Source of the DNA: Strigamia acuminata
Taxonomy: Eukaryota
NCBI GenBank assembly: GCA_949358305.1
Contig: OX442314.1
Coordinates: 32,364,001 to 32,428,000 of the forward strand
DNA: 64,000 bases
Direction of reading: 5' to 3'
Shown here: in pieces, positions 1 to 64,000 of the stretch
Layout of the letters: every line of letters begins with the position of its first letter
How positions within the stretch are numbered: the stretch's first letter is position 1
Made by a program: the position numbers and the translations under genes
The notes under the pieces: generated by a model
Told to the model about the DNA's origin: nothing
Seen by the model: only the letters and a program-made list of their open reading frames with translations
The model's database searches: none

Positions 1-414
1 CATTCAAACGCTGGGTCCGTTTTAACGCCTGGCAGGCGTACACAAAGTAGTTTATAGACGCCGGCTTCGTATTAACGCCGGGTTTCAAATTGGCGCCAGG
101 TAAACGCGGAAATGGCCAATTACGTATTCATAACGTTTCGGAAGTTTCGGAAATTGACGCTGCTGTAATTGTTGGCACTTCCAATCCGGGTGCCTTCACT
201 GTTTCTGATCACTTATTAGCTCAATGGGATATTTAGATTTTTGCAAAATATAAAAATAAAAATTTATTTCCAAAAAAAAATATTTTTCTGCCACTTTGTT
301 TTCCCGATAACTTATTTTTGACTATTTTTCTGGTTAAACGCCTGGCTCGAATAAACGCCTGGCTATAGGCCCAAAAAGAATTTAAATGCCTGGACGTTTA
401 AATGAGGCAGTACG
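1..414. mobile_element. Right part of a pogo/Tigger-like MITE, truncated by the window edge
   Basis: Repeated AACGCC(T/G)GG motifs and a terminus ...AGGCAGTACG resembling the TIR end of the MITE at 10643-10995. Confidence 0.4.
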
Positions 415-640
415 TTATAAAGGTGACGAGTACTCTGCCCGGCATTACTTGGCGCGGCATGAATTGGCGCGGCAAATTTTCTTGCCGCACATCCATGGTA
501 TCAACAATAGCGGCGCCGCTATTGTTGATACCCATGGTATGGGTTGGCGCGGCAATGCGTAAAGGAAGTACGGTTTCGATGATCTTGCGCGGCACGTTTG
601 TATGACGTGACGCGGCACGTCTTAATAACGTGACGCCGCG

Positions 641-687
641 ATATCTACTACTTAAGCTAATTGTATATTAGCTTAAGTAGTAGATAT
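641..687. repeat. Perfect hairpin with 20-bp arms and a 7-nt loop
   Basis: ATATCTACTACTTAAGCTAA-ttgtata-TTAGCTTAAGTAGTAGATAT. Confidence 0.9.
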
Positions 688-689
688 AT

Positions 690-1388
690 GCCCTGTTCAC
701 ACTTAAACCACTTTTGTAGAAAACCCACCAGTTTTGTAGAAAACCTGTGTTCACACTACCACAGGTTTTCTAGAACTCAAAACAAGATGGCAGACTTTTC
801 TACAACTCAAGTTGAAGAAAAGTTTTCTTAAACTTGACGTCACAACTGCAAAACACGCCCCCATTGTGTCATGTGACTGATCCTAGGAAAATCCAAAAAA
901 TAAAATGGATGCCAATTAAACTTTTAAGGCAACTTTCGGCATTAAAATAAACCACTTTCAAATGCATCAAAAAATTAATACAATACATCAAAAGATGGAG
1001 AATAAAACGATCTTTCTTTTAAAAAAAAGAACGTATTTCTAGCTCTAATGGTTCGTGAAATACGAACGGAATTGTGTTTTGTTCGTTTCGATAGAGTGGA
1101 AATAGATCGCGCACTTTCGTTTCGACCCCAAAATTGTCAACTTTTAATGTGGAAAAAAAATTAAAAATATATGTCGGTTTACTAAACTGGCATCCCTCTT
1201 TCTTTTAAAACAAAGAAGTAATTTCTATCTCTAATAGATCATTAGCTACAAGAAAAAATGCAAACCCCTACAAATCTGACATTTATACAAAACTATCCTT
1301 AAGTGTGAACAATTGATCTCAGATTTCTAGAACTTAGACTTGTAGAAGATCAGAAGTTCTAGAAAAGTGGTTTAAGTGTGAACCACGC
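690..1388. mobile_element. MITE with PIF/Harbinger-like termini, nested in the 422-1913 element
   Basis: TIRs GCCCTGTTCACACTTAAACCACTTTTGTAGAA ... TTCTAGAAAAGTGGTTTAAGTGTGAACCACGC. Confidence 0.65.
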
Positions 1389-1960
1389 AATAGATAGGAA
1401 TGATAATCAACATGACTAAACACTACCCATACAGTACAAAAATTAGTCTCGGAGGAATGTGGTAGCTAATGTACGGTCTTATTTTAACATCTTCACAGTT
1501 TTTCCTAAACTGAGGTGAATGTTAGGTGCTAGAGATCATCTAGGTGGAAGCATATCAACGGACAATAGGAAGACAACCGAGGAAAACAACTGTGTGGAAA
1601 AAAATGTGAAAGTAGTTTTGTTTTTGAGATTACAGTGCAATTAGTTTTGTTAGTGTTGTGGTCAGCTTTTTATACCGAAAAATGGAAGAAAAAAAATAAC
1701 ATGATTTTCATTGTGTTGTGTTGTAAACTGAATTGATTTTCTTAAATTCTCAGTGCCCTACACAAATGGTGGGGATTTTTCAAGTGTTCACACACAACAA
1801 AAAAAAATTCGTGCCGCGCTTCTTCATATCCACGGCTGCCGCGCCAACCCATTTCACGGGTATGAATAATAGCGGCGCCGCGGTAAGTAATGCCGCGCGT
1901 GGAATAGCGGGCCGTTATAAAGGCTAGTGCACATGCATGCGTTGTTACATCAGCTTCAAC

Positions 1961-2093
1961 CAGTGCTGGACTGACCCTGCGGGATACCGGGAATATTCCG
2001 GTGGCCTGTTGCCGCCGTGGCTCGTCCGGACTATTAATTGTGACCCGAACATCCAGATTTCCCAGTACTAAATTTATTTGCAGTCCAGCTCTG
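1961..2093. mobile_element. Short hAT-type MITE
   Basis: TIRs CAGTGCTGGACTG / CAGTCCAGCTCTG with a degenerate 8-bp flank duplication; same family as 2302-2466 and the fragment near 12252. Confidence 0.6.
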
Positions 2094-2301
2094 TCTTTAA
2101 CAAGCATGAAGTTGAAATATTTCAACTCGTGCGACTTGCGTTAAAATGCACGAAATTTCACGAAATCACAAGGTGAACTAGCCTTAACATATCTCTCTAA
2201 AATGAGAGGTCTGGTTTTTAAGCTTCAATCTGTGTCTGACTGAATTATTCCAGCTCTTCCAATGTTTCTGTACCAGGGCAGTACAGAATATAAAAGCTCT
2301 A

Positions 2302-2466
2302 CAGTGCTGGACTGGCCCGGCGGGCTTCGGGGAATTTCCCGGTGGCCTGTGGCCCGGTGACCCTTGGTGGACCCACCGTGGCCTGTCTCTGGCCTACCGT
2401 AGCCTGTCACTGTGGCCCGACCCATCCAGATTTCCCGATACTAGATTTGTACCCAGTCCAGTCCTG
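2302..2466. mobile_element. Short hAT-type MITE
   Basis: TIRs CAGTGCTGGACTGG / CCAGTCCAGTCCTG with perfect 8-bp TSD AAGCTCTA (2294-2301, 2467-2474). Confidence 0.8.
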
Positions 2467-2534
2467 AAGCTCTACAGTCTGCTAGAATTGCGGAGATTAT
2501 GTAGTTTGAAAGTGGATTATTATTTCACTTGCAG

Positions 2535-4705
2535 ATGAATCGACTATAGAACTCGATGACAGTCGAGCGCCAGTTGTTAAACCGGATTTGTCGAAAGAAA
2601 CAATTGTGCCAATTTTAAAATTATTAGGAAATAATTGCCTTCGTCATTGTGGATGGATGTTTGCGCTGTCTCTCCTTATCCTTTTCTTGGCCGCTCACAC
2701 ACTTCTAGTCTGCAAAGATATTTGGTTGTCGAAATGGTCCAACGATTGGAATAAACATGTGAAGATTAAATAATTCATTTTTAGTTTGGATTTAACTTTG
2801 AACATTTATTTTACAGGGCGAAGATGAATACTCTGGTCATTACTTAACGGCTTACAATGTTCTGTGTATATTAGGAGTCATTCTTCTGGGTGCTCTTAGT
2901 GTTGTGGCCACGGTGGCTACTAGCCGCGCCTATGATTCCATTTACAACTCCATAGTTGATGCTGCTATATCATTTAACAAGTAAGTTTTTTTTTGAGTCT
3001 TAGAAGTATGAAAGTGACATTAATTCCATTATTTTTCAGCTTCACAACTGCCAAAATTGATAAATTGATGACTGCCCTAAGAATCCATTTTGCTCAACTT
3101 GATGAAGTAGGTTGGACAATTGCAATTCAAAATACAATTGAAATTTGACGGATAATAATATTGGGAATGCATTTCGTGATACATTTTACAAAATGTTTTA
3201 TCATTTGCAAAAATAGCGCAAAAAAATGTATTATAAAATGCATTCGCGTGAAACCCAATGCATTTCAAAATATGGTCGAAACTAGACTTTGACCAATATC
3301 GATATTTTGCAGTATCGCCGATACCGATAATCGGCAACCGAATATCGGCCGATACCGATACCTGCGCCGATATTAAAATTAAAATGTCCGACCCCTCCCC
3401 CCACCCCCCCAAAATAAAAAAAATTAATTAAAATTGCGTTTATTAATTTATTTTATGTTTTAGAAACGTTTTTGAAGCAGTATATAATTTATACTGCTTC
3501 AAAAGCGTTTCTAAAACGTAACGTTTTAGTCTAAAACGATAAGTTTTAGAAACGTGGCAATATCGGTATCGGCCACGCCAAAAAATATCGGATCCGATAT
3601 CGGTGAATACCGAAATATCGACCGATCGCCGATACCGATACCGGTATCGGTCAAAGTCTAGTCGAAACTCTTTATAAGGAATCGCAAGGGACCCGAAAAA
3701 TCGATTCGTTATAACGAGAATTTGTTATATAGAAATTTTTTAACATGGTGTTTTACGGCCAGCCAACTAAACCGGCCATTTTTAGGTATTCGTTATATCG
3801 ATAATTTGTTATATTGCGATTCGTTATAAAGAGTTTCGACTGTCCTGGCAATTGATTGCAACATATTTTTAATGTATTTTTTGAACCACATGGGGTTTTT
3901 TGCTATATCATAATTTGAGAATATTTTTTTTAGAGTGTTCCAATTTTTTACCACTATGTCTGGCTTGGATTACTGTGCTCAATAATCATGTTTATAAGTT
4001 TTGGCGTCACATTATTCATTTTTCTATTGCTGTTACTGTTTGCCATGTTCATCTATGTCTTTCAACGACTGTACAATAAATTTTACCGGTACTTTCAAAC
4101 AAACAAAAATTATAAACCAAAATACTAATTGAAATTGTGATTTTTGCAGAAATATAAATGAGCTGCTATCAATATCAGCGGACGGAGTCACTTCTCATTT
4201 GACAGAGACGCTGAAAGGACTCGTTTTGATCAGATCATTCAGAACCGAAAAACACCTCAAAGAAACACTATTTAACCTTCTGGACGCAAATCAACTCATA
4301 TTTTTAATTGTAGATTCTGCGCGAAGATGGATGGAACTAATTCTTGTTAGTTTTACCTCTTAGAAATAATATATACTTCATTATACAAGAAATGTCTTTT
4401 CAGGATTTATCATTATCAATTATAATTTTTATTGTGAGTCTAGTGGCCGTTCACAGTGGAATAAATGGGTCTTTAACTCCTGGATTTATTGGCCTTGCAT
4501 TGGTTTATATATTAATGGTAAATTGTGATTAATCCAACTTTTACAAGTCGTGTGACTAATATTTTATTACAGTTGCCTATTGTCCTCAAATGGCTTATTT
4601 ATGCTTGGCCAGAAATGAGATCAAACATGCATTGTCTGCAAACATTAGAAACTCATTCACGAATGTCGCACGATAATAATGACGGCTTATTGAGTGAGTG
4701 TGCAA

Positions 4706-4762
<57 letters not shown>

Positions 4763-6552
4763 TATAAACGAAGACAGGTGCTAACGTTTCTTGATTTGTA
4801 GTTCCTGACTGGCCGCCAATTGGAAAAATTCAAGTTGAAAATTTGTTGGTGACTCCGTCGATGACTGGAGTTTCATTCTTAATTAATCCTGGTGAAAAGG
4901 TAAGCTATTGATGAGGATTTTTACAACATATTTGTGAATTTAATTTCTAATGTATTGAATTTTAGGTTGGAATCTTCCATCAAAATGGCTCCAATTTGTC
5001 TGACTTGGCCAAAATGTTTGTTCGATTAATAAATGTTCCCAAGGAATCGATTTTTATCGATGATTCTGACATTCATAAAATACTGCCCACGCTTCTTCGA
5101 TTGAGAATCGCAGTCATTTCGAGTGATGATTTAATTTTTAGCGGCACAATACGGTAGTGGAAGTATTTAAACGCAATGACTTTTTAAAACTAAATGAATA
5201 ATTACAATAGGAGTAACTTGGATATGAAAGGCTCTTTTGGCGACGAAGAGATATGGTCGGTTTTGAAAACAGTCGGTTTGAAAAATAAAATATCAAAACT
5301 CAATGGAGGACTAGGTAATTAGTCAAGCGCGGTGTTACGGTTAAATGGACACATTAAATATGAATTTGTTTTAGATTATGAATTAAACGACGATTCCAAA
5401 ATCTTTACAAACGATGAAATTCAGGTAAGGAATAGTCTAATCCTTAGGTTAGATTGACGTCAAGCTCTGAATATAGCCCCGGTGATTTTTCAAGAATATC
5501 TGTGGTTTAAAGCGTAGATTTAGCACTTTTCAAAATTGAATTAGTTCAAGGAAATTCGACCGTCATTGGTAAAGGGGATATAATTTTATCAACCATTGTA
5601 AACGAGGTTAAATGTCGAGTAAGATTGAAAAACGTCTGATTTGCGCCATAAGTCGGAGCTTTACGGTTCCAAATGTTTCCAAAATGTATAGCATTTCGCA
5701 GAATTAATTATATTAGTTTGCGGCAGGTACTTTTCCCTTACATTTATGACATTTTTTACATTATATTTAGTGTACGGTAAAAGTGGGTTGCGGTTGAAGT
5801 TTTAAGTTATAGTTATAAAATTAGAGTTAACCTTATACATGACACGTGATTACCGAAACTAGAAATGTCTCATTCACATAAAAAGAGAGAATTCCTATTT
5901 TTAACTGTTGCAATACAATGCTGCAACTTTATTATTGTGAATGGCAGCGAAAGAGGTCAATGCTAATCCAGATTTTTAGTCTGTGACGTAAATAGTGGAA
6001 AACTACCGGATTGGCTACGCTATTTTCAGTTATAGGGTACTTATAGGCTTAACGGGAGTTTTTATAAGGGAAAAGTACTTGTCGCAAACGGTGTATTATC
6101 TGTCCGTTAAATAATGCATTTCATAATACATTTTACAAAATTGATTATGCGACCTAATGGCATGTAAAAATGTATTACGAAATGCATTCTCGCGAAACCC
6201 AATGCATTTAAAAATACACTGCAATATAATTTCAATGTGCTTTTGAACCTAGTGGGTTACTTGCCCATTTCTAATTACAATAATTGGATTTATCTTTCAG
6301 CTGCTCTGCTTGGGCCGTGCTATAATTCACAGACCTAAAATCATCATCACAAATGAATTAGATGTCACACTGTTGAAAACAGTTTTTGATGTATTCCCAA
6401 CATACACCACAATTGCCCTTTCTGTGAGTAATTCAGTTTTTTATTTTCTCTCAATAGTTTCTAATTTTCTTTTTCTTTCAAAGACTGAGCAGAATTCTTT
6501 GAGTATTTGCGATCGTGTACTGGAGTTTGAATACGATCATACTCCTAATTAA
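2535..6552 (+). CDS. ABCC (MRP/SUR-like) transporter, 3' half (TMD2 plus degenerate NBD2), multi-exon; 5' part not seen in the window
   Basis: GT-AG exons join in frame and give DIWLSKWS, SHLTETLKGLVLIRSF, RRWME, GFIGLALVY, DWPPIGKI, INPGEK|VGI, IFSGTIR|SNLD, DEEIWSVL and LLCLGRAI in ABCC order; stop TAA 6550-6552. Confidence 0.8.
3272..3843. mobile_element. Tigger/pogo-like MITE whose left TIR is split by a hAT MITE
   Basis: GTCGAAACTCTTTATAA (left, resumes at 3661) pairs with TTATAAAGAGTTTCGACTG (about 3824-3842). Confidence 0.55.
3283..3660. mobile_element. hAT-type MITE with CCGATA subterminal repeats
   Basis: TIRs TAGACTTTGACC / GGTCAAAGTCTA; perfect 8-bp TSD GTCGAAAC (3275-3282, 3661-3668). 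Confidence 0.85.
4706..4764. repeat. (ATT)n microsatellite in an ABCC intron
   Basis: About 19 uninterrupted ATT units following the GTGAGT donor. Confidence 0.95.
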
Positions 6553-7018
6553 ATCACTGCAGTAATTATCTGCAACTAAGAAAAACAGTGTCTGCTTGTG
6601 GCAATTTTTTGAAATATATTTTTATTATTATACAGTATTAATTTGCTAAAAAAAAAAATATTTTTTTGTTACATCACAACCAATTTGATTGCATTTTTTT
6701 TGTAAAAACTGACTTTAGTATTGTTTTACATTAAAAAAAGTGAAATACTCGCCAAGTTAATTTCAGAGCAGTGGCAAATTTATACAGGTGTGCCTCGTTT
6801 TGATGGCGTTCGTCTACTCTCAAATTAACCAAGAAACAGCAATAATTTATATTGTTTTTTTTTTAATTTTTGAAATCGGAAAAAAATGCGGTATAAAGAT
6901 GTATTGTCACCAGATGTCACTATATCAGGGCAGTAATCACGTCTCAATTCTTCATCATGTGTCAGCTGCTGATCAAGGAGCAAAGTTGAAGAACTTACTT
7001 TTAAATTGTAGTAACACA

Positions 7019-10000
7019 ATGGATGACTTTTTTTCTTTTTCTTTTAACTCGTATCATTTCTTGTTGTTTTGTATCATTGGATTGTTAACAATATGGTACA
7101 TGTAAGTATTTGTGTAATCAGTCTAATACATAATTTAAAAACTTCCATTTACTTTATAAAGTAAATTAAAAAATGGCGATCAATTAGGTGTCCGACCTTG
7201 ACTGTGAATTTATTTGGGAAAAATTAAAATAATAATAATAATATAATAATTTAATATAATATAATATAAGAAAAAAGTTAATAAATACTTCGGGAACAAA
7301 AAGATTCTTATCATAAACTAACTGCATTTTTATTTTTATTATCAGTGCTCTTAAATATTAGAAAAAAATATAAAATGTTTTAAACAGTCACTAGTTATTT
7401 AGAATACCGGTATTGTCAATCCTGTTGGGTGAGAGCAATCCATTGGTGTCATCAAATTTGACCTTGAAGGCCATTTTCAAGGTTATTCACTTGCTAACTT
7501 TTAAACCAATCAGGTTAGAGCAAAATTTCCAATTACAAAGTTGTAGAGCAACATCAAATTAGTACTATCCAACTTATCTTAGTCATCTTAAGTTAAATGT
7601 TTTCTTTTTAAAAAGGAGACAAATCAGAAAAAAATCAGCAAAGTGAAATTTTTCATTCTTGTGATAAAATAATTATTGAGGCATTAAAAAAGAGCAGTGG
7701 TTTTTTTTGCTTACTTGCATAAATAATGCACATTTGAATACGTTTATTTAAGTAATTCAGTATTTTTGTAGTAGAAATTTAAGTTATGTCACAAGGGCTG
7801 GCTTTATTTTAGCTGATTTGTTTCCTTTTTAAAAAGAAAACATTTAACTTAAGATGACTAAGATAAGTTGGATAGTACTAACTTGATGATGCTCTACAAC
7901 TTTGTAATTGAAAGTTTTGCTCTAACCTGATTGGTTTAGAAGTTAGCAAGTGAATAACCTTGAAAATGGCCTTCAATGTCAAATTTGATGCCATTATTGG
8001 ATTGCTCTCACCAAACTTCCTATACGATCGCTTCATCAAAGTTGGCCTAGATGCAATTGCTCAGGAATTATTTTGACGGGAACAGACTTTTCTTCCACCC
8101 TGTATAATAGCAAAAATTAATTTTTTAAGATATTACACTTGGCATTTCGACTACTGGAAAAACCAAAACGTACCGGGAGTAAAACCGCAATTATTCTTCG
8201 GAACATTCAAACCAATTTGGAAATACGTAAGTTTGAAACGCCCTGAGTGGGTTGTGAACTGGATGACAGCTGTCTGACATAATTTCAGCCTATGGAAAAA
8301 CAAGACATGGATTGTATGAATAAATATGGCCACGTGCATGGGTAAGTCACTTCATGTCATCATCAGTTTTTGCTACACACATTATTATAAGCGCAACGTC
8401 GTATTTTCAGGGGTTTTATAGGTGGAAGGCCAATACTCAACGTATCTGATCCTGACTTACTAAGACAGATATTGGTGAAAGATTTCCACGCATTTCCAGA
8501 TCGCAGAGTTTTTGGGGGTATGGATAAGGAGAAATTCGTAAGAAAATGGTTAACCGTGCTGACCGGAGAAGAGTGGAAAATGGTACGGAATACACTTACG
8601 CCAACATACACTTCAGGAAAGTTGAAGCAGGTACCAATAAAAAGAACAAAAATAGACAGACAAAAACAGCAATTCATGTGTAATAATTAATTAATTAATT
8701 AATTAAAGGGGGTTTAGATAGAGTAATTTGAATATTATCAGGCCATCGTCTTCCCTCTAAAATAAGACCATGGTGTTGTATTGTATTTGAATACAACACC
8801 ATGGTATTACATTCAGCCAATATCATGTAAGTTTGTCGAAAAAGTAAAATTGTTATGGTATTTAATATTGCTGATTGTAAAAAACAAAAAAGATATATAA
8901 ATTAACAAAAACAACGATATACTGTATGTTTTAAATATTTTTATATACAAATCTGAATAAAACACCATGATGTTATAGTTGAAGTGGTGTTATATTTGAA
9001 ATTTTCAATAATGTTTTTACAAATTGCAGTTTTCAAAAAGACTCGAATACAACACCATGGTGTTATTTTCGGGGGATGATGGTAGATGGTATCAGAATGC
9101 AATTGGGTTGCCTGTGAAATGCTGTAGTTGATGTTCCTTTCGCTAAAGAAATGAATGACATTTAATGTAGATGGTGTACTTGATAGAAGAATGCACTCAG
9201 CATTTAATGGATTCTTTGAAAAATAAAGCAGAACTTGGCGAGCCGATAGAGTTCACAAGGTATGCACTGTGTTCATTGGAATTTAAAGCTATAATAATTG
9301 TGTTTTGCATATTTTAGGTTGTTTGCAGTATTAACATTAGATGTGATTGCAAGTTGTGCATTTGGAATGAAAAGCGACTGCATTAATAACCCACAAAATG
9401 AATTTGTTGTTCAAGCGCAAAAAGCTTTTCGAGTAAATCCTGCACTGATATATTTTATTAGTAAGTAAAGCGATCATTTTTTGTTTTTACGTATTTGTTA
9501 TTTGTGAAAGAAATGATAGTCCTAACTCTTCTCAACTTTTCAGATGTTATGCCAGTCCTGATGAAATGCATTCCAAAATTTTTGCTACCAAATGCATTTA
9601 AATACTTTGAGAAAATTGCAGATCAAACAGTTGATATGAGACTTAACCATAAAGATGTAAAAAAAAAATATCGACTCGTTTGAGGTTTTAAATTTTGAAA
9701 TCTTTTTGTGTGGACATCCATGAAGAAATATCGATTTAAAATTTAAAACATACAAAAAGATACTCGATGAGAAAAACTTTAGTGTTGAAATGACAAAGCA
9801 AACATTAATTCAACTATTTATTTATTTCACCAGTTTACAAGAAGGGACTTTCTGCAAATAATGCTAGAAGCTGAGGTACCAACTGATGAAACTAATAAAA
9901 CTCAAGAAAATGAAAATCAACAAACTGACTCTAAAAAAAGTGATAAATTTTAAAACTAACATCCAATTCATATCATAGCAAATACTTGTATTCATCACAG

Positions 10001-12017
10001 CACTAACAAGAGAAGTCATCATTGCACAAACAGTGCTATTTATACTAGCTGGCCATGAAACAACAGCAAATACACTCAATCTTCTTGCTTATGAACTTGC
10101 CTCGAATCAAGACATTCAAGAGAAATTAGTAAAAGAAGTGGATGATGTATTTACAGACTGCAAGGTAAAAGTTCAAGATTAAAATTTCCCCAAAATAGAT
10201 ACCATAATTATTATTAGATCTGACGTAATTCAGTGTGTAGTGACCCTAGTGGTCACTAGTGAAGCAACAGAAAAAGTCTGTAAAATAATATTTTGATTTA
10301 TTACATTTTAGTTTGAGTTTTTTATGCTTCCTGTCTACAGGCAAGAGAGCTGAGCAGAGTGGGAGGAAATGTGGGTGGTTGCCAGGGTAACCAGCCCACA
10401 AGCCTCCAAACAGGAAATGAGTCCTGAGAGGAGTGAGAACTCCTCAGTATGAACCAGAACTTTGCCAGAGACACAACACAAAATAACTAGAACCATTTCA
10501 GTATTTTGTGAACCCTCAGTGAAGTTTTCGTACTCATTCTTGCTGTTGTACAGTTACAACAGTGAGATATTTCGGTCTTGCCGCATAATTCACGTGCGGT
10601 GATACAATATTGCAGTATTTTGCTATTTATAATTGAATATAGCCGTACTGCCTTGAACAATGGCCCGGGCGTTTAATTTTTTTTTCGACTTGTCCGCCAG
10701 GCGCTAATTCAAAACCAGGCAATTATTTAAGCTAGGCCTCTATCCAAAAAAAAAGTTGCTGACTCCGAACGTTTCGTCGTTTGTTGAGGTTTCGTCCGTC
10801 GAAGTTTCCTCCAAAAGGCTACTAAAAACCGTTTTTAATAACAGTTTTTAAAGTATTTTCCGGTTAACCTGGCGTTTAAACGCGCCCGGCGTTTATTTGA
10901 GGCCGGCGCTTATTGGTCTTTCGAGTGGCGGTTGCCTGGCGCTTAATCAAGAGCCGGCGCTTAATTGCGCCCGGCCATTGTTCAAGGCAGTACGGTAGAT
11001 AAAAAAATCTTTAATATCAAAGATGTGTACGAAACCAAATAATATGTGAAAAAACAATGTTATGTCAACCAACGGTCCATTGCACAACCACAAATAAGAC
11101 AGCCCCAATCTTTATTATCCTGACACAGCTTTTCTAAATTCGAAACGTTGCTCCAGTCTGCAGTTTAGTTAAAATAAGATGTCAGACTTGTTTATTTTAT
11201 GTTTACCGGGCCAACCGTTACTAAGGGGAAAATACGGAAGCTGTATAGTGACATTCGCAATTACATTCTTCCCAAAATTAACTATTAGCAGAAATCATAC
11301 TATAAAGTTATAAGAGGAATTTGTTGTAGGGTAAACTAACATATGACGCTGTATCATCAATGCAATTCTTGGACATGGCTATATCGGAAACTTTACGAAA
11401 ATATCCTCCGGTTGTCAGGTGATAAACCTTAATGTCCAAATTGTTTTCTGGATAAAAAAATATCTCTACGATGAACGGTCACGTATTTTTAGGACTGATA
11501 GACTCTGCGTTGAAGATGAATACAACTTGGATGGAATTATACTACGCAAAGGGGTAATGATTTCCATACCTATATACGCCATCCATCACAATCCAGAATT
11601 TTATCCTGATCCACAAATATTTAATCCTGAAAGGTGATTTTATATTGATGGAAATAAATACATCTTTATAATACATCTATTTTTTTGATTGTCATTTTGA
11701 TTTGGATTAGGTTTTCTGCAGAAAACAAAGCCAAGCGCAATCCTTTTACGTATCTTCCATTTGGAATTGGACCCAGAAGCTGCATTGCCACCAGATTTGC
11801 TTTAATGGAGCTCAAACTTGTCATGGCACATATGTTGTACAATTATCGCTTACAGACTTGTCCAGAAACTGAAGTATGTTGCACCTGTATGAATATTTCT
11901 TAGTTTAACGTTTGATTTTAGTTTCCAGTGAACTTTGAGTCAGGAAGGGGTCTATTACAGCCAAAGTCAGTGAAGCTTACACTTCAGATAAGAATCGACC
12001 AACCACATTTTAATTAA
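7019..12017 (+). CDS. Cytochrome P450, CYP3 clan (CYP3/6/9-like), copy 1, multi-exon
   Basis: ATG 7019 with a hydrophobic anchor, WKMVR (WxxxR), TSGKLK, AGHETT, ETLRKYP, PERF and heme motif PFGIGPRSCIA; GT-AG exons; stop 12015-12017. Confidence 0.93.
7427..8104. mobile_element. Tc1/mariner-type MITE remnant with a ~200-bp internal inverted repeat, in CYP copy 1 intron 1
   Basis: About 7427-7628 is the inverse of about 7812-8011; ends CACCCTGTA; absent from the same intron of copy 2. Confidence 0.7.
8743..9082. mobile_element. MITE in a CYP copy 1 intron
   Basis: Imperfect TIRs CCATCGTCTTCCCTCTAAAATAAGACCATGGTGTTGTATT / AATACAACACCATGGTGTTATTTTCGGGGGATGATGG; absent in copy 2. Confidence 0.7.
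10236..10606. mobile_element. Insertion specific to CYP copy 1, possible solo LTR
   Basis: TGTA...TACA termini and absent from the copy 2 intron; no clear TSD. Confidence 0.4.
10643..10995. mobile_element. pogo/Tigger-like MITE
   Basis: TIRs CCGTACTGCCTTGAACAATGGCC / GGCCATTGTTCAAGGCAGTACGG followed by TA; absent in copy 2. Confidence 0.8.
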
Positions 12018-12337
12018 ACTTTAAAATTACATGTAGCTGGCATTATAATGTATAATGTATCGATATTTAAATAAATAATAGACCAAGCAAGCTCAAAACT
12101 TACACCAAATTGACTTCCCGCCGGGCCCTTTTCTAATAAAAAGAAAAAGAAAAAAAGAAAAAGCGATGATTCAGCGACTATTCATTGTGGACACGTAATA
12201 TAAGTAATCGCGTGGCCAACTCATCGGGGCGACAATTGGGTCTTTTTGAATCAGGGCTGGACTGGGTACAAATTTAGTACCGGGTAATCTGGATGGGACG
12301 GGCCACAGACGTGCTACGATGGGCCCGCCGGAGAGCG

Positions 12338-12450
12338 AATTTGGATGATCGACAATCATACACGAGATATTGTTTTAAACTTGCAAACGCGAGTATTTAT
12401 TGGGAGGCGAGAAAACAGCGGACCGTGGCAACCTCATCAACTGAAGTATC
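12338..12450 (+). pseudogene. Ty1/Copia RNase H relic
   Basis: DDRQSYTRYCFKLANASIYWEARKQRTVATSSTE matches the Copia DRxSxxG...W.S.KQ..VA.SS.E pattern. Confidence 0.65.
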
Positions 12451-12979
12451 GAAGGAAGCCATTTACGTGAAAATTGTTGTGAGTGTTCGGAAGGACGTCA
12501 CATGGTCAGGGGAGGGCCACGAGACGCTGGACACAACGCACACGATAAGATTTGCCACGAAATACACAGGAGACACAGGTTTAGTTTAGTATTAGCTTTA
12601 TTGTTGTCTGGGGGTATGATACAGTGTCTCATGGTGCATTTCCCAATGCATGGCTGCATGGCACGGCAATTGGCCGTAGTCAGTTTGGGAGACGGTCGGA
12701 ATACGCCCATTCGCCTTGCTAGCTATTCAACAACTTGTGGGCTGCTGCAGGGCCCACCCACTTCTCTCAAATTAATTAATTAATATACAGCCATTTATAT
12801 TATTTGTCTTTATTTTTGAAATCGCAAAAAAATGCGGTATAAAAGATATATTGTCACCAGATGTCACTATATCAGGGTAGTGATTACACCTACGGTAAAT
12901 ACTTTTTTTTATCATTTGTCAGCTGATCTAGTCTTGGTGGAGCAAAGTTGAAGAAGTCACTTTAAATTCTAGTAACACA

Positions 12980-15900
12980 ATGGATGACTTTTTCTCTTTT
13001 TCTTTAAACTCTTATCACTTCTTGTTGTTTTGTATCATTGGGTTGTTAACAATATGGTACATGTAAGTATTTGTGTCAGTCTAATACATAATTGTAAGAA
13101 CTTCCATTTACTTTATAAAGTAAATTAAAAAATGGCGATCAATTAGGTGTCTGACCTTGACTGTGAATTTATTTGGGAAAAATTAAAATAATAATAATAA
13201 TAATATAATAATTTAATATAATATAATATAAGAAAAAAGTTAATAAATACTTCGGGAACAAAAAAATTCTTATCATTGATCATTGATAAACTAACTACAT
13301 TTTTATTTTAATTATCAGTGCTCTTAAATATTAGAAAAAAAATAAAAAATGTTTTAAACAGTCTCTAGTTATTTATAATATTGTCAATCCTGATGGGTCT
13401 ATGTAATAACAAAAATTAATTTTTCAAGATATTACACTTGGCATTTCGACTACTGGAAAAACCAAAATGTACCGGGAGTAAAACCGCAATTATTCATTGG
13501 AACATTCAAACCAATTTGGAAATACGTAAGTTTGAAAAGCCCCAAGTGGGTTGTGAACTGGATGACAGCTCTCTGACATAATTTCAGCCTATGGAAAAAC
13601 AAGACATGGATTCTATGAATAAATATGGCCACGTGCATGGGTAAGTCACTTCATGTTTTTGCTACACACACTACTATAAGCTCAACGACTTATTTGCAGG
13701 GGTTTTATAGGTGGAAATCCAATACTCCACGTATCTGATCCTGACTTACTAAGACAGATATTGGTGAAAGATTTCCACGCATTTACAGATCGCAGAGTTT
13801 TTGCGGGTATGGACAAGCAGAAATTCGTAAGAAAAATGTTAACAGTGATGACAGGAGAAGATTGGAAAATGGTACGGAATACACTTACGCCGACATTCAC
13901 TTCAGGAAAGTTGAAGCAGGTACCAATAAAAAGAAGAAAATCAGAAAGTCAAACACAGCAATTCATGTGTAATTATTAATTAATTAATTAAAGGGGGTTT
14001 AGATAGAGTAGACTGCGGGTCAAAATTATAAACTTACCCTCAAAATGTGAAAAAGAAACCATGACCACATCCACCAATTGGTCATGGTTTTTTTCACATT
14101 TTGTGGGCGAGTTTATAATTTTGACCAGCAGTGTAATTTGGCATCAGAATGCAATTGAGTTGCCTGTGAAATGCTGTAGTTGATGTTCGATTCGCCAAAA
14201 GGCCCATTTTCAATAAAGAAATGAATGACATTTAATGTAGATGGTGTACTTGATAGAAGAATGCACTCAGCATTTAATGAATTCTTTGAAAAATAAAGCA
14301 GAACTTGGCGAGCCGATAGAGTTCACAAGGTATGCACTGTATTAGTTGGAATCCAAAGCTATAATATTTGTGTTTTGCACATTTTAGGTTGTTTGCAGTA
14401 TTAACATTAGATGTGATTGCAAGTTGTGCATTTGGAATGAAAAGCGACTGCATTAATAACCCACAAAGTGAATTTGTTGTTCAAGCGCAAAAAGCTTTTC
14501 GAGTAAATCCTGCACTGCTATATTTTATAAGTAAGTAAAACGACCATTTTTTGTTTTTCCTTTTTTGTTATTTGTAAAAGAAATGATAGTCCTAACTCCT
14601 CTCAACTTTTCAGATGTTACGCCAGTCCTGATGAAATGCATTCCAAAATTTTTGCTACCAAATGCATTTAAATACTTTGAGAAAATTGCAGATCAAACAG
14701 TTGAAATGAGACTTAACCATAAAGATGTAAACAAAATATTGACATTCTAAATTTTGAAATCTTTTTGTGTGGACATGCATAAAGAAATATCGATTTAAAT
14801 TTAAAACATACAAAAAGATGCTCGATGAGAAAAAATTTAGTGTTGAAATGACAAAGCAAACATTAATTCAACTATTTATTTAACCAGTTCACAAGAAGGG
14901 ACTTTCTGCAAATAATGCTAGAAGCTGAGGTACCAACTGATGAGACCAATAAAACTCAAGAAAATGAAAATCAACAAACTGAATCTAAAAAAAGTGATAA
15001 TTTTTAAAACTAACATCCATCTCATATCCTAGCAAGTACTTGTATTTATCACAGCACTAACAAGAGAAGTCATCATTGCCCAAACAGTGCTATTTATACT
15101 AGCTGGCCATGAAACAACAGCAAATACACTCAATTTTCTTGCTTATGAACTTGCCTTGAATCAAGACATTCAAGAGAAATTAGTAAAAGAAGTGGATGAT
15201 GTAATGACAGACTGCAAGGTAAGAATTTAAGATGAAAGTTTCCCAAAATTAGATACCACAACTATTATTAGATCTGATGTAATTCAGTGAGTCAAACAAC
15301 ATTGCAGTATTTCGCTATTTAAAATTGAAATTAGACAAAAAAATCTTAAATATAAAAAATGTATACGAAACCAAATAATATTTGAAAAAATAATGTTATG
15401 TCAACCAACGGTCCATTGCACACCCACAAATAAAACAGCCCCAAGATGGCAGACTTGTTTATTTCCTGTTTACCGGGCCAACCGTTACTAAGGGGAAAAT
15501 ACGGAAGCTGTACAGTAATATTCGTGATTACATTCTTCCCAGAATTAACTATTAGCAGAAATGTGTCAATACACTACAAAGTCGTAACAGTAATTTGTTG
15601 TAGGGTAAACTAACTTATGACGCTGTATCATCAATGCAATTCTTGGACATGGCTATATCGGAAACTTTACGAAAATATCCACCGGCTGTCAGGTGATAAA
15701 CCTTACAAACGTCCAAATTGTTTTCTGGATTTAAAACATATCTCATGTTAATTTTTAGGACTGATAGAACCTGCGTTGAAGATGAATACAACTTGGATGG
15801 AATCACACTACGCAAAGGAGTATTGATTGCCATACCAATATACGCCATCCATCACAATCCAGAATTTTATCCCGATCCACAAATATTTGATCCTGAAAGG

Positions 15901-16281
15901 TGTTTTTTATTGATGGAAATGAAAACATCCTTATAATACATTTATTTTTTAATTGTCATTTTGATTTGGAATAGGTTTTCTCCAGAAAACAAAGCCAAGC
16001 GCAATCCGTTTACGTATCTTCCATTTGGAATTGGACCCAGAAGCTGCATTGCCACCAGATTTGCTTTAATGGAGCTTAAACTTGTCATGGCACATATGTT
16101 GTACAATTATCGCTTACAGACTTGTCCTGAAACTGAAGTATGTTGTACCTGTAAGAATATTTCCTATTTTAACATTTGATTTTAGTTTCCAGTGAAATTT
16201 GAGTCAGGAATGGGTTTATTACAGCCAAAGTCAATCAAGCTTACACTTCAGATGAGAATTGACCAACCACATTTTGATTAA
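12980..16281 (+). CDS. Cytochrome P450, CYP3 clan, copy 2 (recent tandem duplicate), multi-exon
   Basis: Same exon structure and motifs as copy 1 and near-identical introns; ATG 12980, stop 16279-16281. Confidence 0.93.
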
Positions 16282-18389
16282 ACTTTAAAAATCATATGTA
16301 GTTGACATTATAATGTATTCAGACTTATTATTTTTATAAAATTTAAGTCATGTTATAATTACTTTGATGGAAAAAAATTATTCTGTAAAACATTAAAACA
16401 ATGAAATGGACTATACAAATGAATTTGGAGCGCTTTTGTTAAAGAGTCTGACTATTTCTCAGCCAGATGGCAATAGTGGAATGCACAGCAACATGGTCGC
16501 AGAGGAATCATCTGTGCGTAAATAGATTAATTTATTGAATTTCTTGAAATAATGTTGGATATCCGAGCAGCGTGTACACGATCCAACGCTCACGAGGCGA
16601 TTAACCAAAAGGTTCTCACGTCGAGTAAAAATGCGCCAGCATGAACGTCTGGTGCTCGGGTGAGTAACAAAATTGACACTAAATCAAACATTAATCACAA
16701 ATATCAAACTGGATGAGATGAATACGGATCTTTTTTTAATGGCCAATGAAAATCAGAGCTGGATTTAAGTATTGCCAAGCCCTAACCTACAACATGCATG
16801 ATGGGTTTTAGCTTTTTACGGTTGGACCGGCTCAGTAATAAAATGAAGCCCACATTAGGGGGCGCCCCCTGGGGAAACTTTTCTTTAAAGTACTGTGTTT
16901 AGGTATAAAATCTCCAGTTTAATATCTTCTGGATCCTGACTTTTCGATCAATGTCGATAGGCAGGCCCCCAAAACCCCGAACGCTATGCAAATGTGGTCA
17001 CCATTAATGCCGGAAATGGTAAAACTTTACCTTTGTCCGCTCCTTTTGCGGCACATTTTGGGCCCATTTGAGAAATTGGATTTCCTTCTTGATGAGTGCG
17101 GGCAATCCACACCAAACCTGGCTATTTTTAATGCTTTTAACTGTGTGTCCTGTTTTTCTGAGCACAGCCAGTGCAGACGGTGGAACATGTTCCTTGCAGT
17201 GGTATTAAAAAAGTGTGCTTTTCCTTTTATTTGTCTGGGTTGAAAAAATGAGTAGCAGCGATAGTAGTCTTTAGTTTTATTTAGTACAGAAAAAACATTT
17301 AGGAAAAGAATCTTGTTTTATTTAATCCTAGTATGCCTGCAAGTAAAAACTTTGCACAGTAAATCAATACGTATTAATTTTTGAATGATCAATATTTCAA
17401 GTTGGGGGGGGGGGGGGGGTGAATGTGGGGTCGTGTCAACCTCACCCTTTCACTGTACAACTGTACTGGAATTGGTATCCTTTCACGTCATTATTCTACG
17501 TCATTTATGCTGCAAAGAAAATCGTTTCGGCTGTGTTGTTTTCCTTAACCAGCGCATAGAAAAAGGACAAAAGAAAATACTGACCTGCCCCTTCAAGGTT
17601 CTGTCAGCTGGTCAAGGCCTTGGACAGTCACGACATGTTTGCGGTTGTAGATACCGCATTTCAATCAATACAGTAATCTGGGCAACAGTTGCCAAAGTAA
17701 ATCTCCAACAAAAGAATAATTAACAGTGTGGTCGTGTATTTTGAATCGTGTATGTTGTGATTAACGACCAGACGTGGACAACGTGGAGAATGAACGTTCT
17801 AAGAGTTTGCTTCGTTTGTCTCCTTTCTGGATTTATCGGCATTTTAAACAGTAATCTTCTGAGAATTATATAAATTGAAAATTCTTGAGGAATTTTAAAA
17901 AAATTATGGCAACTAATCAGGGTATGTGTACATTTATCTCTAATTTTAGCAGAGGAAAACACTTCTTTAACTAACTTAACCTTTGCTGGCTATAATGAAC
18001 TGGATTTTCATTTATCTAAAATTGTACAAATCACAAACACGAGAAGAATACACATTATTTATTATCAGGATGATAATGGTTAGTAAAAATCTCAAATTTT
18101 ATTTAGGTTTATGTATTTATTTATCTTTTGTTACTATTCTAGTTTCAAACTGTTTGACGAAATTAATCCGTTTCAATTGGATTGGAAAAATTCAAATGTC
18201 AGCACAACGATTCAGTAATGCGTCATTAGATTTCGATTATACTCCTTTCCAGCTGATTCTTATTTGGATAGAAAGTTTTGAGCAGGTAAAAAAAGATCTA
18301 ATCATCCTACTAGTTATATTTGTCGACCGACTGCAATGAATGCTTGTTGGTCTTGACAGCACTTCTTTCTAGTTCTAATTCTAACAGTA

Positions 18390-19897
18390 CTACTCAAAGA
18401 CATGAAATTAGAATACACACCTCTGTCAAAACAAAAGTTGTGTTTGAAATTAAATCACACAAAAAATAAGCAACATATAATCAAATGTTTATTTTTCCCA
18501 ATACAATAAACATAAAATGAATTGAATAAACAAAATTTCATGAAAATTGATCAATTATTTCCAAAGTTATCATGAAAAATGATTGGGCCCTGCAAGACAC
18601 TAAATTAGAATCCTCAAAAATTAGAGGCATGAAATTAGAATATTTATCCTTAATACATTGTAGGTCCGCCTTTTGCATTAATTATTGCCTTAATACATCT
18701 GGGCATAGATTCCACCTGGCCACTCTAATACTTGAACCAATCTTGAGTAACTTTAGCTGAATGTGCCGGTGCTAAATCATGTTGAAATGAATAACCAGAA
18801 AAGCATCCTCCTCATTGTAATGAAGTCAAAAGTCCATCCATGAGAATATCTTTTATTTTCCAGCATTAATCGTACCCTCAACTAACAAGACAGGGCTAAT
18901 GCCCTTTGCAGCCATGGAACCCCACATCACAACAGATGTGGGATGCTTCACTTTAGACCTCACACATTTGTGAACATACTCCTCTCTTTTTCTTCGCCAG
19001 ATTCTGGGCCCAGAATCACCAAATGTTATACAAAATCGAGACTCTCTGACCAAATGACCTTTTTCCACTGATCAACAGTCCATTTCATGTGTTTTCTTGC
19101 CCACAATAATCGTTTTCTTCGCTGTTTTGCATTAAGATGTGGTTTGTGTTTAGGAACTCGAGACTTGAATCCCATTTCTTTTAGCCTTCTTAATGTTGTG
19201 CGAGTTCACACTTGGATTTTAGATGTTTGTTTCTATTCCTGAGTTATTTATTTAGCATTCTTGAAGCTATTTTTCTTCATAATCTCACGAAGGGAGCTGT
19301 CCGTCTGTTTAGATGTTTTACCATCCGTTGTTTATATTTTTGCTGGTCAAAAATCTCATCACCATTTGCCTTAAATTGTTGTATAACTTTTGACACAGTT
19401 GACTGGGAGCAAGGAATAGCTTTGGCTATGTCAATTTGCTTCAGTTTTTGTTGAAATAAAGTAATTATTTTGGTTTTTTCACGATCAGTTAAGTCTGATC
19501 GCTTTCCCATCTTGGATTCAATCTGAAGTGACATTGGCATAATGTAATAACAAATAATGACTATATATTCACTTTTTGAGCTTAACTCATTAATTGCAGG
19601 TGAATTTGGGATAATTACAGATTATAATTTGCATTCCTGCTCAATATTCTAATTTCATGCCTCTAAATCTTGAGGATTCTAATTTAGTGTCTTGCAGGGC
19701 CCAATCATTTTTCGTGATAACTTCTAAAAAAATTGATCAATTTCCATCAAATTTGGTTTATTTGATTCATTTTATGCTCATTGTATTGGGAAAAATAAAC
19801 ATTTGGTTATATGTTGCTTATTTTTTGTGTGATGTAATTTCAAACTCAACTTTTGTTTTGACAGAGGTGTGTATTCTAATTTCATGTCTTTGAGTAG
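18390..19897 (-). mobile_element. Tc1-family transposon with a degenerate transposase
   Basis: ~250-bp TIRs starting CTACTCAAAGACATGAAATTAGAA, TA TSD, HTH (IDIAKAIPCSQSTVSKVI) and VKHP.SVVMWG in broken frames; empty site near 52025. Confidence 0.92.
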
Positions 19898-20194
19898 TAC
19901 ACGCTTGTCTTACATTTAAAATAAATCTTTATTTCAGCTTGCCCAGTATGCTTTCTTATCAATTGAAAACAAAGAGTTGATATTTGTCATCAAGGAAACA
20001 CGTGGAACTCTAAATGCAAAGCATGATCTAGATTTGTTCTTATTACAGGATCTCATCATATGGAGACAGAATACAGTCTACTTATTTACATATGCTGAAC
20101 ACAGTAATGTATGAGTCAACAGTTAAAGTATTATTAGCAGTATGTATGCAGAAAGTTCATCTTGTTATAAATTAACACCGTTTATTTTACACAG

Positions 20195-20731
20195 TAGGTG
20201 CATTCGAAAAGTCATCAAAACGAGTGTAAATATGTTTACACCCATTTTCACACGACATTTACACGAATTAATTCGTGTAAATGTCGTGTGAAAACGGGTG
20301 TATACACGACATTTACACGAATCAATTCGTGTAAATGTCGTGTGAATTGGTTAAACGGAAACGACCTGCAAGTCACGTTCAACGAGTCTTCTCGTTCAAA
20401 TCGGGTCTTGCTGACAGCCATCTTGGATTTCCGATAGATCGGTTGCAACGATTTCGATCGTAAGAACAATTTTGTGTCAGTTATTAGCCGCATTTCTGCG
20501 ATCGAATGTGAACAATGTTCGGCCGCATTTGTGTGATCGAATGTCGCCGATGTTCGGCCGCATTTGTGCAATCGAATAGTTATTATTGGGGCTAATTAAT
20601 TTATACTTGGATTTACACTGAAATTTACATTGAAATTTATTTTTAAACTCGAAAATTGGATCGTTTAACTTGATATTTACACTACCAGTTGCACTGGTCA
20701 TTTAGTGCAAATGACTTTTCAAATGCACCTA
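20195..20731. mobile_element. MITE with internal tandem palindromes
   Basis: TIRs TAGGTGCATTCGAAAAGTCAT / ATGACTTTTCAAATGCACCTA; absent from paralogous block B (about 52320). Confidence 0.75.
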
Positions 20732-21895
20732 GTAATGTATCTGAATCTGCTCGTTCAAAACAAGAAATGGGTGAATTTGAACTTTGTCACAGGGTTCAAT
20801 AATAGATTGCAGCAAAATGAAAACCTCTGTGATGCTGATGCACATTTACAGATTAAAGATTTTTGTCTACCAAGATTAACATTCAATATATTTGATTTTT
20901 AAAATATATAAACTATATAATTACATATTTTTTTAAACCTTAAATTATAGAATTTTAGCTTGCAGTTATTGAAACATCAATCTGAGGGGAACATTTTCCA
21001 AACAACCAACTTAGGGATAAATTGTGCGGAGCAACAAAAATGTCAATTTGAAAAGATTTCTCAAACATCAGTGTTTCTGAAAAAACGAAATTTTACGGTA
21101 GCCCAGGTAAAGGACAACAGGGAGGAGGTAAAGCTAAAGTGTGGCACGAAAGGTCCAGTGTAAATCTAACCAGCATACAAACCAGTTGTGGATGGGTCTT
21201 CCACCCATGTTTACTACGGTGACAACTGATGTGTTGCTTCCAACAACTCCATTTATTATGGGTAGTCGATAAAAATAGCTTCAGATGTTAGATGGCAATG
21301 GATTTGAATAGATTTCAACAAGAAGCACGCCAAGTTAAAAGCAGTCAATTTTTAATAAAATACAGGAAATATGTACATCTTATTCTTCTCCCTTGATACT
21401 AATAATAAACTTGTCCCATTTACATTGTGGGTCACCAAAGTGACCCTCTGTTAACCAAACATGGCGCCACCTCCAATTCCCTCCAATTTGCGCATCCCTT
21501 TTAAACGCCAGTTTCAACATGATGCTTAGGGATATGGACTGTTCCCTGAGAAAACAAAGACAATCCAACCCCTTTGTGTTAATAACCTTATCCATTTTGT
21601 CAATGCCTCTGGTCTAACAGTGAACACAATAATGGGGAATGCTTGGGAACACTGACCCTTATAGTAGCGGTCATTAAATATTGAATGTAGCGTTTTGAGT
21701 CTTTATTCTCGTGTTATGGGTGAGGGAAGTATTGTGTTATTAGATGTAGGGGTGGTTCTGTGGGGTTGTATAGTATGGTGAAGTACACCCTATATCCCAT
21801 ACTGACCCAAATAGAAAGTTATGACCAAAGAGAAAATAGTGATAACAGTAATCGTACTAACGTTAACAAAGAAATCATCTCATTTTTTTTTATAG

Positions 21896-24800
21896 CTGGA
21901 AGGAATAAAATATCATGATGAATTAATTGACGAGGAGTTTCTTATTGACATATTCGAGAAAATGAGTAATATTTGGTAAAAGTTTTGTTATTTGGTAAAA
22001 TACTTACACAAGCGACATAAACCTTTCTATACTTCTAGCTCCATAGTCGACATTACCATTAAGCGTGACAAACATATAGTGCCAAATCTGAAAAAGAAAG
22101 TAAGTGTGTGATATTATTCAGTTTGCACAGGATTCTTTTATTTGTAGATTTTCAAGAATATACAGGACAGCTAGAAGTACAGTCAGCCAGGTTCAAAAAA
22201 CTTAGACCACTCTGAAATTCTTGACAAAATTTTTTCTCTCACAATTATGAATGAAAGAAAAAAAAAAACAATTAAACAAAAAATGGCTTGAAAGATTCAA
22301 ACCTAAATAACGAATCAATCTCTGTTGAAGTTTAGAATGGTCTAGATTTCATTTTCTTGAAAAATCTTAAGTAATCGAGTTTAATCCAAAGAAATTGCAA
22401 ACTTTACTACATCGTACAACATTTCAAGATAAGAATACATTTAATGTTCAACTTGTCTATTCTTTTATAAGAAATATGACTTCTACAAAGGGCAATGTGG
22501 AATATCTACATCACGTGTTTTGGATTTCGACTTCGTAAATTTTCCTGTCGATAGAGACTCGTTTGCATTCGTTATGCGACAAGACAGCACAATCAAAGAA
22601 TACTTGTGGATGACATTTTTCCAACCATTTTCCATGGTTGTTTGGTCGTGCATTCTAGCTACTTATTTGATCATCGCGCTCTCTCTTGCTTCTATCACGA
22701 AATGCCATAAAAACAAGCCCTTAACATCAGGTAACTACACCTCAATAAGATAACTACAGGTAATCAATTTACGAGTCATGTTTACCATGTATTGTAGTTT
22801 ATGCAGTTAGTGGAACGGAGAACTTGTTTCGTCTGCTAATCATTTCGAGCTACAATGCGGTGCTATATACATCACTCACTGTTACAACATCGCGACTGCA
22901 ATACAACAGTATTCAAGACTTATTGTTGGCAGACAAAGTCAACTTGTACGGTTATGGAATGTATTTTCCTTACAAGTTCATTAAGGTAATGCTTTTTTTT
23001 GCCTCTTTCGAACCGTTCTTGTCGTTTCTGTACCAACAGTCCGCTGACCAGTGGCCAGTTTTGCCACGCTTGTTGCTCTTCTCTTTAAAACGTTTTCCAC
23101 TATTACCGCGGGAGATTGCACCAAAAACTAGAATAATTCAAAAAATAAAAAAATAACAAAACTATTTTCCTGGCGGTAGCACAGTCGGAGTAATGAGGCT
23201 CGGCCAATGGGAGAAAGGCCCAATTTGTAGTTAGCCAAAGTATATTGAGAACTAGTGTATTCTCCAGGCAGATGGTTTAGTACGGGCATGGGCCTTACCG
23301 ATACCGATACCGATACCGATACCATGGTCCAAGGACCATGGTATCGGTATATTCAGACCAACAAATGAAAGCGTATAGATCTGGAATTTGAGGTTGATAA
23401 TAAATAACAAATTTAGGTCTTAATTTTCTATGATATAGTGTAAGCGATAGCGCCCCCTGGGGGTCTTTTCGATGACTTGTTCTATGTAATTTGGATTTGT
23501 TCTATGCTTTGGAATAATAAATCAGTCTAGTTCAGACATTCAACTTAACCGTATGTCTAAATCATTCTCACATGGCGCAGTCGACAGGATGTGCAGCGAG
23601 GTTAAGCGGACCAAACCATATTTGGACGACGTGGGGCAGTCGGGGAGGTCAGCGGGTGAGTTGATAATGTCTTGGGACGAATTTTTGGGTTTAGTAATTC
23701 AAAAGGGGTTTAAATTAAATTTGACAAAGTGTAAGCTATTAAGAGCAGAAACAGAGATTCGACAGCGGTCGAAAGCCTTCCGATCTCAAGAAGGGAGACA
23801 AGGTGTTGTATTCGAAGGGACCGCGCAACAAAAAGTTTGACACGCTCTTCTCCGGTCCGTTTGAGGTGGTGAGGAAGATGGGCGAGGAGGTGTTCCTCAT
23901 AACGGACGTCGCGGAATCAAGATCGTGGAAAACACATGCATCTCAACTAAAGAGATTTTTCGCCGAGCACCAAGAGGAGATCGTCACGGGAGATGAGGGA
24001 GCGGCAAAGAGCAGCGAGGAGCCATCGGAGGCTCGATACGTTTTGAGAAATCGAAGTGTACCATAATTTTGTAATTTTGTATTGTTGTCGAGGACGACAA
24101 CCCAAAAGGGGGGTCGTGTAAGCGATAGCGCCCCCTGGGGGTCTTTTCGATGACTTGTTCTATGTAATTTGGATTTGTTCTATGCTTTGGAATAATAAAT
24201 CAGTCTAGTTCAGACATTCAACTTAACCGTATGTCTAAATCATTCTCACATATAGATGGCACAAACAAATCTTACAGGGAAAATTTGGCATCGTATGGAA
24301 AAAAGTACCAGAGAAGGAAACATTTCTTTCGAAGATGCTCCGAAAGTGCTTTCGACGAGCAACAATGCCATCATTGATACGTACAAAACACTAAAACAGG
24401 ACTTCGGACAAAACTGTACGTTAAGTTTTATAAACATCCCGATTGCTATTCCAGGTTATTACATGTTTAATAAGAAATCAAAATATGTGGATTTTTTTAA
24501 TCAGAAGTGAGTACTTATTAGTATGCGATTAATTATTTTGTCCGTTTCCCCATGCATTTCTGGATAGGCATGGCAGATATGTGTGTTGGCATCCTTTGGA
24601 TACCCGTGTAGCGCATATTAATGCTACTCTTATGTGTTAACACACATATTCTATGTTTCTTGTGTCGTCTGCTTGAGAGAGCGATAAATGTTGTTTTCCG
24701 TGTTGTTTATCGGTTAATTATGCCTAGGTTAACAATTACTTATATTGTAAAGAACAAATCAATGCTTGTTGCTATTGATTTGTCCTATTGTCATATTTTG

Positions 24801-36767: not shown

Positions 36768-37424
36768 ATGACTACTACTTCAAGCAGCGGGACCTACTCT
36801 CTTGGTGGGGAGATCTATTGTCAAGTCAATCCATTTCTAGCTGGAGTCTACATCCACCTAAGACGATTTCTGACATACCCGAACGGAAAGCTGTATCCCT
36901 CTCGTGATGGTATGTGCATGAACGTTAAGACATTTTATGATTTTGTGGAACATTGGAAGCAGATAACGAGTGAAATTGCGAATTTAAAAACCAAGAAATC
37001 ATCAACCATTGAGTGTGAAGGTGGTGTTTTAGTCACTATTTCCAAGTCGAAAACTGATGATGTATCTTTGATGATATGTCGTTCATTTGCGCCAGAGAAG
37101 TTTATTCTGCTTTCATATGAACAATGGCGTCAACTCAAGAAGCAGCGATCATCCATATTTTCGGGCATCGATGAAGCTCTGTCAAAGTTGCAAGAGAGCA
37201 ACCTTCAATTTCCAGCTATTCCCGAGGAAACAACTGCAAGTTCATTTGTTACTCCGACCACATCTCAAGCTCCAATTGTTTTAAAAAAGAAAAAGGAGAG
37301 AAAGCAAATGAAGAAGAAACCATATCAGAGACCCATTCCTGGTGTGCATTTTGTGGATTCTTCTGATGAGGATGTCGATTCAAAACCTACCAGTGTACCT
37401 GTCGATACTGATGATGATGAATAG
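36768..37424 (+). CDS. PC4/Sub1-like ssDNA-binding protein (probably a tandem domain) with basic NLS and acidic tail
   Basis: YSLGGEIYCQVNPF..GVYIHLRRF...GKLYPSRDGMCM resembles the PC4 pattern; second degenerate unit ends ILLSYEQWRQL; TATAAA at 36715-36720 favours ATG 36768. Confidence 0.7.
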   Translation: MTTTSSSGTYSLGGEIYCQVNPFLAGVYIHLRRFLTYPNGKLYPSRDGMCMNVKTFYDFVEHWKQITSEIANLKTKKSSTIECEGGVLVTISKSKTDDVSLMICRSFAPEKFILLSYEQWRQLKKQRSSIFSGIDEALSKLQESNLQFPAIPEETTASSFVTPTTSQAPIVLKKKKERKQMKKKPYQRPIPGVHFVDSSDEDVDSKPTSVPVDTDDDE

Positions 37425-37622
37425 ATTTATAGTTAATTTGTTATTTGTATTGGTAGAATAGAAATTGTATACTTTAGTTTAAATTTTTTTTGTACTTATT
37501 TCTTTTTTTTTGTGTTAATTATATAAATAAAATTTGTTTGAATAAGAATACATCTTTTTTCTTTCATTAATTTCTTTAACAAATAAGTTAAGTTGTAATA
37601 AGGGTGTTTGTGTTATATTAGT

Positions 37623-37935
37623 GGAAATGGAGGATAAAACAGGAAGCGAGCGGTGCAAAGTTGTCCTCTGCTATGATTCGTTGAAACCATTTTAGACAAG
37701 TTTCAACATGTCTCATCAATTGCACTGTTTGGAAGGGAGGATAAAACAGAAAGTGAGTGGTGCAAATGTCTCCTCTGCTATGATTCGTTGAAACCATTTT
37801 AGACAAGTTTCAACATGTCTCAGCAATGGCACTGTTTGGAAGGGGGGATAAAACAGGAAGTGAGCGGTGCAAAGGGGAGGAGTCCTCTGCTATAATTTGT
37901 TGAAACCGCTTGGGGGACAAGTTTAGACATGTCTC
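37623..37935 (+). promoter_or_regulatory. Three ~107-114 bp tandem repeats, each with a p53-consensus site and an ETS-like motif, upstream of alkB
   Basis: AGACAAGTTT-CAACATGTCT (37694, 37801) and GGACAAGTTT-AGACATGTCT (37915); followed by ATTGG (37938) and TATATA (about 37964). The repeat is certain; the function is inferred. Confidence 0.7.
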
Positions 37936-38002
37936 CGATTGGACAGCAGAATAGGTTAACTGCTATATATACCGAGCTGATGTTTCTTTTGGATGAAAAA
38001 AC

Positions 38003-38701
38003 ATGGAGAAGACGACAATAGAGCCTGTTTGTTGGAAAGATATTCTCAAGCAGGATTTACACTTGCAGTATGGGCTTCTTTTCAACAAAGAAGTAGCTGA
38101 TTCTACATTTCAAAAGCTGGAAAATGAAATCACATACTATACAGGTAGACTGAGTCAAATCAAGATTTATGGCAAGTGGATCAATATACCGAGACAACAA
38201 GTTGCATTTGGTGATGATGGATTGAAATATTCATTTTCTGGTAATACTTTACCGGTTAAAACTTGGACTCCTCTTTTGCGTGATTTACGAGATGCCGTTC
38301 AGTTTGTTACCGGACATGAATTTAACTTTGTTCTCGTTAATCGTTATGCAAATGGCAACCAGACTATTGGTGAACATCGAGACGATGAGGTGGGACTTCA
38401 TCCAAACGCACCAATAGCGAGCCTGTCTCTAGGACAAAACAGAAACTTTGTTCTTCGTCACGTGTCTCTTAAGCGAAAGTATACTATTCGCAACTCAGTC
38501 TTACCACCAAAGCCGATTTCTCTCGCGTTGGAACACGGTAGCATTCTGCTAATGCACCAACCTACAAACCGTTTTTGGTATCACAGTCTTCCAAAGCAAA
38601 TTTCTGCACTTCATCCGCGAATCAACTTAACTTTTAGAAACATCATTCAAAGTAAGTTCCATTTATTTAATGATATTATTATAAATGAATATTTATTTTA
38701 A
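38003..38701 (+). CDS. alkB: AlkB-family 2OG-Fe(II) dioxygenase, ALKBH2-like
   Basis: IPRQQVAFGD, YSFSG, FNFVLVNRY, HRDDE (HxD), IASLSLG, WYHSLP, RINLTFR (RxxxxxR). Confidence 0.93.
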   Translation: MEKTTIEPVCWKDILKQDLHLQYGLLFNKEVADSTFQKLENEITYYTGRLSQIKIYGKWINIPRQQVAFGDDGLKYSFSGNTLPVKTWTPLLRDLRDAVQFVTGHEFNFVLVNRYANGNQTIGEHRDDEVGLHPNAPIASLSLGQNRNFVLRHVSLKRKYTIRNSVLPPKPISLALEHGSILLMHQPTNRFWYHSLPKQISALHPRINLTFRNIIQSKFHLFNDIIINEYLF

Positions 38702-38714
38702 TTCGTGTTTTAGA

Positions 38715-39374
38715 ATGAATTCGGAACAATTAAAAAACGTAGGTTGTATTATTGACTTTGAGGGATTCCAGTTTGGTCCCGACTTTCTACTCAAGGAGCT
38801 CGGAGTGTGTTTTCTATACAAGGATTCTACTTTAAGTTATCACTTTCGTGTTGGACAATTTGACAAACTAGAACCAAAATGGCAAAAAGTTGCTGCTTGG
38901 TTAAAACGTAATATCCACGGTATGAAGTTTGAAGATGGTCCTGATGATCTACCTCAAAGCTGGATTTCTTTTATCCTCACACCTTTACATATAAATTGTG
39001 TTCAGGAAGCCAACAGACCAATTATTGCATTCAAAGGAGGCCAAATTGAAAAAAATTGGTTAATCAAATGTGACATTCCATACCTCGACCTGGAATCATT
39101 GGGATGTCCAAAATATCAGGACCTTCATTTTAATCTTGATCCTGATTCAAAACCTTTATGTCACCTTCATGAATCCCTACTTCCCTCCAAGTTAATGCAC
39201 TGTCCTCAAGCTGAGTGTCTTTGCTTTAAGGAGTGGTGTATTGAAACTCAAGACCATTCTTATCTCGACGATCTTGAAGCCCTCCTTCATGGAACGGGAA
39301 ATGAAAATGCGAACGGAGATGATGCGGCGAATCCGGGAACGGAAGCAAACCTTTCGCAACTGGCCTGTTTCTAG
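38715..39374 (+). CDS. Putative DEDD/RNase H-fold nuclease-like protein
   Basis: IIDFEGF..F.LKEL (ExoI-like DxE), HG, and C-terminal CHLH..HC; family assignment by motif only. Confidence 0.55.
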   Translation: MNSEQLKNVGCIIDFEGFQFGPDFLLKELGVCFLYKDSTLSYHFRVGQFDKLEPKWQKVAAWLKRNIHGMKFEDGPDDLPQSWISFILTPLHINCVQEANRPIIAFKGGQIEKNWLIKCDIPYLDLESLGCPKYQDLHFNLDPDSKPLCHLHESLLPSKLMHCPQAECLCFKEWCIETQDHSYLDDLEALLHGTGNENANGDDAANPGTEANLSQLACF

Positions 39375-39615
39375 ACACATCGCCGACCCTTCCACCTTAG
39401 CCCGTGCTGGATTCAAATACTTGGGTGAAAATGATCATGTTGAGTGCGTCTACTGTCTCGGTCGATTAAAAGAGTGGAAACGTGGTGACATACCTCTTTT
39501 GGAACATTATTCTTGGTATGCCTATTGTCCATTAATGAGAATTACTTTTGAAAAAGGACTGAATGAAGAGTGGTTGATTTATAAATCCATCTATGGGTTA
39601 GATACACCAGGTTGA
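39289..39615 (+). CDS. Single-BIR inhibitor-of-apoptosis-like protein
   Basis: RKQTFRNWP, LARAGF, CVYC-x16-H-x6-C; no RING domain; overlaps the end of the upstream ORF. Confidence 0.9.
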   Translation: MEREMKMRTEMMRRIRERKQTFRNWPVSRHIADPSTLARAGFKYLGENDHVECVYCLGRLKEWKRGDIPLLEHYSWYAYCPLMRITFEKGLNEEWLIYKSIYGLDTPG

Positions 39616-39644
39616 TAGAAACACCAGATTTTGTAACAATTACT

Positions 39645-40169
39645 TTATTTCTTTGTTTTACTTATTTGTACGATACAATTTTTATCATACAATGTTGACA
39701 TCTTAAAATTAAAAATATGTTTAACAAATTTTGTAACTTTTTTATCATTGTAATATGGATTTCTTGGATTAAATTGATTTTTTATATAATCAAAGCTTTT
39801 TCCTTTACACCTATTATAAATAAAATAAATGCAATAATATCCACATGCGAGACTACACGGTGATTGATAGGTTTGAGTAATCCTGTTGGTTAGTTTACAT
39901 CCAATATTTTGAATAAAAGCAGTAATTTCTTTCGCTGGTGGTTTACCGAACGAATCAAAATATTCAATCGCACCGGGTACTTTCTCATCTCGAAACAATG
40001 CTACCCAATGTTCGCCTGGTTTTGTATGGGGATGAGTATTTACAACAAACGCGCATGTTTTGTTTGTTTGTTGCGATGAGGATAGCAAATCAATTGGATA
40101 TACACCTTTAAAAATTTGCCTCGTCACTGAATTCTTAGATAAAATCTCCGTTATTTGGAGCGTGTTCAT
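39645..40169 (-). CDS. Adenain-like cysteine maturation protease
   Basis: GEHWVAL (His), YFDSFG (Asp), YQ....ACGYYC (Gln, Cys). Confidence 0.93.
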   Translation of the reverse strand: MNTLQITEILSKNSVTRQIFKGVYPIDLLSSSQQTNKTCAFVVNTHPHTKPGEHWVALFRDEKVPGAIEYFDSFGKPPAKEITAFIQNIGCKLTNRITQTYQSPCSLACGYYCIYFIYNRCKGKSFDYIKNQFNPRNPYYNDKKVTKFVKHIFNFKMSTLYDKNCIVQISKTKK

Positions 40170-40177
40170 AGCTTGAG

Positions 40178-41515
40178 TTAAAATTCAGTAATGATATTCC
40201 TCGCTCTATCAATCTCCAGTATGGATTGATATTCCGCCAGTACTAATACGGTTATGGTTGCAGTTAAGGCTTTATTAAATCTCATTTCAATCCTAACATT
40301 TCCTTGTTTTACTAAATTCAAATGTGGTTGACCGGCGGATGCATCTTGCGTTAAATCAAATCCAAATAAAACATTTCCGCCTAAACAATAATCAGTATAC
40401 GAAATGCCTAATCCTAAATCTTTATCTGCTCTATTCATAGTTTGGTATAAGGTAATAAATTCACGAGCTGCTTGTCCTTTTGCAAAATCTGGCTTATATG
40501 GACTCATTGGTACTCCTTTTCCATCCAAAAATACTTGAAGAAAATTTATTCCTTGGTTTTCAAAATTATACGGATTACTGGCATATGATCCGCAGTAGGC
40601 AGTGTTTTTCACAAGACCAATAATCAATCGGGATGGATATTGACCGAGAAATGCATTATCAATCATAGCAGTTTGCGATCCTGTAGCAATTGTAAATGTT
40701 TTAACTTCTACCCTTCTAATGGGATATTTCGCATTACGTTGCTCTAATGCTTGATGATGAGCTAAGAGTACACTAGCGCTAGGAACTATCTTTTTTACAA
40801 ATAAAGTTGCATCATTTATAACTGTTTTATAGGCCGCCCCTGCCTCTTTTGAAATTAAACTAAATGCATCATTTTGTCTAGTAAGTGTAATTCGCAAGTC
40901 AACATTATTTATGAGATAATGTGGTTGAGAAAAGATATCGCAGTGAAGTCTTCCAAACATCTGTAATTTTCCACAATCACCATCCTGCATGAGTCGATGA
41001 TATCGTTTATAAATTCCAAACTCCTCGTTAAAATCTGCTACTGTTGGATCTAAATCATCAAATGATCCTCCTGTATCCTCATAATACATCTCCACTGTTT
41101 TATAACTCTTTTTGGCATCATTTGAAAAACTGAGAATTGTTTCGAGATAACTTCTATAACAATAATTTGAATCGGAAGCTGACACTAGCTTATCATTTAG
41201 TCTAACATCTATTTGACTGAACAATGAATGTAGGAATAAATTTGTAGGAGAAACCTTAGCTGTTTTTGTAATTACAGCCCCAGCACCATCGGTTACAGTT
41301 ACATTTAGTAACAAGTATGTTTGACTCAAGTCAATGTACGTATCAGCAGTACCCTTGATTGAAAAATCTAATGGCTGTCCTGCAGTTACGGCTGTAATTG
41401 GATGGTATTCACTCCAATAATTATCTTCCACAGTTATTTGTGTGAGTGGTAATCCAAAAATGTCTAGTTCTGGAGTCGCGCCTTCGGCAGATGATTCATG
41501 GGGAAATTGCGGCAT
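40178..41515 (-). CDS. Major capsid protein (double jelly-roll)
   Basis: 445 aa; LHSLFSQIDV, YRSYLETIL, NPYNF and FGFDLT typical of Maverick MCP; adjacent to the protease. Confidence 0.9.
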   Translation of the reverse strand: MPQFPHESSAEGATPELDIFGLPLTQITVEDNYWSEYHPITAVTAGQPLDFSIKGTADTYIDLSQTYLLLNVTVTDGAGAVITKTAKVSPTNLFLHSLFSQIDVRLNDKLVSASDSNYCYRSYLETILSFSNDAKKSYKTVEMYYEDTGGSFDDLDPTVADFNEEFGIYKRYHRLMQDGDCGKLQMFGRLHCDIFSQPHYLINNVDLRITLTRQNDAFSLISKEAGAAYKTVINDATLFVKKIVPSASVLLAHHQALEQRNAKYPIRRVEVKTFTIATGSQTAMIDNAFLGQYPSRLIIGLVKNTAYCGSYASNPYNFENQGINFLQVFLDGKGVPMSPYKPDFAKGQAAREFITLYQTMNRADKDLGLGISYTDYCLGGNVLFGFDLTQDASAGQPHLNLVKQGNVRIEMRFNKALTATITVLVLAEYQSILEIDRARNIITEF

Positions 41516-41517
41516 GG

Positions 41518-42000
41518 CTAATCAAATATGTCAGGTCCAAGAAGTGAAGTTTTCCTTTTGCAGGACTTCCTACGCACGTTCTTCTTTGGTCGAGTTCGTC
41601 TCTTAGACTGATTCTTTTGTTTGGTTACACGTCTTTTCTTTTGTTTACCATCCATCCGCTTTTGTTTGCCTCCTTTCTGTACACCAATCTTTTTTAAAAA
41701 ATCCGATTTGGTTCGAACAACCTGATCTTTAAATGCATTTCCAAATTTTCTCTTTTTTACACGCATATCGGAAATTACGTCTAATCCTCTCTTCAAACCA
41801 TACGTTGCTGCATCCAACGCTCCACTTCTCACAAAAGGCTTTACAATTCGAAATGCGTCACTTATAAGTGAACCCAAACCATGTCCTTGTTGATAGCGAG
41901 ATCCTACAAATATAGGAAGATCTGCTCCACCTATTTGCGCATGATTTGAGCAATATCTATCCATGCAGATTTGAGGGTTTAGTTCATAGTGAAATCTCAT
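41518..42000 (-). CDS. Small basic virion core/membrane-active protein candidate
   Basis: QQGHGLGSLISDAFRIVKP amphipathic segment, QxGG motifs and Lys/Arg-rich tail; ATG 42000 lies just after the penton stop. Confidence 0.7.
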   Translation of the reverse strand: MRFHYELNPQICMDRYCSNHAQIGGADLPIFVGSRYQQGHGLGSLISDAFRIVKPFVRSGALDAATYGLKRGLDVISDMRVKKRKFGNAFKDQVVRTKSDFLKKIGVQKGGKQKRMDGKQKKRRVTKQKNQSKRRTRPKKNVRRKSCKRKTSLLGPDIFD

Positions 42001-42004
42001 CTTG

Positions 42005-43135
42005 TCAATCCAATCTCTTCCTGAAGTGTAACGTTGCAACGACACGTCCAAACTCGAATGGTACTTTTTCTCCGGTGTCACCCCTTATAAGCACTTGTAT
42101 GGATTCAAATTGCAATTTTGCCAGCGGTTTATAATGTGGATTTTCAAAAGTTTGGGAGATGTATTGTCCTCGCTCTTTTCCTTGAATCTGTATTATTCTT
42201 AACAGTGGCGCTAAAGTATCCCCAACAATGTTTGGTTGTATTAGATTGCAATACAAGTACATATGATATAGTCCAACTTGTTCATCCATTTTATGAAAAG
42301 CTTCTGTTGTTTTTGTAATTACACGCAAATCATTAAAACCGAGAGTTGATGCCAAGGCTTTATCAAGAACCAACTTGGTGTTAATTGGCAAGTTAATCTC
42401 AATTTTCTTTGATGATATATTAAAACTAAATGGTGCTTTATCAATAACTACGAGTGCTTTAAGATTTAAAGCATCTACTAATTGATCAGGTCCCGAATAA
42501 TTTCCAGGTTTCAAGCTTTGTTTCTGTTTACCATCAGTCTCCTTTTCAATTGATAAATTCCAATTTTTATCATTGATAAGATTTGGTGTGAGACGTGGAG
42601 AATCACGAGCCGTCTTGGATTCATCAGCGTAAAAATCATCATCTTCATCTTTCACAAAACCTAACACATATGCCAGCCTCTGCGGGATCATGACTTGAAA
42701 CTTAGGCATAATTATTATTTCAAATCTTAAACGAGTGGAATTCCAGTGAAATTTAATTCCTAATTTTTGCAATGCTTTGTCAAGATCTTTAACTTTCTCA
42801 TCTTTCTTGGTTGGAGATGTTAAATTATTATTTAAAAAGTTAAGAAACTCGGATATTAACTTATCCTGCGGTAGGGATGCATCCACAAATTTGAATGGTG
42901 GAAATTTGATTGCATTGACTTCATTCTTCAGTATTCGAAAATCGGCACCTCGGGGCAATAGAGCAGTACTCCAGCTTCTTGGATAAAGGAATTCAACCAG
43001 ACCCACTTCCCAATTTTCATCTAAATTAATATATGATGGTAATTGCGTATGAAATTCCGTCAATGTATTATTCGGGTAATAATCTAAGCTGCTATTTGAT
43101 GGAAGACTCACATAGAAACTCTGTTCCGGATCCAT
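42005..43135 (-). CDS. Minor capsid protein (penton) with central insertion
   Basis: N-terminal FYVSLPSNSS..PNNT..WEVGL and C-terminal YCNLI..VGD..APLLR..TLHFR, typical of Maverick penton. Confidence 0.88.
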   Translation of the reverse strand: MDPEQSFYVSLPSNSSLDYYPNNTLTEFHTQLPSYINLDENWEVGLVEFLYPRSWSTALLPRGADFRILKNEVNAIKFPPFKFVDASLPQDKLISEFLNFLNNNLTSPTKKDEKVKDLDKALQKLGIKFHWNSTRLRFEIIIMPKFQVMIPQRLAYVLGFVKDEDDDFYADESKTARDSPRLTPNLINDKNWNLSIEKETDGKQKQSLKPGNYSGPDQLVDALNLKALVVIDKAPFSFNISSKKIEINLPINTKLVLDKALASTLGFNDLRVITKTTEAFHKMDEQVGLYHMYLYCNLIQPNIVGDTLAPLLRIIQIQGKERGQYISQTFENPHYKPLAKLQFESIQVLIRGDTGEKVPFEFGRVVATLHFRKRLD

Positions 43136-43188
43136 GCCTGCTCACTTCTGATTGCATCATTGAGGTGACATCACCTCTTATATGAACA

Positions 43189-43788
43189 ATGTTTCATCAT
43201 CCATTTACTGCTATTATTTCTGGAAGTTCGGGTACGGGCAAAACGGAGATATGTAAGAAAATTATCCGAAATGCGAGTAAAATGATTGATCCACCCCCAC
43301 AAGATATTTGCTGGTACTATTCAATATGGCAACAGTGGTATATCGAATTTCCCAATGTGCAGTTCCACGAAGGATTACCCAATTTAAAGACTTTGGATTC
43401 ATCAACGAGAAAGCTTTTCATCATTGACGATCAAATGGAAAATTTAAATCAAGAGATTGGGTTATTGTGGACTAAATATTCGCACCATACGAGCACTAGT
43501 GTATTTTATTTATGCCAAAACATATTTCATCAAAGCAAATATCAACGAACTTTATCTTTAAATAGTCACTATTTAATCCTTTTTCGAAATCCAAGGGATA
43601 TGAATCAAATCGCAAAAGTAGGGAGTCAAATGTTCCCACAGCGAGGTAAATTTTTCATGTCAGCATTTAACGATGCAACAGCGCAAAGTTTTGGGTATTT
43701 ATTAATTGATTTGAAACCGGATACACCCCAAGATCAAAGAGTGAAGACTAATATATTTCCGGATGAATATACTATAGTTTACATATAG
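43189..43788 (+). CDS. FtsK/A32-like genome-packaging ATPase
   Basis: Walker A GSSGTGKT, Walker B LFIIDD, SHH..Q motif. Confidence 0.93.
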   Translation: MFHHPFTAIISGSSGTGKTEICKKIIRNASKMIDPPPQDICWYYSIWQQWYIEFPNVQFHEGLPNLKTLDSSTRKLFIIDDQMENLNQEIGLLWTKYSHHTSTSVFYLCQNIFHQSKYQRTLSLNSHYLILFRNPRDMNQIAKVGSQMFPQRGKFFMSAFNDATAQSFGYLLIDLKPDTPQDQRVKTNIFPDEYTIVYI

Positions 43789-43797
43789 ATTCCACCA

Positions 43798-44133
43798 ATG
43801 AAACGAGTAAGACGTCACGCCAATGTGCTCCGGGCCATTCCCGATTTAAATAAGAGACAAATCAAGGATTTTCTCAAACATTCTAACGATGATTTCTGTA
43901 AAACCATCTGTGAAATTTGTTTAAACATTATAAAAGGTACAATTAAGTTAGGAGCAAATCAGAAACAATCACTTTATCGAAAGAGAAGGTTGTTAAGAAA
44001 ATTGGCCACTCCTACATCTTCATTCAAACAAAGACGGAACTTGGTCATTCAAACTGGTGGATTTTTACCGCAACTACTCGCCCCAATTATTGGAGCATTA
44101 GTAGGTAAACTAATTAGTAAACAAAATGGCTAG
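43798..44133 (+). CDS. Small basic Maverick protein of unknown function
   Basis: CEICLNIIKG, basic middle region, QTGGFLP followed by a hydrophobic tail. Confidence 0.75.
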   Translation: MKRVRRHANVLRAIPDLNKRQIKDFLKHSNDDFCKTICEICLNIIKGTIKLGANQKQSLYRKRRLLRKLATPTSSFKQRRNLVIQTGGFLPQLLAPIIGALVGKLISKQNG

Positions 44134-45016
44134 GAAAATGGTTTTAGTACCGCAGGAAATGATGTCATCTTTACAATATTCGAAAAAGAACTATGATGAT
44201 ATTGATCCGCAATATCAAAAATTGCAAAAGATTGAATCGTCAATAGAGGAAATTTTCAATGATGCAAACTTGAATGATGAAATGAAAGCTAAACTTATAT
44301 CGACACTTCAATCGCAATTTGGAAACTTTAAACAAAAGCTAATTAAACAATTAAATGCACCAAAAACTGTTACTATATCACCTCCAACTCAATCCGCATC
44401 TCCACCTCAATCACCACCACCAATTGTTTCGCACTTATCCACATCTCAATCGCCATTTGTTCTTCAACCATTGGATAAAATAATGTTGAATAAAATGTCA
44501 AAAGATCAAAAGAAACAAGCTATTGCGTTAATGGAAGTTATGAATTTGAATCCAAGGTTGAAATGGAGCAATCTATCGGAAATGATTATAGATGGAGTAA
44601 AAATTCCAAATACAACCAAAGCTGATCTTATAAACTATACCATAAGAAACCGCCCGAAGCAAAATGTAATTCCGATTGGTCAGTCAGAGTATATTAAAAT
44701 TTTGATTGATTCAAATGTACCAAAAGAATACATTATAAACAAGAATTTAAGAAAGGAATTAATTAGACCGATGAGCACTTCAACTCCCACAATTACTAGG
44801 GACATTCATAGAGAGTCATTGAGTGGAAATGACTCCATCATCAATAATCAAACACTATCAGATCAAGATCAAGAGCTGTCAGACTTAGAGAACACTTGGG
44901 CACATTACGGAACACCAAACAAATCTTTAAGATTTCAACGAGATCAAGACGAGAGTTTATTCAAATATAAAACACCAAGTTCCGGTTCACAAAAAAGAAA
45001 AAAAATAAAGAAATAA
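44126..45016 (+). CDS. Maverick protein of unknown function
   Basis: 296-aa ORF between the ATPase cluster and integrase; coiled-coil N-terminus, C-terminal basic NLS. Confidence 0.75.
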   Translation: MARKMVLVPQEMMSSLQYSKKNYDDIDPQYQKLQKIESSIEEIFNDANLNDEMKAKLISTLQSQFGNFKQKLIKQLNAPKTVTISPPTQSASPPQSPPPIVSHLSTSQSPFVLQPLDKIMLNKMSKDQKKQAIALMEVMNLNPRLKWSNLSEMIIDGVKIPNTTKADLINYTIRNRPKQNVIPIGQSEYIKILIDSNVPKEYIINKNLRKELIRPMSTSTPTITRDIHRESLSGNDSIINNQTLSDQDQELSDLENTWAHYGTPNKSLRFQRDQDESLFKYKTPSSGSQKRKKIKK

Positions 45017-45056
45017 ACAGTATAACTAGGAGCATAGAACAAAGTTAGAAAAACAT

Positions 45057-46151
45057 ATGGCAGAGCAACAATTGAAAGATATCTACTTTAATCCAAGAAA
45101 TCCTGCCGGATTTAGTAGTCGAGATAAATTGTTTCATGCTGCACGTAATCGAGGGATACAAGTTACCAGAAAAGAAATTCAAGATTGGTTACAAGGATTA
45201 GATTCTTATACTTTACATAAACCAGTCCGATACAAGTTTCAACGCTCCAAGACTATTGTACCATCCATTAATTACCAATGGCAATCGGATTTGGTTGAAG
45301 TTGGAAACATAGCAAAGGAAAATGATGGAAATAGATATTTAATGACCGTCATTGATGTATTTTCACGATATGCGTATATTGAAGCATTACCAACAAAGTC
45401 TGCGCAACATATTATAAAAGCTTTTAAAACAATTCTAAAACGTGCCAAGACTAAACCCCTCTACCTGCAGACGGATAAGGGAAAAGAATACTTAAACAAA
45501 GCATTTCAGGAATTCTTACAGAAAAATAACATCAAACATTTTACTAGTGAAAATGATGATATTAAATGTTCACTTTGTGAAAGATTGAATCGAACCATAA
45601 AGCAGAAAATGTGGACTTATTTCACATATACCGGCAGACATCGATATATTGATCAACTGCAAACATTTATAGATTCATATAATCATAGCGTTCATCGAAC
45701 ATTAGGAATGAAACCTGTTGATGTTACGAAAGAGAAAGAACCGGCAGTGTTTTACCACTTATATGGTGATACAATAAATAAAAGACATAAGAAATTTAAG
45801 TTTAATATTGGTGATGGTGTTAGAATATCAAAATCTAAAGTGGTTTTCCGAAAGGGATACAGGGGAAGCTATTCGCATCAAATTTATTATATTATCAATC
45901 GATTAATCCGACCACCAGAAGTTGTCTATATGCTTAAAGATTACAATGATGAACCTTTACTCGGTACATTTTATGAATTTGAGTTGCAGAAAATTAATAA
46001 ACCCAAGGATGCGGAGTATGCTGTAGAAACAGTATTAAAGTCTAAAGGCAAAGGTGCGAATAAATTATATTTTGTAAAGTGGATGGGTTATGGAGATGAA
46101 TTTAATTCCTGGATTCCCGCTGATGACTTACGAGACAACCCACCATTATAA
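45057..46151 (+). CDS. int: Retroviral-like DDE integrase with C-terminal chromodomain
   Basis: WQSDL, IDVFSR, QTDKGKEY, CERLNRTIK; chromodomain YAVETVL...YFVKWMGY...NSWIP. Confidence 0.95.
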   Translation: MAEQQLKDIYFNPRNPAGFSSRDKLFHAARNRGIQVTRKEIQDWLQGLDSYTLHKPVRYKFQRSKTIVPSINYQWQSDLVEVGNIAKENDGNRYLMTVIDVFSRYAYIEALPTKSAQHIIKAFKTILKRAKTKPLYLQTDKGKEYLNKAFQEFLQKNNIKHFTSENDDIKCSLCERLNRTIKQKMWTYFTYTGRHRYIDQLQTFIDSYNHSVHRTLGMKPVDVTKEKEPAVFYHLYGDTINKRHKKFKFNIGDGVRISKSKVVFRKGYRGSYSHQIYYIINRLIRPPEVVYMLKDYNDEPLLGTFYEFELQKINKPKDAEYAVETVLKSKGKGANKLYFVKWMGYGDEFNSWIPADDLRDNPPL

Positions 46152-46207
46152 TTTGTATACACACATAAATAATAAAGATATATTTCGATCATTGCATATG
46201 CACTTGT

Positions 46208-46594
46208 TTATTTAACAATAGTTACATTCGAATGGAGAAAAGAGATTGCTCGAGTTAATCTAATCCATTGATACCAATTTAAATTAATTCCTTTGATGGA
46301 TGGACCAGCTCTGCTAAACTGTCTGATATCAAATATTACATCATCTCCACGTTTGCAAATATTTAGTTGTTTTCCATTTCCTAGATCAAAAGTGGAATTG
46401 CATCCATTGGATACAGGCAACATTTTCACTACATCCACAGTTGGTTGGATTAAGGTTGGAGGAGAGTACATCAGAATCATGATTTGTAGAATAACGATAC
46501 AACATCCAACAACAGAGAAACTTCCAGTCGTAATCCATAATTTATGATTTTCAAATAAGAGCATCAGGTTTTTCTGTAATCCTGCTCTGTCCAT
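46208..46594 (-). CDS. PC4-like domain protein with an N-terminal hydrophobic helix
   Basis: FDLGNGKQLNI...VIFDIRQF...PSIKGINLNWYQWIRL (PC4 pattern) preceded by FSVVGCCIVILQIMILMY. Confidence 0.7.
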   Translation of the reverse strand: MDRAGLQKNLMLLFENHKLWITTGSFSVVGCCIVILQIMILMYSPPTLIQPTVDVVKMLPVSNGCNSTFDLGNGKQLNICKRGDDVIFDIRQFSRAGPSIKGINLNWYQWIRLTRAISFLHSNVTIVK

Positions 46595-46774
46595 GGTTTG
46601 TGAAAGAATGACACGATAATATATATAATAATGGTTTTATTTTATAAAAATAATAATAATAATAATAATAATTTCATTTACAAAATAAATTACATGATAA
46701 GATAATGATATAATAATAATAAAAATATGTAACAGTTTTGTTTACAAAATAAATAAATAAATAAATAACACTTT

Positions 46775-49700
46775 TTACAAAATAATATTGTAATGCCCAT
46801 GAGCTAGAGTCGTTACACCATCACTCAAAATGTACCTTTTATCATCTCCAGCAGACAAAGCAATTTTCTTTTGCAAAATTGTATATAATTCGTGATCGAA
46901 AGAGCGAATTTGATTTGATGAACGTGCGTTTTCTATTTTGTTGAATAGACACTCTTTGTAGTCTTTGTGGCGAAGTTGATTTCGCACACTTCGAGGTACA
47001 CCTTTTGCTGTCTTTTTTTCTTGATCTTTTGTTTTAAACGAATACATTTTACATCGAAGTCCGAGAAATTCCTGTATGCATTTCCCGGACATTTCGTCTT
47101 TAAACTTTCCAATTACCTTTTTATTCTTTGTGCTGTATAGGGAGTGTGTGGAAGGATAATCTGAAGTGTCGAATTTTTCTAAATCTTTTTTCATGTCTGC
47201 ATAAATATCATCTGTTTCGATATTATACGTTAAACTATCCGTATCAGTAAAAAGCAACCTGGCTTTGTTCCCATATGTTTTTTTGATATGATTATAATGA
47301 AAATCATACATAAGGACTTTGCTAAGTTCTAGAATGCAAAAGCCCACGTATATGGGTCTATTTAATAGGATATTTCTTTTCTTTAAATGTACACCTACAA
47401 GATCTTCATTGAAAATCTTGAACTCGTGAAAAGTTGGTGAATTTAATAATTTAGTCACTCGCTCTGGATTTTGCACCAACCTCACATCAACACGTTTCCT
47501 GACGGATTCGAGCGACTTCCCAAAAACACTATTATTCATCAATTTGAAGAAGTCCTTTTGAAAACTATTGGTTGCTTGTTTTCGCAACTCTGTATTTAAG
47601 CCAATGTACTTTGCAAGCCAATCAGATTGTTCAAATTCCAGAATTTTATGAATTTTCGTGACTTTCATTCCCAATTTCAAATACAATTGGAGGTTTTGGT
47701 AGTGGATAATATATTTTGTTTTGTTAGCAAGGTTAGGAACTAATTTGGGAGATGGGTGATGTTTTTGTTCTAGTAGGGTAAGGTGTTCGAGACTGTAGGG
47801 TGATAACATGTTTTCAGTTACTGTTAGTCGTTCGGGAGCAAGAGGATAATCGTTATGGGAATCATGGAGTTCTTTGGGATATTCTAAATCTACTTCCAAA
47901 ATATACCCCTTTGTGCTGGTTTCACTAATGCTTAACACATCAAAATCATCGGTGGGCGGTATCCATTTGAAATTATGAGTTGGTAAATATTGGTTCATTG
48001 CCCAGCCGTACAAGTTATTCGCATCGAGATAGATGATGTGATTGGATGGAAGGTCCTCTTTATAATCATCTAAATCTTTGTGATTGGCTTTAGCAAATCG
48101 ATGGCTAATCATTGATATACCACCGCGAATACCATTTTCAATAAAAACATGCATAAGCGGATCCGTTAACAGTTCTAATTTGACATCCGTTAGTTTCAGA
48201 CATGCCCCCCACGAGAGACCGGGTGTTGTGAAATAATTACAACAATCCAATTTATAAGTCTCTAAACAAATCGATCGAAAATTTTCAAAGACGTCAGCTA
48301 GCAGCAAAACGTCAGTCAAAACATAAAGGTCTTGATAAACACCGAGATTTTGGATATTGAATTTATCCCACACTTTCTTTGCATGAATATAGTCAGATTC
48401 GGATACACTTTGCTCACTTAGAGTACTGTAAAATTCGGATATGGGAGGAAGTTGGACTTCGTTGAATTTGATCCAAGAGTCCATGTACTCATATGGAAAA
48501 ATACCTTTCCGTAATAACAATCCGATTTCATCAGGATTGAAATGTTGATTCATTATTCGGAATTGGTTTGGATCACTTTTGAATAAATTAGCTACTAATG
48601 ATTCTAATGATGCATTCATAAATTGCAGACTATCGAGAAATCGAAGATTTCCGAGTGAAAAAGTAATATATCGTTGCATGTTGGTTGGAATACAGCTTAT
48701 TTCACGATCTTTATACTTTCCAATTCCCTGCATTAATAAATGTGAATCATAATTTTTTAAGTTATGAAACACAACAGGAATTTGTTTAGATGTTCTGCGA
48801 TACATCAGATTACAAAAATTATGAGCAGGGCCACGGAACTTGCCAGTAGCATGATCATGGTCCCTTACTTTCTTTTCATTTTTTAAAAATGTTTTATTAC
48901 AAATGTGACAAGATGTAGCACTTTCCATAAACAATTTTTCTTCATTCGATAAATCCATTGGAAGATTTAAAGCCATAAGCTTTTCCAACTCTACTTCCAA
49001 TTTAGTAATATGATCAAGAAAATGATCAACTGCATTTTCACCTCGATATACCGATGGAGGTTGGTGAAGTTTACCTTCTGTATTGATAACAGCATAAGCA
49101 TAACCCGATGGTACGTGCTTGGACACTTTTTGCACTTTGCTTGTCTCATCTTTTTCAACATTTTTAACGAGCAGTGACTCAAAATCCGCATATATAACAA
49201 ATGGGACTTTAAATTGTTTATGGAAATCATTAAAGTGCATCCATTTTGTTTCATCGGTGGGGTATTTAACTTTTTGAAGCCCGTAGGTTGAGCAATACTC
49301 CAAGTGATCTTTTAGTATCCGTTCTGACGAACATCTATGCAGACAATATTTACAATAGTGAGCTAATTCATTGTGATGTGTTAAGGAATGTAACAGTTTA
49401 TTTATATTTTTAATCCAACAATAATGTTGGGTTTGATCATTAGCAAAAAGTAACAAATTTATTTGGGTTTTATGTTCCAATTTGCTAATGTATAGGGGAA
49501 ACACTTCTTTTTCGAAACCGAACACATGAACACTAATAGAATTCATGGTTTCAAACTTGGGGATTTGTTGAAGAGTCATTGGGAATGAAAGTCCGGTTAA
49601 ATCTAAAGTGTTTCGGTACTTGGTATAATGTGAAACACGTTCAGGGTGGGAAGGTGCAGGATGCAGAGCAGCTAAAACACTCCAGAGAAAACACAAAGAA

Positions 49701-51199
49701 TCTTGATTTTGTACATTTATTATTGCTTTTTTGTCTGCTAAAAATTTGGGGAGTGCGATGTAAGATCTTCCAGCCAATGGGCGATATCTACCAATATTCA
49801 CATGCATCTCTACCACCGCTTCAAATACCCAACCACTACCATCTCGTTGAAATTCGGCGCAAGAACGTTTAATTTTCTCGTATGCCTCCAATAATTGGTT
49901 CTCGAGATCCGATTCAACAAGCGCAATATAGCAAATGCTTCGAAAACATGCAATGGTTTCCGTATCACCACTCTGTGATGATCGAGTGAAATGTATTTTA
50001 ACGGCGATATAATATTTTACCGCTTTCTTTTTAATCAATTGGAAGTTTAAAATCCGTTTCACTCGAGTGTGGTGTTGAATGAAAAAATGATTTAAATCAC
50101 CACAATCATCACCGGGAATTTTATACGTGTTGACGTTTCCCTCTAATGCGTCAACACAAGGATCATCGCAGGGTAGTGGTTGTGGATGTGGAACGGCGGG
50201 TAAAGGAAGAATGTGAACTTGCATGTGTTTAAGTAAATTATTATTTGAAGAAAAAGACTTTTTGCAAACATTGCAAGTAACTGTCTCTTTGCTGCGATTG
50301 TGAATATTTTTAACATGTCGCAGCATGTCATCTTTACGCTTAAACATATTTGAACATATTCCACACTTGAATGTGCTTTTGGAAAGAGTATGTAAATGAA
50401 GAATATGTCGTTTCAAAGTAGAATTACAAGAAAAATTTTTTTTGCAGTACTCACATGAATGTACTTTCTGTCCACCGCCAATTTGTTGCATTAAAGTCAT
50501 AGGAGATGGGGGATTGACGATGCGGCTTGTTCCTGCTTGCTGCAAATTTGGTTGGTAGTGGTACACAGGAACTGAAGACTCACACGATATCGATAGATTG
50601 CACGATTGAGATGAGGCAGGTTCAGATTGATTGTCGCAGGTTGGAGTTGGCACGAGTTGAGATTGGATGACGTAGGATGGAGATGGTACATGTTGAGACG
50701 GAATGATGATGGTGGGTGGTGAGAGTGGATAAATTGGAGAATGATTATAAATCCATGGAGAATCATTGTATCCATTTTCTTCATCCGGTAGAGGATTGGG
50801 TGTGTTAACTTGAGGAAATAGAGATTCTTCAATTTCTGTAAGCATCTCTTCAAATTCACAAATATTATGTTGCACCACTTGATTATGGATTTGATGGTTA
50901 ATCATGAGAGGAACGGGAGACTCACATGATGTCAATGGATTGCAAGATTGAGATGATGCAGGTTGAGATTGGAAGACGCAGGTTGGAGATTGCACGTGTT
51001 GAGAGTGGTTGATGATGGTAGGCGATGAGAGTGGATAAATCGGAGAATGATTGTAAATCCAACATGGAGAATCATTGGATCCATTTTCTTCATCATCAAC
51101 ATCTAGCAGTGGATTAGGCGTGTTTATAGGAGGAAAGAGAGATTCTTCAATCTCCATAAACAACTCTTCAAATTCAGACTGAATGTGGTTAAATTCCAT
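46775..51199 (-). CDS. polB: Protein-primed family B DNA polymerase with N-terminal repeats, three C2H2 fingers and an endonuclease VII-like insert
   Basis: YADFES (ExoI), FHNLKNYD (ExoII), DANNLYG, KLMNNSVFGK, TDTDS; DHDH..G..RG..H..CN insert; TATA and CCAAT positions favour ATG 51199 over 51271. Confidence 0.96.
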   Translation of the reverse strand: MEFNHIQSEFEELFMEIEESLFPPINTPNPLLDVDDEENGSNDSPCWIYNHSPIYPLSSPTIINHSQHVQSPTCVFQSQPASSQSCNPLTSCESPVPLMINHQIHNQVVQHNICEFEEMLTEIEESLFPQVNTPNPLPDEENGYNDSPWIYNHSPIYPLSPPTIIIPSQHVPSPSYVIQSQLVPTPTCDNQSEPASSQSCNLSISCESSVPVYHYQPNLQQAGTSRIVNPPSPMTLMQQIGGGQKVHSCEYCKKNFSCNSTLKRHILHLHTLSKSTFKCGICSNMFKRKDDMLRHVKNIHNRSKETVTCNVCKKSFSSNNNLLKHMQVHILPLPAVPHPQPLPCDDPCVDALEGNVNTYKIPGDDCGDLNHFFIQHHTRVKRILNFQLIKKKAVKYYIAVKIHFTRSSQSGDTETIACFRSICYIALVESDLENQLLEAYEKIKRSCAEFQRDGSGWVFEAVVEMHVNIGRYRPLAGRSYIALPKFLADKKAIINVQNQDSLCFLWSVLAALHPAPSHPERVSHYTKYRNTLDLTGLSFPMTLQQIPKFETMNSISVHVFGFEKEVFPLYISKLEHKTQINLLLFANDQTQHYCWIKNINKLLHSLTHHNELAHYCKYCLHRCSSERILKDHLEYCSTYGLQKVKYPTDETKWMHFNDFHKQFKVPFVIYADFESLLVKNVEKDETSKVQKVSKHVPSGYAYAVINTEGKLHQPPSVYRGENAVDHFLDHITKLEVELEKLMALNLPMDLSNEEKLFMESATSCHICNKTFLKNEKKVRDHDHATGKFRGPAHNFCNLMYRRTSKQIPVVFHNLKNYDSHLLMQGIGKYKDREISCIPTNMQRYITFSLGNLRFLDSLQFMNASLESLVANLFKSDPNQFRIMNQHFNPDEIGLLLRKGIFPYEYMDSWIKFNEVQLPPISEFYSTLSEQSVSESDYIHAKKVWDKFNIQNLGVYQDLYVLTDVLLLADVFENFRSICLETYKLDCCNYFTTPGLSWGACLKLTDVKLELLTDPLMHVFIENGIRGGISMISHRFAKANHKDLDDYKEDLPSNHIIYLDANNLYGWAMNQYLPTHNFKWIPPTDDFDVLSISETSTKGYILEVDLEYPKELHDSHNDYPLAPERLTVTENMLSPYSLEHLTLLEQKHHPSPKLVPNLANKTKYIIHYQNLQLYLKLGMKVTKIHKILEFEQSDWLAKYIGLNTELRKQATNSFQKDFFKLMNNSVFGKSLESVRKRVDVRLVQNPERVTKLLNSPTFHEFKIFNEDLVGVHLKKRNILLNRPIYVGFCILELSKVLMYDFHYNHIKKTYGNKARLLFTDTDSLTYNIETDDIYADMKKDLEKFDTSDYPSTHSLYSTKNKKVIGKFKDEMSGKCIQEFLGLRCKMYSFKTKDQEKKTAKGVPRSVRNQLRHKDYKECLFNKIENARSSNQIRSFDHELYTILQKKIALSAGDDKRYILSDGVTTLAHGHYNIIL

Positions 51200-51301
51200 G
51201 ATACAAACAGAACCTAGCACTTGCAAGAAGTGAAGAGAAGAGAGAAGGGAATTGCAAGTATATATAGCCATTACTAGTTACTCATTGGTTAAGATAACTA
51301 C

Positions 51302-51737
51302 CCAATAATATCCCTCCTTTGGTTAAAAGTAGCCTAAGGATCCTTTGAAAATTTGGGAAAAACAACAACAAGGTACTTAAGTAAAGAAAAACAAGGGTCC
51401 TTTGAAAATTTGGGAAAAACAACAACAAGGTACTTAAGTAAAGAAAAACAAGGGTCCTTTGGAAAAAACAACAACAAGGTACTTAAGTAAAGAAAAACAT
51501 TAACAAATAATAGCCTAGGGCACATTGATTGAATGATAAGACTGATTGATTGAAGCAATTAGTCACCCCCACTTAGCTCTCCCCTTATCTCCCCCTCTCC
51601 TTATCTCCCCCTCCTCTTATCTCCCCCTCCCCTTATCTTCCCCTCCCCTTATCTCCCCCCCACTTAACCCTCACCACCCCCTCCCCCACCCCCCTAACCG
51701 TCAACCGCTGGCCCAGGATCCCCATAAACCCACTACT
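51302..51737 (-). repeat. Polinton right TIR (436 bp)
   Basis: Reverse complement of 36203-36639. Confidence 0.95.
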
Positions 51738-52833
51738 GATTCTTATTTGAATAGAAAGTTTTGAGGAGGTAAAGATCTAATCATCATTCTAGTTATATTT
51801 GTCGACCGACTGCCATGAATGTGTGACTGGTAAGGTCTTCTCCATGGCAGCCTGGGGACTGGTTACCGTGGGGTGGGAAGCATACTCACTTAAATAAGAC
51901 AAGAAACTCCAGATTGTTGGTTGTTGGCCTTTATTAGTTTCGTTGTTTAGGGGTTGGAGACTCCCATCTACCCACACGTGGGTGTTGTTGCGAAAGCACT
52001 TTTTTCTAGTTCTAATTCTAACAGTACACACTTGTTTTACATTTTAAAATGAATCATTATTTCAGCTTGCCCAGTATTCTTTCTCATCAATTGAAAACAA
52101 AGTGTTGATGTTTGTCATCAAGGAAACACGTGGAACTCAAAATCTAAAGCATGATCTAGATTTGCCCGTATTACAGGATCTCATCATATGGAGAGAGAAT
52201 AAAGTTTACTTATTCACATATGCTCAACACAGTAATGTATGAGTCAATAGTTAAAGCATTATTAACAGTATGTTTGCAGAATGTTCATTTTGTTCTTAAT
52301 TAACACCGTTTATTTCAACACATCTAAAAGTACATGGTGTATCCAAATCTGCTCGTTTAAAACGATACAGGGTCATTAATTGATGACACCAAAATGAAAA
52401 CCACCGTTACGGATTAAAGATTGGTGCAATTTTTGTCTACAAAGATTAGCATTCACTATATTTGATTTTTAAAATATATTAACTACATATAATTTAAAAT
52501 AAGGAAGTTTATTTATACTGTTCATATTTTTTAATCTGATATTACAGAATTTTAGCTTGCAGTTATTGAAACATAAGTCTGATGGTAACATTTTTCAAAC
52601 AACCAACTTGGGGATAAATTGTGCGGAACAACAAAAATGTCAATTTGAAAAGATTTCTCAAACACCAGTGATTCTGAAAAAACAAAATTATACTGTAGCC
52701 CAGGTAAAGCATGCTACTACAATTTAAATAGTAATTATAAATAATATTGCATGGCAGATTTATGGGGACAACTAATAGGGAGGAGGTAAATCTGAATGGT
52801 GCAAGTGTGTCACGAAAGGTCCAGTGTAAATCT

Positions 52834-53905
52834 TGCGGCGATCCGGGTTTTTACTTAATAAATCGAGGAGACTTATCAAGCAATCGTCGTAGAGATGCCG
52901 TACAGGACTTCTACTCTGTGGCCAAATGTTTGTCTAGGGGAATGATTTTACACAGAGTAAAGGAAAAATTAGATAGTTTTAATTAGTTCTAAATATACAC
53001 GGATATGATGCAAAAGAATAATGTTTGGGGTCGATCTGGCTTCTTCTTCACTAATATAAACTCACAGTTGACCGTTGGTTCCAAGATGGCGTCGACGGCG
53101 TCGTGTGAGCGCGGAATTTTAGCGGAGTAAACTCAACGCTAAAATACGCCTCTAAATATACTAAAATCCTCGCGGAGCAAGCTCAACACGAGAATACGTC
53201 TCACACACAGTGAAGGTGATTATTACGGAGCAAGCTCGACGTAACAATCAGTCTTTACACAGATCGCTTTGTGGAGTTAAACTCGACACAAAGCCTTCAA
53301 ATTGACAGAGCAAGCTCAATGTCAATTCCACACAGAAATGGCTTAAATTACGCGTAGTAATTCAAGCAGAAAGGCGCTATTCCGTACAGTTGGCACGGAC
53401 CAGCAATGAATCTCAACTCTTCCAGATATCACAGATCACACTTAGCAGGGTTTGGCATAAGTTTGACACAGATGTGAATGGTTTGGAAGCAGAATCAAGA
53501 ATGTCGGAAGAGTGGGCCAAAACCGTTTGGCTCACTCCTAAATCTGCTCAGTAAAGCTGCACAGATGACGAGTTGCACAACGATCACACACGGCCGCCTT
53601 CGGGTCGTGTGCAACAATTGAGCCGGGCACGCGCGAGGGGAAGGGATGCTCCGCCCAGGCACACGCCTAGCAGCATCATCAAAGCAATGCACGCTGCAGC
53701 GCGATTGGTTGACGCTGTTGCTGGGCCAAAACTTGCTGCAAAACACAATATTATTTGGGTAATATGGTGTCTTGTTTTATATTTGATTAATATATATTTT
53801 ATTTCAATTTACATTGAAACAAAACATATAAGCTTGTTGAATATGTTTATACGACAATTTGGAAATATGGTGCGTACTCAAATAGGAATATTTGAGGTCA
53901 CCACA
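52834..53905 (-). repeat. Gypsy 3' LTR (1072 bp)
   Basis: Minus strand begins TGTGGTGACC right after PPT AAAAGGGGGGGAAG and ends GATCGCCGCA where block-B homology resumes. Confidence 0.88.
53116..53327 (-). other. Array of five bulged RNA hairpins within the LTR
   Basis: Five different 8-11 bp lower stems each enclose UY-bulge-GAG-loop-CUC; mismatches resolve as G-U pairs on the minus strand. Confidence 0.8.
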
Positions 53906-54077
53906 CTTCCCCCCCTTTTAAGAAAGAATCCTATTCTTTTCCAAAAGAGACAGGTAAGTATGAAAATAAATACACAAGGTTTCAAAGTAAAATGGAACAG
54001 GATATATATTTATTCTTTTTTATTACAATATAAAAATAAAAAAGGAATTATTTTTAATGGACGGGTATGTTCCCTAA

Positions 54078-56915
54078 TTATTTAGGCAACATGTCCGTCG
54101 AATGATCATTTGGATCCTTGTGCTCTGTGACGGTGCACAAAGATCGGCCGGCGTTCGGTCCTGACTGGAAGCCAGTGTTGATGTGAAGCCACACTTGCTT
54201 AATGTGTCTCACACCATCCCTTCGTCCAAACCCCATTTCGAAATACTCTTGCGGGTCTTTCGGCGTGATCCTGGCAAAAACGAGACGTTGATGGAGGATC
54301 CACGGCTGTTGCTCCTTGATGTGATTCTCCAACCACGCGAGGACTCGGTTGCAGAGATCCTCGTTGTTCTGGAGAATCGTCTTCGTTGCACTCGTGATGT
54401 AGCAGAAGGCGTATACCGAGCGCAAGCGTTGATAGGCGGTGAGGTAGGTGGTCATACTCAATCCCCTATCTCTCGGCGGCGAATCCTTTGGCGGTGGCGG
54501 TGGTGGCGGCGACTTTTTGCAGATCGAGAGGGATCTGGATCTGCGCGAAGCCGGGGCGCGCGTCTTTGGTCTGGCACCGCTGGCCACAGGCACGACGAAC
54601 TCGCGATCGTCGCTGTCGAGCGACTCCATTGGAGACGAGATGTTGCTACTCGGTGCCTCGGTTGCACGGGAAACACTCGACGTTGCCGTGATGGCAGCGT
54701 GGAGTGGAGCTGCGGATGACGGTGGTGCGCCAGCGGGACGTGCGGTAGCTCGTTCCGCTGCGCGTCGCTGCTTCAGCGTAGCCCATTCCTGCCGTAGTCG
54801 AATGGCGGATCCAGCCGGAGTTTCGCCAGTCGCCTCGGCTTGTTGCGTCAATTCGGCGAGCATCGTTGGAGGATCGGGGCGAACTGACTCCCAATCGTCC
54901 AGCAAGGCTCATGGAAGCCCTAACGGCACGGTCCACAATCGGGTGGCGGCCGCCAGAGCCATTCGTAGGTCAGGAAAGACTCCTTGGAACAGGATTCTAA
55001 GTAGTCCTTCCGACAGCTTCCTGTGCATCTTCTGCAACATTCGTTGCAGTTGCTTGTCGGACTTGCACGACTCCAACTCTCGGGCAAGCCATTGCCATTC
55101 CTTCTCACCTTCGCGGATCTGAGCGAGCTGGTATTCGTCCAGATGCGCGAGGTACATCGTTTGGGCTGTCTCGGGAAACGATGAGAATCGCCTCCAGAGA
55201 TCAGCGCACTCCTGTGCGGGAAATGGTTCCGGAGAGATGTGTGATCCCTCAAAACGAATGACCGATGTCACTTGTGGCACGGGCACTGATGGGTCTGGTC
55301 GCATGTCGCTGGTGACTGGACGGCAAGCGAACGGCAAAGAGGTGTTGACGTCTCCTTGACCGGCTTGCAATGCGGCGATGCGTCGATCTTCTTTCGCTAT
55401 CTCGTCCGACCAGTCAATCCGGCCGGAGGAGGAAGCGCTCAGCTGTGAAGCGTTGGATCTTTCTTCACGCGACGAGAGTGAACTCCTCGTGGAAGATTGG
55501 CGCGATTGCACTCGAGGTCGGCTTCGGGATGTGGGTCTCGACACGGACTTCGAATGTCTTTTTGGTGGCGTTGACTCGCGTCGATGATGCGAGCGATGAC
55601 GAGTCTTTTGAAGTGGAGGTAACCCTCCAATGGCGCCTTCCCCCGACGACTGTGTTGGGGAGGAGCGACGGCCACTGTAGGGCGATCTCGATGATCGTGA
55701 CCTCGACGTGGAGCGCGGTGGCACCACGTGGATGGTGGATGCGATTGGTACCCGTGGCTCGGGCTCTGGGTACGGGTTCGGCACGAAGTCAGCATGGAAA
55801 CATCCGCCCATGGCTAGTTGATGCATCTCCGATTGGCATGTCGGCACCCAACGTCTCCTTCCGTCCGTGGTTGGCCGGAAAGATTCGTGGTAGAGGCGCA
55901 CAACCTCGGCCTTGGTTTGATCAAGACGTTGGAAAATGTCCTCCAAAATCTGTCGACGCTCCCACGCAGGAGCGTTGAAATAACGGCGATGGTCTCGCGT
56001 TTCTTGAGCGATCACTACGAAGGCGAAGTCGAGCAACACGTTTCGTAGTGGTCCGAAGGTGTCGCGCTTCATTGCCCACTCGAGGGCGTCGCGATGACCG
56101 AATCCATCGATTAAATAGGCGATTCGAAACTTCGTTCCCCATCGCTTGTTTAAGGCTCTGGAGAATTTGTGGCGGGCCGCCCAAAACGTCAGTCGTCCTT
56201 TAGACTTTATTATTTCTGGCGGCAAAGCGTGTCGCCAGACGCCAGGATCGGTCGGAACATCGGGGTGCAGCTCGAGATGCGTCTCCCGAAGCTGGATGAT
56301 CTGTAAAATATTCGAAGAAATAATTAAAATCCATTTTTTCGTGTAAAATAATTATTTTCCGAATTTTCAGTGAATAAAATCACAGTGAGATTTCATTCGA
56401 CAGTTTAGATTCGTTAAATTTTTCAAAATGTTTGAAAAATCGTGAAAAACGTTGTTTCCGACGGCTATGTTTCAATGTTGGAGCGTTACCGTAGCAACGC
56501 CTCAAAAATGAGACACAGCGCCATCTGATGATAAAAATGGCGGCGCCTTCTTGCGAAGGCGTTACCAACGAACTTTTCGCTTTTTCCGAGTGAAAATGCA
56601 CTTTTAATTACTTTTCATGACTGAAAGGTAATTTTATTTTAAATTATTTACCCGTTCGTGTCTCTGTGCACGAGTTTTGCCGTTTGGATCGGCGAATAGG
56701 CCTCCTCGTAGTCGGGGCTGAGACGGCGTGATTGGCAAACGGGCAGCAGCGTCGGCCAGAGCGGCTTGAGCTTCGGCGGACGCTTCGGCGGATTCTTCGG
56801 TGACATCCACGGATGCATTCGAAGTGTTTGCGGAACCAAGCAACGTCGAATTTGTTTCTAATTCGAGGCTGTTGGCGCCGGCTTCGCTTCCTTCTTTCGG
56901 TTCCTCTTCTTCCAT
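54078..56915 (-). CDS. Spliced accessory gene of the Gypsy (Arg/Ser-rich, not env), with one in-frame TGA
   Basis: Exon 56915-56652 (88 codons), GT-AG intron 56651-56301, exon from 56300 in frame with ORF 56225-54909, TGA 54911-54909, same frame continues to 54078. Confidence 0.75.
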
Positions 56916-57125
56916 TTGAACGACTAATCCAAATGGAAAAGAAAAACGAAAATTAATTTATTAGTTTTTCCTTGGAAAATTCCAAAGAAAAAACTACTTA
57001 CAATTGAAGAATCCCGTTGAAATAATCCAGTTGTTTCGCTTTTGGTTTTTTGGAGATGAGCACTTAGCACACGTGTGAGATCGAAGTGAACTCAGACGCG
57101 AAGTGATCCGTTCAAATACCGGAAG

Positions 57126-60100
57126 TTACGTTTGGGTAACGTCGTTGTTAGCGACGTCATCCAATCTTATCGTTTGATTGGTTTGCGTATGGCTTGGGGA
57201 ATTGCTCCTTACGTCATACGGCTGATCCTTGGATCTCGAGGTTATCGAGGGGAGAAGACACATGTTGTTTTTTCCTCTCGGTTTACGAGTCCGAAGATTA
57301 TATCTCTTTGTCGGCGAGGGATTTATTGTATTTAAATCGCCGTCTTCATTGTCATCGGAGACTGAGTCAGATGAGTCTTTTATTTCAGATGTTTTTTGTT
57401 TCTTTTCTAAAAACACCTTTTTATTTAATTTTTTAGCAATTTCAAGCTTTTTGAAACTGTCACGAAGTTCAACGTCGTTATTCACGAGGTCTGACTCCAT
57501 TTGTGGTTTGGATGAATTATCGACAGGTATTTTCTTTAATTCATCGTCATCTAACGTATTAATTATATTTTCAGTCTTTTGACCGACTTCTTCGCCTTCT
57601 AACCATACTTCCTGATCGAAACTCGGGAAATACGGAGTTAATTCCGACGAATGGACAGCTGGAAATATTTCGTTATTCTCTAGCTTTCTCAATTCTACGG
57701 ATCCTCCCTGTAATACTTTGGTTATTACATAAGGTCCTGTTCTTTTATCAGCGATGCCAGCTGCAATGCCGCGGGCAGCGCTCGACAAAACATGAGAATC
57801 TCTCCAAACTAAATCGTTTAATTTAAAATTGGAGAACTTCGCACCTTCTTTTTTAAGATTAACTCGTCTACGCAAATCTAACACGTGTGACATCATGTGT
57901 TGATATGTTTCGGCGATAACGGCTTCTAATTTTTGCACGTATAAATGTGGGTTTTTTGGATCTACGACCAAAATTCCTTCAGGTATTCTTGGATCCCAAG
58001 GTACTCTGAGTTTGCGAAAAAAGTTAAGAAATGCGGGAGAGAAGTCTCTTCCTCTCGTCACCGTAGTTCTCAAACTAAATGCAAATTCACGCAAATATTC
58101 GTCCCATTTGGAATGAACAGATGAATAAATTGCAACCAAATATTTGATGTCACGGTTAACCCTTTCAACCGGGTTAGCTTGTGGGTGTTGGAACCATCTT
58201 GAACTTTTCACAAAATTTTTTAAAGACTTGGGCACGAAATTGCGGGCCGTTGTCAGAAATAATTTTGCGAGGAAATCCCATGCTCATGGAAAGGTGATAA
58301 ATGCAATTTGCTACTTTTCCTGCAGTGGGGTTACACATTGGATATAATTCTGGCCAATGAGTCGCCACGTCAAGTATGACTAAAATGTGTGTGTTGTTTT
58401 TTTGTGTCCGAGGTTTCGGGCCAGTTAAATCAACACTTAGGCAGTCAAATGGGCTGTAAGGACCCATTTGCGCTGCTTCAATTTGTCCTTTCGTTCGAGG
58501 CTTGCAAGCTTGACAACGCTCGCAATGTCGAATGAATCTCGTGATGTCAGATTTCATGCCTTTCCAGGTATAAATTCGGCGTGCTCGATAAAGAGTCCTT
58601 GCAATTCCTGGGTGGCCAGAAAGTGGGTGGCCATGCATCAGCCAAATAATTTTATACTTCAATGTCTGAGGTACAAAAACTTTGAGTGCTCTCCCATCCT
58701 CCCCCAATTCATCAGACATTGTGGGATGAAATTGCATTAATAAGTCATCTTCAATTAAGAAGGTGGTTGCGTGTTTTCTATATTGTTTCCTCTGGAGTCG
58801 CGTTGTGACGTCAGGCGGAAATTGATTACAATTTAAAAAATTACGCATTAATTGGCAAACTTTATCTTCTTTTTGGGCCTTGATTATGTCTTCCCTTGTG
58901 GGGGGTTCACAATCAAGACGCTCTATAATTTTGGCGACAAATGCTTTTATTAAAACATTTGACGAAGGAATTTGAAATTTCCTTGAAATTTGCGCTCTTA
59001 TGACATCATCTGATTCTTCAGAGGGGTCATAAATTTTAGTCCAATAGTTGACGAATTCGTGATCTTCCTTTTCCTCTAATGTGGAGACAGGAAGCTCATG
59101 GAATTTTCCCATTTTCCAATTTCGTTGTGGTGATGGACAATAAGATAATAATTCGTCATTATCTCCATCATCTTCAGGATTTTCCGGTTTATCAATCGGT
59201 GATCTGGATAAAGCATCCGCTAAAACATTTAGTGGACCTTTAATATATTGTATTTCGAAAGAGTAGCGCATCAGCTCCATTTGCCAACGCGCTAGCCTTC
59301 CGGCAGGTTCGTCTAACTGCATCAACCATTTTAGTGCTTGATGGTCAGTCCTAACTATGAATGTGGTAAATTCCAAATAATGTCGGAATTTACATAATGC
59401 CCAGATTACCGCAAGGCATTCTAATTCTGTGGCGCTGTAATTTATCTCAGCAGGTTGCAAACTTCTGCTGGCATAAACACAAGGCACTTCAATATTTTGA
59501 TCATCGATTTCCCTCATTTGCATAAGCGCGGCGCCTAGTCCTTTTCTGCTGGCGTCGGTATGCACAATAAATGGTTCTGTCAAATCAGGCATGGCCATTG
59601 TTTCTGCATTCGTTAGAGCATCTTTTATTTGATCAAAAGCTTCTTGATGAATTTCTGACCAAATAAATTCCACATCCTTTTTGAGTAAAGGACGTAGAGG
59701 TTCCGTCATGACTGCTAGATTCTTGAGTAATCGGTGAAAAAAGTTCACCATTCCCAAAAATCTTTGCAACTCTTTCAAATTTGAAGGAGCTGGCATTTCT
59801 TTAATGGCGGCGACTTTTTTAGGGTCGACACTAACTCCTTGAACACTTAACTTGTAACCAAGGAAAGTTAATTCTTTTCTGCCAAATTTCGATTTTTCTG
59901 GATGAACATGAAGATTTGCATTTTCAAGTTTACCTAGAATTTCTTCCAGATGCATCATGTGTTCTTCAAAATTTTTTGATATTATAATTATATCATCGAG
60001 GTATGCCCATGCGAATTTTCGATAGGCGTCCCCCAAAATCTTTTCTATCAACTTTTGAAAAGTTGACGGCGCATTTACGAGATCAAAGGGCATGACTCGA

Positions 60101-61587
60101 AATTGTAGTCGACCCAAAGGGCTCCAAAACGCAGTTTTAGCACGGTCGTTCGGATGAACCTCTATCTGCCAATAGCCTTTTGACAAATCTATCGTTGTGA
60201 CCCATTCAAATCTTCCGAGTTCTCGCAAGATTTCCTCAATGCTGGGCATTTGAGGAGGGTCGTATAATGTATGTGCATTGAGTGGTCTAAAATCAATGCA
60301 GAGTCTCGGATCACAATCCGGACGCATCACTAGAACTATTCGCATTCCATAGTCTCCAGTGGCTTGCTCAACATACCCATTATCCAACATATCTTGACAG
60401 ATTTGACGGATAATTTCACGTTTTTGTGGATTTACGCTTTTAAACGGAACTCTAATAGGAACTTTAGTGTCCAGTTTAATTTCATGTCTAACGAGGTGTG
60501 TTCTACCTGGTCGGCGTGATAAAATCTTTTCATGTTTCTTTAATACTCTTTCAAGCATTAAATTATTTTCCATCGACAAATTAGCGTCGCTAACAAGTCT
60601 TTGTACTACATTTTCTTCATCGGCAACTTTAGCTTGACATGCAGTGGCGGAACCAGCTTTCATGTGATTTGCTTTAATAAAGTCGCGTTTCATTACTTCT
60701 TCGGGTGGATCAAGGAACTCTTGATAACGATCAAGAATCGCTTGAGGAACAAAAGGTAAATCTTCTTTCAAAGTCTTAACAAAATTCCAAGACATGGTCT
60801 TAGGATTTGGTTGAATATTGAGTCCATTCATGAAATCACATCCTAATAAAATAATAGGATATTTATTTCTTAAAATTATGAATGGATGACTTAACATCCC
60901 GTGTGTCCACGCAAAAGAAAGTAGGAGAGTTCCTTCGGGGACTACATCTTCTGAAGCAGTCGTAACTCTCACATCCGGTCCAATTGGTCGAATTTCATCT
61001 TCCAGTTTCAGCGAAATTACTACGGAGTAGGCCATGAAGCTTCGATTAGCTCCAGAGTCTAACATCCCTGTTATCATACCGTTTGCCGTCTGCAATCGAA
61101 TCGTCGGCAAATCATTGCTGTTTGGTATGTCCGCGTACTTGCACTTAAAACGTCGCGGTGGCTTAATTTCTATCGGCGAATCCAATGGTAATTCGTCCAA
61201 TAAATCATTAGTGACTAGCGTTGTAGCCATTAATTTTTCAATACAATCGTCAAGACCAGGTAAATCAATTTTATCTGACCTTTCAACAATTTCAGGTGTT
61301 GGCCTAGCTTTTCCATCTAGCAAAGTAACAGCATCTTTTATTTTAGATTCCCAATCAACTTTTAATTGTTGAACTTTTTCTTTAAAAAATTCTTCAGTGA
61401 TGTTTTCATTTTGCAGCACAAGCCTTAAACTGGAAACATCAATTTTTGGAAATATTAAATTATTTTCGATTTCTAATTTAATCTGAGTATTCAAAAATTC
61501 ATCTAAAATTTGAGATGGTGTTAGTTCATTTTCCGAGGCGGTAGGCGTCGCATCCACTAGACCGTCTGGATGCGCGCTTACAAGATT
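57126..61587 (-). pseudogene. pol: Gypsy pol (protease, RT, RNase H, integrase) with a frameshift in integrase
   Basis: LDSGA, YLDD, TDAS..E..TDH, H-H-C-C, DLTGP, SDNGPQF; HPQANPVER and GPY lie in another frame from about 58200. Confidence 0.92.
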
Positions 61588-62714
61588 TTAGAAGTTCGCC
61601 GATTGATTTCATCGATTTCTCGAACTCTTCTATAATCTTGTCTTTGCTCGATTTCCTTTCAGGACATTCTTTAGCCCAATGTCCCAATTTTTTGCAGATG
61701 TTACACGGGTCAGTAGCAGGTGATTTCGCGACTTTTGGCGAAGGCGAACTTGAACGTTTGGCTTCGTCCTTTTTAGGGGTCGGTGACTTCGATCTACTGA
61801 GCGCGTCCGTCTTTGGTGAACCAAAAGTAACGTTTTTAGGCGCCATCTTTGGTCCAAATTTTCTTGCTACTGCGTTATTACGGGCTAATAATGCAGCTGC
61901 CGCTTCACTTTCTGGCTCCGAGTCAGATTTTTCTGGTTCAGAAGCAGTTTCCATTTCGGTCACTTCAGCTAAGTGAGCTTTAGGGGTTGGATGAGGATTT
62001 TTTCCATCCGATCCCTTTTTCGATTCCTTGGCAGTCTCTGCAAAAAAATCTCCTCGTTTTGGGGGTTGCAAAAGAGGGGTATTAGCAAAACGTATATCTT
62101 TTGCCAACTCCTTTCTCCGTTGCTGTCGCTTAGCGTACGCAACTTTTTCATCAGCTGGTAAGTAAGCTTTGTAATTTTCGTCAATCCTTATCTGATTGGC
62201 TCGCATAAATTTGGCTAATTCCGCGAAACCACCCGGATAAGGTGCTCGTACAGAAAGTAGAACATTTTTTGAATAATCGGTCAATCCACGACGGAATTAA
62301 CGATCAATGGCTGCGTCTCCCATCGTATAAGGGAGAGTTACCAATAAATCTTCAGTCCTTCTTAAATAAGAGCGAAGACTTTCGCCTTTATTTTGAGAAA
62401 GATTATCCCACATTTGTAATAAGTCTTCACTTGACTCTCCATACTCAGTCATGAATTCTTCTACAAAGTAATTCCAATTTTGAAATTGTTTAGAATAAAA
62501 CCATTTCTCAGCTCGATCTATAAGAGCTTTTGGTACTACTCTTTTCAAAGCAGTGTGACATGCAATGCCATTCAACCTTGAAATTCGTAAAACTTCATCT
62601 AAAAGAGTGGATCCAGCTTCCCATTCTCCATCGAATAAAGCGGGTTTAATGTGATCCCATCTAATAGTTCTTTCATCAACTAGATCGTGAGTCCAGTTGT
62701 TGGCAGTGTATTGT
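61526..62714 (-). pseudogene. gag: Gypsy gag, interrupted
   Basis: Capsid-like A.KWF...W..F...F and Q..GES...Y; CNICKKLGHWAKEC knuckle; in-frame TAA at 62299-62297; cut at 62714. Confidence 0.85.
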
Positions 62715-64000
62715 TGTGAGGTCATACGTTGACCTCACGTTGCGCGCGACCTGGCGCCGAGGCGAACACCTGCCACGCGGCGCACCTGTCGGTGTTGATT
62801 GATGACGTCGGGACGGGACAGCCAATGGAAGACCTCGTTTTATTTTTATTTTCGGAAAATCGATTTGTTTACCTCTGAATTTGTAAAAGCCGAATAAAGT
62901 TAGTTTTTGTGCACATTTTGAACCTAGACAGTCGCAAATTCCTTGTCGCTTGCTCTCTCATCGCTGACATGGCGCAGTCGACAGCTTAGGACCCGGCGGA
63001 CGCGTGAACGTCGTCGCTGCGTGAGAGAGCTCGTTGGATTTTCGTTGGATTTTCGAGCCGCAACCGAAAATACGAAAATTGCCGTGCGTGGGCGTGAGGA
63101 AGGAAAACTCGGGACATAAAATGGCGGATATGAAAGGTGTGTTAACTTCGATTTGCGAGCCGGTTTTGGACCTTTTAACATGCGAAAACATTCGCGACGA
63201 GTGTTTGTTACGGGGAATCGACGTAACCAACTGCAAAAAGAAGAGCGAATTTTTGGCCACAATCTTGGCGGACAATGTGGCAAAAGATACAGCCAAGGTC
63301 AACCCCGGGTCAACCCAGTCGGCCATTGTGGCGACTGCGGCGGGACTCGCCGGACAGATCAAAGTGCAGCACGAGGTGGACACGACGAAGGGAGTGCCCG
63401 TGTTTAAGGGAAAACGTGACGAGAACGTTGAACATTTCATCGAGTGCGTCGAGCGTGCGGCCACGTTGGGAAAATGGACCGAGCACGCAAAAATTGCGGT
63501 GGCAAACGGACAATTGAAGGAGGAAGCTCTGTATTGGTATGACATTTTTGGGAAAAAACTCGTTTTGTGGTCGGAGTGGGTGGCGTCAATTAGGGACTAT
63601 TTTTTGGACGTCGACACCTATGACAGGTGGAGGCAGCGAATCGCCGCAAGAAAGCAGCTGGAGAACGAGTCCCTCGCCACATATTTTGCCGCAAAAATCG
63701 CGTTGATCGAGACAACAAGGAAGGCGTTCAGTTTCTCGAAGGACGACACGATAAATGTCACAATAGAGGGAGTTCGCGATTTGCACACTCGTGATTTATT
63801 TCGCATGTCAAAATTTGATTCTTTTATCGAATTAATTAGGAAGGGACGCGAGATTGACCGGAACAGAGAGGCCATCGAGTCACCACCGAGGACGACACCA
63901 AAAGAGACCGCGAAGCCAAATATCGAGGCCCGGACAAGGACACCACGCGATGAAACGTCATATAAAAAGGGCATGGACATGTCAAAAATGCAATGTTGGC
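62715..64000 (+). mobile_element. Second Gypsy (5' LTR, PBS, gag start) nested in opposite orientation in the first element's gag
   Basis: TG..CA LTR 62715-62969 with AATAAA; PBS TGGCGCAGTCGACAG 62970-62984. Confidence 0.85.
63121..64000 (+). CDS. gag: Gypsy Gag, open to the window end (not in the ORF track)
   Basis: MADMK...VPVFKGKRDENVEHFIECVE...LKEEALYWY...RKQLENESLATYF..., ending MQCW (likely start of a zinc knuckle). Confidence 0.88.
   Translation, partial: MADMKGVLTSICEPVLDLLTCENIRDECLLRGIDVTNCKKKSEFLATILADNVAKDTAKVNPGSTQSAIVATAAGLAGQIKVQHEVDTTKGVPVFKGKRDENVEHFIECVERAATLGKWTEHAKIAVANGQLKEEALYWYDIFGKKLVLWSEWVASIRDYFLDVDTYDRWRQRIAARKQLENESLATYFAAKIALIETTRKAFSFSKDDTINVTIEGVRDLHTRDLFRMSKFDSFIELIRKGREIDRNREAIESPPRTTPKETAKPNIEARTRTPRDETSYKKGMDMSKMQCW

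Follow-up and report, generated by a model that had tools for sequence, protein, structure and literature searches.

The window, by which we mean the whole 64-kb stretch of DNA analyzed here, contains an apparently intact Polinton/Maverick (adintovirus-like) element of 15.5 kb with AGTAGT ends (Table 1). Its terminal inverted repeats are 437 nt long and 99.5% alike, with the AG/AGT ends of Polinton/Maverick elements, and it is bracketed by the corresponding 6-bp target duplication (GATTCT at 36197-36202 and 51738-51743). The open frames include polymerase, integrase-chromodomain, ATPase, protease, and capsid-like genes. A 1498-aa ORF is colinear (tblastn) with polymerase-sized ORFs of capsid-linked loci; a direct PolB Pfam match was not found for it, and we take it to be the polymerase from its context and its motifs. 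The integrase (rve, E 7e-19, plus a chromodomain) completes the polymerase B and integrase pair of this class of elements. A Peptidase_C5 match (E 4e-7) identifies the cysteine protease gene, the packaging ATPase shows a weak IVa2/A32 match (E about 0.002), and a 445-aa ORF that matches F54H12.2-like proteins is presumably the capsid. The ATPase, protease, and major and minor capsid genes form a block that was also seen in related loci, and relatives of the capsid-like and AlkB proteins of the element come from animals, which points to an animal host.

Several further features of the window were recorded. The N-terminus of the polymerase ORF (46775-51271) is greatly extended, and the extension includes C2H2 zinc fingers, a segment resembling endonuclease VII, and an internal repeat of roughly 300 bp; since the first ATG of the ORF and the TATA element overlap, the true start probably lies further downstream. 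A second PC4-like gene is located at 46208-46594, and both PC4-like genes are weak Pfam matches. The terminal repeats (36281-36361 and 51579-51659) carry five 16-bp units with GATAAG (GATA-like) in a G-rich context, as well as a 57-bp tandem. Outside the element, positions 26108-30919 encode an intact Copia-type polyprotein in which a methyl-CpG-binding domain (PF01429, E 4.7e-9) separates the integrase from the reverse transcriptase.

Table 1. Coordinates of the element, its cassette, and the associated promoter features in the window
Feature	Position	Strand	Remarks
Polinton/Maverick element	36203..51737	.	AGTAGT ends
ETS-like (CAGGAAGTG) and G-rich box before PC4-like gene	36674..36707	+	Same segment as in tandem units, without p53 20-mer
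PC4-like gene	36768..37424	+	PF02229, E 6e-5, below curated cut-off
Three tandem promoter units (107, 107, about 114 bp)	37626..37953	+	Each with ETS-like segment and p53-type 20-mer
p53-consensus site 1	37694..37713	.	AGACAAGTTTCAACATGTCT, 19/20
p53-consensus site 2	37801..37820	.	AGACAAGTTTCAACATGTCT, 19/20
p53-consensus site 3	37915..37934	.	GGACAAGTTTAGACATGTCT, 20/20, closest to TATA box
Inverted CCAAT box (ATTGG)	37938..37942	-	Between site 3 and TATA
TATA element GCTATATATAC	37962..37972	+	Identical to TATA before polymerase gene
ALKBH2-like demethylase gene	38003..38701	+	PF13532, E 2.5e-28
Predicted short intron	38652..38713	+	GTAAGT ... TTTTAG
Predicted DEDDh 3'-5' exonuclease with zinc site	38715..39374	+	Fold closest to arenavirus nucleoprotein exoribonuclease
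Single-BIR (IAP-type) gene	39289..39615	+	PF00653, E 1.5e-19; overlaps nuclease gene end
Polymerase promoter	51258..51292	-	CCAAT and GCTATATATAC TATA element, without p53 site; internal control

A cassette of demethylase, nuclease, and BIR genes

The first cassette gene encodes a protein with 46-55% identity to its best 120 ALKBH2-like matches. The protein aligns to human ALKBH2 structures (E about 1e-62) and has the HxD...H and RxxxxxR motifs in place. ALKBH2 homology stops near 38647, and the tail of the open frame is probably intron sequence. A TATAAAT at 38680, inside the predicted intron, may serve as a separate promoter for the nuclease gene; one sister variant has an 8-nt deletion at 38681. 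No AATAAA was found on the plus strand within the cassette, and ATTAAA is present at 38729 and 39465. The three genes may accordingly be expressed from a single promoter or from two. The predicted splicing (38652-38717) would end alkB at a stop codon that overlaps the start codon of the nuclease gene, and overlapping stop and start codons are an arrangement known from termination-reinitiation.

The second gene had been called a nuclease in the earlier note, which described the whole as a repair and anti-apoptosis cassette. Neither a meaningful Pfam match nor a match in the word-index search was found for this protein, and a profile search placed it in a family of 2852 cluster representatives. 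The structure modeled from 115 sequences reached a pLDDT of 93.6, compared with 36 for the single-sequence model. In a Foldseek comparison with the PDB, the arenavirus nucleoprotein exoribonucleases, i.e., the C-terminal DEDDh domain (4o6i, 3q7c, and 4g9z), ranked ahead of RNase T and ERI3 (best E 2.7e-5), at only about 17% identity and a TM of about 0.5. The profile alignment pairs the HG, CxxH, and HC motifs of the nuclease with those of the arenavirus enzyme, and D14, E28, C149, H152, and C163 are conserved in 105 to 115 of the 115 aligned sequences. An RNase H-like fold is combined with an ExoI DxE, an ExoII acid, and an ExoIII H...D/E motif, as in DEDDh enzymes (D14, E16, E112, H162, and E167), with position 16 varying (Q/D/E) across the family. 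The catalytic roles of these residues and the activity itself are assigned by analogy. RNase T follows closely behind the arenavirus match (E 5e-4), so either RNA or DNA could be the substrate. Other structural relatives occur in a Drosophila adintovirus and in ichnoviruses.

These models indicate that the label of nuclease is probably right and that a counter-defense function would fit at least as well as repair. The nuclease of the "repair cassette" was thus borne out, while the name appears too narrow because the fold resembles that of an immune-suppressing viral exoribonuclease. With this assignment, a large and widespread Polinton protein family that has a conserved zinc-site pattern but no Pfam match (2852 clusters) gains a predicted function.

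Three p53-type sites in the cassette promoter

The promoter ahead of the cassette is the second one counted inward from the left end of the element, and the sites described here lie 1.5 kb inside the element. All three consist of two RRRCWWGYYY half-sites with zero spacer and with C4 and G7 intact, which is the layout of a p53-family response element; the positions and scores claimed for them in the earlier note all checked. The only mismatch in sites 1 and 2 is the first base of the second half-site; site 3 has none and is, as had been claimed, the best fit. The order proposed for the sequences that follow (inverted CCAAT, TATA, and the alkB ATG) was found as placed: TATATATA starts at 37964, 29 bp past the end of site 3, and the ATG is at 38003. 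p53 proteins from fly to human, p63, and p73 share one specificity in which C4 and G7 weigh most and the outer positions little, as given by Brandt et al. (PMC2807882), and consequently the single mismatch in sites 1 and 2 should be tolerated. By the same token, the paralogs are indistinguishable from sequence. The half-site AGACATGTCT is one base off AGACATGTCC, the half-site that human and Xenopus p53 bind most tightly in the measurements given there (PMC2807882).

Sites of this quality are rare. The three sites are the only zero-spacer matches with both C/G cores intact and three or fewer mismatches in the 64-kb window. With up to two mismatches allowed, the window has 7 matches, compared with 1.72 on average and at most 6 in shuffled sequence. 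Composition predicts 6.7e-4 perfect sites for a whole element and 2.2e-5 for the 578-bp intergenic region, and none arose in Markov-simulated element sequence (2 x 2 Mb). No p53 site was found at the polymerase, integrase, capsid, or PC4 genes of the element or in its terminal inverted repeats.

The three copies do not count as independent evidence, since they were multiplied by tandem duplication (period 107, with the third unit 114 further on) and represent a single event. Between units 1 and 2, 9 of the 107 bases have changed, and all 9 lie outside the 20-mer. Selective conservation of the 20-mer was nevertheless rejected, because the whole 52-bp block at 37664-37715 is identical between these two units and no site-specific conservation is seen. 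The ETS-like AGGAAGT is altered in units 1 and 2. The earlier note had also claimed that a segment of the unit recurs before the PC4 gene. It does, in that 36643-36719 is 82% like unit 3, but the p53 20-mer is absent there.

Contigs cover the element deeply in three runs from a single organism and fall into several variant groups. The main variant in the window's own species differs at 1 position across 37793-38121. Among short contigs matched at 80% likeness, one joint has five other letters in place of the start of the first half-site, which would break the core; another has the ETS-like segment repeated at a short period; and a third may be either a unit that lacks the 20-mer or a variant PC4 promoter. 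From these joints, some sister variants in the same species may alter the p53-type sites.

Nuclease-gene promoters in a second host and other Polintons

Several bacterial genome bins (G001, G002, G003, and others; L114-L141) contain Polinton-like contigs, apparently as eukaryotic contamination. We scanned 13 bins with Polinton contigs (46.8 Mb, 7.8 Mb of it in G002) for the consensus. Six perfect sites were found, three of them off contigs with Polinton genes. Both perfect sites of G002 lie upstream of orthologs of the cassette nuclease, at distances of 402 and 440 bp (L169 and L170). With one mismatch allowed, G002 has 15 sites versus 9 in the reversed control; of its 15, 7 fall on contigs that carry Polinton genes or share Polinton end or promoter sequence.

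Contigs with nuclease homologs numbered six in G002, and none were found in the other 12 bins; the homologs were listed independently of the sites, but after the pattern matches had been seen. Three of the six have a site within 1 kb upstream, with 0, 0, and 1 mismatch, compared with 1 of 702 one-kb tiles of other Polinton loci (P about 2-6e-5, counting two lineages, since L169 and L176 share promoter islands and were counted as one). All of this cross-host support comes from one bin and one host and amounts to one replicate with two lineages. No site was found on the other three contigs, of which one passes into unrelated sequence about 245 bp upstream and the remaining two are internal gene fragments. 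The earlier note had proposed conservation of the sites in related elements as a test, and they do recur at the promoter of the orthologous nuclease gene, on 3 of 6 contigs and in two lineages.

These G002 loci are distant from the element in the window. No DNA similarity was detected between them and the window promoter, and their nucleases are 21-29% identical to that of the window and 39-41% identical among themselves. A second, weaker site lies close by in both L169 and L170, and the L169 sites are flanked by ETS-like, CRE-like, and CCAAT motifs. The L169 and L174 promoters align only over two short islands (42 and 52 bp) and an 18-bp match, and the 42-bp island holds the site. In L176, a Bcl-2 remnant (PF00452, E 5e-13) lies between the site and the nuclease gene, in parallel to the BIR gene in the window. 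The related ends L173 and L220 have weaker sites, and in L169, L173, and L174 the sites lie about 0.6-1.4 kb inside an AGTAGT/TGTAGT-type end. The gene class that recurs behind the site is a nuclease gene with an apoptosis-inhibitor-like gene. L169, L170, and L174 have a short first exon, with a GT donor like that in the window, ahead of the nuclease gene, and a palindromic, high-copy MITE-like insertion occupies L169:3820-4095 within the Polinton end.

Most of the Polinton DNA that we sampled is without sites, and p53 sites are no general feature of Polinton core regions. The 81 capsid-linked loci (66 clusters, 439 kb) yielded no site with up to one mismatch and 2 with two mismatches, versus a shuffle mean of 2.4, and spacers of 1-13 bp gave no enrichment in these loci. 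None of the 81 has alkB, BIR, or PC4 and one has the nuclease; this negative result is uninformative for cassette promoters. The 57 integrase-linked loci gave one 1-mismatch site, inside a capsid remnant. No site with 0-1 mismatch lies within 1 kb in five nuclease-bearing loci with other gene contexts (L015, L096, L099, L100, and L103). alkB was found in 0 of the 81 capsid-linked and 0 of the 57 integrase-linked loci, and among the loci sampled the p53-alkB link itself is therefore seen in the window's family only. An AlkB alignment matched three giant-virus-like loci, all without p53 sites, and three AlkB matches in bin G003 are off Polinton-gene stretches. Several individual sites were set aside as chance: that of L171/L125, inside a capsid coding remnant; that of L103, which has a core mismatch and overlaps an ORF end; that of L184, with a core mismatch; and the perfect sites in G006, G007, and G011, on contigs without Polinton genes. 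A perfect site on a polymerase-bearing contig in another bin (L155) is uncertain, with surroundings that look like decayed coding DNA.

Possible roles of a p53-type promoter in the element

To our knowledge, what wakes integrated animal Polintons, and whether they act as proviruses, is unsettled in the field. We consider it reasonably probable, judging from sequence, that the three 20-mers switch on a protective module in response to the p53 family. The sites are real and recurrent and are probably functional. A host protein of the p53/p63/p73 type would bind the 20-mers and activate the adjacent ALKBH2, exonuclease, and BIR genes, so that the Polinton would read a host damage or infection alarm and answer it with the module. 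The demethylase would repair alkylated nucleic acid, the exonuclease is predicted to remove nucleic-acid danger signals, and the apoptosis-inhibitor-like BIR protein would let the cell survive. Duplicating the ETS-plus-p53 unit in tandem may have provided higher gain. The sites, how rare they are, which genes follow them, and their recurrence before the nuclease gene of a second host are observed; we infer which protein binds, that it activates rather than represses, that this promoter expresses all three genes together, and what the enzymes act on. The proposal that host p53 induces AlkB, nuclease, and IAP thus fits the specificity of the p53 family and the recurrence of sites before a nuclease ortholog and a Bcl-2 remnant, while its alkB part concerns this family only.

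Elements of such a circuit have been described elsewhere. The human ALKBH2 promoter shows a TP53 ChIP signal and a predicted site at -190; this cellular gene, of the same enzyme family as the Polinton gene, is under reported p53 control (PMC2920031). The Polinton gene shares only about 50% identity with animal ALKBH2, and therefore simple carry-over of a host promoter seems unlikely; as a sole explanation, carry-over also fails for the sites before alkB-less cassettes in the second host. Transposon-borne p53 response elements (zebrafish EnSpm-N6_DR, LINE1, Alu, and LTRs) are likewise mobile DNA with consensus p53 sites, but as described in PMC3485254, they supply sites to neighboring host genes, whereas the Polinton sites lie at the promoter of the element's own genes. 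Predicted p53 sites also occur close to the genome end of a small DNA virus, adeno-associated virus; those sites are loose, lie inside the terminal repeat, and are linked to toxicity (PMC11760972), in contrast with the consensus 20-mer at a gene promoter in the Polinton. Adintoviruses and animal Polintons with the same gene set, and with Bcl2 and IAP homologs, have already been reported (Starrett 2021, PMC8502044); the main text of that paper does not mention p53, alkB, PC4, or a promoter, and its supplements may annotate alkB or the nuclease. No report of p53 control of a Polinton promoter was found in a literature search judged from titles, with most subscription journals outside its scope. 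The p53-type promoter is new for Polintons, and p53-responsive promoters of viruses and transposons were already known.

A first alternative is that a p53-family protein does bind but that the cue is developmental, following the timing of a p63/p73-like protein active in germline or epithelium, or that the effect is repressive, with p53 helping to silence the element. The near-identical sequences bound by p53, p63, and p73 (PMC2807882) leave room for this reading, but we regard it as unlikely: the sites are TATA-proximal, have ETS and CCAAT partners, and stand ahead of genes that counter p53-type outcomes, and an element would hardly be expected to keep and multiply a purely silencing site.

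The sites might instead be bound by a different tetrameric factor whose C..G cores recur every 10 bp, or by a protein that the element encodes. CP2/Grainyhead is one such factor, and its sites match those of the Polinton in period and resemble them in their flanks. The cores of the 10 Polinton sites bear on this point: of their 20 half-sites, 3 have the CCTG core that speaks for such a factor, but 6 have CATG, 11 have CAAG/CTTG, and none has CCRG/CYGG. Given that CATG is the core preferred by p53 (PMC2807882), these counts favor the p53 family over CP2/Grainyhead. Similar repeats occur in phage-like contigs, where there is no p53, and the polymerase ORF carries C2H2 fingers that could belong to a binder; a replication factor of the element, however, would be expected to act at the termini, and the inverted repeats are without a site. 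We therefore judge a binder outside the p53 family to be decidedly unlikely.

The earlier note had also raised a possible damage-inducible provirus switch, analogous to SOS sensing by prophages. In such a reading, damage-activated p53 would turn on the cassette, and one of its products, or the survival of the cell, would license replication and mobilization of the whole provirus, as SOS does in prophages. The precedent is the Rta promoter of Epstein-Barr virus, which shows a TP53 ChIP signal and is p53-bound after MNNG (PMC3869928); there, a promoter of a latent DNA virus responds to host p53 after alkylation or oxidative damage, much as the element in the window would, but Rta is a lytic transactivator and its promoter is a true switch, whereas the Polinton sites precede putatively protective genes only, in an integrated element. 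Tectivirus GIL01, a relative of Polintons, is reportedly a temperate linear-DNA virus with lytic control through a LexA-type damage circuit; there a bacterial circuit acts on replication and virion genes, while the Polinton has a predicted activator-type site on accessory genes. Within the window's element, the cassette promoter is the second inside the left end and has its TATA element in common with the polymerase promoter, and the sites of the second host lie about 0.6-1.4 kb inside an element end, all of which would suit a switch. The polymerase promoter shares TATA and CCAAT but is without a site, as are the integrase, capsid, and PC4 genes, and none of the three downstream genes is a recognizable transactivator; the perfect site on the polymerase-bearing contig L155 would help this view but lies in apparently decayed coding DNA. 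Control of a master regulator or of replication or virion genes, of the SOS-prophage or EBV Rta type, was thus not observed, and any such effect would have to take an indirect route. We consider a master switch very unlikely.

That a chance 20-mer was multiplied neutrally through tandem duplication is extremely unlikely and largely refuted already, although the copies go back to a single event, sister variants seem to be altered at the site, and 3 of the 6 perfect sites in the 46.8 Mb of bins are off Polinton contigs. Against it, only 2e-5 sites were expected in this intergenic region, and two further lineages also have sites ahead of the orthologous gene.

If the protective module does respond to the p53 family, a mobile element has likely made the guardian of the host genome a trigger for the nuclease and anti-apoptotic genes that it carries. 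With a promoter of the p53 type found again in distant lineages, the waking of Polintons can be tied to a concrete host signal and a concrete readout and becomes testable. In a broader scheme, to which we give only slight credence, an animal Polinton lineage would have repeatedly wired host p53 into an early-gene circuit, the counter-defense module (an arenavirus-like exoribonuclease plus IAP or Bcl-2, and in the window's element also ALKBH2) being the first step from dormant transposon to replicating virus. If true, this circuit would be the long-missing induction signal for animal Polintons.

Viral contigs were searched as well. Single-protein locus scans of these contigs gave no matches, and a search with one strong site pattern returned eight loci (six phage-like, one baculovirus-like, and one parvovirus) and no Polinton. 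With 6 of 8 matches phage-like, the 20-mer class can evidently arise without p53, and the pattern alone proves nothing. In the baculovirus-like contig (L088:7600-8260), an intergenic region is dense with AAACATGTTC-type repeats and has one perfect p53-consensus 20-mer. The parvovirus contig (L084, 4432 nt, with NS1 and capsid Pfam matches) has at positions 161-210 a CRE-like TGACGTCA, a perfect zero-spacer site, a third half-site, and a TATA-like box. This row lies just inside the terminal hairpin and ahead of the rep gene, and it is a candidate p53-driven first promoter in a parvovirus.

Follow-up and report, generated by a model that had tools for sequence, protein, structure and literature searches.

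A complete Maverick/Polinton element of Strigamia acuminata carrying ALKBH2-like, MAEL-like and BIR genes as accessory cargo

Adintoviruses, the animal Polintons of Starrett et al. (2021; PMC8502044), have a family B DNA polymerase (PolB), an rve integrase, a packaging ATPase, an adenovirus-type protease (adenain) and inverted ends, all of which are also found in the element described here. Homologues of IAP and Bcl2 were reported in them (PMC8502044, section 3.2), in agreement with the viral IAP precedent invoked in an earlier note on this locus. The figure labels of the same work seem to place MAEL and IAP genes on different maps (Fig. S2), and AlkB is mentioned neither in its main text nor in the readable part of its supplement. 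In insect polintons mael is a recurrent accessory gene, and the elements fall into one group with mael and another with cupiennin/gasderminX (Pannagram preprint, 10.1101/2025.02.07.637071); the text of this preprint does not mention AlkB. Enzymes with the PF13532 domain have been described from Marseille-, Mimi- and Phycodnaviridae (PMC10598087), so that there is precedent for AlkB in viruses generally. Those enzymes belong, however, to large protist viruses, whereas the element studied here is a 15.5-kb integrating animal element with an animal-type ALKBH2. MAEL and IAP cargo have already been published; the literature searched gave no report of a Maverick with an animal-type ALKBH2.

The host element and its core genes

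The window analysed, a stretch of 64,000 nucleotides from contig OX442314.1 of S. acuminata (assembly GCA_949358305.1, positions 32,364,001 to 32,428,000), contains a complete Maverick/Polinton (adintovirus) of 15,535 bp with accessory cargo near its left end (Table 1). The three ORFs that the earlier note had considered accessory genes are all carried by it as cargo. The ends of the element were confirmed by joints in the sequencing-run contigs that skip it entirely. An empty allele as the source of these joints was rejected, the flanks being repeat and one joint having extra letters between. The CpG o/e ratio was 0.76 in the element and 0.83-0.89 in the flanks and, since this depletion is mild, heavy host methylation of the element is not shown.

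All the core-gene frames are open and their catalytic motifs are present. The core genes are spaced as tightly as the three cargo genes, with gaps of 2-9 nt and one 8-nt overlap. The two capsid candidates (445 and 376 aa) are in the expected place and gave no family match in Pfam and further searches. The N-terminal motif of the 445-aa ORF presumably resembles that of a major capsid protein, and the labels that Table 1 gives to the 376-aa ORF and to the basic ORF of 160 aa are likewise our assumptions. The two PC4-like ORFs were considered as mutual relatives, which was rejected because they are not alike by BLASTP. Unlike the insect polintons grouped above, the element has, in addition to its MAEL-like gene, small genes that we take to be of the cupiennin/gasderminX type. 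The PolB frame shows YADFE, DANNLYG, KLMNNSVFGK and TDTDS, taken here as family B polymerase and proofreading motifs. Neither a pfam03175 match nor an OTU domain was detected on PolB in the Pfam scan; the adintovirus Beta PolB class is likewise devoid of a pfam03175 match (PMC8502044), which fits the PolB of the element.

Table 1. Features of the Maverick element (positions in the window)
Feature	Position	Strand	Basis
Target-site duplication, left copy GATTCT	36197..36202	.	6 bp
Maverick/Polinton element	36203..51737	.	Ends AGTAGT...ACTACT; contigs of runs X1-X3 join across the full element
Left terminal inverted repeat, about 446 nt	36203..36648	+	390-nt arm, 99% complementary
PC4-like ORF, 234 aa, likely single-strand DNA binding	36720..37424	+	PF02229 E 7.4e-05, under curated cut-off
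Likely promoter region of the three cargo genes	37626..37970	+	~107-nt repeat in three copies, followed by TATA-like box; function inferred
ALKBH2-like Fe(II)/2-oxoglutarate dioxygenase, 232 aa unspliced	38003..38701	+	PF13532; RKK loop absent
Candidate GT-AG intron or AT-rich spacer, 62 nt	38652..38713	+	GTAAGT...TTTTAG, between AlkB and middle gene
MAEL-like DEDDh nuclease (predicted), 219 aa, ECHC zinc residues	38715..39374	+	D14 E16 G17 E28 E112 C149 H152 H162 C163 E167
Single BIR domain protein, 108 aa, no RING	39289..39615	+	PF00653
Adenovirus-type maturation protease (adenain)	39645..40169	-	PF00770 E 4.2e-07, above cut-off; H54 and CGYYC motif
Likely major capsid protein, 445 aa	40178..41515	-	Position and size; no family match
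Basic 160-aa ORF, likely virion core or accessory protein	41518..42000	-	No family match
Likely minor capsid protein, 376 aa	42005..43135	-	No family match
Packaging ATPase	43189..43788	+	Weak Adeno_IVa2 and Pox_A32 matches; Walker A and B
111-aa ORF, C-terminal adenovirus pX-like stretch	43798..44133	+	PF05829 E 0.037, weak
296-aa ORF, no family	44126..45016	+	Open frame
rve integrase, C-terminal chromodomain	45057..46151	+	PF00665 E 6.7e-19, PF00385 E 3.1e-08; D-D-E motifs
Second, weakly PC4-like ORF, 128 aa	46208..46594	-	PF02229 E 0.032
Family B DNA polymerase, likely protein-primed, 1498 aa	46775..51271	-	Polymerase and proofreading motifs; C2H2 fingers (PF00096), endonuclease VII domain (PF02945)
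Right terminal inverted repeat	51293..51737	-	Pairs with left repeat
Target-site duplication, right copy GATTCT	51738..51743	.	6 bp

Layout and expression of the cargo genes

On balance, we lean towards regarding the AlkB, middle and BIR genes as accessory cargo forming a self-protection unit of an intact Maverick. They had been described as three co-oriented ORFs that abut or overlap. The common orientation was confirmed but one of the two overlaps probably does not stand. Counted from the first ATGs, with a middle ORF of 229 aa (38685-39374), AlkB and the middle gene overlap by 17 nt and the middle and BIR genes by 86 nt. The 17-nt overlap is probably an annotation artefact, because three of the four runs compared have sister copies without 8 nt at 38681, so that ATG 38685 is gone and the AlkB tail shifted, and because the relatives of the middle gene start near ATG 38715, which leaves a 13-nt gap after AlkB and a middle protein of 219 aa. 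The 86-nt overlap is real as read and is confined to a tail of the middle gene that most relatives miss (38 residues versus a median of 3).

A TATA-like box was found 39 nt upstream of the AlkB ATG (position 37964). A single transcript of the three genes would start after this box and run into the convergent protease gene, where the first + strand AATAAA after 37526 occurs (39819). The 8-nt deletion of the sister copies falls inside the candidate intron, the use of which would give an AlkB of 217 instead of 232 aa. With the intron removed, the stop codon of AlkB would share nucleotides with the start codon that follows; we consider this expression model, with one transcript, a little short of probable. 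Among the joints listed for the four runs compared, none of them recorded as RNA, no joint matched this intron. An AlkB-middle fusion by splicing was rejected, since AlkB would already stop at codon 217 if the intron were used. A middle-BIR fusion was also rejected: the relatives of the middle gene terminate at about residue 181, and the Cys/His pattern of a BIR is absent from all 150 that were listed. A sigma-70 promoter scan was set aside, the element being animal.

The three genes could instead be functional genes that were separately acquired at the variable left end, with neither a common purpose nor a common transcript, AlkB giving ordinary help in replication repair. We consider this rather unlikely. 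It agrees with the apparent presence of MAEL and IAP on different adintovirus maps, as labelled in Fig. S2 of PMC8502044, with the equally tight packing of the core genes and with the lack of conservation of the AlkB/middle overlap. In addition, a TATAAA at 38680-38685, 35 nt upstream of the middle ATG, could be a promoter of the middle gene itself. However, this TATAAA is disrupted by the 8-nt deletion in the sister copies, no TATA-like box was found for the BIR gene, and no + strand AATAAA lies between 37526 and 39819. Moreover, AlkB and the middle gene are joined on sister contigs, and their pairing therefore predates about 12% divergence. The earlier note had gone further in calling the trio a module and in proposing a survey of its co-occurrence in Polintons: none of the 84 other AlkB loci lies beside Polinton genes, the trio was found at no second locus outside S. 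acuminata, and a three-gene module shared across elements is not shown.

The three cargo proteins

The earlier note proposed no role for the middle gene, although it may well be the one of the three from which most can be learnt. It had no Pfam match and a word-based search found no homologue, a result that was reversed by a full HMMER search (E<=0.001) giving 381 relatives, which are unnamed proteins. A PDB sequence search with the gene and its profile gave no true match, and comparison of its alignment with viral contigs gave one locus, inside a 1031-residue frame of a 496-kb contig. The gene is under purifying selection (pN/pS 0.07-0.10); on one sister contig 19 of the 24 listed differences were synonymous (pN/pS 0.07). 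A single-sequence fold was uninformative (pLDDT 37). The AlphaFold model (pLDDT 90.1) has an RNase H-like DEDD fold and matches DEDDh exonucleases, so that the description of the gene as DEDD-like holds. Its best structural match was the Lassa NP exonuclease (Z 12.1, rmsd 3.4, 148 residues), with DinG, LCMV NP and Pol III epsilon within about 1 Z and Maelstrom next (Z 10.8 and 10.0). As DNA exonucleases score about equal, the fold does not tell the substrate.

The middle protein shares with the arenavirus NP exonucleases (Lassa 3r3l, LCMV 4o6h) the DEDDh fold, the ECHC residues, the His-Cys-x3-acid motif and the glycine following the first D-x-E, and differs from them in being a stand-alone protein of 219 aa, with 18-20% identity and Glu at two Asp positions. 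In the Lassa protein, a basic loop and Y429 set dsRNA specificity. The structural alignment runs from 8..178 to Lassa 383..544 and, if no gaps intervene, D14, E16, G17, H162 and E167 correspond to Lassa D389, E391, G392, H528 and D533, a placement drawn from the alignment ends and secondary structure and not from coordinates. In Lassa NP, D389, E391, H528 and D533 are catalytic residues and G392 is the RNA-specifying glycine (PMC3429428). The DEDDh positions of the middle protein would thus be D14, E16, E112, E167 and H162, with Glu at two places where DEDDh enzymes have Asp; E112 is present in 131/134 relatives and E167 in 117/134. All five presumed catalytic positions are kept in 105 of the 134, the predicted zinc residues (ECHC: E28, C149, H152, C163) in 125, and both sets in 100.

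With the MAEL domain of Maelstrom (4ybg, 5af0, 9nhc) and of Entamoeba EhMael the protein has in common the fold, the ECHC spacing (E in strand 2, C-x2-H...C) and a last catalytic position 4 residues past the last Cys. The protist MAEL, which carries both motifs, degrades RNA as an exonuclease, whereas animal Maelstrom has lost catalytic positions (N124 and R306 in Bombyx) and the Bombyx protein binds RNA without cutting it (PMC4408791). The third-best viral structural match was a protein of Drosophila-associated adintovirus 2 (E 4.2e-09, 19% identity), and the middle gene may well correspond to the adintovirus 'MAEL' gene. We slightly favour an active 3'-5' RNase, whose target might be the element's own double-stranded or silencing-precursor RNA, although we propose this target with some reserve. 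A different reading, which seems unlikely to us, is that the protein binds RNA as a mimic of host Maelstrom, with little or no catalytic activity, and hinders piRNA silencing by competition. The ECHC residues, the Z scores to Maelstrom structures, the RNA binding of the Bombyx protein and the two Glu at catalytic positions are consistent with such a mimic. However, acidic or His residues are kept at the five positions in most relatives, as in the protist enzyme and unlike animal Maelstrom. Furthermore, the middle protein has no HMG box, its domain beginning about residue 8, and the Pfam Maelstrom model was matched by none of the 135 family members.

By its sequence, the AlkB of the element is an ALKBH2-like variant of animal type. 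The ORF matches PF13532 (E 2.5e-28) and the Fe/2OG ligands that it was said to keep are present: the iron triad H125, D127 and H194 (HxD...H) and the 2OG arginines R206 and R212, which align with human ALKBH2 together with N113 and Y115. The protein scored 216 bits (E 5e-63) against human ALKBH2 versus 82.5 bits against ALKBH3. It shares with the human enzyme (PDB 3rzg and related) the triad, the 2OG arginines, the pocket residues Y76, F78, S79 and E129, and the duplex-wedging hydrophobic F1 hairpin, where I53-K-I55-Y56-G57 aligns with human V99-Q-V101-F102-G103. ALKBH2 acts on duplex DNA through this hairpin (PMC2965238) and grips the complementary strand with a basic RKK loop (PMC12295762). 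Unlike human ALKBH2, the element's protein has Q199-I200-S201, without any basic residue, in place of RKK, a 4-residue insertion in a long loop, a short N-terminus (the first conserved Trp is preceded by 10 residues, versus a median of 46) and an intronless core, and it is carried by a mobile element. Among 120 relatives, the RKK position has three basic residues in 62, two in 49, one in 9 and none in 0; residues 198-205 include a single basic residue here, as in 4 of the 120.

The protein is quite probably an active demethylase. The earlier note had assigned to it the protection of displaced ssDNA, but an ALKBH2-type enzyme that keeps the duplex hairpin does not imply an ssDNA-only role. Activity on both ss and ds DNA, the loss of the RKK loop loosening the hold on the opposite strand, appears to us an even question; the missing loop may permit a shift towards ssDNA but does not demonstrate one. 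The host origin claimed for the trio agrees with the animal ALKBH2-like character of AlkB, but the trees place no donor: its grouping with P0004 was flagged as a long-branch join, and its position fell apart once P0004 was removed, so that no donor is named. Viral contigs scanned with the element's AlkB, and likewise with its capsid candidate, gave no locus. Host origin is a poor fit for the middle gene, whose 381 relatives are all unnamed proteins and which keeps catalytic positions lost from animal Maelstrom.

The BIR gene (PF00653, E 1.5e-19) keeps, as had been stated, the four zinc ligands C53, C56, H73 and C80. Its best single-domain matches were cIAP BIR3-type domains (E about 1e-14), and its alignment with cIAP1 BIR3 spans the peptide groove, where L60, W63, D67, E72 and W76, which we take to be type II groove positions, match. 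The BIR consensus GX2YX4DX3CX2CX6WX9HX6-10C (PMC3972657) is fully matched (G41 Y44 D49 C53 C56 W63 H73 C80). A complete BIR is also found in baculovirus Op-IAP, ASFV A224L and cIAP1 BIR3/Livin, and A224L is another one-BIR protein without a canonical RING. In contrast to viral IAPs, the protein has only 108 aa and neither a RING nor a C-terminal zinc finger; the C-terminal RING of anti-apoptotic IAPs (Op-IAP, DIAP1) is missing, the frame ending 28 residues past C80 and the protease gene of the opposite strand ending 29 nt beyond. The RING is important for anti-apoptotic activity and insect viral IAPs are thought to act through binding IAP antagonists (PMC3972657); deletion of the RING-less A224L had no phenotype (PMC5618007). 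Since the RING is absent, a decoy is more likely than a full IAP, and the claim that the gene keeps the cell alive was at most weakly supported. The domain probably binds IAP-binding-motif peptides; that it would thereby delay apoptosis is somewhat doubtful. A word-based search gave no close BIR relatives, a blank of little weight because that of the middle gene in the same kind of search was overturned by HMMER.

That AlkB and BIR are captured host genes decaying neutrally in a recently inserted element is very improbable: AlkB is the longest branch in both trees (as relaxed constraint would also yield) and departs from consensus at 8 well-conserved columns, RKK included, BIR lacks a RING and close relatives in the word-based search, and the few differences listed are not mostly synonymous (synonymous:non-synonymous 3:3 of 6 in AlkB and 2:3 of 5 in BIR), but AlkB, at 46-55% identity to those cellular ALKBH2-like proteins that were listed, has every ligand intact, its frame is held across the aligned parts of copies 12% and 18% apart (a distant copy in the same runs has 67 differences and no gap in 374 nt aligned), and BIR fits its consensus at every position.

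Possible role of the cargo

In the self-protection unit that we prefer, the ALKBH2-like enzyme would strip 1-methyladenine and 3-methylcytosine from the element DNA, the Maelstrom/arenavirus-NP-like exonuclease would degrade RNA that would trigger silencing, and the RING-less BIR would soak up pro-death peptides. We suggest very tentatively that AlkB might clear polymerase-stalling lesions in strand-displacement copying, possibly including 3mC from host DNA methyltransferases; ALKBH2 is the enzyme linked to the repair of methyltransferase damage according to a passage of PMC7343188 (citing Rosic 2018). A bolder proposal, which we hold to be unlikely, is a counter-defence transcript joining an active arenavirus-NP-type dsRNA exonuclease, acting as an RNA-silencing suppressor, with a BIR decoy and a captured ALKBH2 that loss of the RKK loop would have retuned to erase methyltransferase damage from ss replication intermediates. 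If this were true, the catalytically intact MAEL-like family would connect Maelstrom with the arenavirus exonuclease as a living intermediate.

The middle gene, the likely counterpart of the 'MAEL' gene that was until now only a map label, appears to keep nearly all of a DEDDh site together with the glycine that specifies RNA in arenavirus exonucleases, which makes it a candidate silencing suppressor of a DNA transposon or virus. The element also provides a Maverick-borne ALKBH2 that is naturally without the DNA-gripping loop that its relatives keep. If Mavericks live as viruses, they would require accessory genes that counter silencing and the death of the cell.

Gene layout of the host Maverick/Polinton

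The AlkB gene, the MAEL-like middle gene and the BIR gene are housed in a complete Maverick/Polinton with AGTAGT...ACTACT termini, a perfect GATTCT target duplication and inverted ends of about 446 nt, complementary at 99% over 390 nt. Open frames with their motifs present were found for four core proteins: adenain protease, packaging ATPase, rve integrase (with chromodomain) and family B polymerase (1498 aa). Since the ends are nearly identical and the frames open, we infer that the insertion was recent. The likely capsid genes are ORFs of 445 and 376 aa, and none of the tools used gave a match for either. Contigs of X1, X2 and X3, sequencing runs of the same organism, spanned 30 of 30 bins, and both closer and more distant copies were seen. 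In X1 and X3, contigs jumped 622 nt of the PC4-like gene, which is therefore absent from some copies. By their features, two small basic ORFs presumably resemble two genes known from virion modules of the Beta type (PMC8502044), cupiennin-like and gasderminX; a weak pX match of one of them was the sole support from any tool for such labels. No OTU domain was detected in the polymerase frame by domain search.

Features of the Maverick/Polinton and of the neighboring elements
Feature	Position	Strand	Remarks
Copia LTR retrotransposon	24515-31235		300-nt LTRs, 100% identical; 1603-aa frame intact; young
Maverick/Polinton	36203-51737		complete
~107-nt repeat, one copy	36643-36719		before PC4-like gene
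Part of PC4-like gene	36788-37411		skipped by contigs in X1 and X3
~107-nt repeat, three copies	37626-37895		before AlkB
AlkB ORF	38003-38701	+	PF13532, E 2.5e-28
Candidate intron	38652-38713		starts GTAAGT, finishes TTTTAG
Middle ORF	38685-39374	+	no Pfam match
BIR ORF	39289-39615	+	PF00653, E 1.5e-19
Small basic ORF	41518-42000		
Small basic ORF	43798-44133		
Polymerase frame	46775-51271		duplicated acidic/proline-rich block (repeats D8, D9, D13), then three C2H2 fingers; endonuclease VII domain further on
Gypsy-type LTR retrotransposon	57100-62700	-	broken; RT, RNase H, integrase

Core genes are spaced by 2, 4, 8 and 9 nt and one core pair overlaps by 8 nt; tight packing is general in the element, beyond the three cargo genes. 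The ORF list confirmed that these three are co-oriented, as stated in an earlier note, which also described them as abutting or overlapping. The 86-nt overlap between the middle gene and BIR stands as read, whereas the 17-nt overlap with AlkB probably does not, as it hinges on an ATG at 38685 missing from sister copies. In three of four runs, the sister contigs (other copies of the element) lack 8 nt at 38681 and, as a consequence, this ATG is gone and the AlkB tail is shifted. In the window, the AlkB tail past R212 has 20 residues, where the median for 120 relatives is 7, and the middle protein has an N-terminus of normal length, compared with its relatives, if started at ATG 38715. Splicing of the candidate intron is predicted to leave AlkB with 217 codons and a TGA that overlaps the ATG at 38715. 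Alternatively, the same interval could be the middle gene's own promoter, given a TATAAA at -35, but this reading is weakened because the 8-nt deletion of the sister copies destroys that box. The 86-nt BIR overlap falls on the tail of the middle protein, which AlphaFold modeled with low confidence and which is absent from most relatives: it is 38 residues long versus a median of 3, and reaches at least 30 residues in 9 of 134 relatives.

At 39600-39950 the three-gene unit meets the convergent protease/capsid unit. The first AATAAA on the + strand is at 39819, within the protease gene, and one on the - strand at 39644, so that convergent transcripts would overlap. The number of ~107-nt repeat units varies among contigs, and their core, ACAGGAAGTGAGCGG, presumably resembles the ETS-type sites in the E1A enhancer of adenoviruses.

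An ALKBH2-like enzyme

The Fe/2OG ligands reported for AlkB in the earlier note were all found (H125, D127, H194, R206, and R212). The protein matched human ALKBH2 with 216 bits versus 82.5 bits for ALKBH3, and the search gave 735 relatives at E 0.001. The 120 listed, to which the counts below refer, share 46–55% identity with it, and all whose organism is named come from animals. The human ALKBH2 hairpin V99-Q-V101-F102-G103 appears as I53-K-I55-Y56-G57. As activity on duplexes depends on this hairpin and ALKBH2 acts on ssDNA as well as dsDNA (Monsen et al., PMC2965238), with dsDNA preferred according to the review PMC11431407, the proposed protection of displaced ssDNA does not follow as an exclusive role. 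The RKK loop, by which ALKBH2 grips the complementary strand (PMC12295762), is replaced by Q-I-S. At these columns three basic residues were found in 62 of the 120 relatives, two in 49, one in 9 and zero in none; over the stretch 198-205, Maverick AlkB has one basic residue, as have 4 of the 120. Its long basic loop is unexceptional, with 6 K/R, which is also the median of the relatives.

Two quick trees, one of 120 rows leaving out the relative P0001 and another of 86 rows leaving out P0001, P0004 and 33 fish rows, both placed Maverick AlkB on the longest branch, without any supported sister group. A capture from an animal is thus likely, with no particular donor indicated by either tree. Of the 238 rows of differences on the sister contigs, the 40 listed include 6 in AlkB (3 synonymous, 3 non-synonymous), and the frame stays intact over the aligned parts of copies that differ by about 12% and 18%. 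In X1-X3, contigs no longer than 3587 nt carry a second AlkB copy, more distant, with 67 differences in 374 nt and no gap when aligned to 38015-38592; it may belong to another Maverick family or be the host gene.

The MAEL-like middle gene

For the middle gene, 381 relatives came up in a full HMMER search, 135 of them at E<=1e-10; 134 of the 150 listed were aligned, 16 long, repeated or partial ones being left out. Of the nine top relatives (P0121-P0129), three clusters are named only 'hypothetical protein' and six are nameless. The alignment-fed AlphaFold model had a pLDDT of 90.1. Foldseek ranked arenavirus NP exonucleases first among PDB entries, then RNase T. With VIA-align, Z was 12.1 for Lassa NP (rmsd 3.4, 148 aligned), 12.1 for DinG, 11.8 for LCMV NP, 11.2 for Pol III epsilon and 10.8 and 10.0 for Maelstrom, values that make the DEDDh-type fold certain but lie too close together for Z alone to decide the nearest family. 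The ECHC zinc motif common to Maelstrom and arenavirus NP (PMC7968707, PMC4408791) decides for these two: its residues E28, C149, H152, and C163 are kept in 125 of 134 relatives.

The Lassa NP alignment places 8..178 on 383..544. If its ends are gapless, D14, E16, G17, H162, and E167 would correspond to Lassa D389, E391, G392, H528, and D533, and E112, on the helix past strand 4 of the model, is the likely counterpart of D466; in Lassa NP, D389/E391/D466/H528/D533 are catalytic and G392 specifies RNA (PMC3429428). G17 is conserved in 124 of 135 rows, and the five catalytic positions are all kept in 105 of 134 relatives, together with ECHC in 100. In contrast, animal Maelstrom has lost the catalytic positions, while the Entamoeba protein, in which both motifs occur, is active as an exoribonuclease (PMC4408791). 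From these motifs the middle protein is likely an active nuclease, but not certainly, because positions 112 and 167 are Glu instead of Asp family-wide. This gene is under purifying selection, with a pN/pS of 0.07 (0.10 if two unlisted differences are both non-synonymous; P<2e-8). The sister contig compared (X3 record 22, 38948-39238), to which the difference rows were tied by position and depth, showed 26 differences; the 24 listed were 19 synonymous and 5 non-synonymous, two of the latter common to nearly all contigs and hence specific to the copy in the window.

Structural matches among viruses include a protein of a Drosophila-associated adintovirus and proteins of ichnoviruses. Adintovirus maps bear a 'MAEL' label (Starrett et al., supplement of PMC8502044) and Pannagram describes mael-associated polintons (10.1101/2025.02.07.637071); the middle gene is probably of the same kind. 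A MAEL-like domain is also found C-terminally in a frame of 1031 residues from a viral contig of 496 kb (positions 10001-10459 of the locus extracted), and this domain and the ichnovirus matches indicate a spread of the family into larger viruses associated with arthropods.

BIR and the three genes as a proposed unit

All four Zn ligands claimed for BIR are intact (C53, C56, H73, and C80). Among single domains it matches those of the cIAP BIR3 type best, and the residues at what we take to be their groove positions are kept. It agrees with the published consensus (PMC3972657) at each position. The word-based homolog search gave no relatives of BIR. The protein lacks a RING and the space for one. 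A RING is also missing from A224L, which inhibits caspase 3 in cells although its deletion has no phenotype (PMC5618007). Given this, and that insect viral IAPs are thought to bind IAP antagonists (PMC3972657), BIR may plausibly be a decoy.

Among the lesions that ALKB2 repairs is the 3mC that DNA methyltransferases produce (PMC7343188, citing Rosic 2018). The Copia near the Maverick carries, between its integrase and reverse transcriptase, a methyl-CpG-binding domain; it resembles the CopiaMBD family of arthropods (PMC6673714) and hints that the host methylates DNA. CpG loss in the Maverick is mild (o/e 0.76).

Among the matches listed, 85 loci were surveyed (84 AlkB, 1 middle gene; 32 of at least 8 kb). 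Co-occurrence with Polinton genes was found in 0 of the 84 AlkB loci by tblastn with the 13 other element proteins (E 1e-3), a weak test on mostly microbial collections with many short contigs, where distant Polintons may escape. Within this host, contigs of a 12%-diverged copy bridge the AlkB-middle pairing. AlkB is known from giant viruses (PMC10598087), and the literature searched, outside Repbase and subscription journals, gave no report of it on any Maverick. The word is absent from the main text and readable supplement of PMC8502044 (Fig. S1 and S3 excepted) and, preprint supplements aside, from the available text of Pannagram, 10.64898/2026.10.13.758929 and PMC10748475.

The earlier observation of the cluster therefore stands and its interpretation holds in part. 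On balance, we lean slightly towards the three genes being a self-protection unit of an intact Maverick, which would combine a demethylase for repair, a nuclease of the MAEL/arenavirus type and a decoy in the form of BIR. Of these cargo types, MAEL and IAP have been published before, the latter in adintoviruses (PMC8502044, section 3.2). New are an ALKBH2-like gene with a lost RKK loop and the case for a near-complete catalytic site retained by the MAEL-like family.

Follow-up and report, generated by a model that had tools for sequence, protein, structure and literature searches.

An array of five hairpins with a TAR-like core in the LTR of a Gypsy retrotransposon, and a candidate accessory protein that may read it

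The 3' LTR of a Gypsy retrotransposon in a 64,000-nt stretch of Strigamia acuminata DNA (contig OX442314.1, positions 32,364,001 to 32,428,000; hereafter the window) holds a real, selected and unusually clean array of RNA motifs with a TAR-like core, seen in one family under one species label. We see close to, though slightly under, an even chance that this Gypsy element independently evolved the TAR pocket in five copies and that an unrelated orphan accessory protein reads them in a feedback switch of the Tat/TAR or Rex/RexRE type outside the retroviruses. Our preferred reading, to which we give a probability of roughly 0.35, is that the array consists of selected folds with a TAR core to which the spliced accessory protein would bind, controlling unspliced RNA in the manner of Rex, Rev or CERV. 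Such protein-on-RNA switches, exemplified by Tat/TAR and Rev/RRE, are regarded as hallmarks of complex retroviruses.

Results and Discussion

Element and family copies

The coding and terminal parts of the element in the window are the following.

61526..62734, minus strand: gag, with Retrotrans_gag and zf-CCHC; an in-frame stop in the window copy
57126..61587, minus strand: pol (PR-RT-RH-IN), with a frameshift within the integrase in the window copy
56652..56915, minus strand: predicted first coding exon of the accessory gene, 88 codons, with an acidic N-terminus and a phase-0 GT donor
54078..56300, minus strand: main exon of the accessory gene, 740 codons, with an in-frame stop at 54909-54911 in the window copy
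53906..53919, minus strand: polypurine tract, directly upstream of the LTR
52834..53905, minus strand: 3' LTR, 1072 bp, TG...CA, with an imperfect terminal inverted repeat

The domain order PR-RT-RH-IN, the upstream gag and the TG...CA LTR behind a polypurine tract are Ty3/Gypsy features, and the array lies inside the LTR, which bears out its earlier assignment to a Gypsy LTR. The pol product is at most 48% identical to the closest proteins among the 120 matches listed, which come mostly from animals or from unnamed assemblies. The window copy is defective: both gag and the accessory ORF are interrupted by stops, and the integrase is frameshifted. Other copies differ at those places. The 5' end of the element, with the 5' LTR and the primer site, is outside the window. 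At 52834, the end of the LTR, contig depth rises and contigs stop or continue dissimilarly; the flank matches another repeat within the window.

Copies were followed in three sequencing runs from two studies under one species label. These place 872, 369 and 177 contigs on 601 bp of the LTR, defining a multi-copy family. At the other side of the element, summed contig depth drops about 5- to 7-fold beyond 62887, and a gag-like-looking ORF without a Pfam match runs on the opposite strand from 63025 to the window end. One contig of run X2, with a depth of 1038, spans 62768-63128; judging from it, a head-to-head junction near 62887 may exist in several copies.

Hairpin anatomy and pairing

The array occupies LTR positions 539-790 and is composed of six hairpins.

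53341..53367, minus strand: HP0, plain hairpin of 11 bp with a 5-nt loop and one G-U
53300..53327, minus strand: HP1, stem of 8 bp, A-U below a UU bulge, GAG/CUC, CUUG loop
53266..53294, minus strand: HP2, stem of 8 bp, G-C below a UC bulge, 5-nt loop
53217..53250, minus strand: HP3, stem of 11 bp (one G-U), UC bulge, CUUG loop
53166..53195, minus strand: HP4, stem of 9 bp (two G-U), UU bulge, CUUG loop
53116..53145, minus strand: HP5, stem of 9 bp, UU bulge, UUUA loop

A first-pass annotation, made from the letters, had proposed five bulged hairpins and a plain sixth on the minus strand; all of them are present, and both the MFE and the centroid structure contain HP0-HP5 as drawn. Read on the sense strand, HP1-HP5 follow a common plan, comprising a purine pair, a U-Y bulge, GAG/CUC and a small loop. 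The pair below the bulge is G-C in four of the five, and the upper stem reads GAGC/GCUC in three. The sequence gCUUGc is a stable tetraloop (PMC10401711, available in part), and G-CUUG-C ends three of the five hairpins as had been proposed, whereas the other two carry UUUA and UUUAA; a pyrimidine-UU-purine loop is therefore conserved, the exact CUUG word is not.

Single contigs in each of the three runs omit HP2-HP3 (53196-53299), and another omits HP2-HP5 (53095-53299). The joints fall at hairpin ends, and the shorter side covers 21-22 letters. Copies may differ in how many hairpins they carry, or the paralogous hairpins may have been mis-registered in the contigs.

The lower stems differ in sequence and nevertheless all pair, as the first-pass annotation had stated. 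When the count is anchored on the hairpin core and includes HP1-HP5, all 40 of the 40 cells in the first eight lower-stem pairs are standard pairs, against 27.6 +/- 2.2 expected with shuffled 3' partners (0/100,000), while the stem arms have just 1-5 of 8 bases in common between hairpins. Among the four hairpins whose loops are equally long, both sides have changed in 7 of 12 pairs, including the closing pair of the UU loop (C-G or U-A); the three pairs above the bulge are invariant, and slid-register controls pair at 37-55%. HP2 is excluded from this second count because MAFFT set its 3' arm out of register, and its pairing was assessed by the core-anchored count instead. Since the hairpins are paralogues in one LTR, the covariation is not across species: the earlier description of the hairpins as covarying applies between paralogous members of a single LTR and does not extend further. 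No related element appeared in the collections searched, so the covariation is that of one family.

Hairpins of this kind are rare. Dinucleotide-shuffled LTRs (n = 5,000) contain a mean of 0.0004 and a maximum of one, and a scan of both strands of the window outside the array gives one looser match. A model built from four hairpins recovers the held-out HP2 at 27.1 bits (E 1.9e-5), and its top match outside the array within the window reaches 15.0 bits. Pattern scans for the hairpin words gave 69 + 1 viral, 2 metagenome and 3 prokaryote loci, none with lower stems. These 75 loci, chosen for core words, reach no more than 18.3 bits, the lower stems being absent from them; compared with them, core word and lower stem co-occur only in the array. 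No similarity to the element was seen among the 71 hairpin-word loci compared, and searches of viral contigs with the RT and the accessory N-terminal domain as queries found no relatives of the element. Rfam returned five matches with E values of 2.8-5.8, none of them TAR and all far under the gathering score.

The family copies also indicate that the hairpins are maintained. The best-supported 40 of 97 substitution rows, 18 of which (17 positions) fall within 53116-53367, place polymorphisms at 2 of 147 stem or core positions versus 15 of 105 linker, loop and second-bulge positions (p 6e-5; p 0.02 with clustered linker changes merged) and none in the invariant core; these rows are the best-supported only, and short contigs of paralogous hairpins may be misplaced. 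The two stem changes are mild, one being at a terminal pair and one from U-A to U-G, and both common bulge variants retain a pyrimidine. In loose ends of more diverged copies, compared by eye with one arm visible, HP1 and HP2 retain the bulge and the core but carry the other loop type, and the 5' arm of HP1 differs. Selection on the hairpin fold is thus supported.

Strand

The non-Watson-Crick pairs in the stems as listed are four G-U and no A-C on the minus strand, in agreement with the claim that mismatches are G-U only on that strand. Such a split has a chance of about 1/16, so that the support for the strand is real but modest. Three hairpins fold better as the minus strand; the other three have perfect Watson-Crick stems and equal energy on either strand. 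The minus-strand fold has a z-score of -4.92, with 0 of 200 shuffles equally stable, and the shuffle z-scores show no preference for this strand, the plus strand giving -6.03. The strand supported by the G-U pairs is the direction of gag and pol, and we infer that the array very probably folds as sense-strand RNA.

The near-equivalence of the two strands, both in the significance of the plus-strand fold against its own shuffles and in the three of six hairpins with perfect stems, would also suit repeats that act as DNA, either as factor sites or as ssDNA hairpins in reverse transcription, or that are functionless by-products of template switching, a process that can perfect inverted repeats. 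We regard this explanation as very improbable. Template switching would erase the 2-nt bulge, yet it is present in all five hairpins, and a site acting as double-stranded DNA would have no need of stems that vary in sequence. That every non-Watson-Crick pair is a G-U on the sense strand and that polymorphisms avoid the core argue in the same direction.

Comparison with TAR and 7SK RNA

In HIV, TAR sits in R, at the extreme 5' end of the transcript, its apical hexaloop is the Cyclin T1 contact, and Tat has a dense arginine motif and a Cys-rich domain. The TAR pocket itself is built on the pair before the bulge (A22-U40) as its base, with U23 forming a triple with A27-U38, with G26-C39, A27-U38 and G28-C37 as the pairs above the bulge, and with arginine contacting G26 and G28 (PMC6189040, available in part). 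The same elements, namely a purine Watson-Crick pair, a U-led pyrimidine bulge and G-C/A-U/G-C, are found in five of five hairpins, so the suggested likeness to the core of HIV TAR, i.e. the arginine-sandwich core, stands on comparison with HIV-1 and HIV-2 TAR (PMC6189040). Location in an LTR and, in three of five hairpins, the GAGC/GCUC upper stem are further common features. In contrast to TAR, there are five copies with a 2-nt bulge, the host is a Gypsy retrotransposon, the loops are CUUG, UUUA or UUUAA instead of the hexaloop, the pair below the bulge is G-C in four of five, Rfam gives no match, and the element has no Tat-like protein, lacking both a dense Arg motif and a Cys cluster. The resemblance of the fold to TAR thus covers the pocket core and not the apical hexaloop, which is absent. 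Both the U.A-U triple and the arginine pocket would be allowed by sequence and secondary structure. Judged from these features, the array is not a member of the TAR family and would work like TAR at the motif level only.

The array probably has a protein ligand, and this could be a host protein. The arginine sandwich is a host motif as well, occurring in 7SK (PMC6189040). Like SL1 of 7SK, which holds the HEXIM sites, the array has several pyrimidine-bulge pockets per RNA, with a UU bulge and a U.A-U cap, but the pockets of the array are on separate hairpins, and the A.U below the UU bulge in pseudo-ASM3 of 7SK is replaced by G-C in four of five hairpins (PMC6189040). In 7SK, a G-C at this place gives a pre-formed pocket to which HEXIM no longer binds (PMC6189040), which makes a 7SK/HEXIM decoy unlikely. 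More generally, a host RNA-binding protein might read the array for export, stability, translation or as a 7SK-like decoy, with the accessory protein acting elsewhere. This reading is helped by the fact that the link between accessory protein and array is a proposed one, and by a weak BEN-domain match (E 0.16) in the accessory protein, which would suggest DNA binding if real. Against it, the array matches no Rfam family; we consider a host reader rather improbable. If a host protein does bind, the array would show that a retrotransposon has hijacked an arginine-pocket reader.

Accessory gene

The accessory gene is located between pol and the 3' LTR. The AG acceptor of its main exon is in frame with the upstream 88-codon exon that ends in GT, forming a predicted GT-AG intron. 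In one of four runs, X1, a single contig connects 56652 directly with 56300 at the GT-AG boundaries, its shorter side being 27 letters long; coming from a run of unrecorded kind, it is no more than a hint at the splice joint. Another short candidate GT-AG intron, which has a strong pyrimidine tract and contains a 12-bp U/A-rich hairpin, occupies 56924-57001 on the minus strand, immediately ahead of the accessory ATG. To judge from these signals, the gene may be served by an internal promoter, or its mRNA may include an additional leader exon.

Residues 186-295 of the main exon contain 18% Arg and 29% Ser, with a net charge of +19 and 17 RS/SR steps. A dense Arg motif of the Tat/Rev type is found in none of the long sense ORFs, where at most 4 Arg occur in 10 residues, and the main exon has no Cys cluster, its 9 Cys being scattered over 740 residues. 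The Arg-rich accessory gene of the first-pass annotation is therefore retained as a gene with an Arg/Ser-rich region, without the motifs of Tat or Rev. Matches to the export-signal pattern are at chance level (6 versus 5.0 in shuffles). Residues 155-169 of the main exon have a C-x4-H-x6-C-x-H spacing that could bind zinc, and the weak BEN-domain match lies just ahead.

Database searches identified no relative of the protein. No homologue was present among the best ~8,000 candidates from 5.8 billion proteins, nor among 1.84 billion representatives with the first 463 residues as query. Pfam assigned no family, with weak matches to BEN and Bcl-2 (E 0.16 each), and the best match among solved structures in the PDB had an E value of 0.47. 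Single-sequence models of the N- and C-terminal domains are poor (pLDDT 49 and 55), and fold searches with them gave nothing clear (best Z 6.4 and 5.8); several HPF/pY ribosome-binding folds matched the C-terminal model at Z 4-5, within background.

Regulatory words in the LTR

The following words are arranged around the array.

53651..53708, minus strand: CCAAT box (53708) and GC box (53656), where a GC-rich stretch begins
53083..53090, minus strand: GCCATCTT, directly after the array, which we take to be a YY1/Pho-like word
53060..53065, minus strand: splice-donor-like GTGAGT, predicted by motif scan, 51 nt behind HP5
52978..52983, minus strand: predicted poly(A) signal ATTAAA, with a U/GU-rich tract behind

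Among LTRs, ATTAAA is documented as a variant poly(A) signal (PMC2664473, available in part). Because the array is upstream of this signal, it is expected in RNA that ends in the 3' LTR, whatever the start site. The CCAAT/GC stretch is predicted as a candidate TATA-less promoter upstream of the array, and the promoter words together with the donor word make it moderately probable that the array is also at the RNA 5' end. No variant occurs within the GTGAGT word in the best-supported 40 of 97 substitution rows, and indels and substitutions begin directly behind it.

Several other signals were considered. TATA-like words at 53058 and 52997 are weak as promoters behind the array, as these stretches differ among copies, and the one at 53160 is weak because transcription would begin inside HP5. 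A 76-nt intron from the GTGAGT word to the AG at 52989 was rejected since most aligned contigs differ at the AG. Further hairpins occur in the upstream LTR: 53510-53537 is a near-perfect 28-nt palindrome whose sense strand has an A-C mismatch, and 53786-53905, near the LTR start, contains AU-rich folds (z -3.5 and -6.1).

This arrangement bears on a Tat/TAR-like circuit, in which the array would be in R and be made first, and the accessory protein would recruit elongation factors for positive feedback on transcription. The CCAAT and GC boxes precede the array by 290-340 nt and no well-conserved TATA word follows it, while the donor-like word could work only with a start site upstream. The TAR core in five of five hairpins and the GAGC/GCUC upper stem in three are in accordance with such a circuit, as is the fact that stem-loops early in R are common among retroviral LTRs (PMC2664473). 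Against this, the TAR hexaloop is absent, the accessory protein has neither a Cys cluster nor a dense basic motif, and the position of the array at LTR 539-790 would imply a long R of 450-650 nt. We therefore hold this circuit to be unlikely.

A role as repeated signals for packaging or dimerisation, recognised by Gag, is less likely still. Repeated small hairpins serve as packaging signals in RNA viruses, and the Gag of this element has a CCHC knuckle and a basic patch. However, spliced RNA would carry an LTR site as well, so that such a site offers no means of choosing the genome; the loops are short and lack self-complementarity, and the hairpin model finds no further copies inside the element.

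Splicing and export

Rev and Rex RNA elements are formed by one large folded domain, and Cer1, the element that carries CERV, is of the Gypsy type. RexRE of HTLV-1 is a stem-loop in the 3' LTR, and Rex binding blocks splicing and drives export (PMC12789967, available in part). Similarly to Rex/RexRE, Rev/RRE and Rem/RmRE, the present element is predicted to have a structured LTR RNA in its 3'-LTR transcripts, and it encodes a candidate spliced regulatory protein with basic regions (PMC12789967). It differs from these systems in that the array consists of small independent hairpins, and that the accessory protein, whose predicted exons would together encode about 830 residues, has no dense Arg motif and no export signal above chance. 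CERV of Cer1 in C. elegans is a novel multi-domain protein, with G and M domains, that is made from spliced mRNA and needed for export of unspliced RNA, a precedent for Rev-like export control outside retroviruses (PMC10309623, available in part). The window likewise contains an LTR retrotransposon with a novel multi-domain protein, here from a predicted spliced mRNA, but its accessory protein has no homologue found and its gene is between pol and the 3' LTR. The available part of the CERV account (PMC10309623) names no RNA element, whereas the candidate RNA element described here is explicit, short, five-fold and equipped with a TAR pocket.

In our preferred, Rex/Rev/CERV-like reading, the five hairpins would form repeated arginine-binding pockets in the LTR RNA, and the accessory protein, made from spliced RNA, might bind all five through arginines. 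Once bound, it would multimerise and damp the neighbouring donor, so that splicing is restrained and more of the unspliced genomic RNA is exported, by analogy with Rex/RexRE or CERV. Since the accessory gene contains a predicted intron, the element would need a means of getting its unspliced RNA exported. Like RexRE (PMC12789967), the array would be part of 3'-LTR RNA regardless of the start site, and unspliced RNA of Cer1 is exported via CERV (PMC10309623); both points favour this reading by analogy, and the donor-like word 51 nt behind the array and the Arg/Ser-rich region at residues 186-295 are features of the sequence that would fit it. Against it are the expected presence of the array in spliced and unspliced RNA equally, the protein without a dense Arg motif and with export patterns at chance, and the five separate small hairpins as opposed to the single large domain of Rev and Rex elements.

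Overall, a Rev/Rex-like reading seems to fit the anatomy somewhat better than a Tat-like one. In the former, the controlled step would be splicing or export, not elongation. We put the accessory protein as reader of the array, by either of the two viral-type routes, at even odds. If it does bind, the element would have reached the TAR fold convergently, and the protein would stand for a new family of RNA-binding proteins. As the candidate element is short and repeated, it is testable with 30-nt RNAs and protein fragments. A literature search of limited coverage found no report of a TAR-like hairpin array in any LTR retrotransposon.

Other elements in the window

Two further mobile elements are present. 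A copia-type element at ~24500-31240 has a 1614-codon ORF, and its LTR copies are identical over the 300 bases compared, which indicates recent insertion; the hairpin model finds no hairpins of the array type in these LTRs. A Polinton/Maverick-like element extends over ~36200-51740 between long terminal inverted repeats (36203-36648 and 51293-51737). From their translations, its ORFs appear to be DNA polymerase-, integrase-, ATPase-, capsid-, protease-, AlkB- and BIR-like, and two others are PC4-like.

What the first reader, a model, noticed from the sequence alone, without database searches (positions are those of the whole stretch)
54078..57125. Intron-containing, non-env accessory gene between pol and the 3' LTR
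Seen: three separate ORF-track entries join into one ~830-codon frame through a phase-0 GT-AG intron (56651-56301) and one TGA (54911-54909). A second candidate intron lies in the 5' UTR (GTAAGT 57001 to TTAG 56924). The protein has no signal peptide or TM helix, but has an acidic N-terminus, a long RS/Arg-rich tract (RSTSRSRSSRSP, RHRSHHRRES, SRPTSRSRPR) and helical blocks. Inference: retained sense-strand introns imply regulated splicing or export of genomic RNA, as in complex retroviruses, and this protein is the obvious hairpin-binding candidate. The TGA may be CGA decay or readthrough.
Basis: partly seen in the sequence, partly recalled or inferred. Interest (0 to 1): 0.78.

Follow-up and report, generated by a model that had tools for sequence, protein, structure and literature searches.

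The report
Spliced accessory gene in Gypsy retrotransposon
A multi-copy jumping gene carries a real extra gene whose intron is precisely missing in a few copies, and its arginine/serine-rich protein, with no relative in the databases searched, likely acts on a row of five HIV-TAR-shaped RNA hairpins in the element's terminal repeat, as the regulators of complex retroviruses do.

Summary
The gene is real. Exon 1 (56915-56652, 88 codons), a 351-nt GT-AG intron and exon 2 (56300-54078) give 828 residues with one TGA. Contigs of public runs cover it throughout, alongside pol. Nearly all depth lacks the stop, so it is decay of this copy, not readthrough. The exact exon 1-exon 2 junction occurs in two different intron-less forms, so the intron is spliced, yet most copies keep it. 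Listed differences are mostly silent (23 of 39) and listed indels avoid the exons. The 5' UTR intron is unconfirmed. The protein is not Env and has no homologue in 1.84 billion representatives; structure prediction failed. The LTR holds five hairpins with varying but fully paired stems and a fixed pyrimidine bulge before GAG/CUC, the arginine-binding layout of HIV TAR and 7SK. Best reading (0.35): a Tat/Rev/CERV-like regulator that binds these hairpins so that intron-keeping genomic RNA is made or exported. Binding is untested; no relative was found to test co-occurrence, and no RNA run was listed. Extra spliced ORFs behind pol are known; this pairing was not met in my searches.

The parts
52917..53905 (-). 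3' LTR, 989 nt, TGT..ACA
   Evidence: follows the polypurine tract; the 5' LTR is outside the window, so the right boundary rests on the terminal ACA
53113..53331 (-). Array of five bulged hairpins: 8-11 bp lower stem, UU/UC bulge, GAG..CUC upper stem, 3-4 nt U-rich loop (bulges at 53319, 53286, 53239, 53186, 53136)
   Evidence: fold z -4.4; the only such units with stem of 6 or more in the window; 44 of 44 cells paired, 6 of 11 pairs change on both sides in 4 of the 5 units
53906..53919 (-). Polypurine tract
   Evidence: read directly
54078..56300 (-). Coding exon 2 of the accessory gene (740 codons, aa 89-828)
   Evidence: covered in runs X1-X3
54909..54911 (-). In-frame TGA, private to this copy
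   Evidence: depth without the stop 64492 of 64733 (X1), 21600 of 21726 (X2), 3008.7 of 3008.7 (X3)
55449..55712 (-). Arg/Ser-rich tract (aa 285-372), candidate RNA-binding and phosphorylation region
   Evidence: composition; function inferred
56301..56651 (-). Phase-0 GT-AG intron, 351 nt; holds an X-box-like (56498-56485) and a YY1-like (56542-56534) motif
   Evidence: junction 56300-56652 in X1; second diverged junction in X1 and X2; motifs (names recalled)
56652..56915 (-). Coding exon 1 (88 codons, acidic N-terminus)
   Evidence: no other ATG between the pol stop and 56915
56924..57001 (-). Candidate 78-nt 5' UTR intron, unconfirmed
   Evidence: splice motifs; no junction among 8 joints
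57119..57216 (-). Candidate internal promoter: two CRE-like and one ETS-like motif at the end of pol
   Evidence: picked after the fact, names recalled, weak
57126..61587 (-). pol (PR-RT-RNase H-IN), broken by a frameshift in integrase near 58200
   Evidence: Pfam; ORFs; translation
61526..62734 (-). gag (Retrotrans_gag, zf-CCHC), with a stop at 62299-62297 and cut at its 5' end by a nested element

Best explanation
This Gypsy family carries a spliced third gene, kept under selection, whose Arg/Ser-rich protein likely binds the five TAR-shaped hairpins of the LTR and would thereby let full-length RNA that keeps the intron be elongated or exported for gag-pol translation and copying. Shown: the gene, the spliceable intron, its retention in most copies, the private stop, and the hairpin array with its fixed bulge. 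Inferred: the message starts at an internal promoter at the end of pol (or is spliced from the 5' LTR) and is fully spliced, so the protein is made first; the hairpins lie in R (between TATAAAA 53781 and ATTAAA 52983) and so head each LTR transcript; arginines of the RS tract enter the bulges; the helical blocks oligomerise or recruit host factors; serine phosphorylation switches it. I favour export or protection of unspliced RNA (Rev/CERV-like) slightly over elongation (Tat-like), because the loops differ from TAR's and five sites suit multimer loading.
For: Intron is spliceable: exact 351-nt joint with GT..AG ends in X1 (depth 506, one contig, shorter side 27 nt) and a diverged intron-less form in X1 and X2 whose listed 30 letters map to 56271-56300 with 3 differences. 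Most depth keeps the intron. Selection: 23 of 39 listed exon differences silent against 0.33 expected for transitions (p 0.0008), 11 of 16 among those that segregate; 6 of 6 indel rows in 55900-57400 are non-coding. Hairpins: stems vary but pair fully, bulge and GAG/CUC are fixed; 3 G-U pairs on the sense strand; TAR uses a bulge U on the A27-U38 pair with arginines on G26 and G28, and 7SK uses 2-nt pyrimidine bulges alike (PMC6189040 passages). Precedent in a Gypsy-type element: CERV of Cer1, from a spliced mRNA, is needed for export of genomic RNA and is switched by serine phosphorylation (PMC10309623 sections 9, 15).
Against: No binding, localisation or expression data. No homologue anywhere, so gene and hairpins could not be shown to travel together; 0 of 189 loci with the two-unit core motif have the stem layout. 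No K-K/R-x-K/R NLS and no cysteine finger; arginine density is modest (at most 4 or so per 10 aa) beside Tat. Loops are 3-4 nt and U-rich, not TAR's 6-nt loop. Both strands fold equally well against shuffles (z -4.4 and -4.95). Transcription start and poly(A) site are not mapped. The intron may be kept by weak splicing or for its motifs. A 3' ORF assumed to be Tat-like in snakehead retrovirus proved nearly dispensable (PMC12193657 abstract).
Confidence: 0.35

Rival explanations
1. The protein is a functional accessory factor that works on DNA or chromatin (foamy-virus Tas-like transactivator, or VANC-like family-specific anti-silencing factor); the hairpins serve Gag (packaging, dimerisation) or a host protein.
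For: Layout resembles foamy viruses (accessory ORFs before the 3' LTR, internal promoter; PMC7828637 figure legend); promoter-like motifs at 57216-57119 and in the intron; acidic N-terminus suits an activation domain; VANC acts through repeated motifs of its own element (PMC6719617 passage); Gag has a zinc knuckle.
Against: The repeats keep pairing and a one-sided bulge rather than sequence, which points to RNA; no DNA-binding family passes (BEN only E 0.17); an RS tract fits RNA work better (recalled).
Confidence: 0.3
2. The protein is a general RNA chaperone or condensate component of the element's particles or germ-line granules, binding RNA without sequence specificity through its RS tract.
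For: Large low-complexity share (R, S, A, P are the four commonest residues); 618 of 740 residues under pLDDT 50 (single sequence, so weak); RS tracts of viral nucleocapsid proteins (recalled).
Against: Separate spliced gene rather than part of Gag; a fixed bulge motif repeated five times calls for a specific reader.
Confidence: 0.2
3. It is a captured host or other-transposon gene that rides along with little use to the element.
For: Exons are 57% GC (GC3 0.50-0.60) against 39% (GC3 0.32) in pol; it has an intron and perhaps its own promoter, like a cellular gene.
Against: No match to any protein or to other DNA of the window; silent excess and non-coding indels among copies; present throughout the family's depth.
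Confidence: 0.1
4. It is a diverged envelope or cell-to-cell fusion protein.
For: It sits where env sits and has an acceptor just before its ATG.
Against: No hydrophobic stretch (maximum 1.25), acidic N-terminus, 9 cysteines in 828 aa; no Pfam family.
Confidence: 0.02

Closest known systems
CERV of the C. elegans Gypsy/Ty3-type element Cer1 (PMC10309623; abstract and sections 6, 9, 15 read)
   Same: Non-env accessory protein of an LTR retrotransposon made from a spliced mRNA whose splice sites stay in genomic RNA; helical domains with flexible linkers; orphan sequence; S/T-P sites.
   Different: CERV is 517 aa, shares exons and frame with gag and has a Cys loop and a G-protein-like domain; this gene is 828 aa, lies wholly behind pol, has an RS tract and no CxxC. 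No sequence match in any search. CERV's function is shown, this one's is not; the sections read name no RNA element for CERV.
Lentiviral Tat-TAR and cellular HEXIM-7SK arginine-sandwich motifs (PMC6189040, passages read)
   Same: Hairpin with a pyrimidine bulge starting with U, followed by G-C, A-U, G-C pairs; sits in an LTR; an Arg-rich protein is encoded by a spliced message of the same element.
   Different: Five tandem units, 2-nt bulge, 3-4 nt U-rich loop; Rfam gives no TAR match; the protein is far larger than Tat (size recalled) and lacks its Cys-rich domain; no binding shown.
Extra ORFs behind pol: bdelloid ORF3s (PMC5408684) and plant eORF-3'F (PMC6317226); passages read
   Same: Sense ORF between pol and the 3' LTR, not env, family-specific, often orphan; ORF3s are said to be expressed from spliced messages.
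   Different: The passages read show no intron inside the extra ORF ('intron' 0 hits in PMC5408684) and no hairpin array; those ORFs are enzymes, TM/coiled-coil or unknown.
Foamy virus tas/bel-2 region (PMC7828637, figure legend read)
   Same: Accessory ORFs before the 3' LTR with an internal promoter.
   Different: Retrovirus with env; internal promoter here is only suggested by motifs; Tas binds DNA (recalled).

Membership tests
Ty3/Gypsy LTR retrotransposon | gag, then PR-RT-RNase H-IN order, PPT and LTR | tested here: met
   5' LTR and PBS lie outside the window
Extra sense ORF behind pol (ORF3 / eORF-3'F) | Long sense ORF between pol and 3' LTR, part of the family and under selection | tested here: met
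Errantivirus / env-bearing Gypsy | Signal peptide, fusion peptide and C-terminal TM anchor, or an Env family match | tested here: not met
   hydropathy maximum 1.25, acidic N-terminus; no Pfam match
CERV (Cer1) | Exons shared with gag; Cys-loop M domain | tested here: not met
   gene starts behind pol; no CxxC in exon 2; no hit
CERV (Cer1) | H, M and G folds | tested here: inconclusive
   models too poor (pLDDT 39.7 and 48.7); best Z 5.5
Rev/Rex/CERV-like export factor (function) | Made from a spliced message whose intron stays in genomic RNA | tested here: met
   (from contigs, not from RNA reads)
Rev/Rex/CERV-like export factor (function) | Needed for cytoplasmic unspliced RNA; shuttles or sits on nuclear genomic RNA | not testable with these tools
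   four loose NES-like patterns, no basic NLS pattern
TAR-type arginine-sandwich RNA | U-led pyrimidine bulge followed by G-C, A-U, G-C | tested here: met
   5 of 5 units against PMC6189040; secondary structure only
TAR-type arginine-sandwich RNA | Six-base apical loop and match to the TAR family model | tested here: not met
   loops of 3-4 nt; none of 6 Rfam matches at E up to 5 is TAR or reaches its cut-off
TAR-type arginine-sandwich RNA | At the 5' end of the nascent transcript and bound by the element's Arg-rich protein | not testable with these tools
   start site unmapped; no RNA run

The most novel reading that the evidence does not exclude
An invertebrate Gypsy retrotransposon has independently evolved a complex-retrovirus control circuit: an early, spliced, internally promoted Arg/Ser-rich regulator that reads a five-fold array of TAR/7SK-type bulged hairpins in the LTR to license full-length, intron-keeping RNA.
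Probability: 0.27. Interest if true: 0.85.

Novelty: new variant of a known kind. Interest (0 to 1): 0.62.

Why it matters
Retroelements copy themselves through RNA and should lose introns; here a spliceable intron is kept in most copies while a few precise intron-less copies exist, a natural record of how tightly genomic RNA escapes splicing. Among the papers read, CERV is the only Rev-like protein shown for an LTR retrotransposon, and those sections name no RNA target. This element offers both halves in one sequence: an orphan Arg/Ser-rich protein and a sharply defined repeated RNA motif with the TAR/7SK arginine-binding layout. One binding assay would test whether Tat/Rev-type control arose again outside retroviruses.

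Tried and rejected
Readthrough of the TGA: rejected. Protein homologues: none for the 463-aa piece (8000 candidates, lengths 254-811), for exon-2 residues 355-740 (7996 candidates, lengths 407-1295), for exon 2 against 1.84 billion representatives (0 at E 0.001), in PDB sequences (best E 0.47), Pfam (best E 0.057), PHROGs, viral contigs or metagenome contigs. Exon 1 was searched only in Pfam and PHROGs. The protein atlas gave no answer. Structure: single-sequence models of exon 2 (pLDDT 39.7) and of a 159-aa block (48.7) gave no fold match; this shows nothing about the fold. No RNA holder listed. X6 and X4 laid nothing, no proof of absence. X2 joint 56782-57092 has GT..AG ends but a poor donor and no pyrimidine tract: taken as a deletion. 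No genome is held, so no full-length sister copy, tree or true dN/dS. The sigma-70 scan does not apply. Lineage within Gypsy not fixed: nearest RT-RNase H 29-48% identical, mostly 43-47%. Look-ups of earlier findings by sequence and place found nothing.

Full report
Setting. The finding lies in a Ty3/Gypsy element on the minus strand: gag 62734-61526, pol 61587-57126 with protease, RT, RNase H and integrase in Gypsy order, a polypurine tract at 53919-53906 and a 989-nt LTR 53905-52917. This copy is decayed: a stop in gag, a frameshift in integrase, and a second element nested in gag, so the 5' LTR is outside the window. The RT-RNase H region has no close relative: the best 120 hits are 29-48% identical, and the named ones are mostly arthropods. 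An invertebrate host is an inference. No genome is held and the window has no second copy.

The observation. ATG 56915, exon 1 of 88 codons, a 351-nt phase-0 GT-AG intron, exon 2 of 740 codons with one TGA (54911-54909): 828 residues. The intron is 33% GC with stops in all frames, the exons 57% GC. Shuffled exon-2 bases give at least 9 stops in 2000 trials. The N-terminus is acidic, aa 285-372 hold 18 R and 26 S, and no 19-residue window exceeds hydropathy 1.25.

Other copies. Three of 6 listed runs hold the stretch, from 2 studies; none is on record as RNA. X1-X3 behave like DNA: intron and exons are covered alike, the same rare deletions recur in all three, and records reach 29-48 kb. One may be the source of the window. 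All 30 bins of 52700-58400 are covered in X1-X3; in X3 single contigs have depth 2200-3000 in the gene and 3366 in pol, against 31-51 for most rare joints. The tool warns that depth is no copy number, but tens of copies carrying the gene is the plain reading. At 54911 nearly all depth lacks the stop (64492 of 64733, 21600 of 21726, 3008.7 of 3008.7), so the TGA is damage to this copy and readthrough is not needed.

The intron is spliced. A joint from 56300 to 56652 skips exactly the 351 bases with GT..AG ends in X1 (one contig, depth 506, shorter side 27, letters between not known). Independently, X1 and X2 each have a contig that leaves the window at 56652 for 75-78 letters, of which the 30 listed map to 56271-56300 with 3 differences (0 matches in 100 shuffles): a second, diverged intron-less form. 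X3 shows neither among the rows listed (15 loose ends hidden). If the runs are DNA these are copies reverse-transcribed from spliced RNA; if RNA, they are splice junctions. Either way the sites are used. They are a small minority (506 against about 16,000 for a single pol contig in X1), so most copies came from RNA that kept the intron, or intron-less copies spread poorly. The 5' UTR intron has good motifs but is in none of the 8 joints listed; it stays unconfirmed, and its absence is a point against fully spliced mRNA as the source of the intron-less copies.

Selection. Of the differences listed within the exons (from 40 of 333 rows and 40 of 72, stop row dropped), 23 of 39 are silent against 0.33 expected for random transitions (p 0.0008); 11 of 16 among those segregating and 12 of 23 among those near-private to this copy. 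A first look at 22 rows gave 10 silent, not clearly above expectation. The rows are a best-supported subset and three adjacent pairs were judged singly. All 6 indel rows of 55900-57400 are non-coding (5 events, p about 0.02; AT-rich runs inflate this). Of 12 indel rows shown (of 43), the only two in exons cancel each other.

The protein is an orphan. Nothing or in a full HMMER pass of exon 2 over 1,835,955,588 representatives. Single-sequence models are too poor to read; they suggest three helical blocks between disordered tracts, and fold searches gave nothing usable. It is not Env. Its GC content differs sharply from pol (GC3 0.50-0.60 against 0.32), which suggests a separate origin.

How it is expressed (inferred). 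No ATG lies between the pol stop and 56915. CRE-like and ETS-like motifs sit at 57216-57119, an X-box-like and a YY1-like motif in the intron (names recalled, chosen after the fact; the ETS-like word alone is at chance level). This fits an internal promoter with a short first exon, the layout drawn for foamy viruses (PMC7828637 legend), and gives a second reason to keep the intron. Splicing from the LTR donor-like GTGAGT (53065) is the alternative.

The hairpins. Five units in 53331-53113 fold at z -4.4 (the other strand -4.95). Each has an 8-11 bp lower stem, a UU or UC bulge on the 5' side, GAG paired with CUC, and a 3-4 nt loop; no other such unit with a stem of 6 or more is in the window. 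In 4 of the 5 units (one left out for its longer loop) 44 of 44 cells pair and 6 of 11 pairs change on both sides, 1 of 500 shuffles reaching the score (the structure was taken from these sequences, so this is generous). Three G-U pairs favour the sense strand weakly. In HIV TAR a bulge U caps the A27-U38 pair and Tat arginines contact G26 and G28; 7SK uses 2-nt pyrimidine bulges the same way (PMC6189040 passages). All five units have that layout but not TAR's loop, and Rfam finds no family. They lie between a TATA-like box (53781) and ATTAAA (52983), so probably in R. No similar array turned up in 189 loci.

Mechanism. Best reading (0.35): the spliced gene makes an Arg/Ser-rich regulator that loads on the hairpin array and lets intron-keeping genomic RNA be completed or exported. 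Shown: gene, splicing, retention, selection, hairpin layout. Inferred: promoter, position in R, binding, effect. Rivals: DNA or chromatin factor with hairpins serving Gag or a host protein (0.3), unspecific RNA chaperone (0.2), passenger (0.1), Env (0.02). Against over-reading: Ogre keeps an intron by partial splicing (PMC6317226 passage), and the snakehead retrovirus 3' ORF was not Tat after all (PMC12193657 abstract).

Comparison and novelty. Extra non-env ORFs behind pol are well known in bdelloids and plants (PMC5408684, PMC6317226 passages), and two unchecked notes of this scan describe separately promoted or spliced extra genes in other Gypsy families. CERV is a shown export factor from a spliced Cer1 mRNA (PMC10309623 abstract and sections 6, 9, 15), but differs in position and sequence: this works perhaps like CERV, it is not a CERV. 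Passages of three insect or metazoan Gypsy surveys (PMC3286476, PMC13486581, PMC13524379) name only Env and sORF2 as extra proteins. Eight searches (listings only) showed no Gypsy with an intron inside an extra ORF together with TAR-type LTR hairpins; none of the 20 listed of 1,573 papers holds 'TAR-like'. That is not proof of absence; Repbase and subscription journals were not searched and no supplements were read. Verdict: a real, selected, spliced orphan gene, a new variant of a known kind, with a testable link to an unusual RNA array. Interest 0.62.

Noticed in passing
window ~62715-64000 +: A second, opposite-strand LTR element is nested in gag: short LTR-like stretch to about 62972, PBS-like TGGCGCAG, then a gag-like ORF running off the window (read by eye; no Pfam hit).
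   Followed up: partly
window 24497-31369 +: Intact-looking Copia element (LTRs 98.7% alike) whose 1614-aa polyprotein has a methyl-CpG-binding (MBD) domain between integrase and RT (E 4.7e-09).
   Followed up: no
window 36203-51737: 15.5-kb element with 446-nt, 99% inverted termini and many ORFs, one with C2H2 fingers and an endonuclease VII match; Polinton-like by layout (label recalled, not tested).
   Followed up: no
window 53094-53300 and 53195-53300: Rare LTR variants in runs X1-X3 lack 205 or 104 bases inside the hairpin array, so the number of units varies between copies.
   Followed up: no
window 53803-53781: AATAAA lies just upstream of TATA-like boxes near the LTR start, with a second signal ATTAAA at 52983; the order recalls the HTLV LTR (recalled), where a folded R region brings the signal to the cleavage site.
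   Followed up: no
window 57010-57048: A variant subfamily in X1-X3 differs just upstream of the GTAAGT donor (loose ends); the X2 loose end keeps the window's letters up to the donor.
   Followed up: partly
window 54204-54209: Many copies differ by a one-base gain and a one-base loss five bases apart, which leaves the frame unchanged.
   Followed up: partly
L075:1-5021: Unrelated Gypsy-type polyprotein with integrase before RT (Gmr1-like order, name recalled).
   Followed up: no
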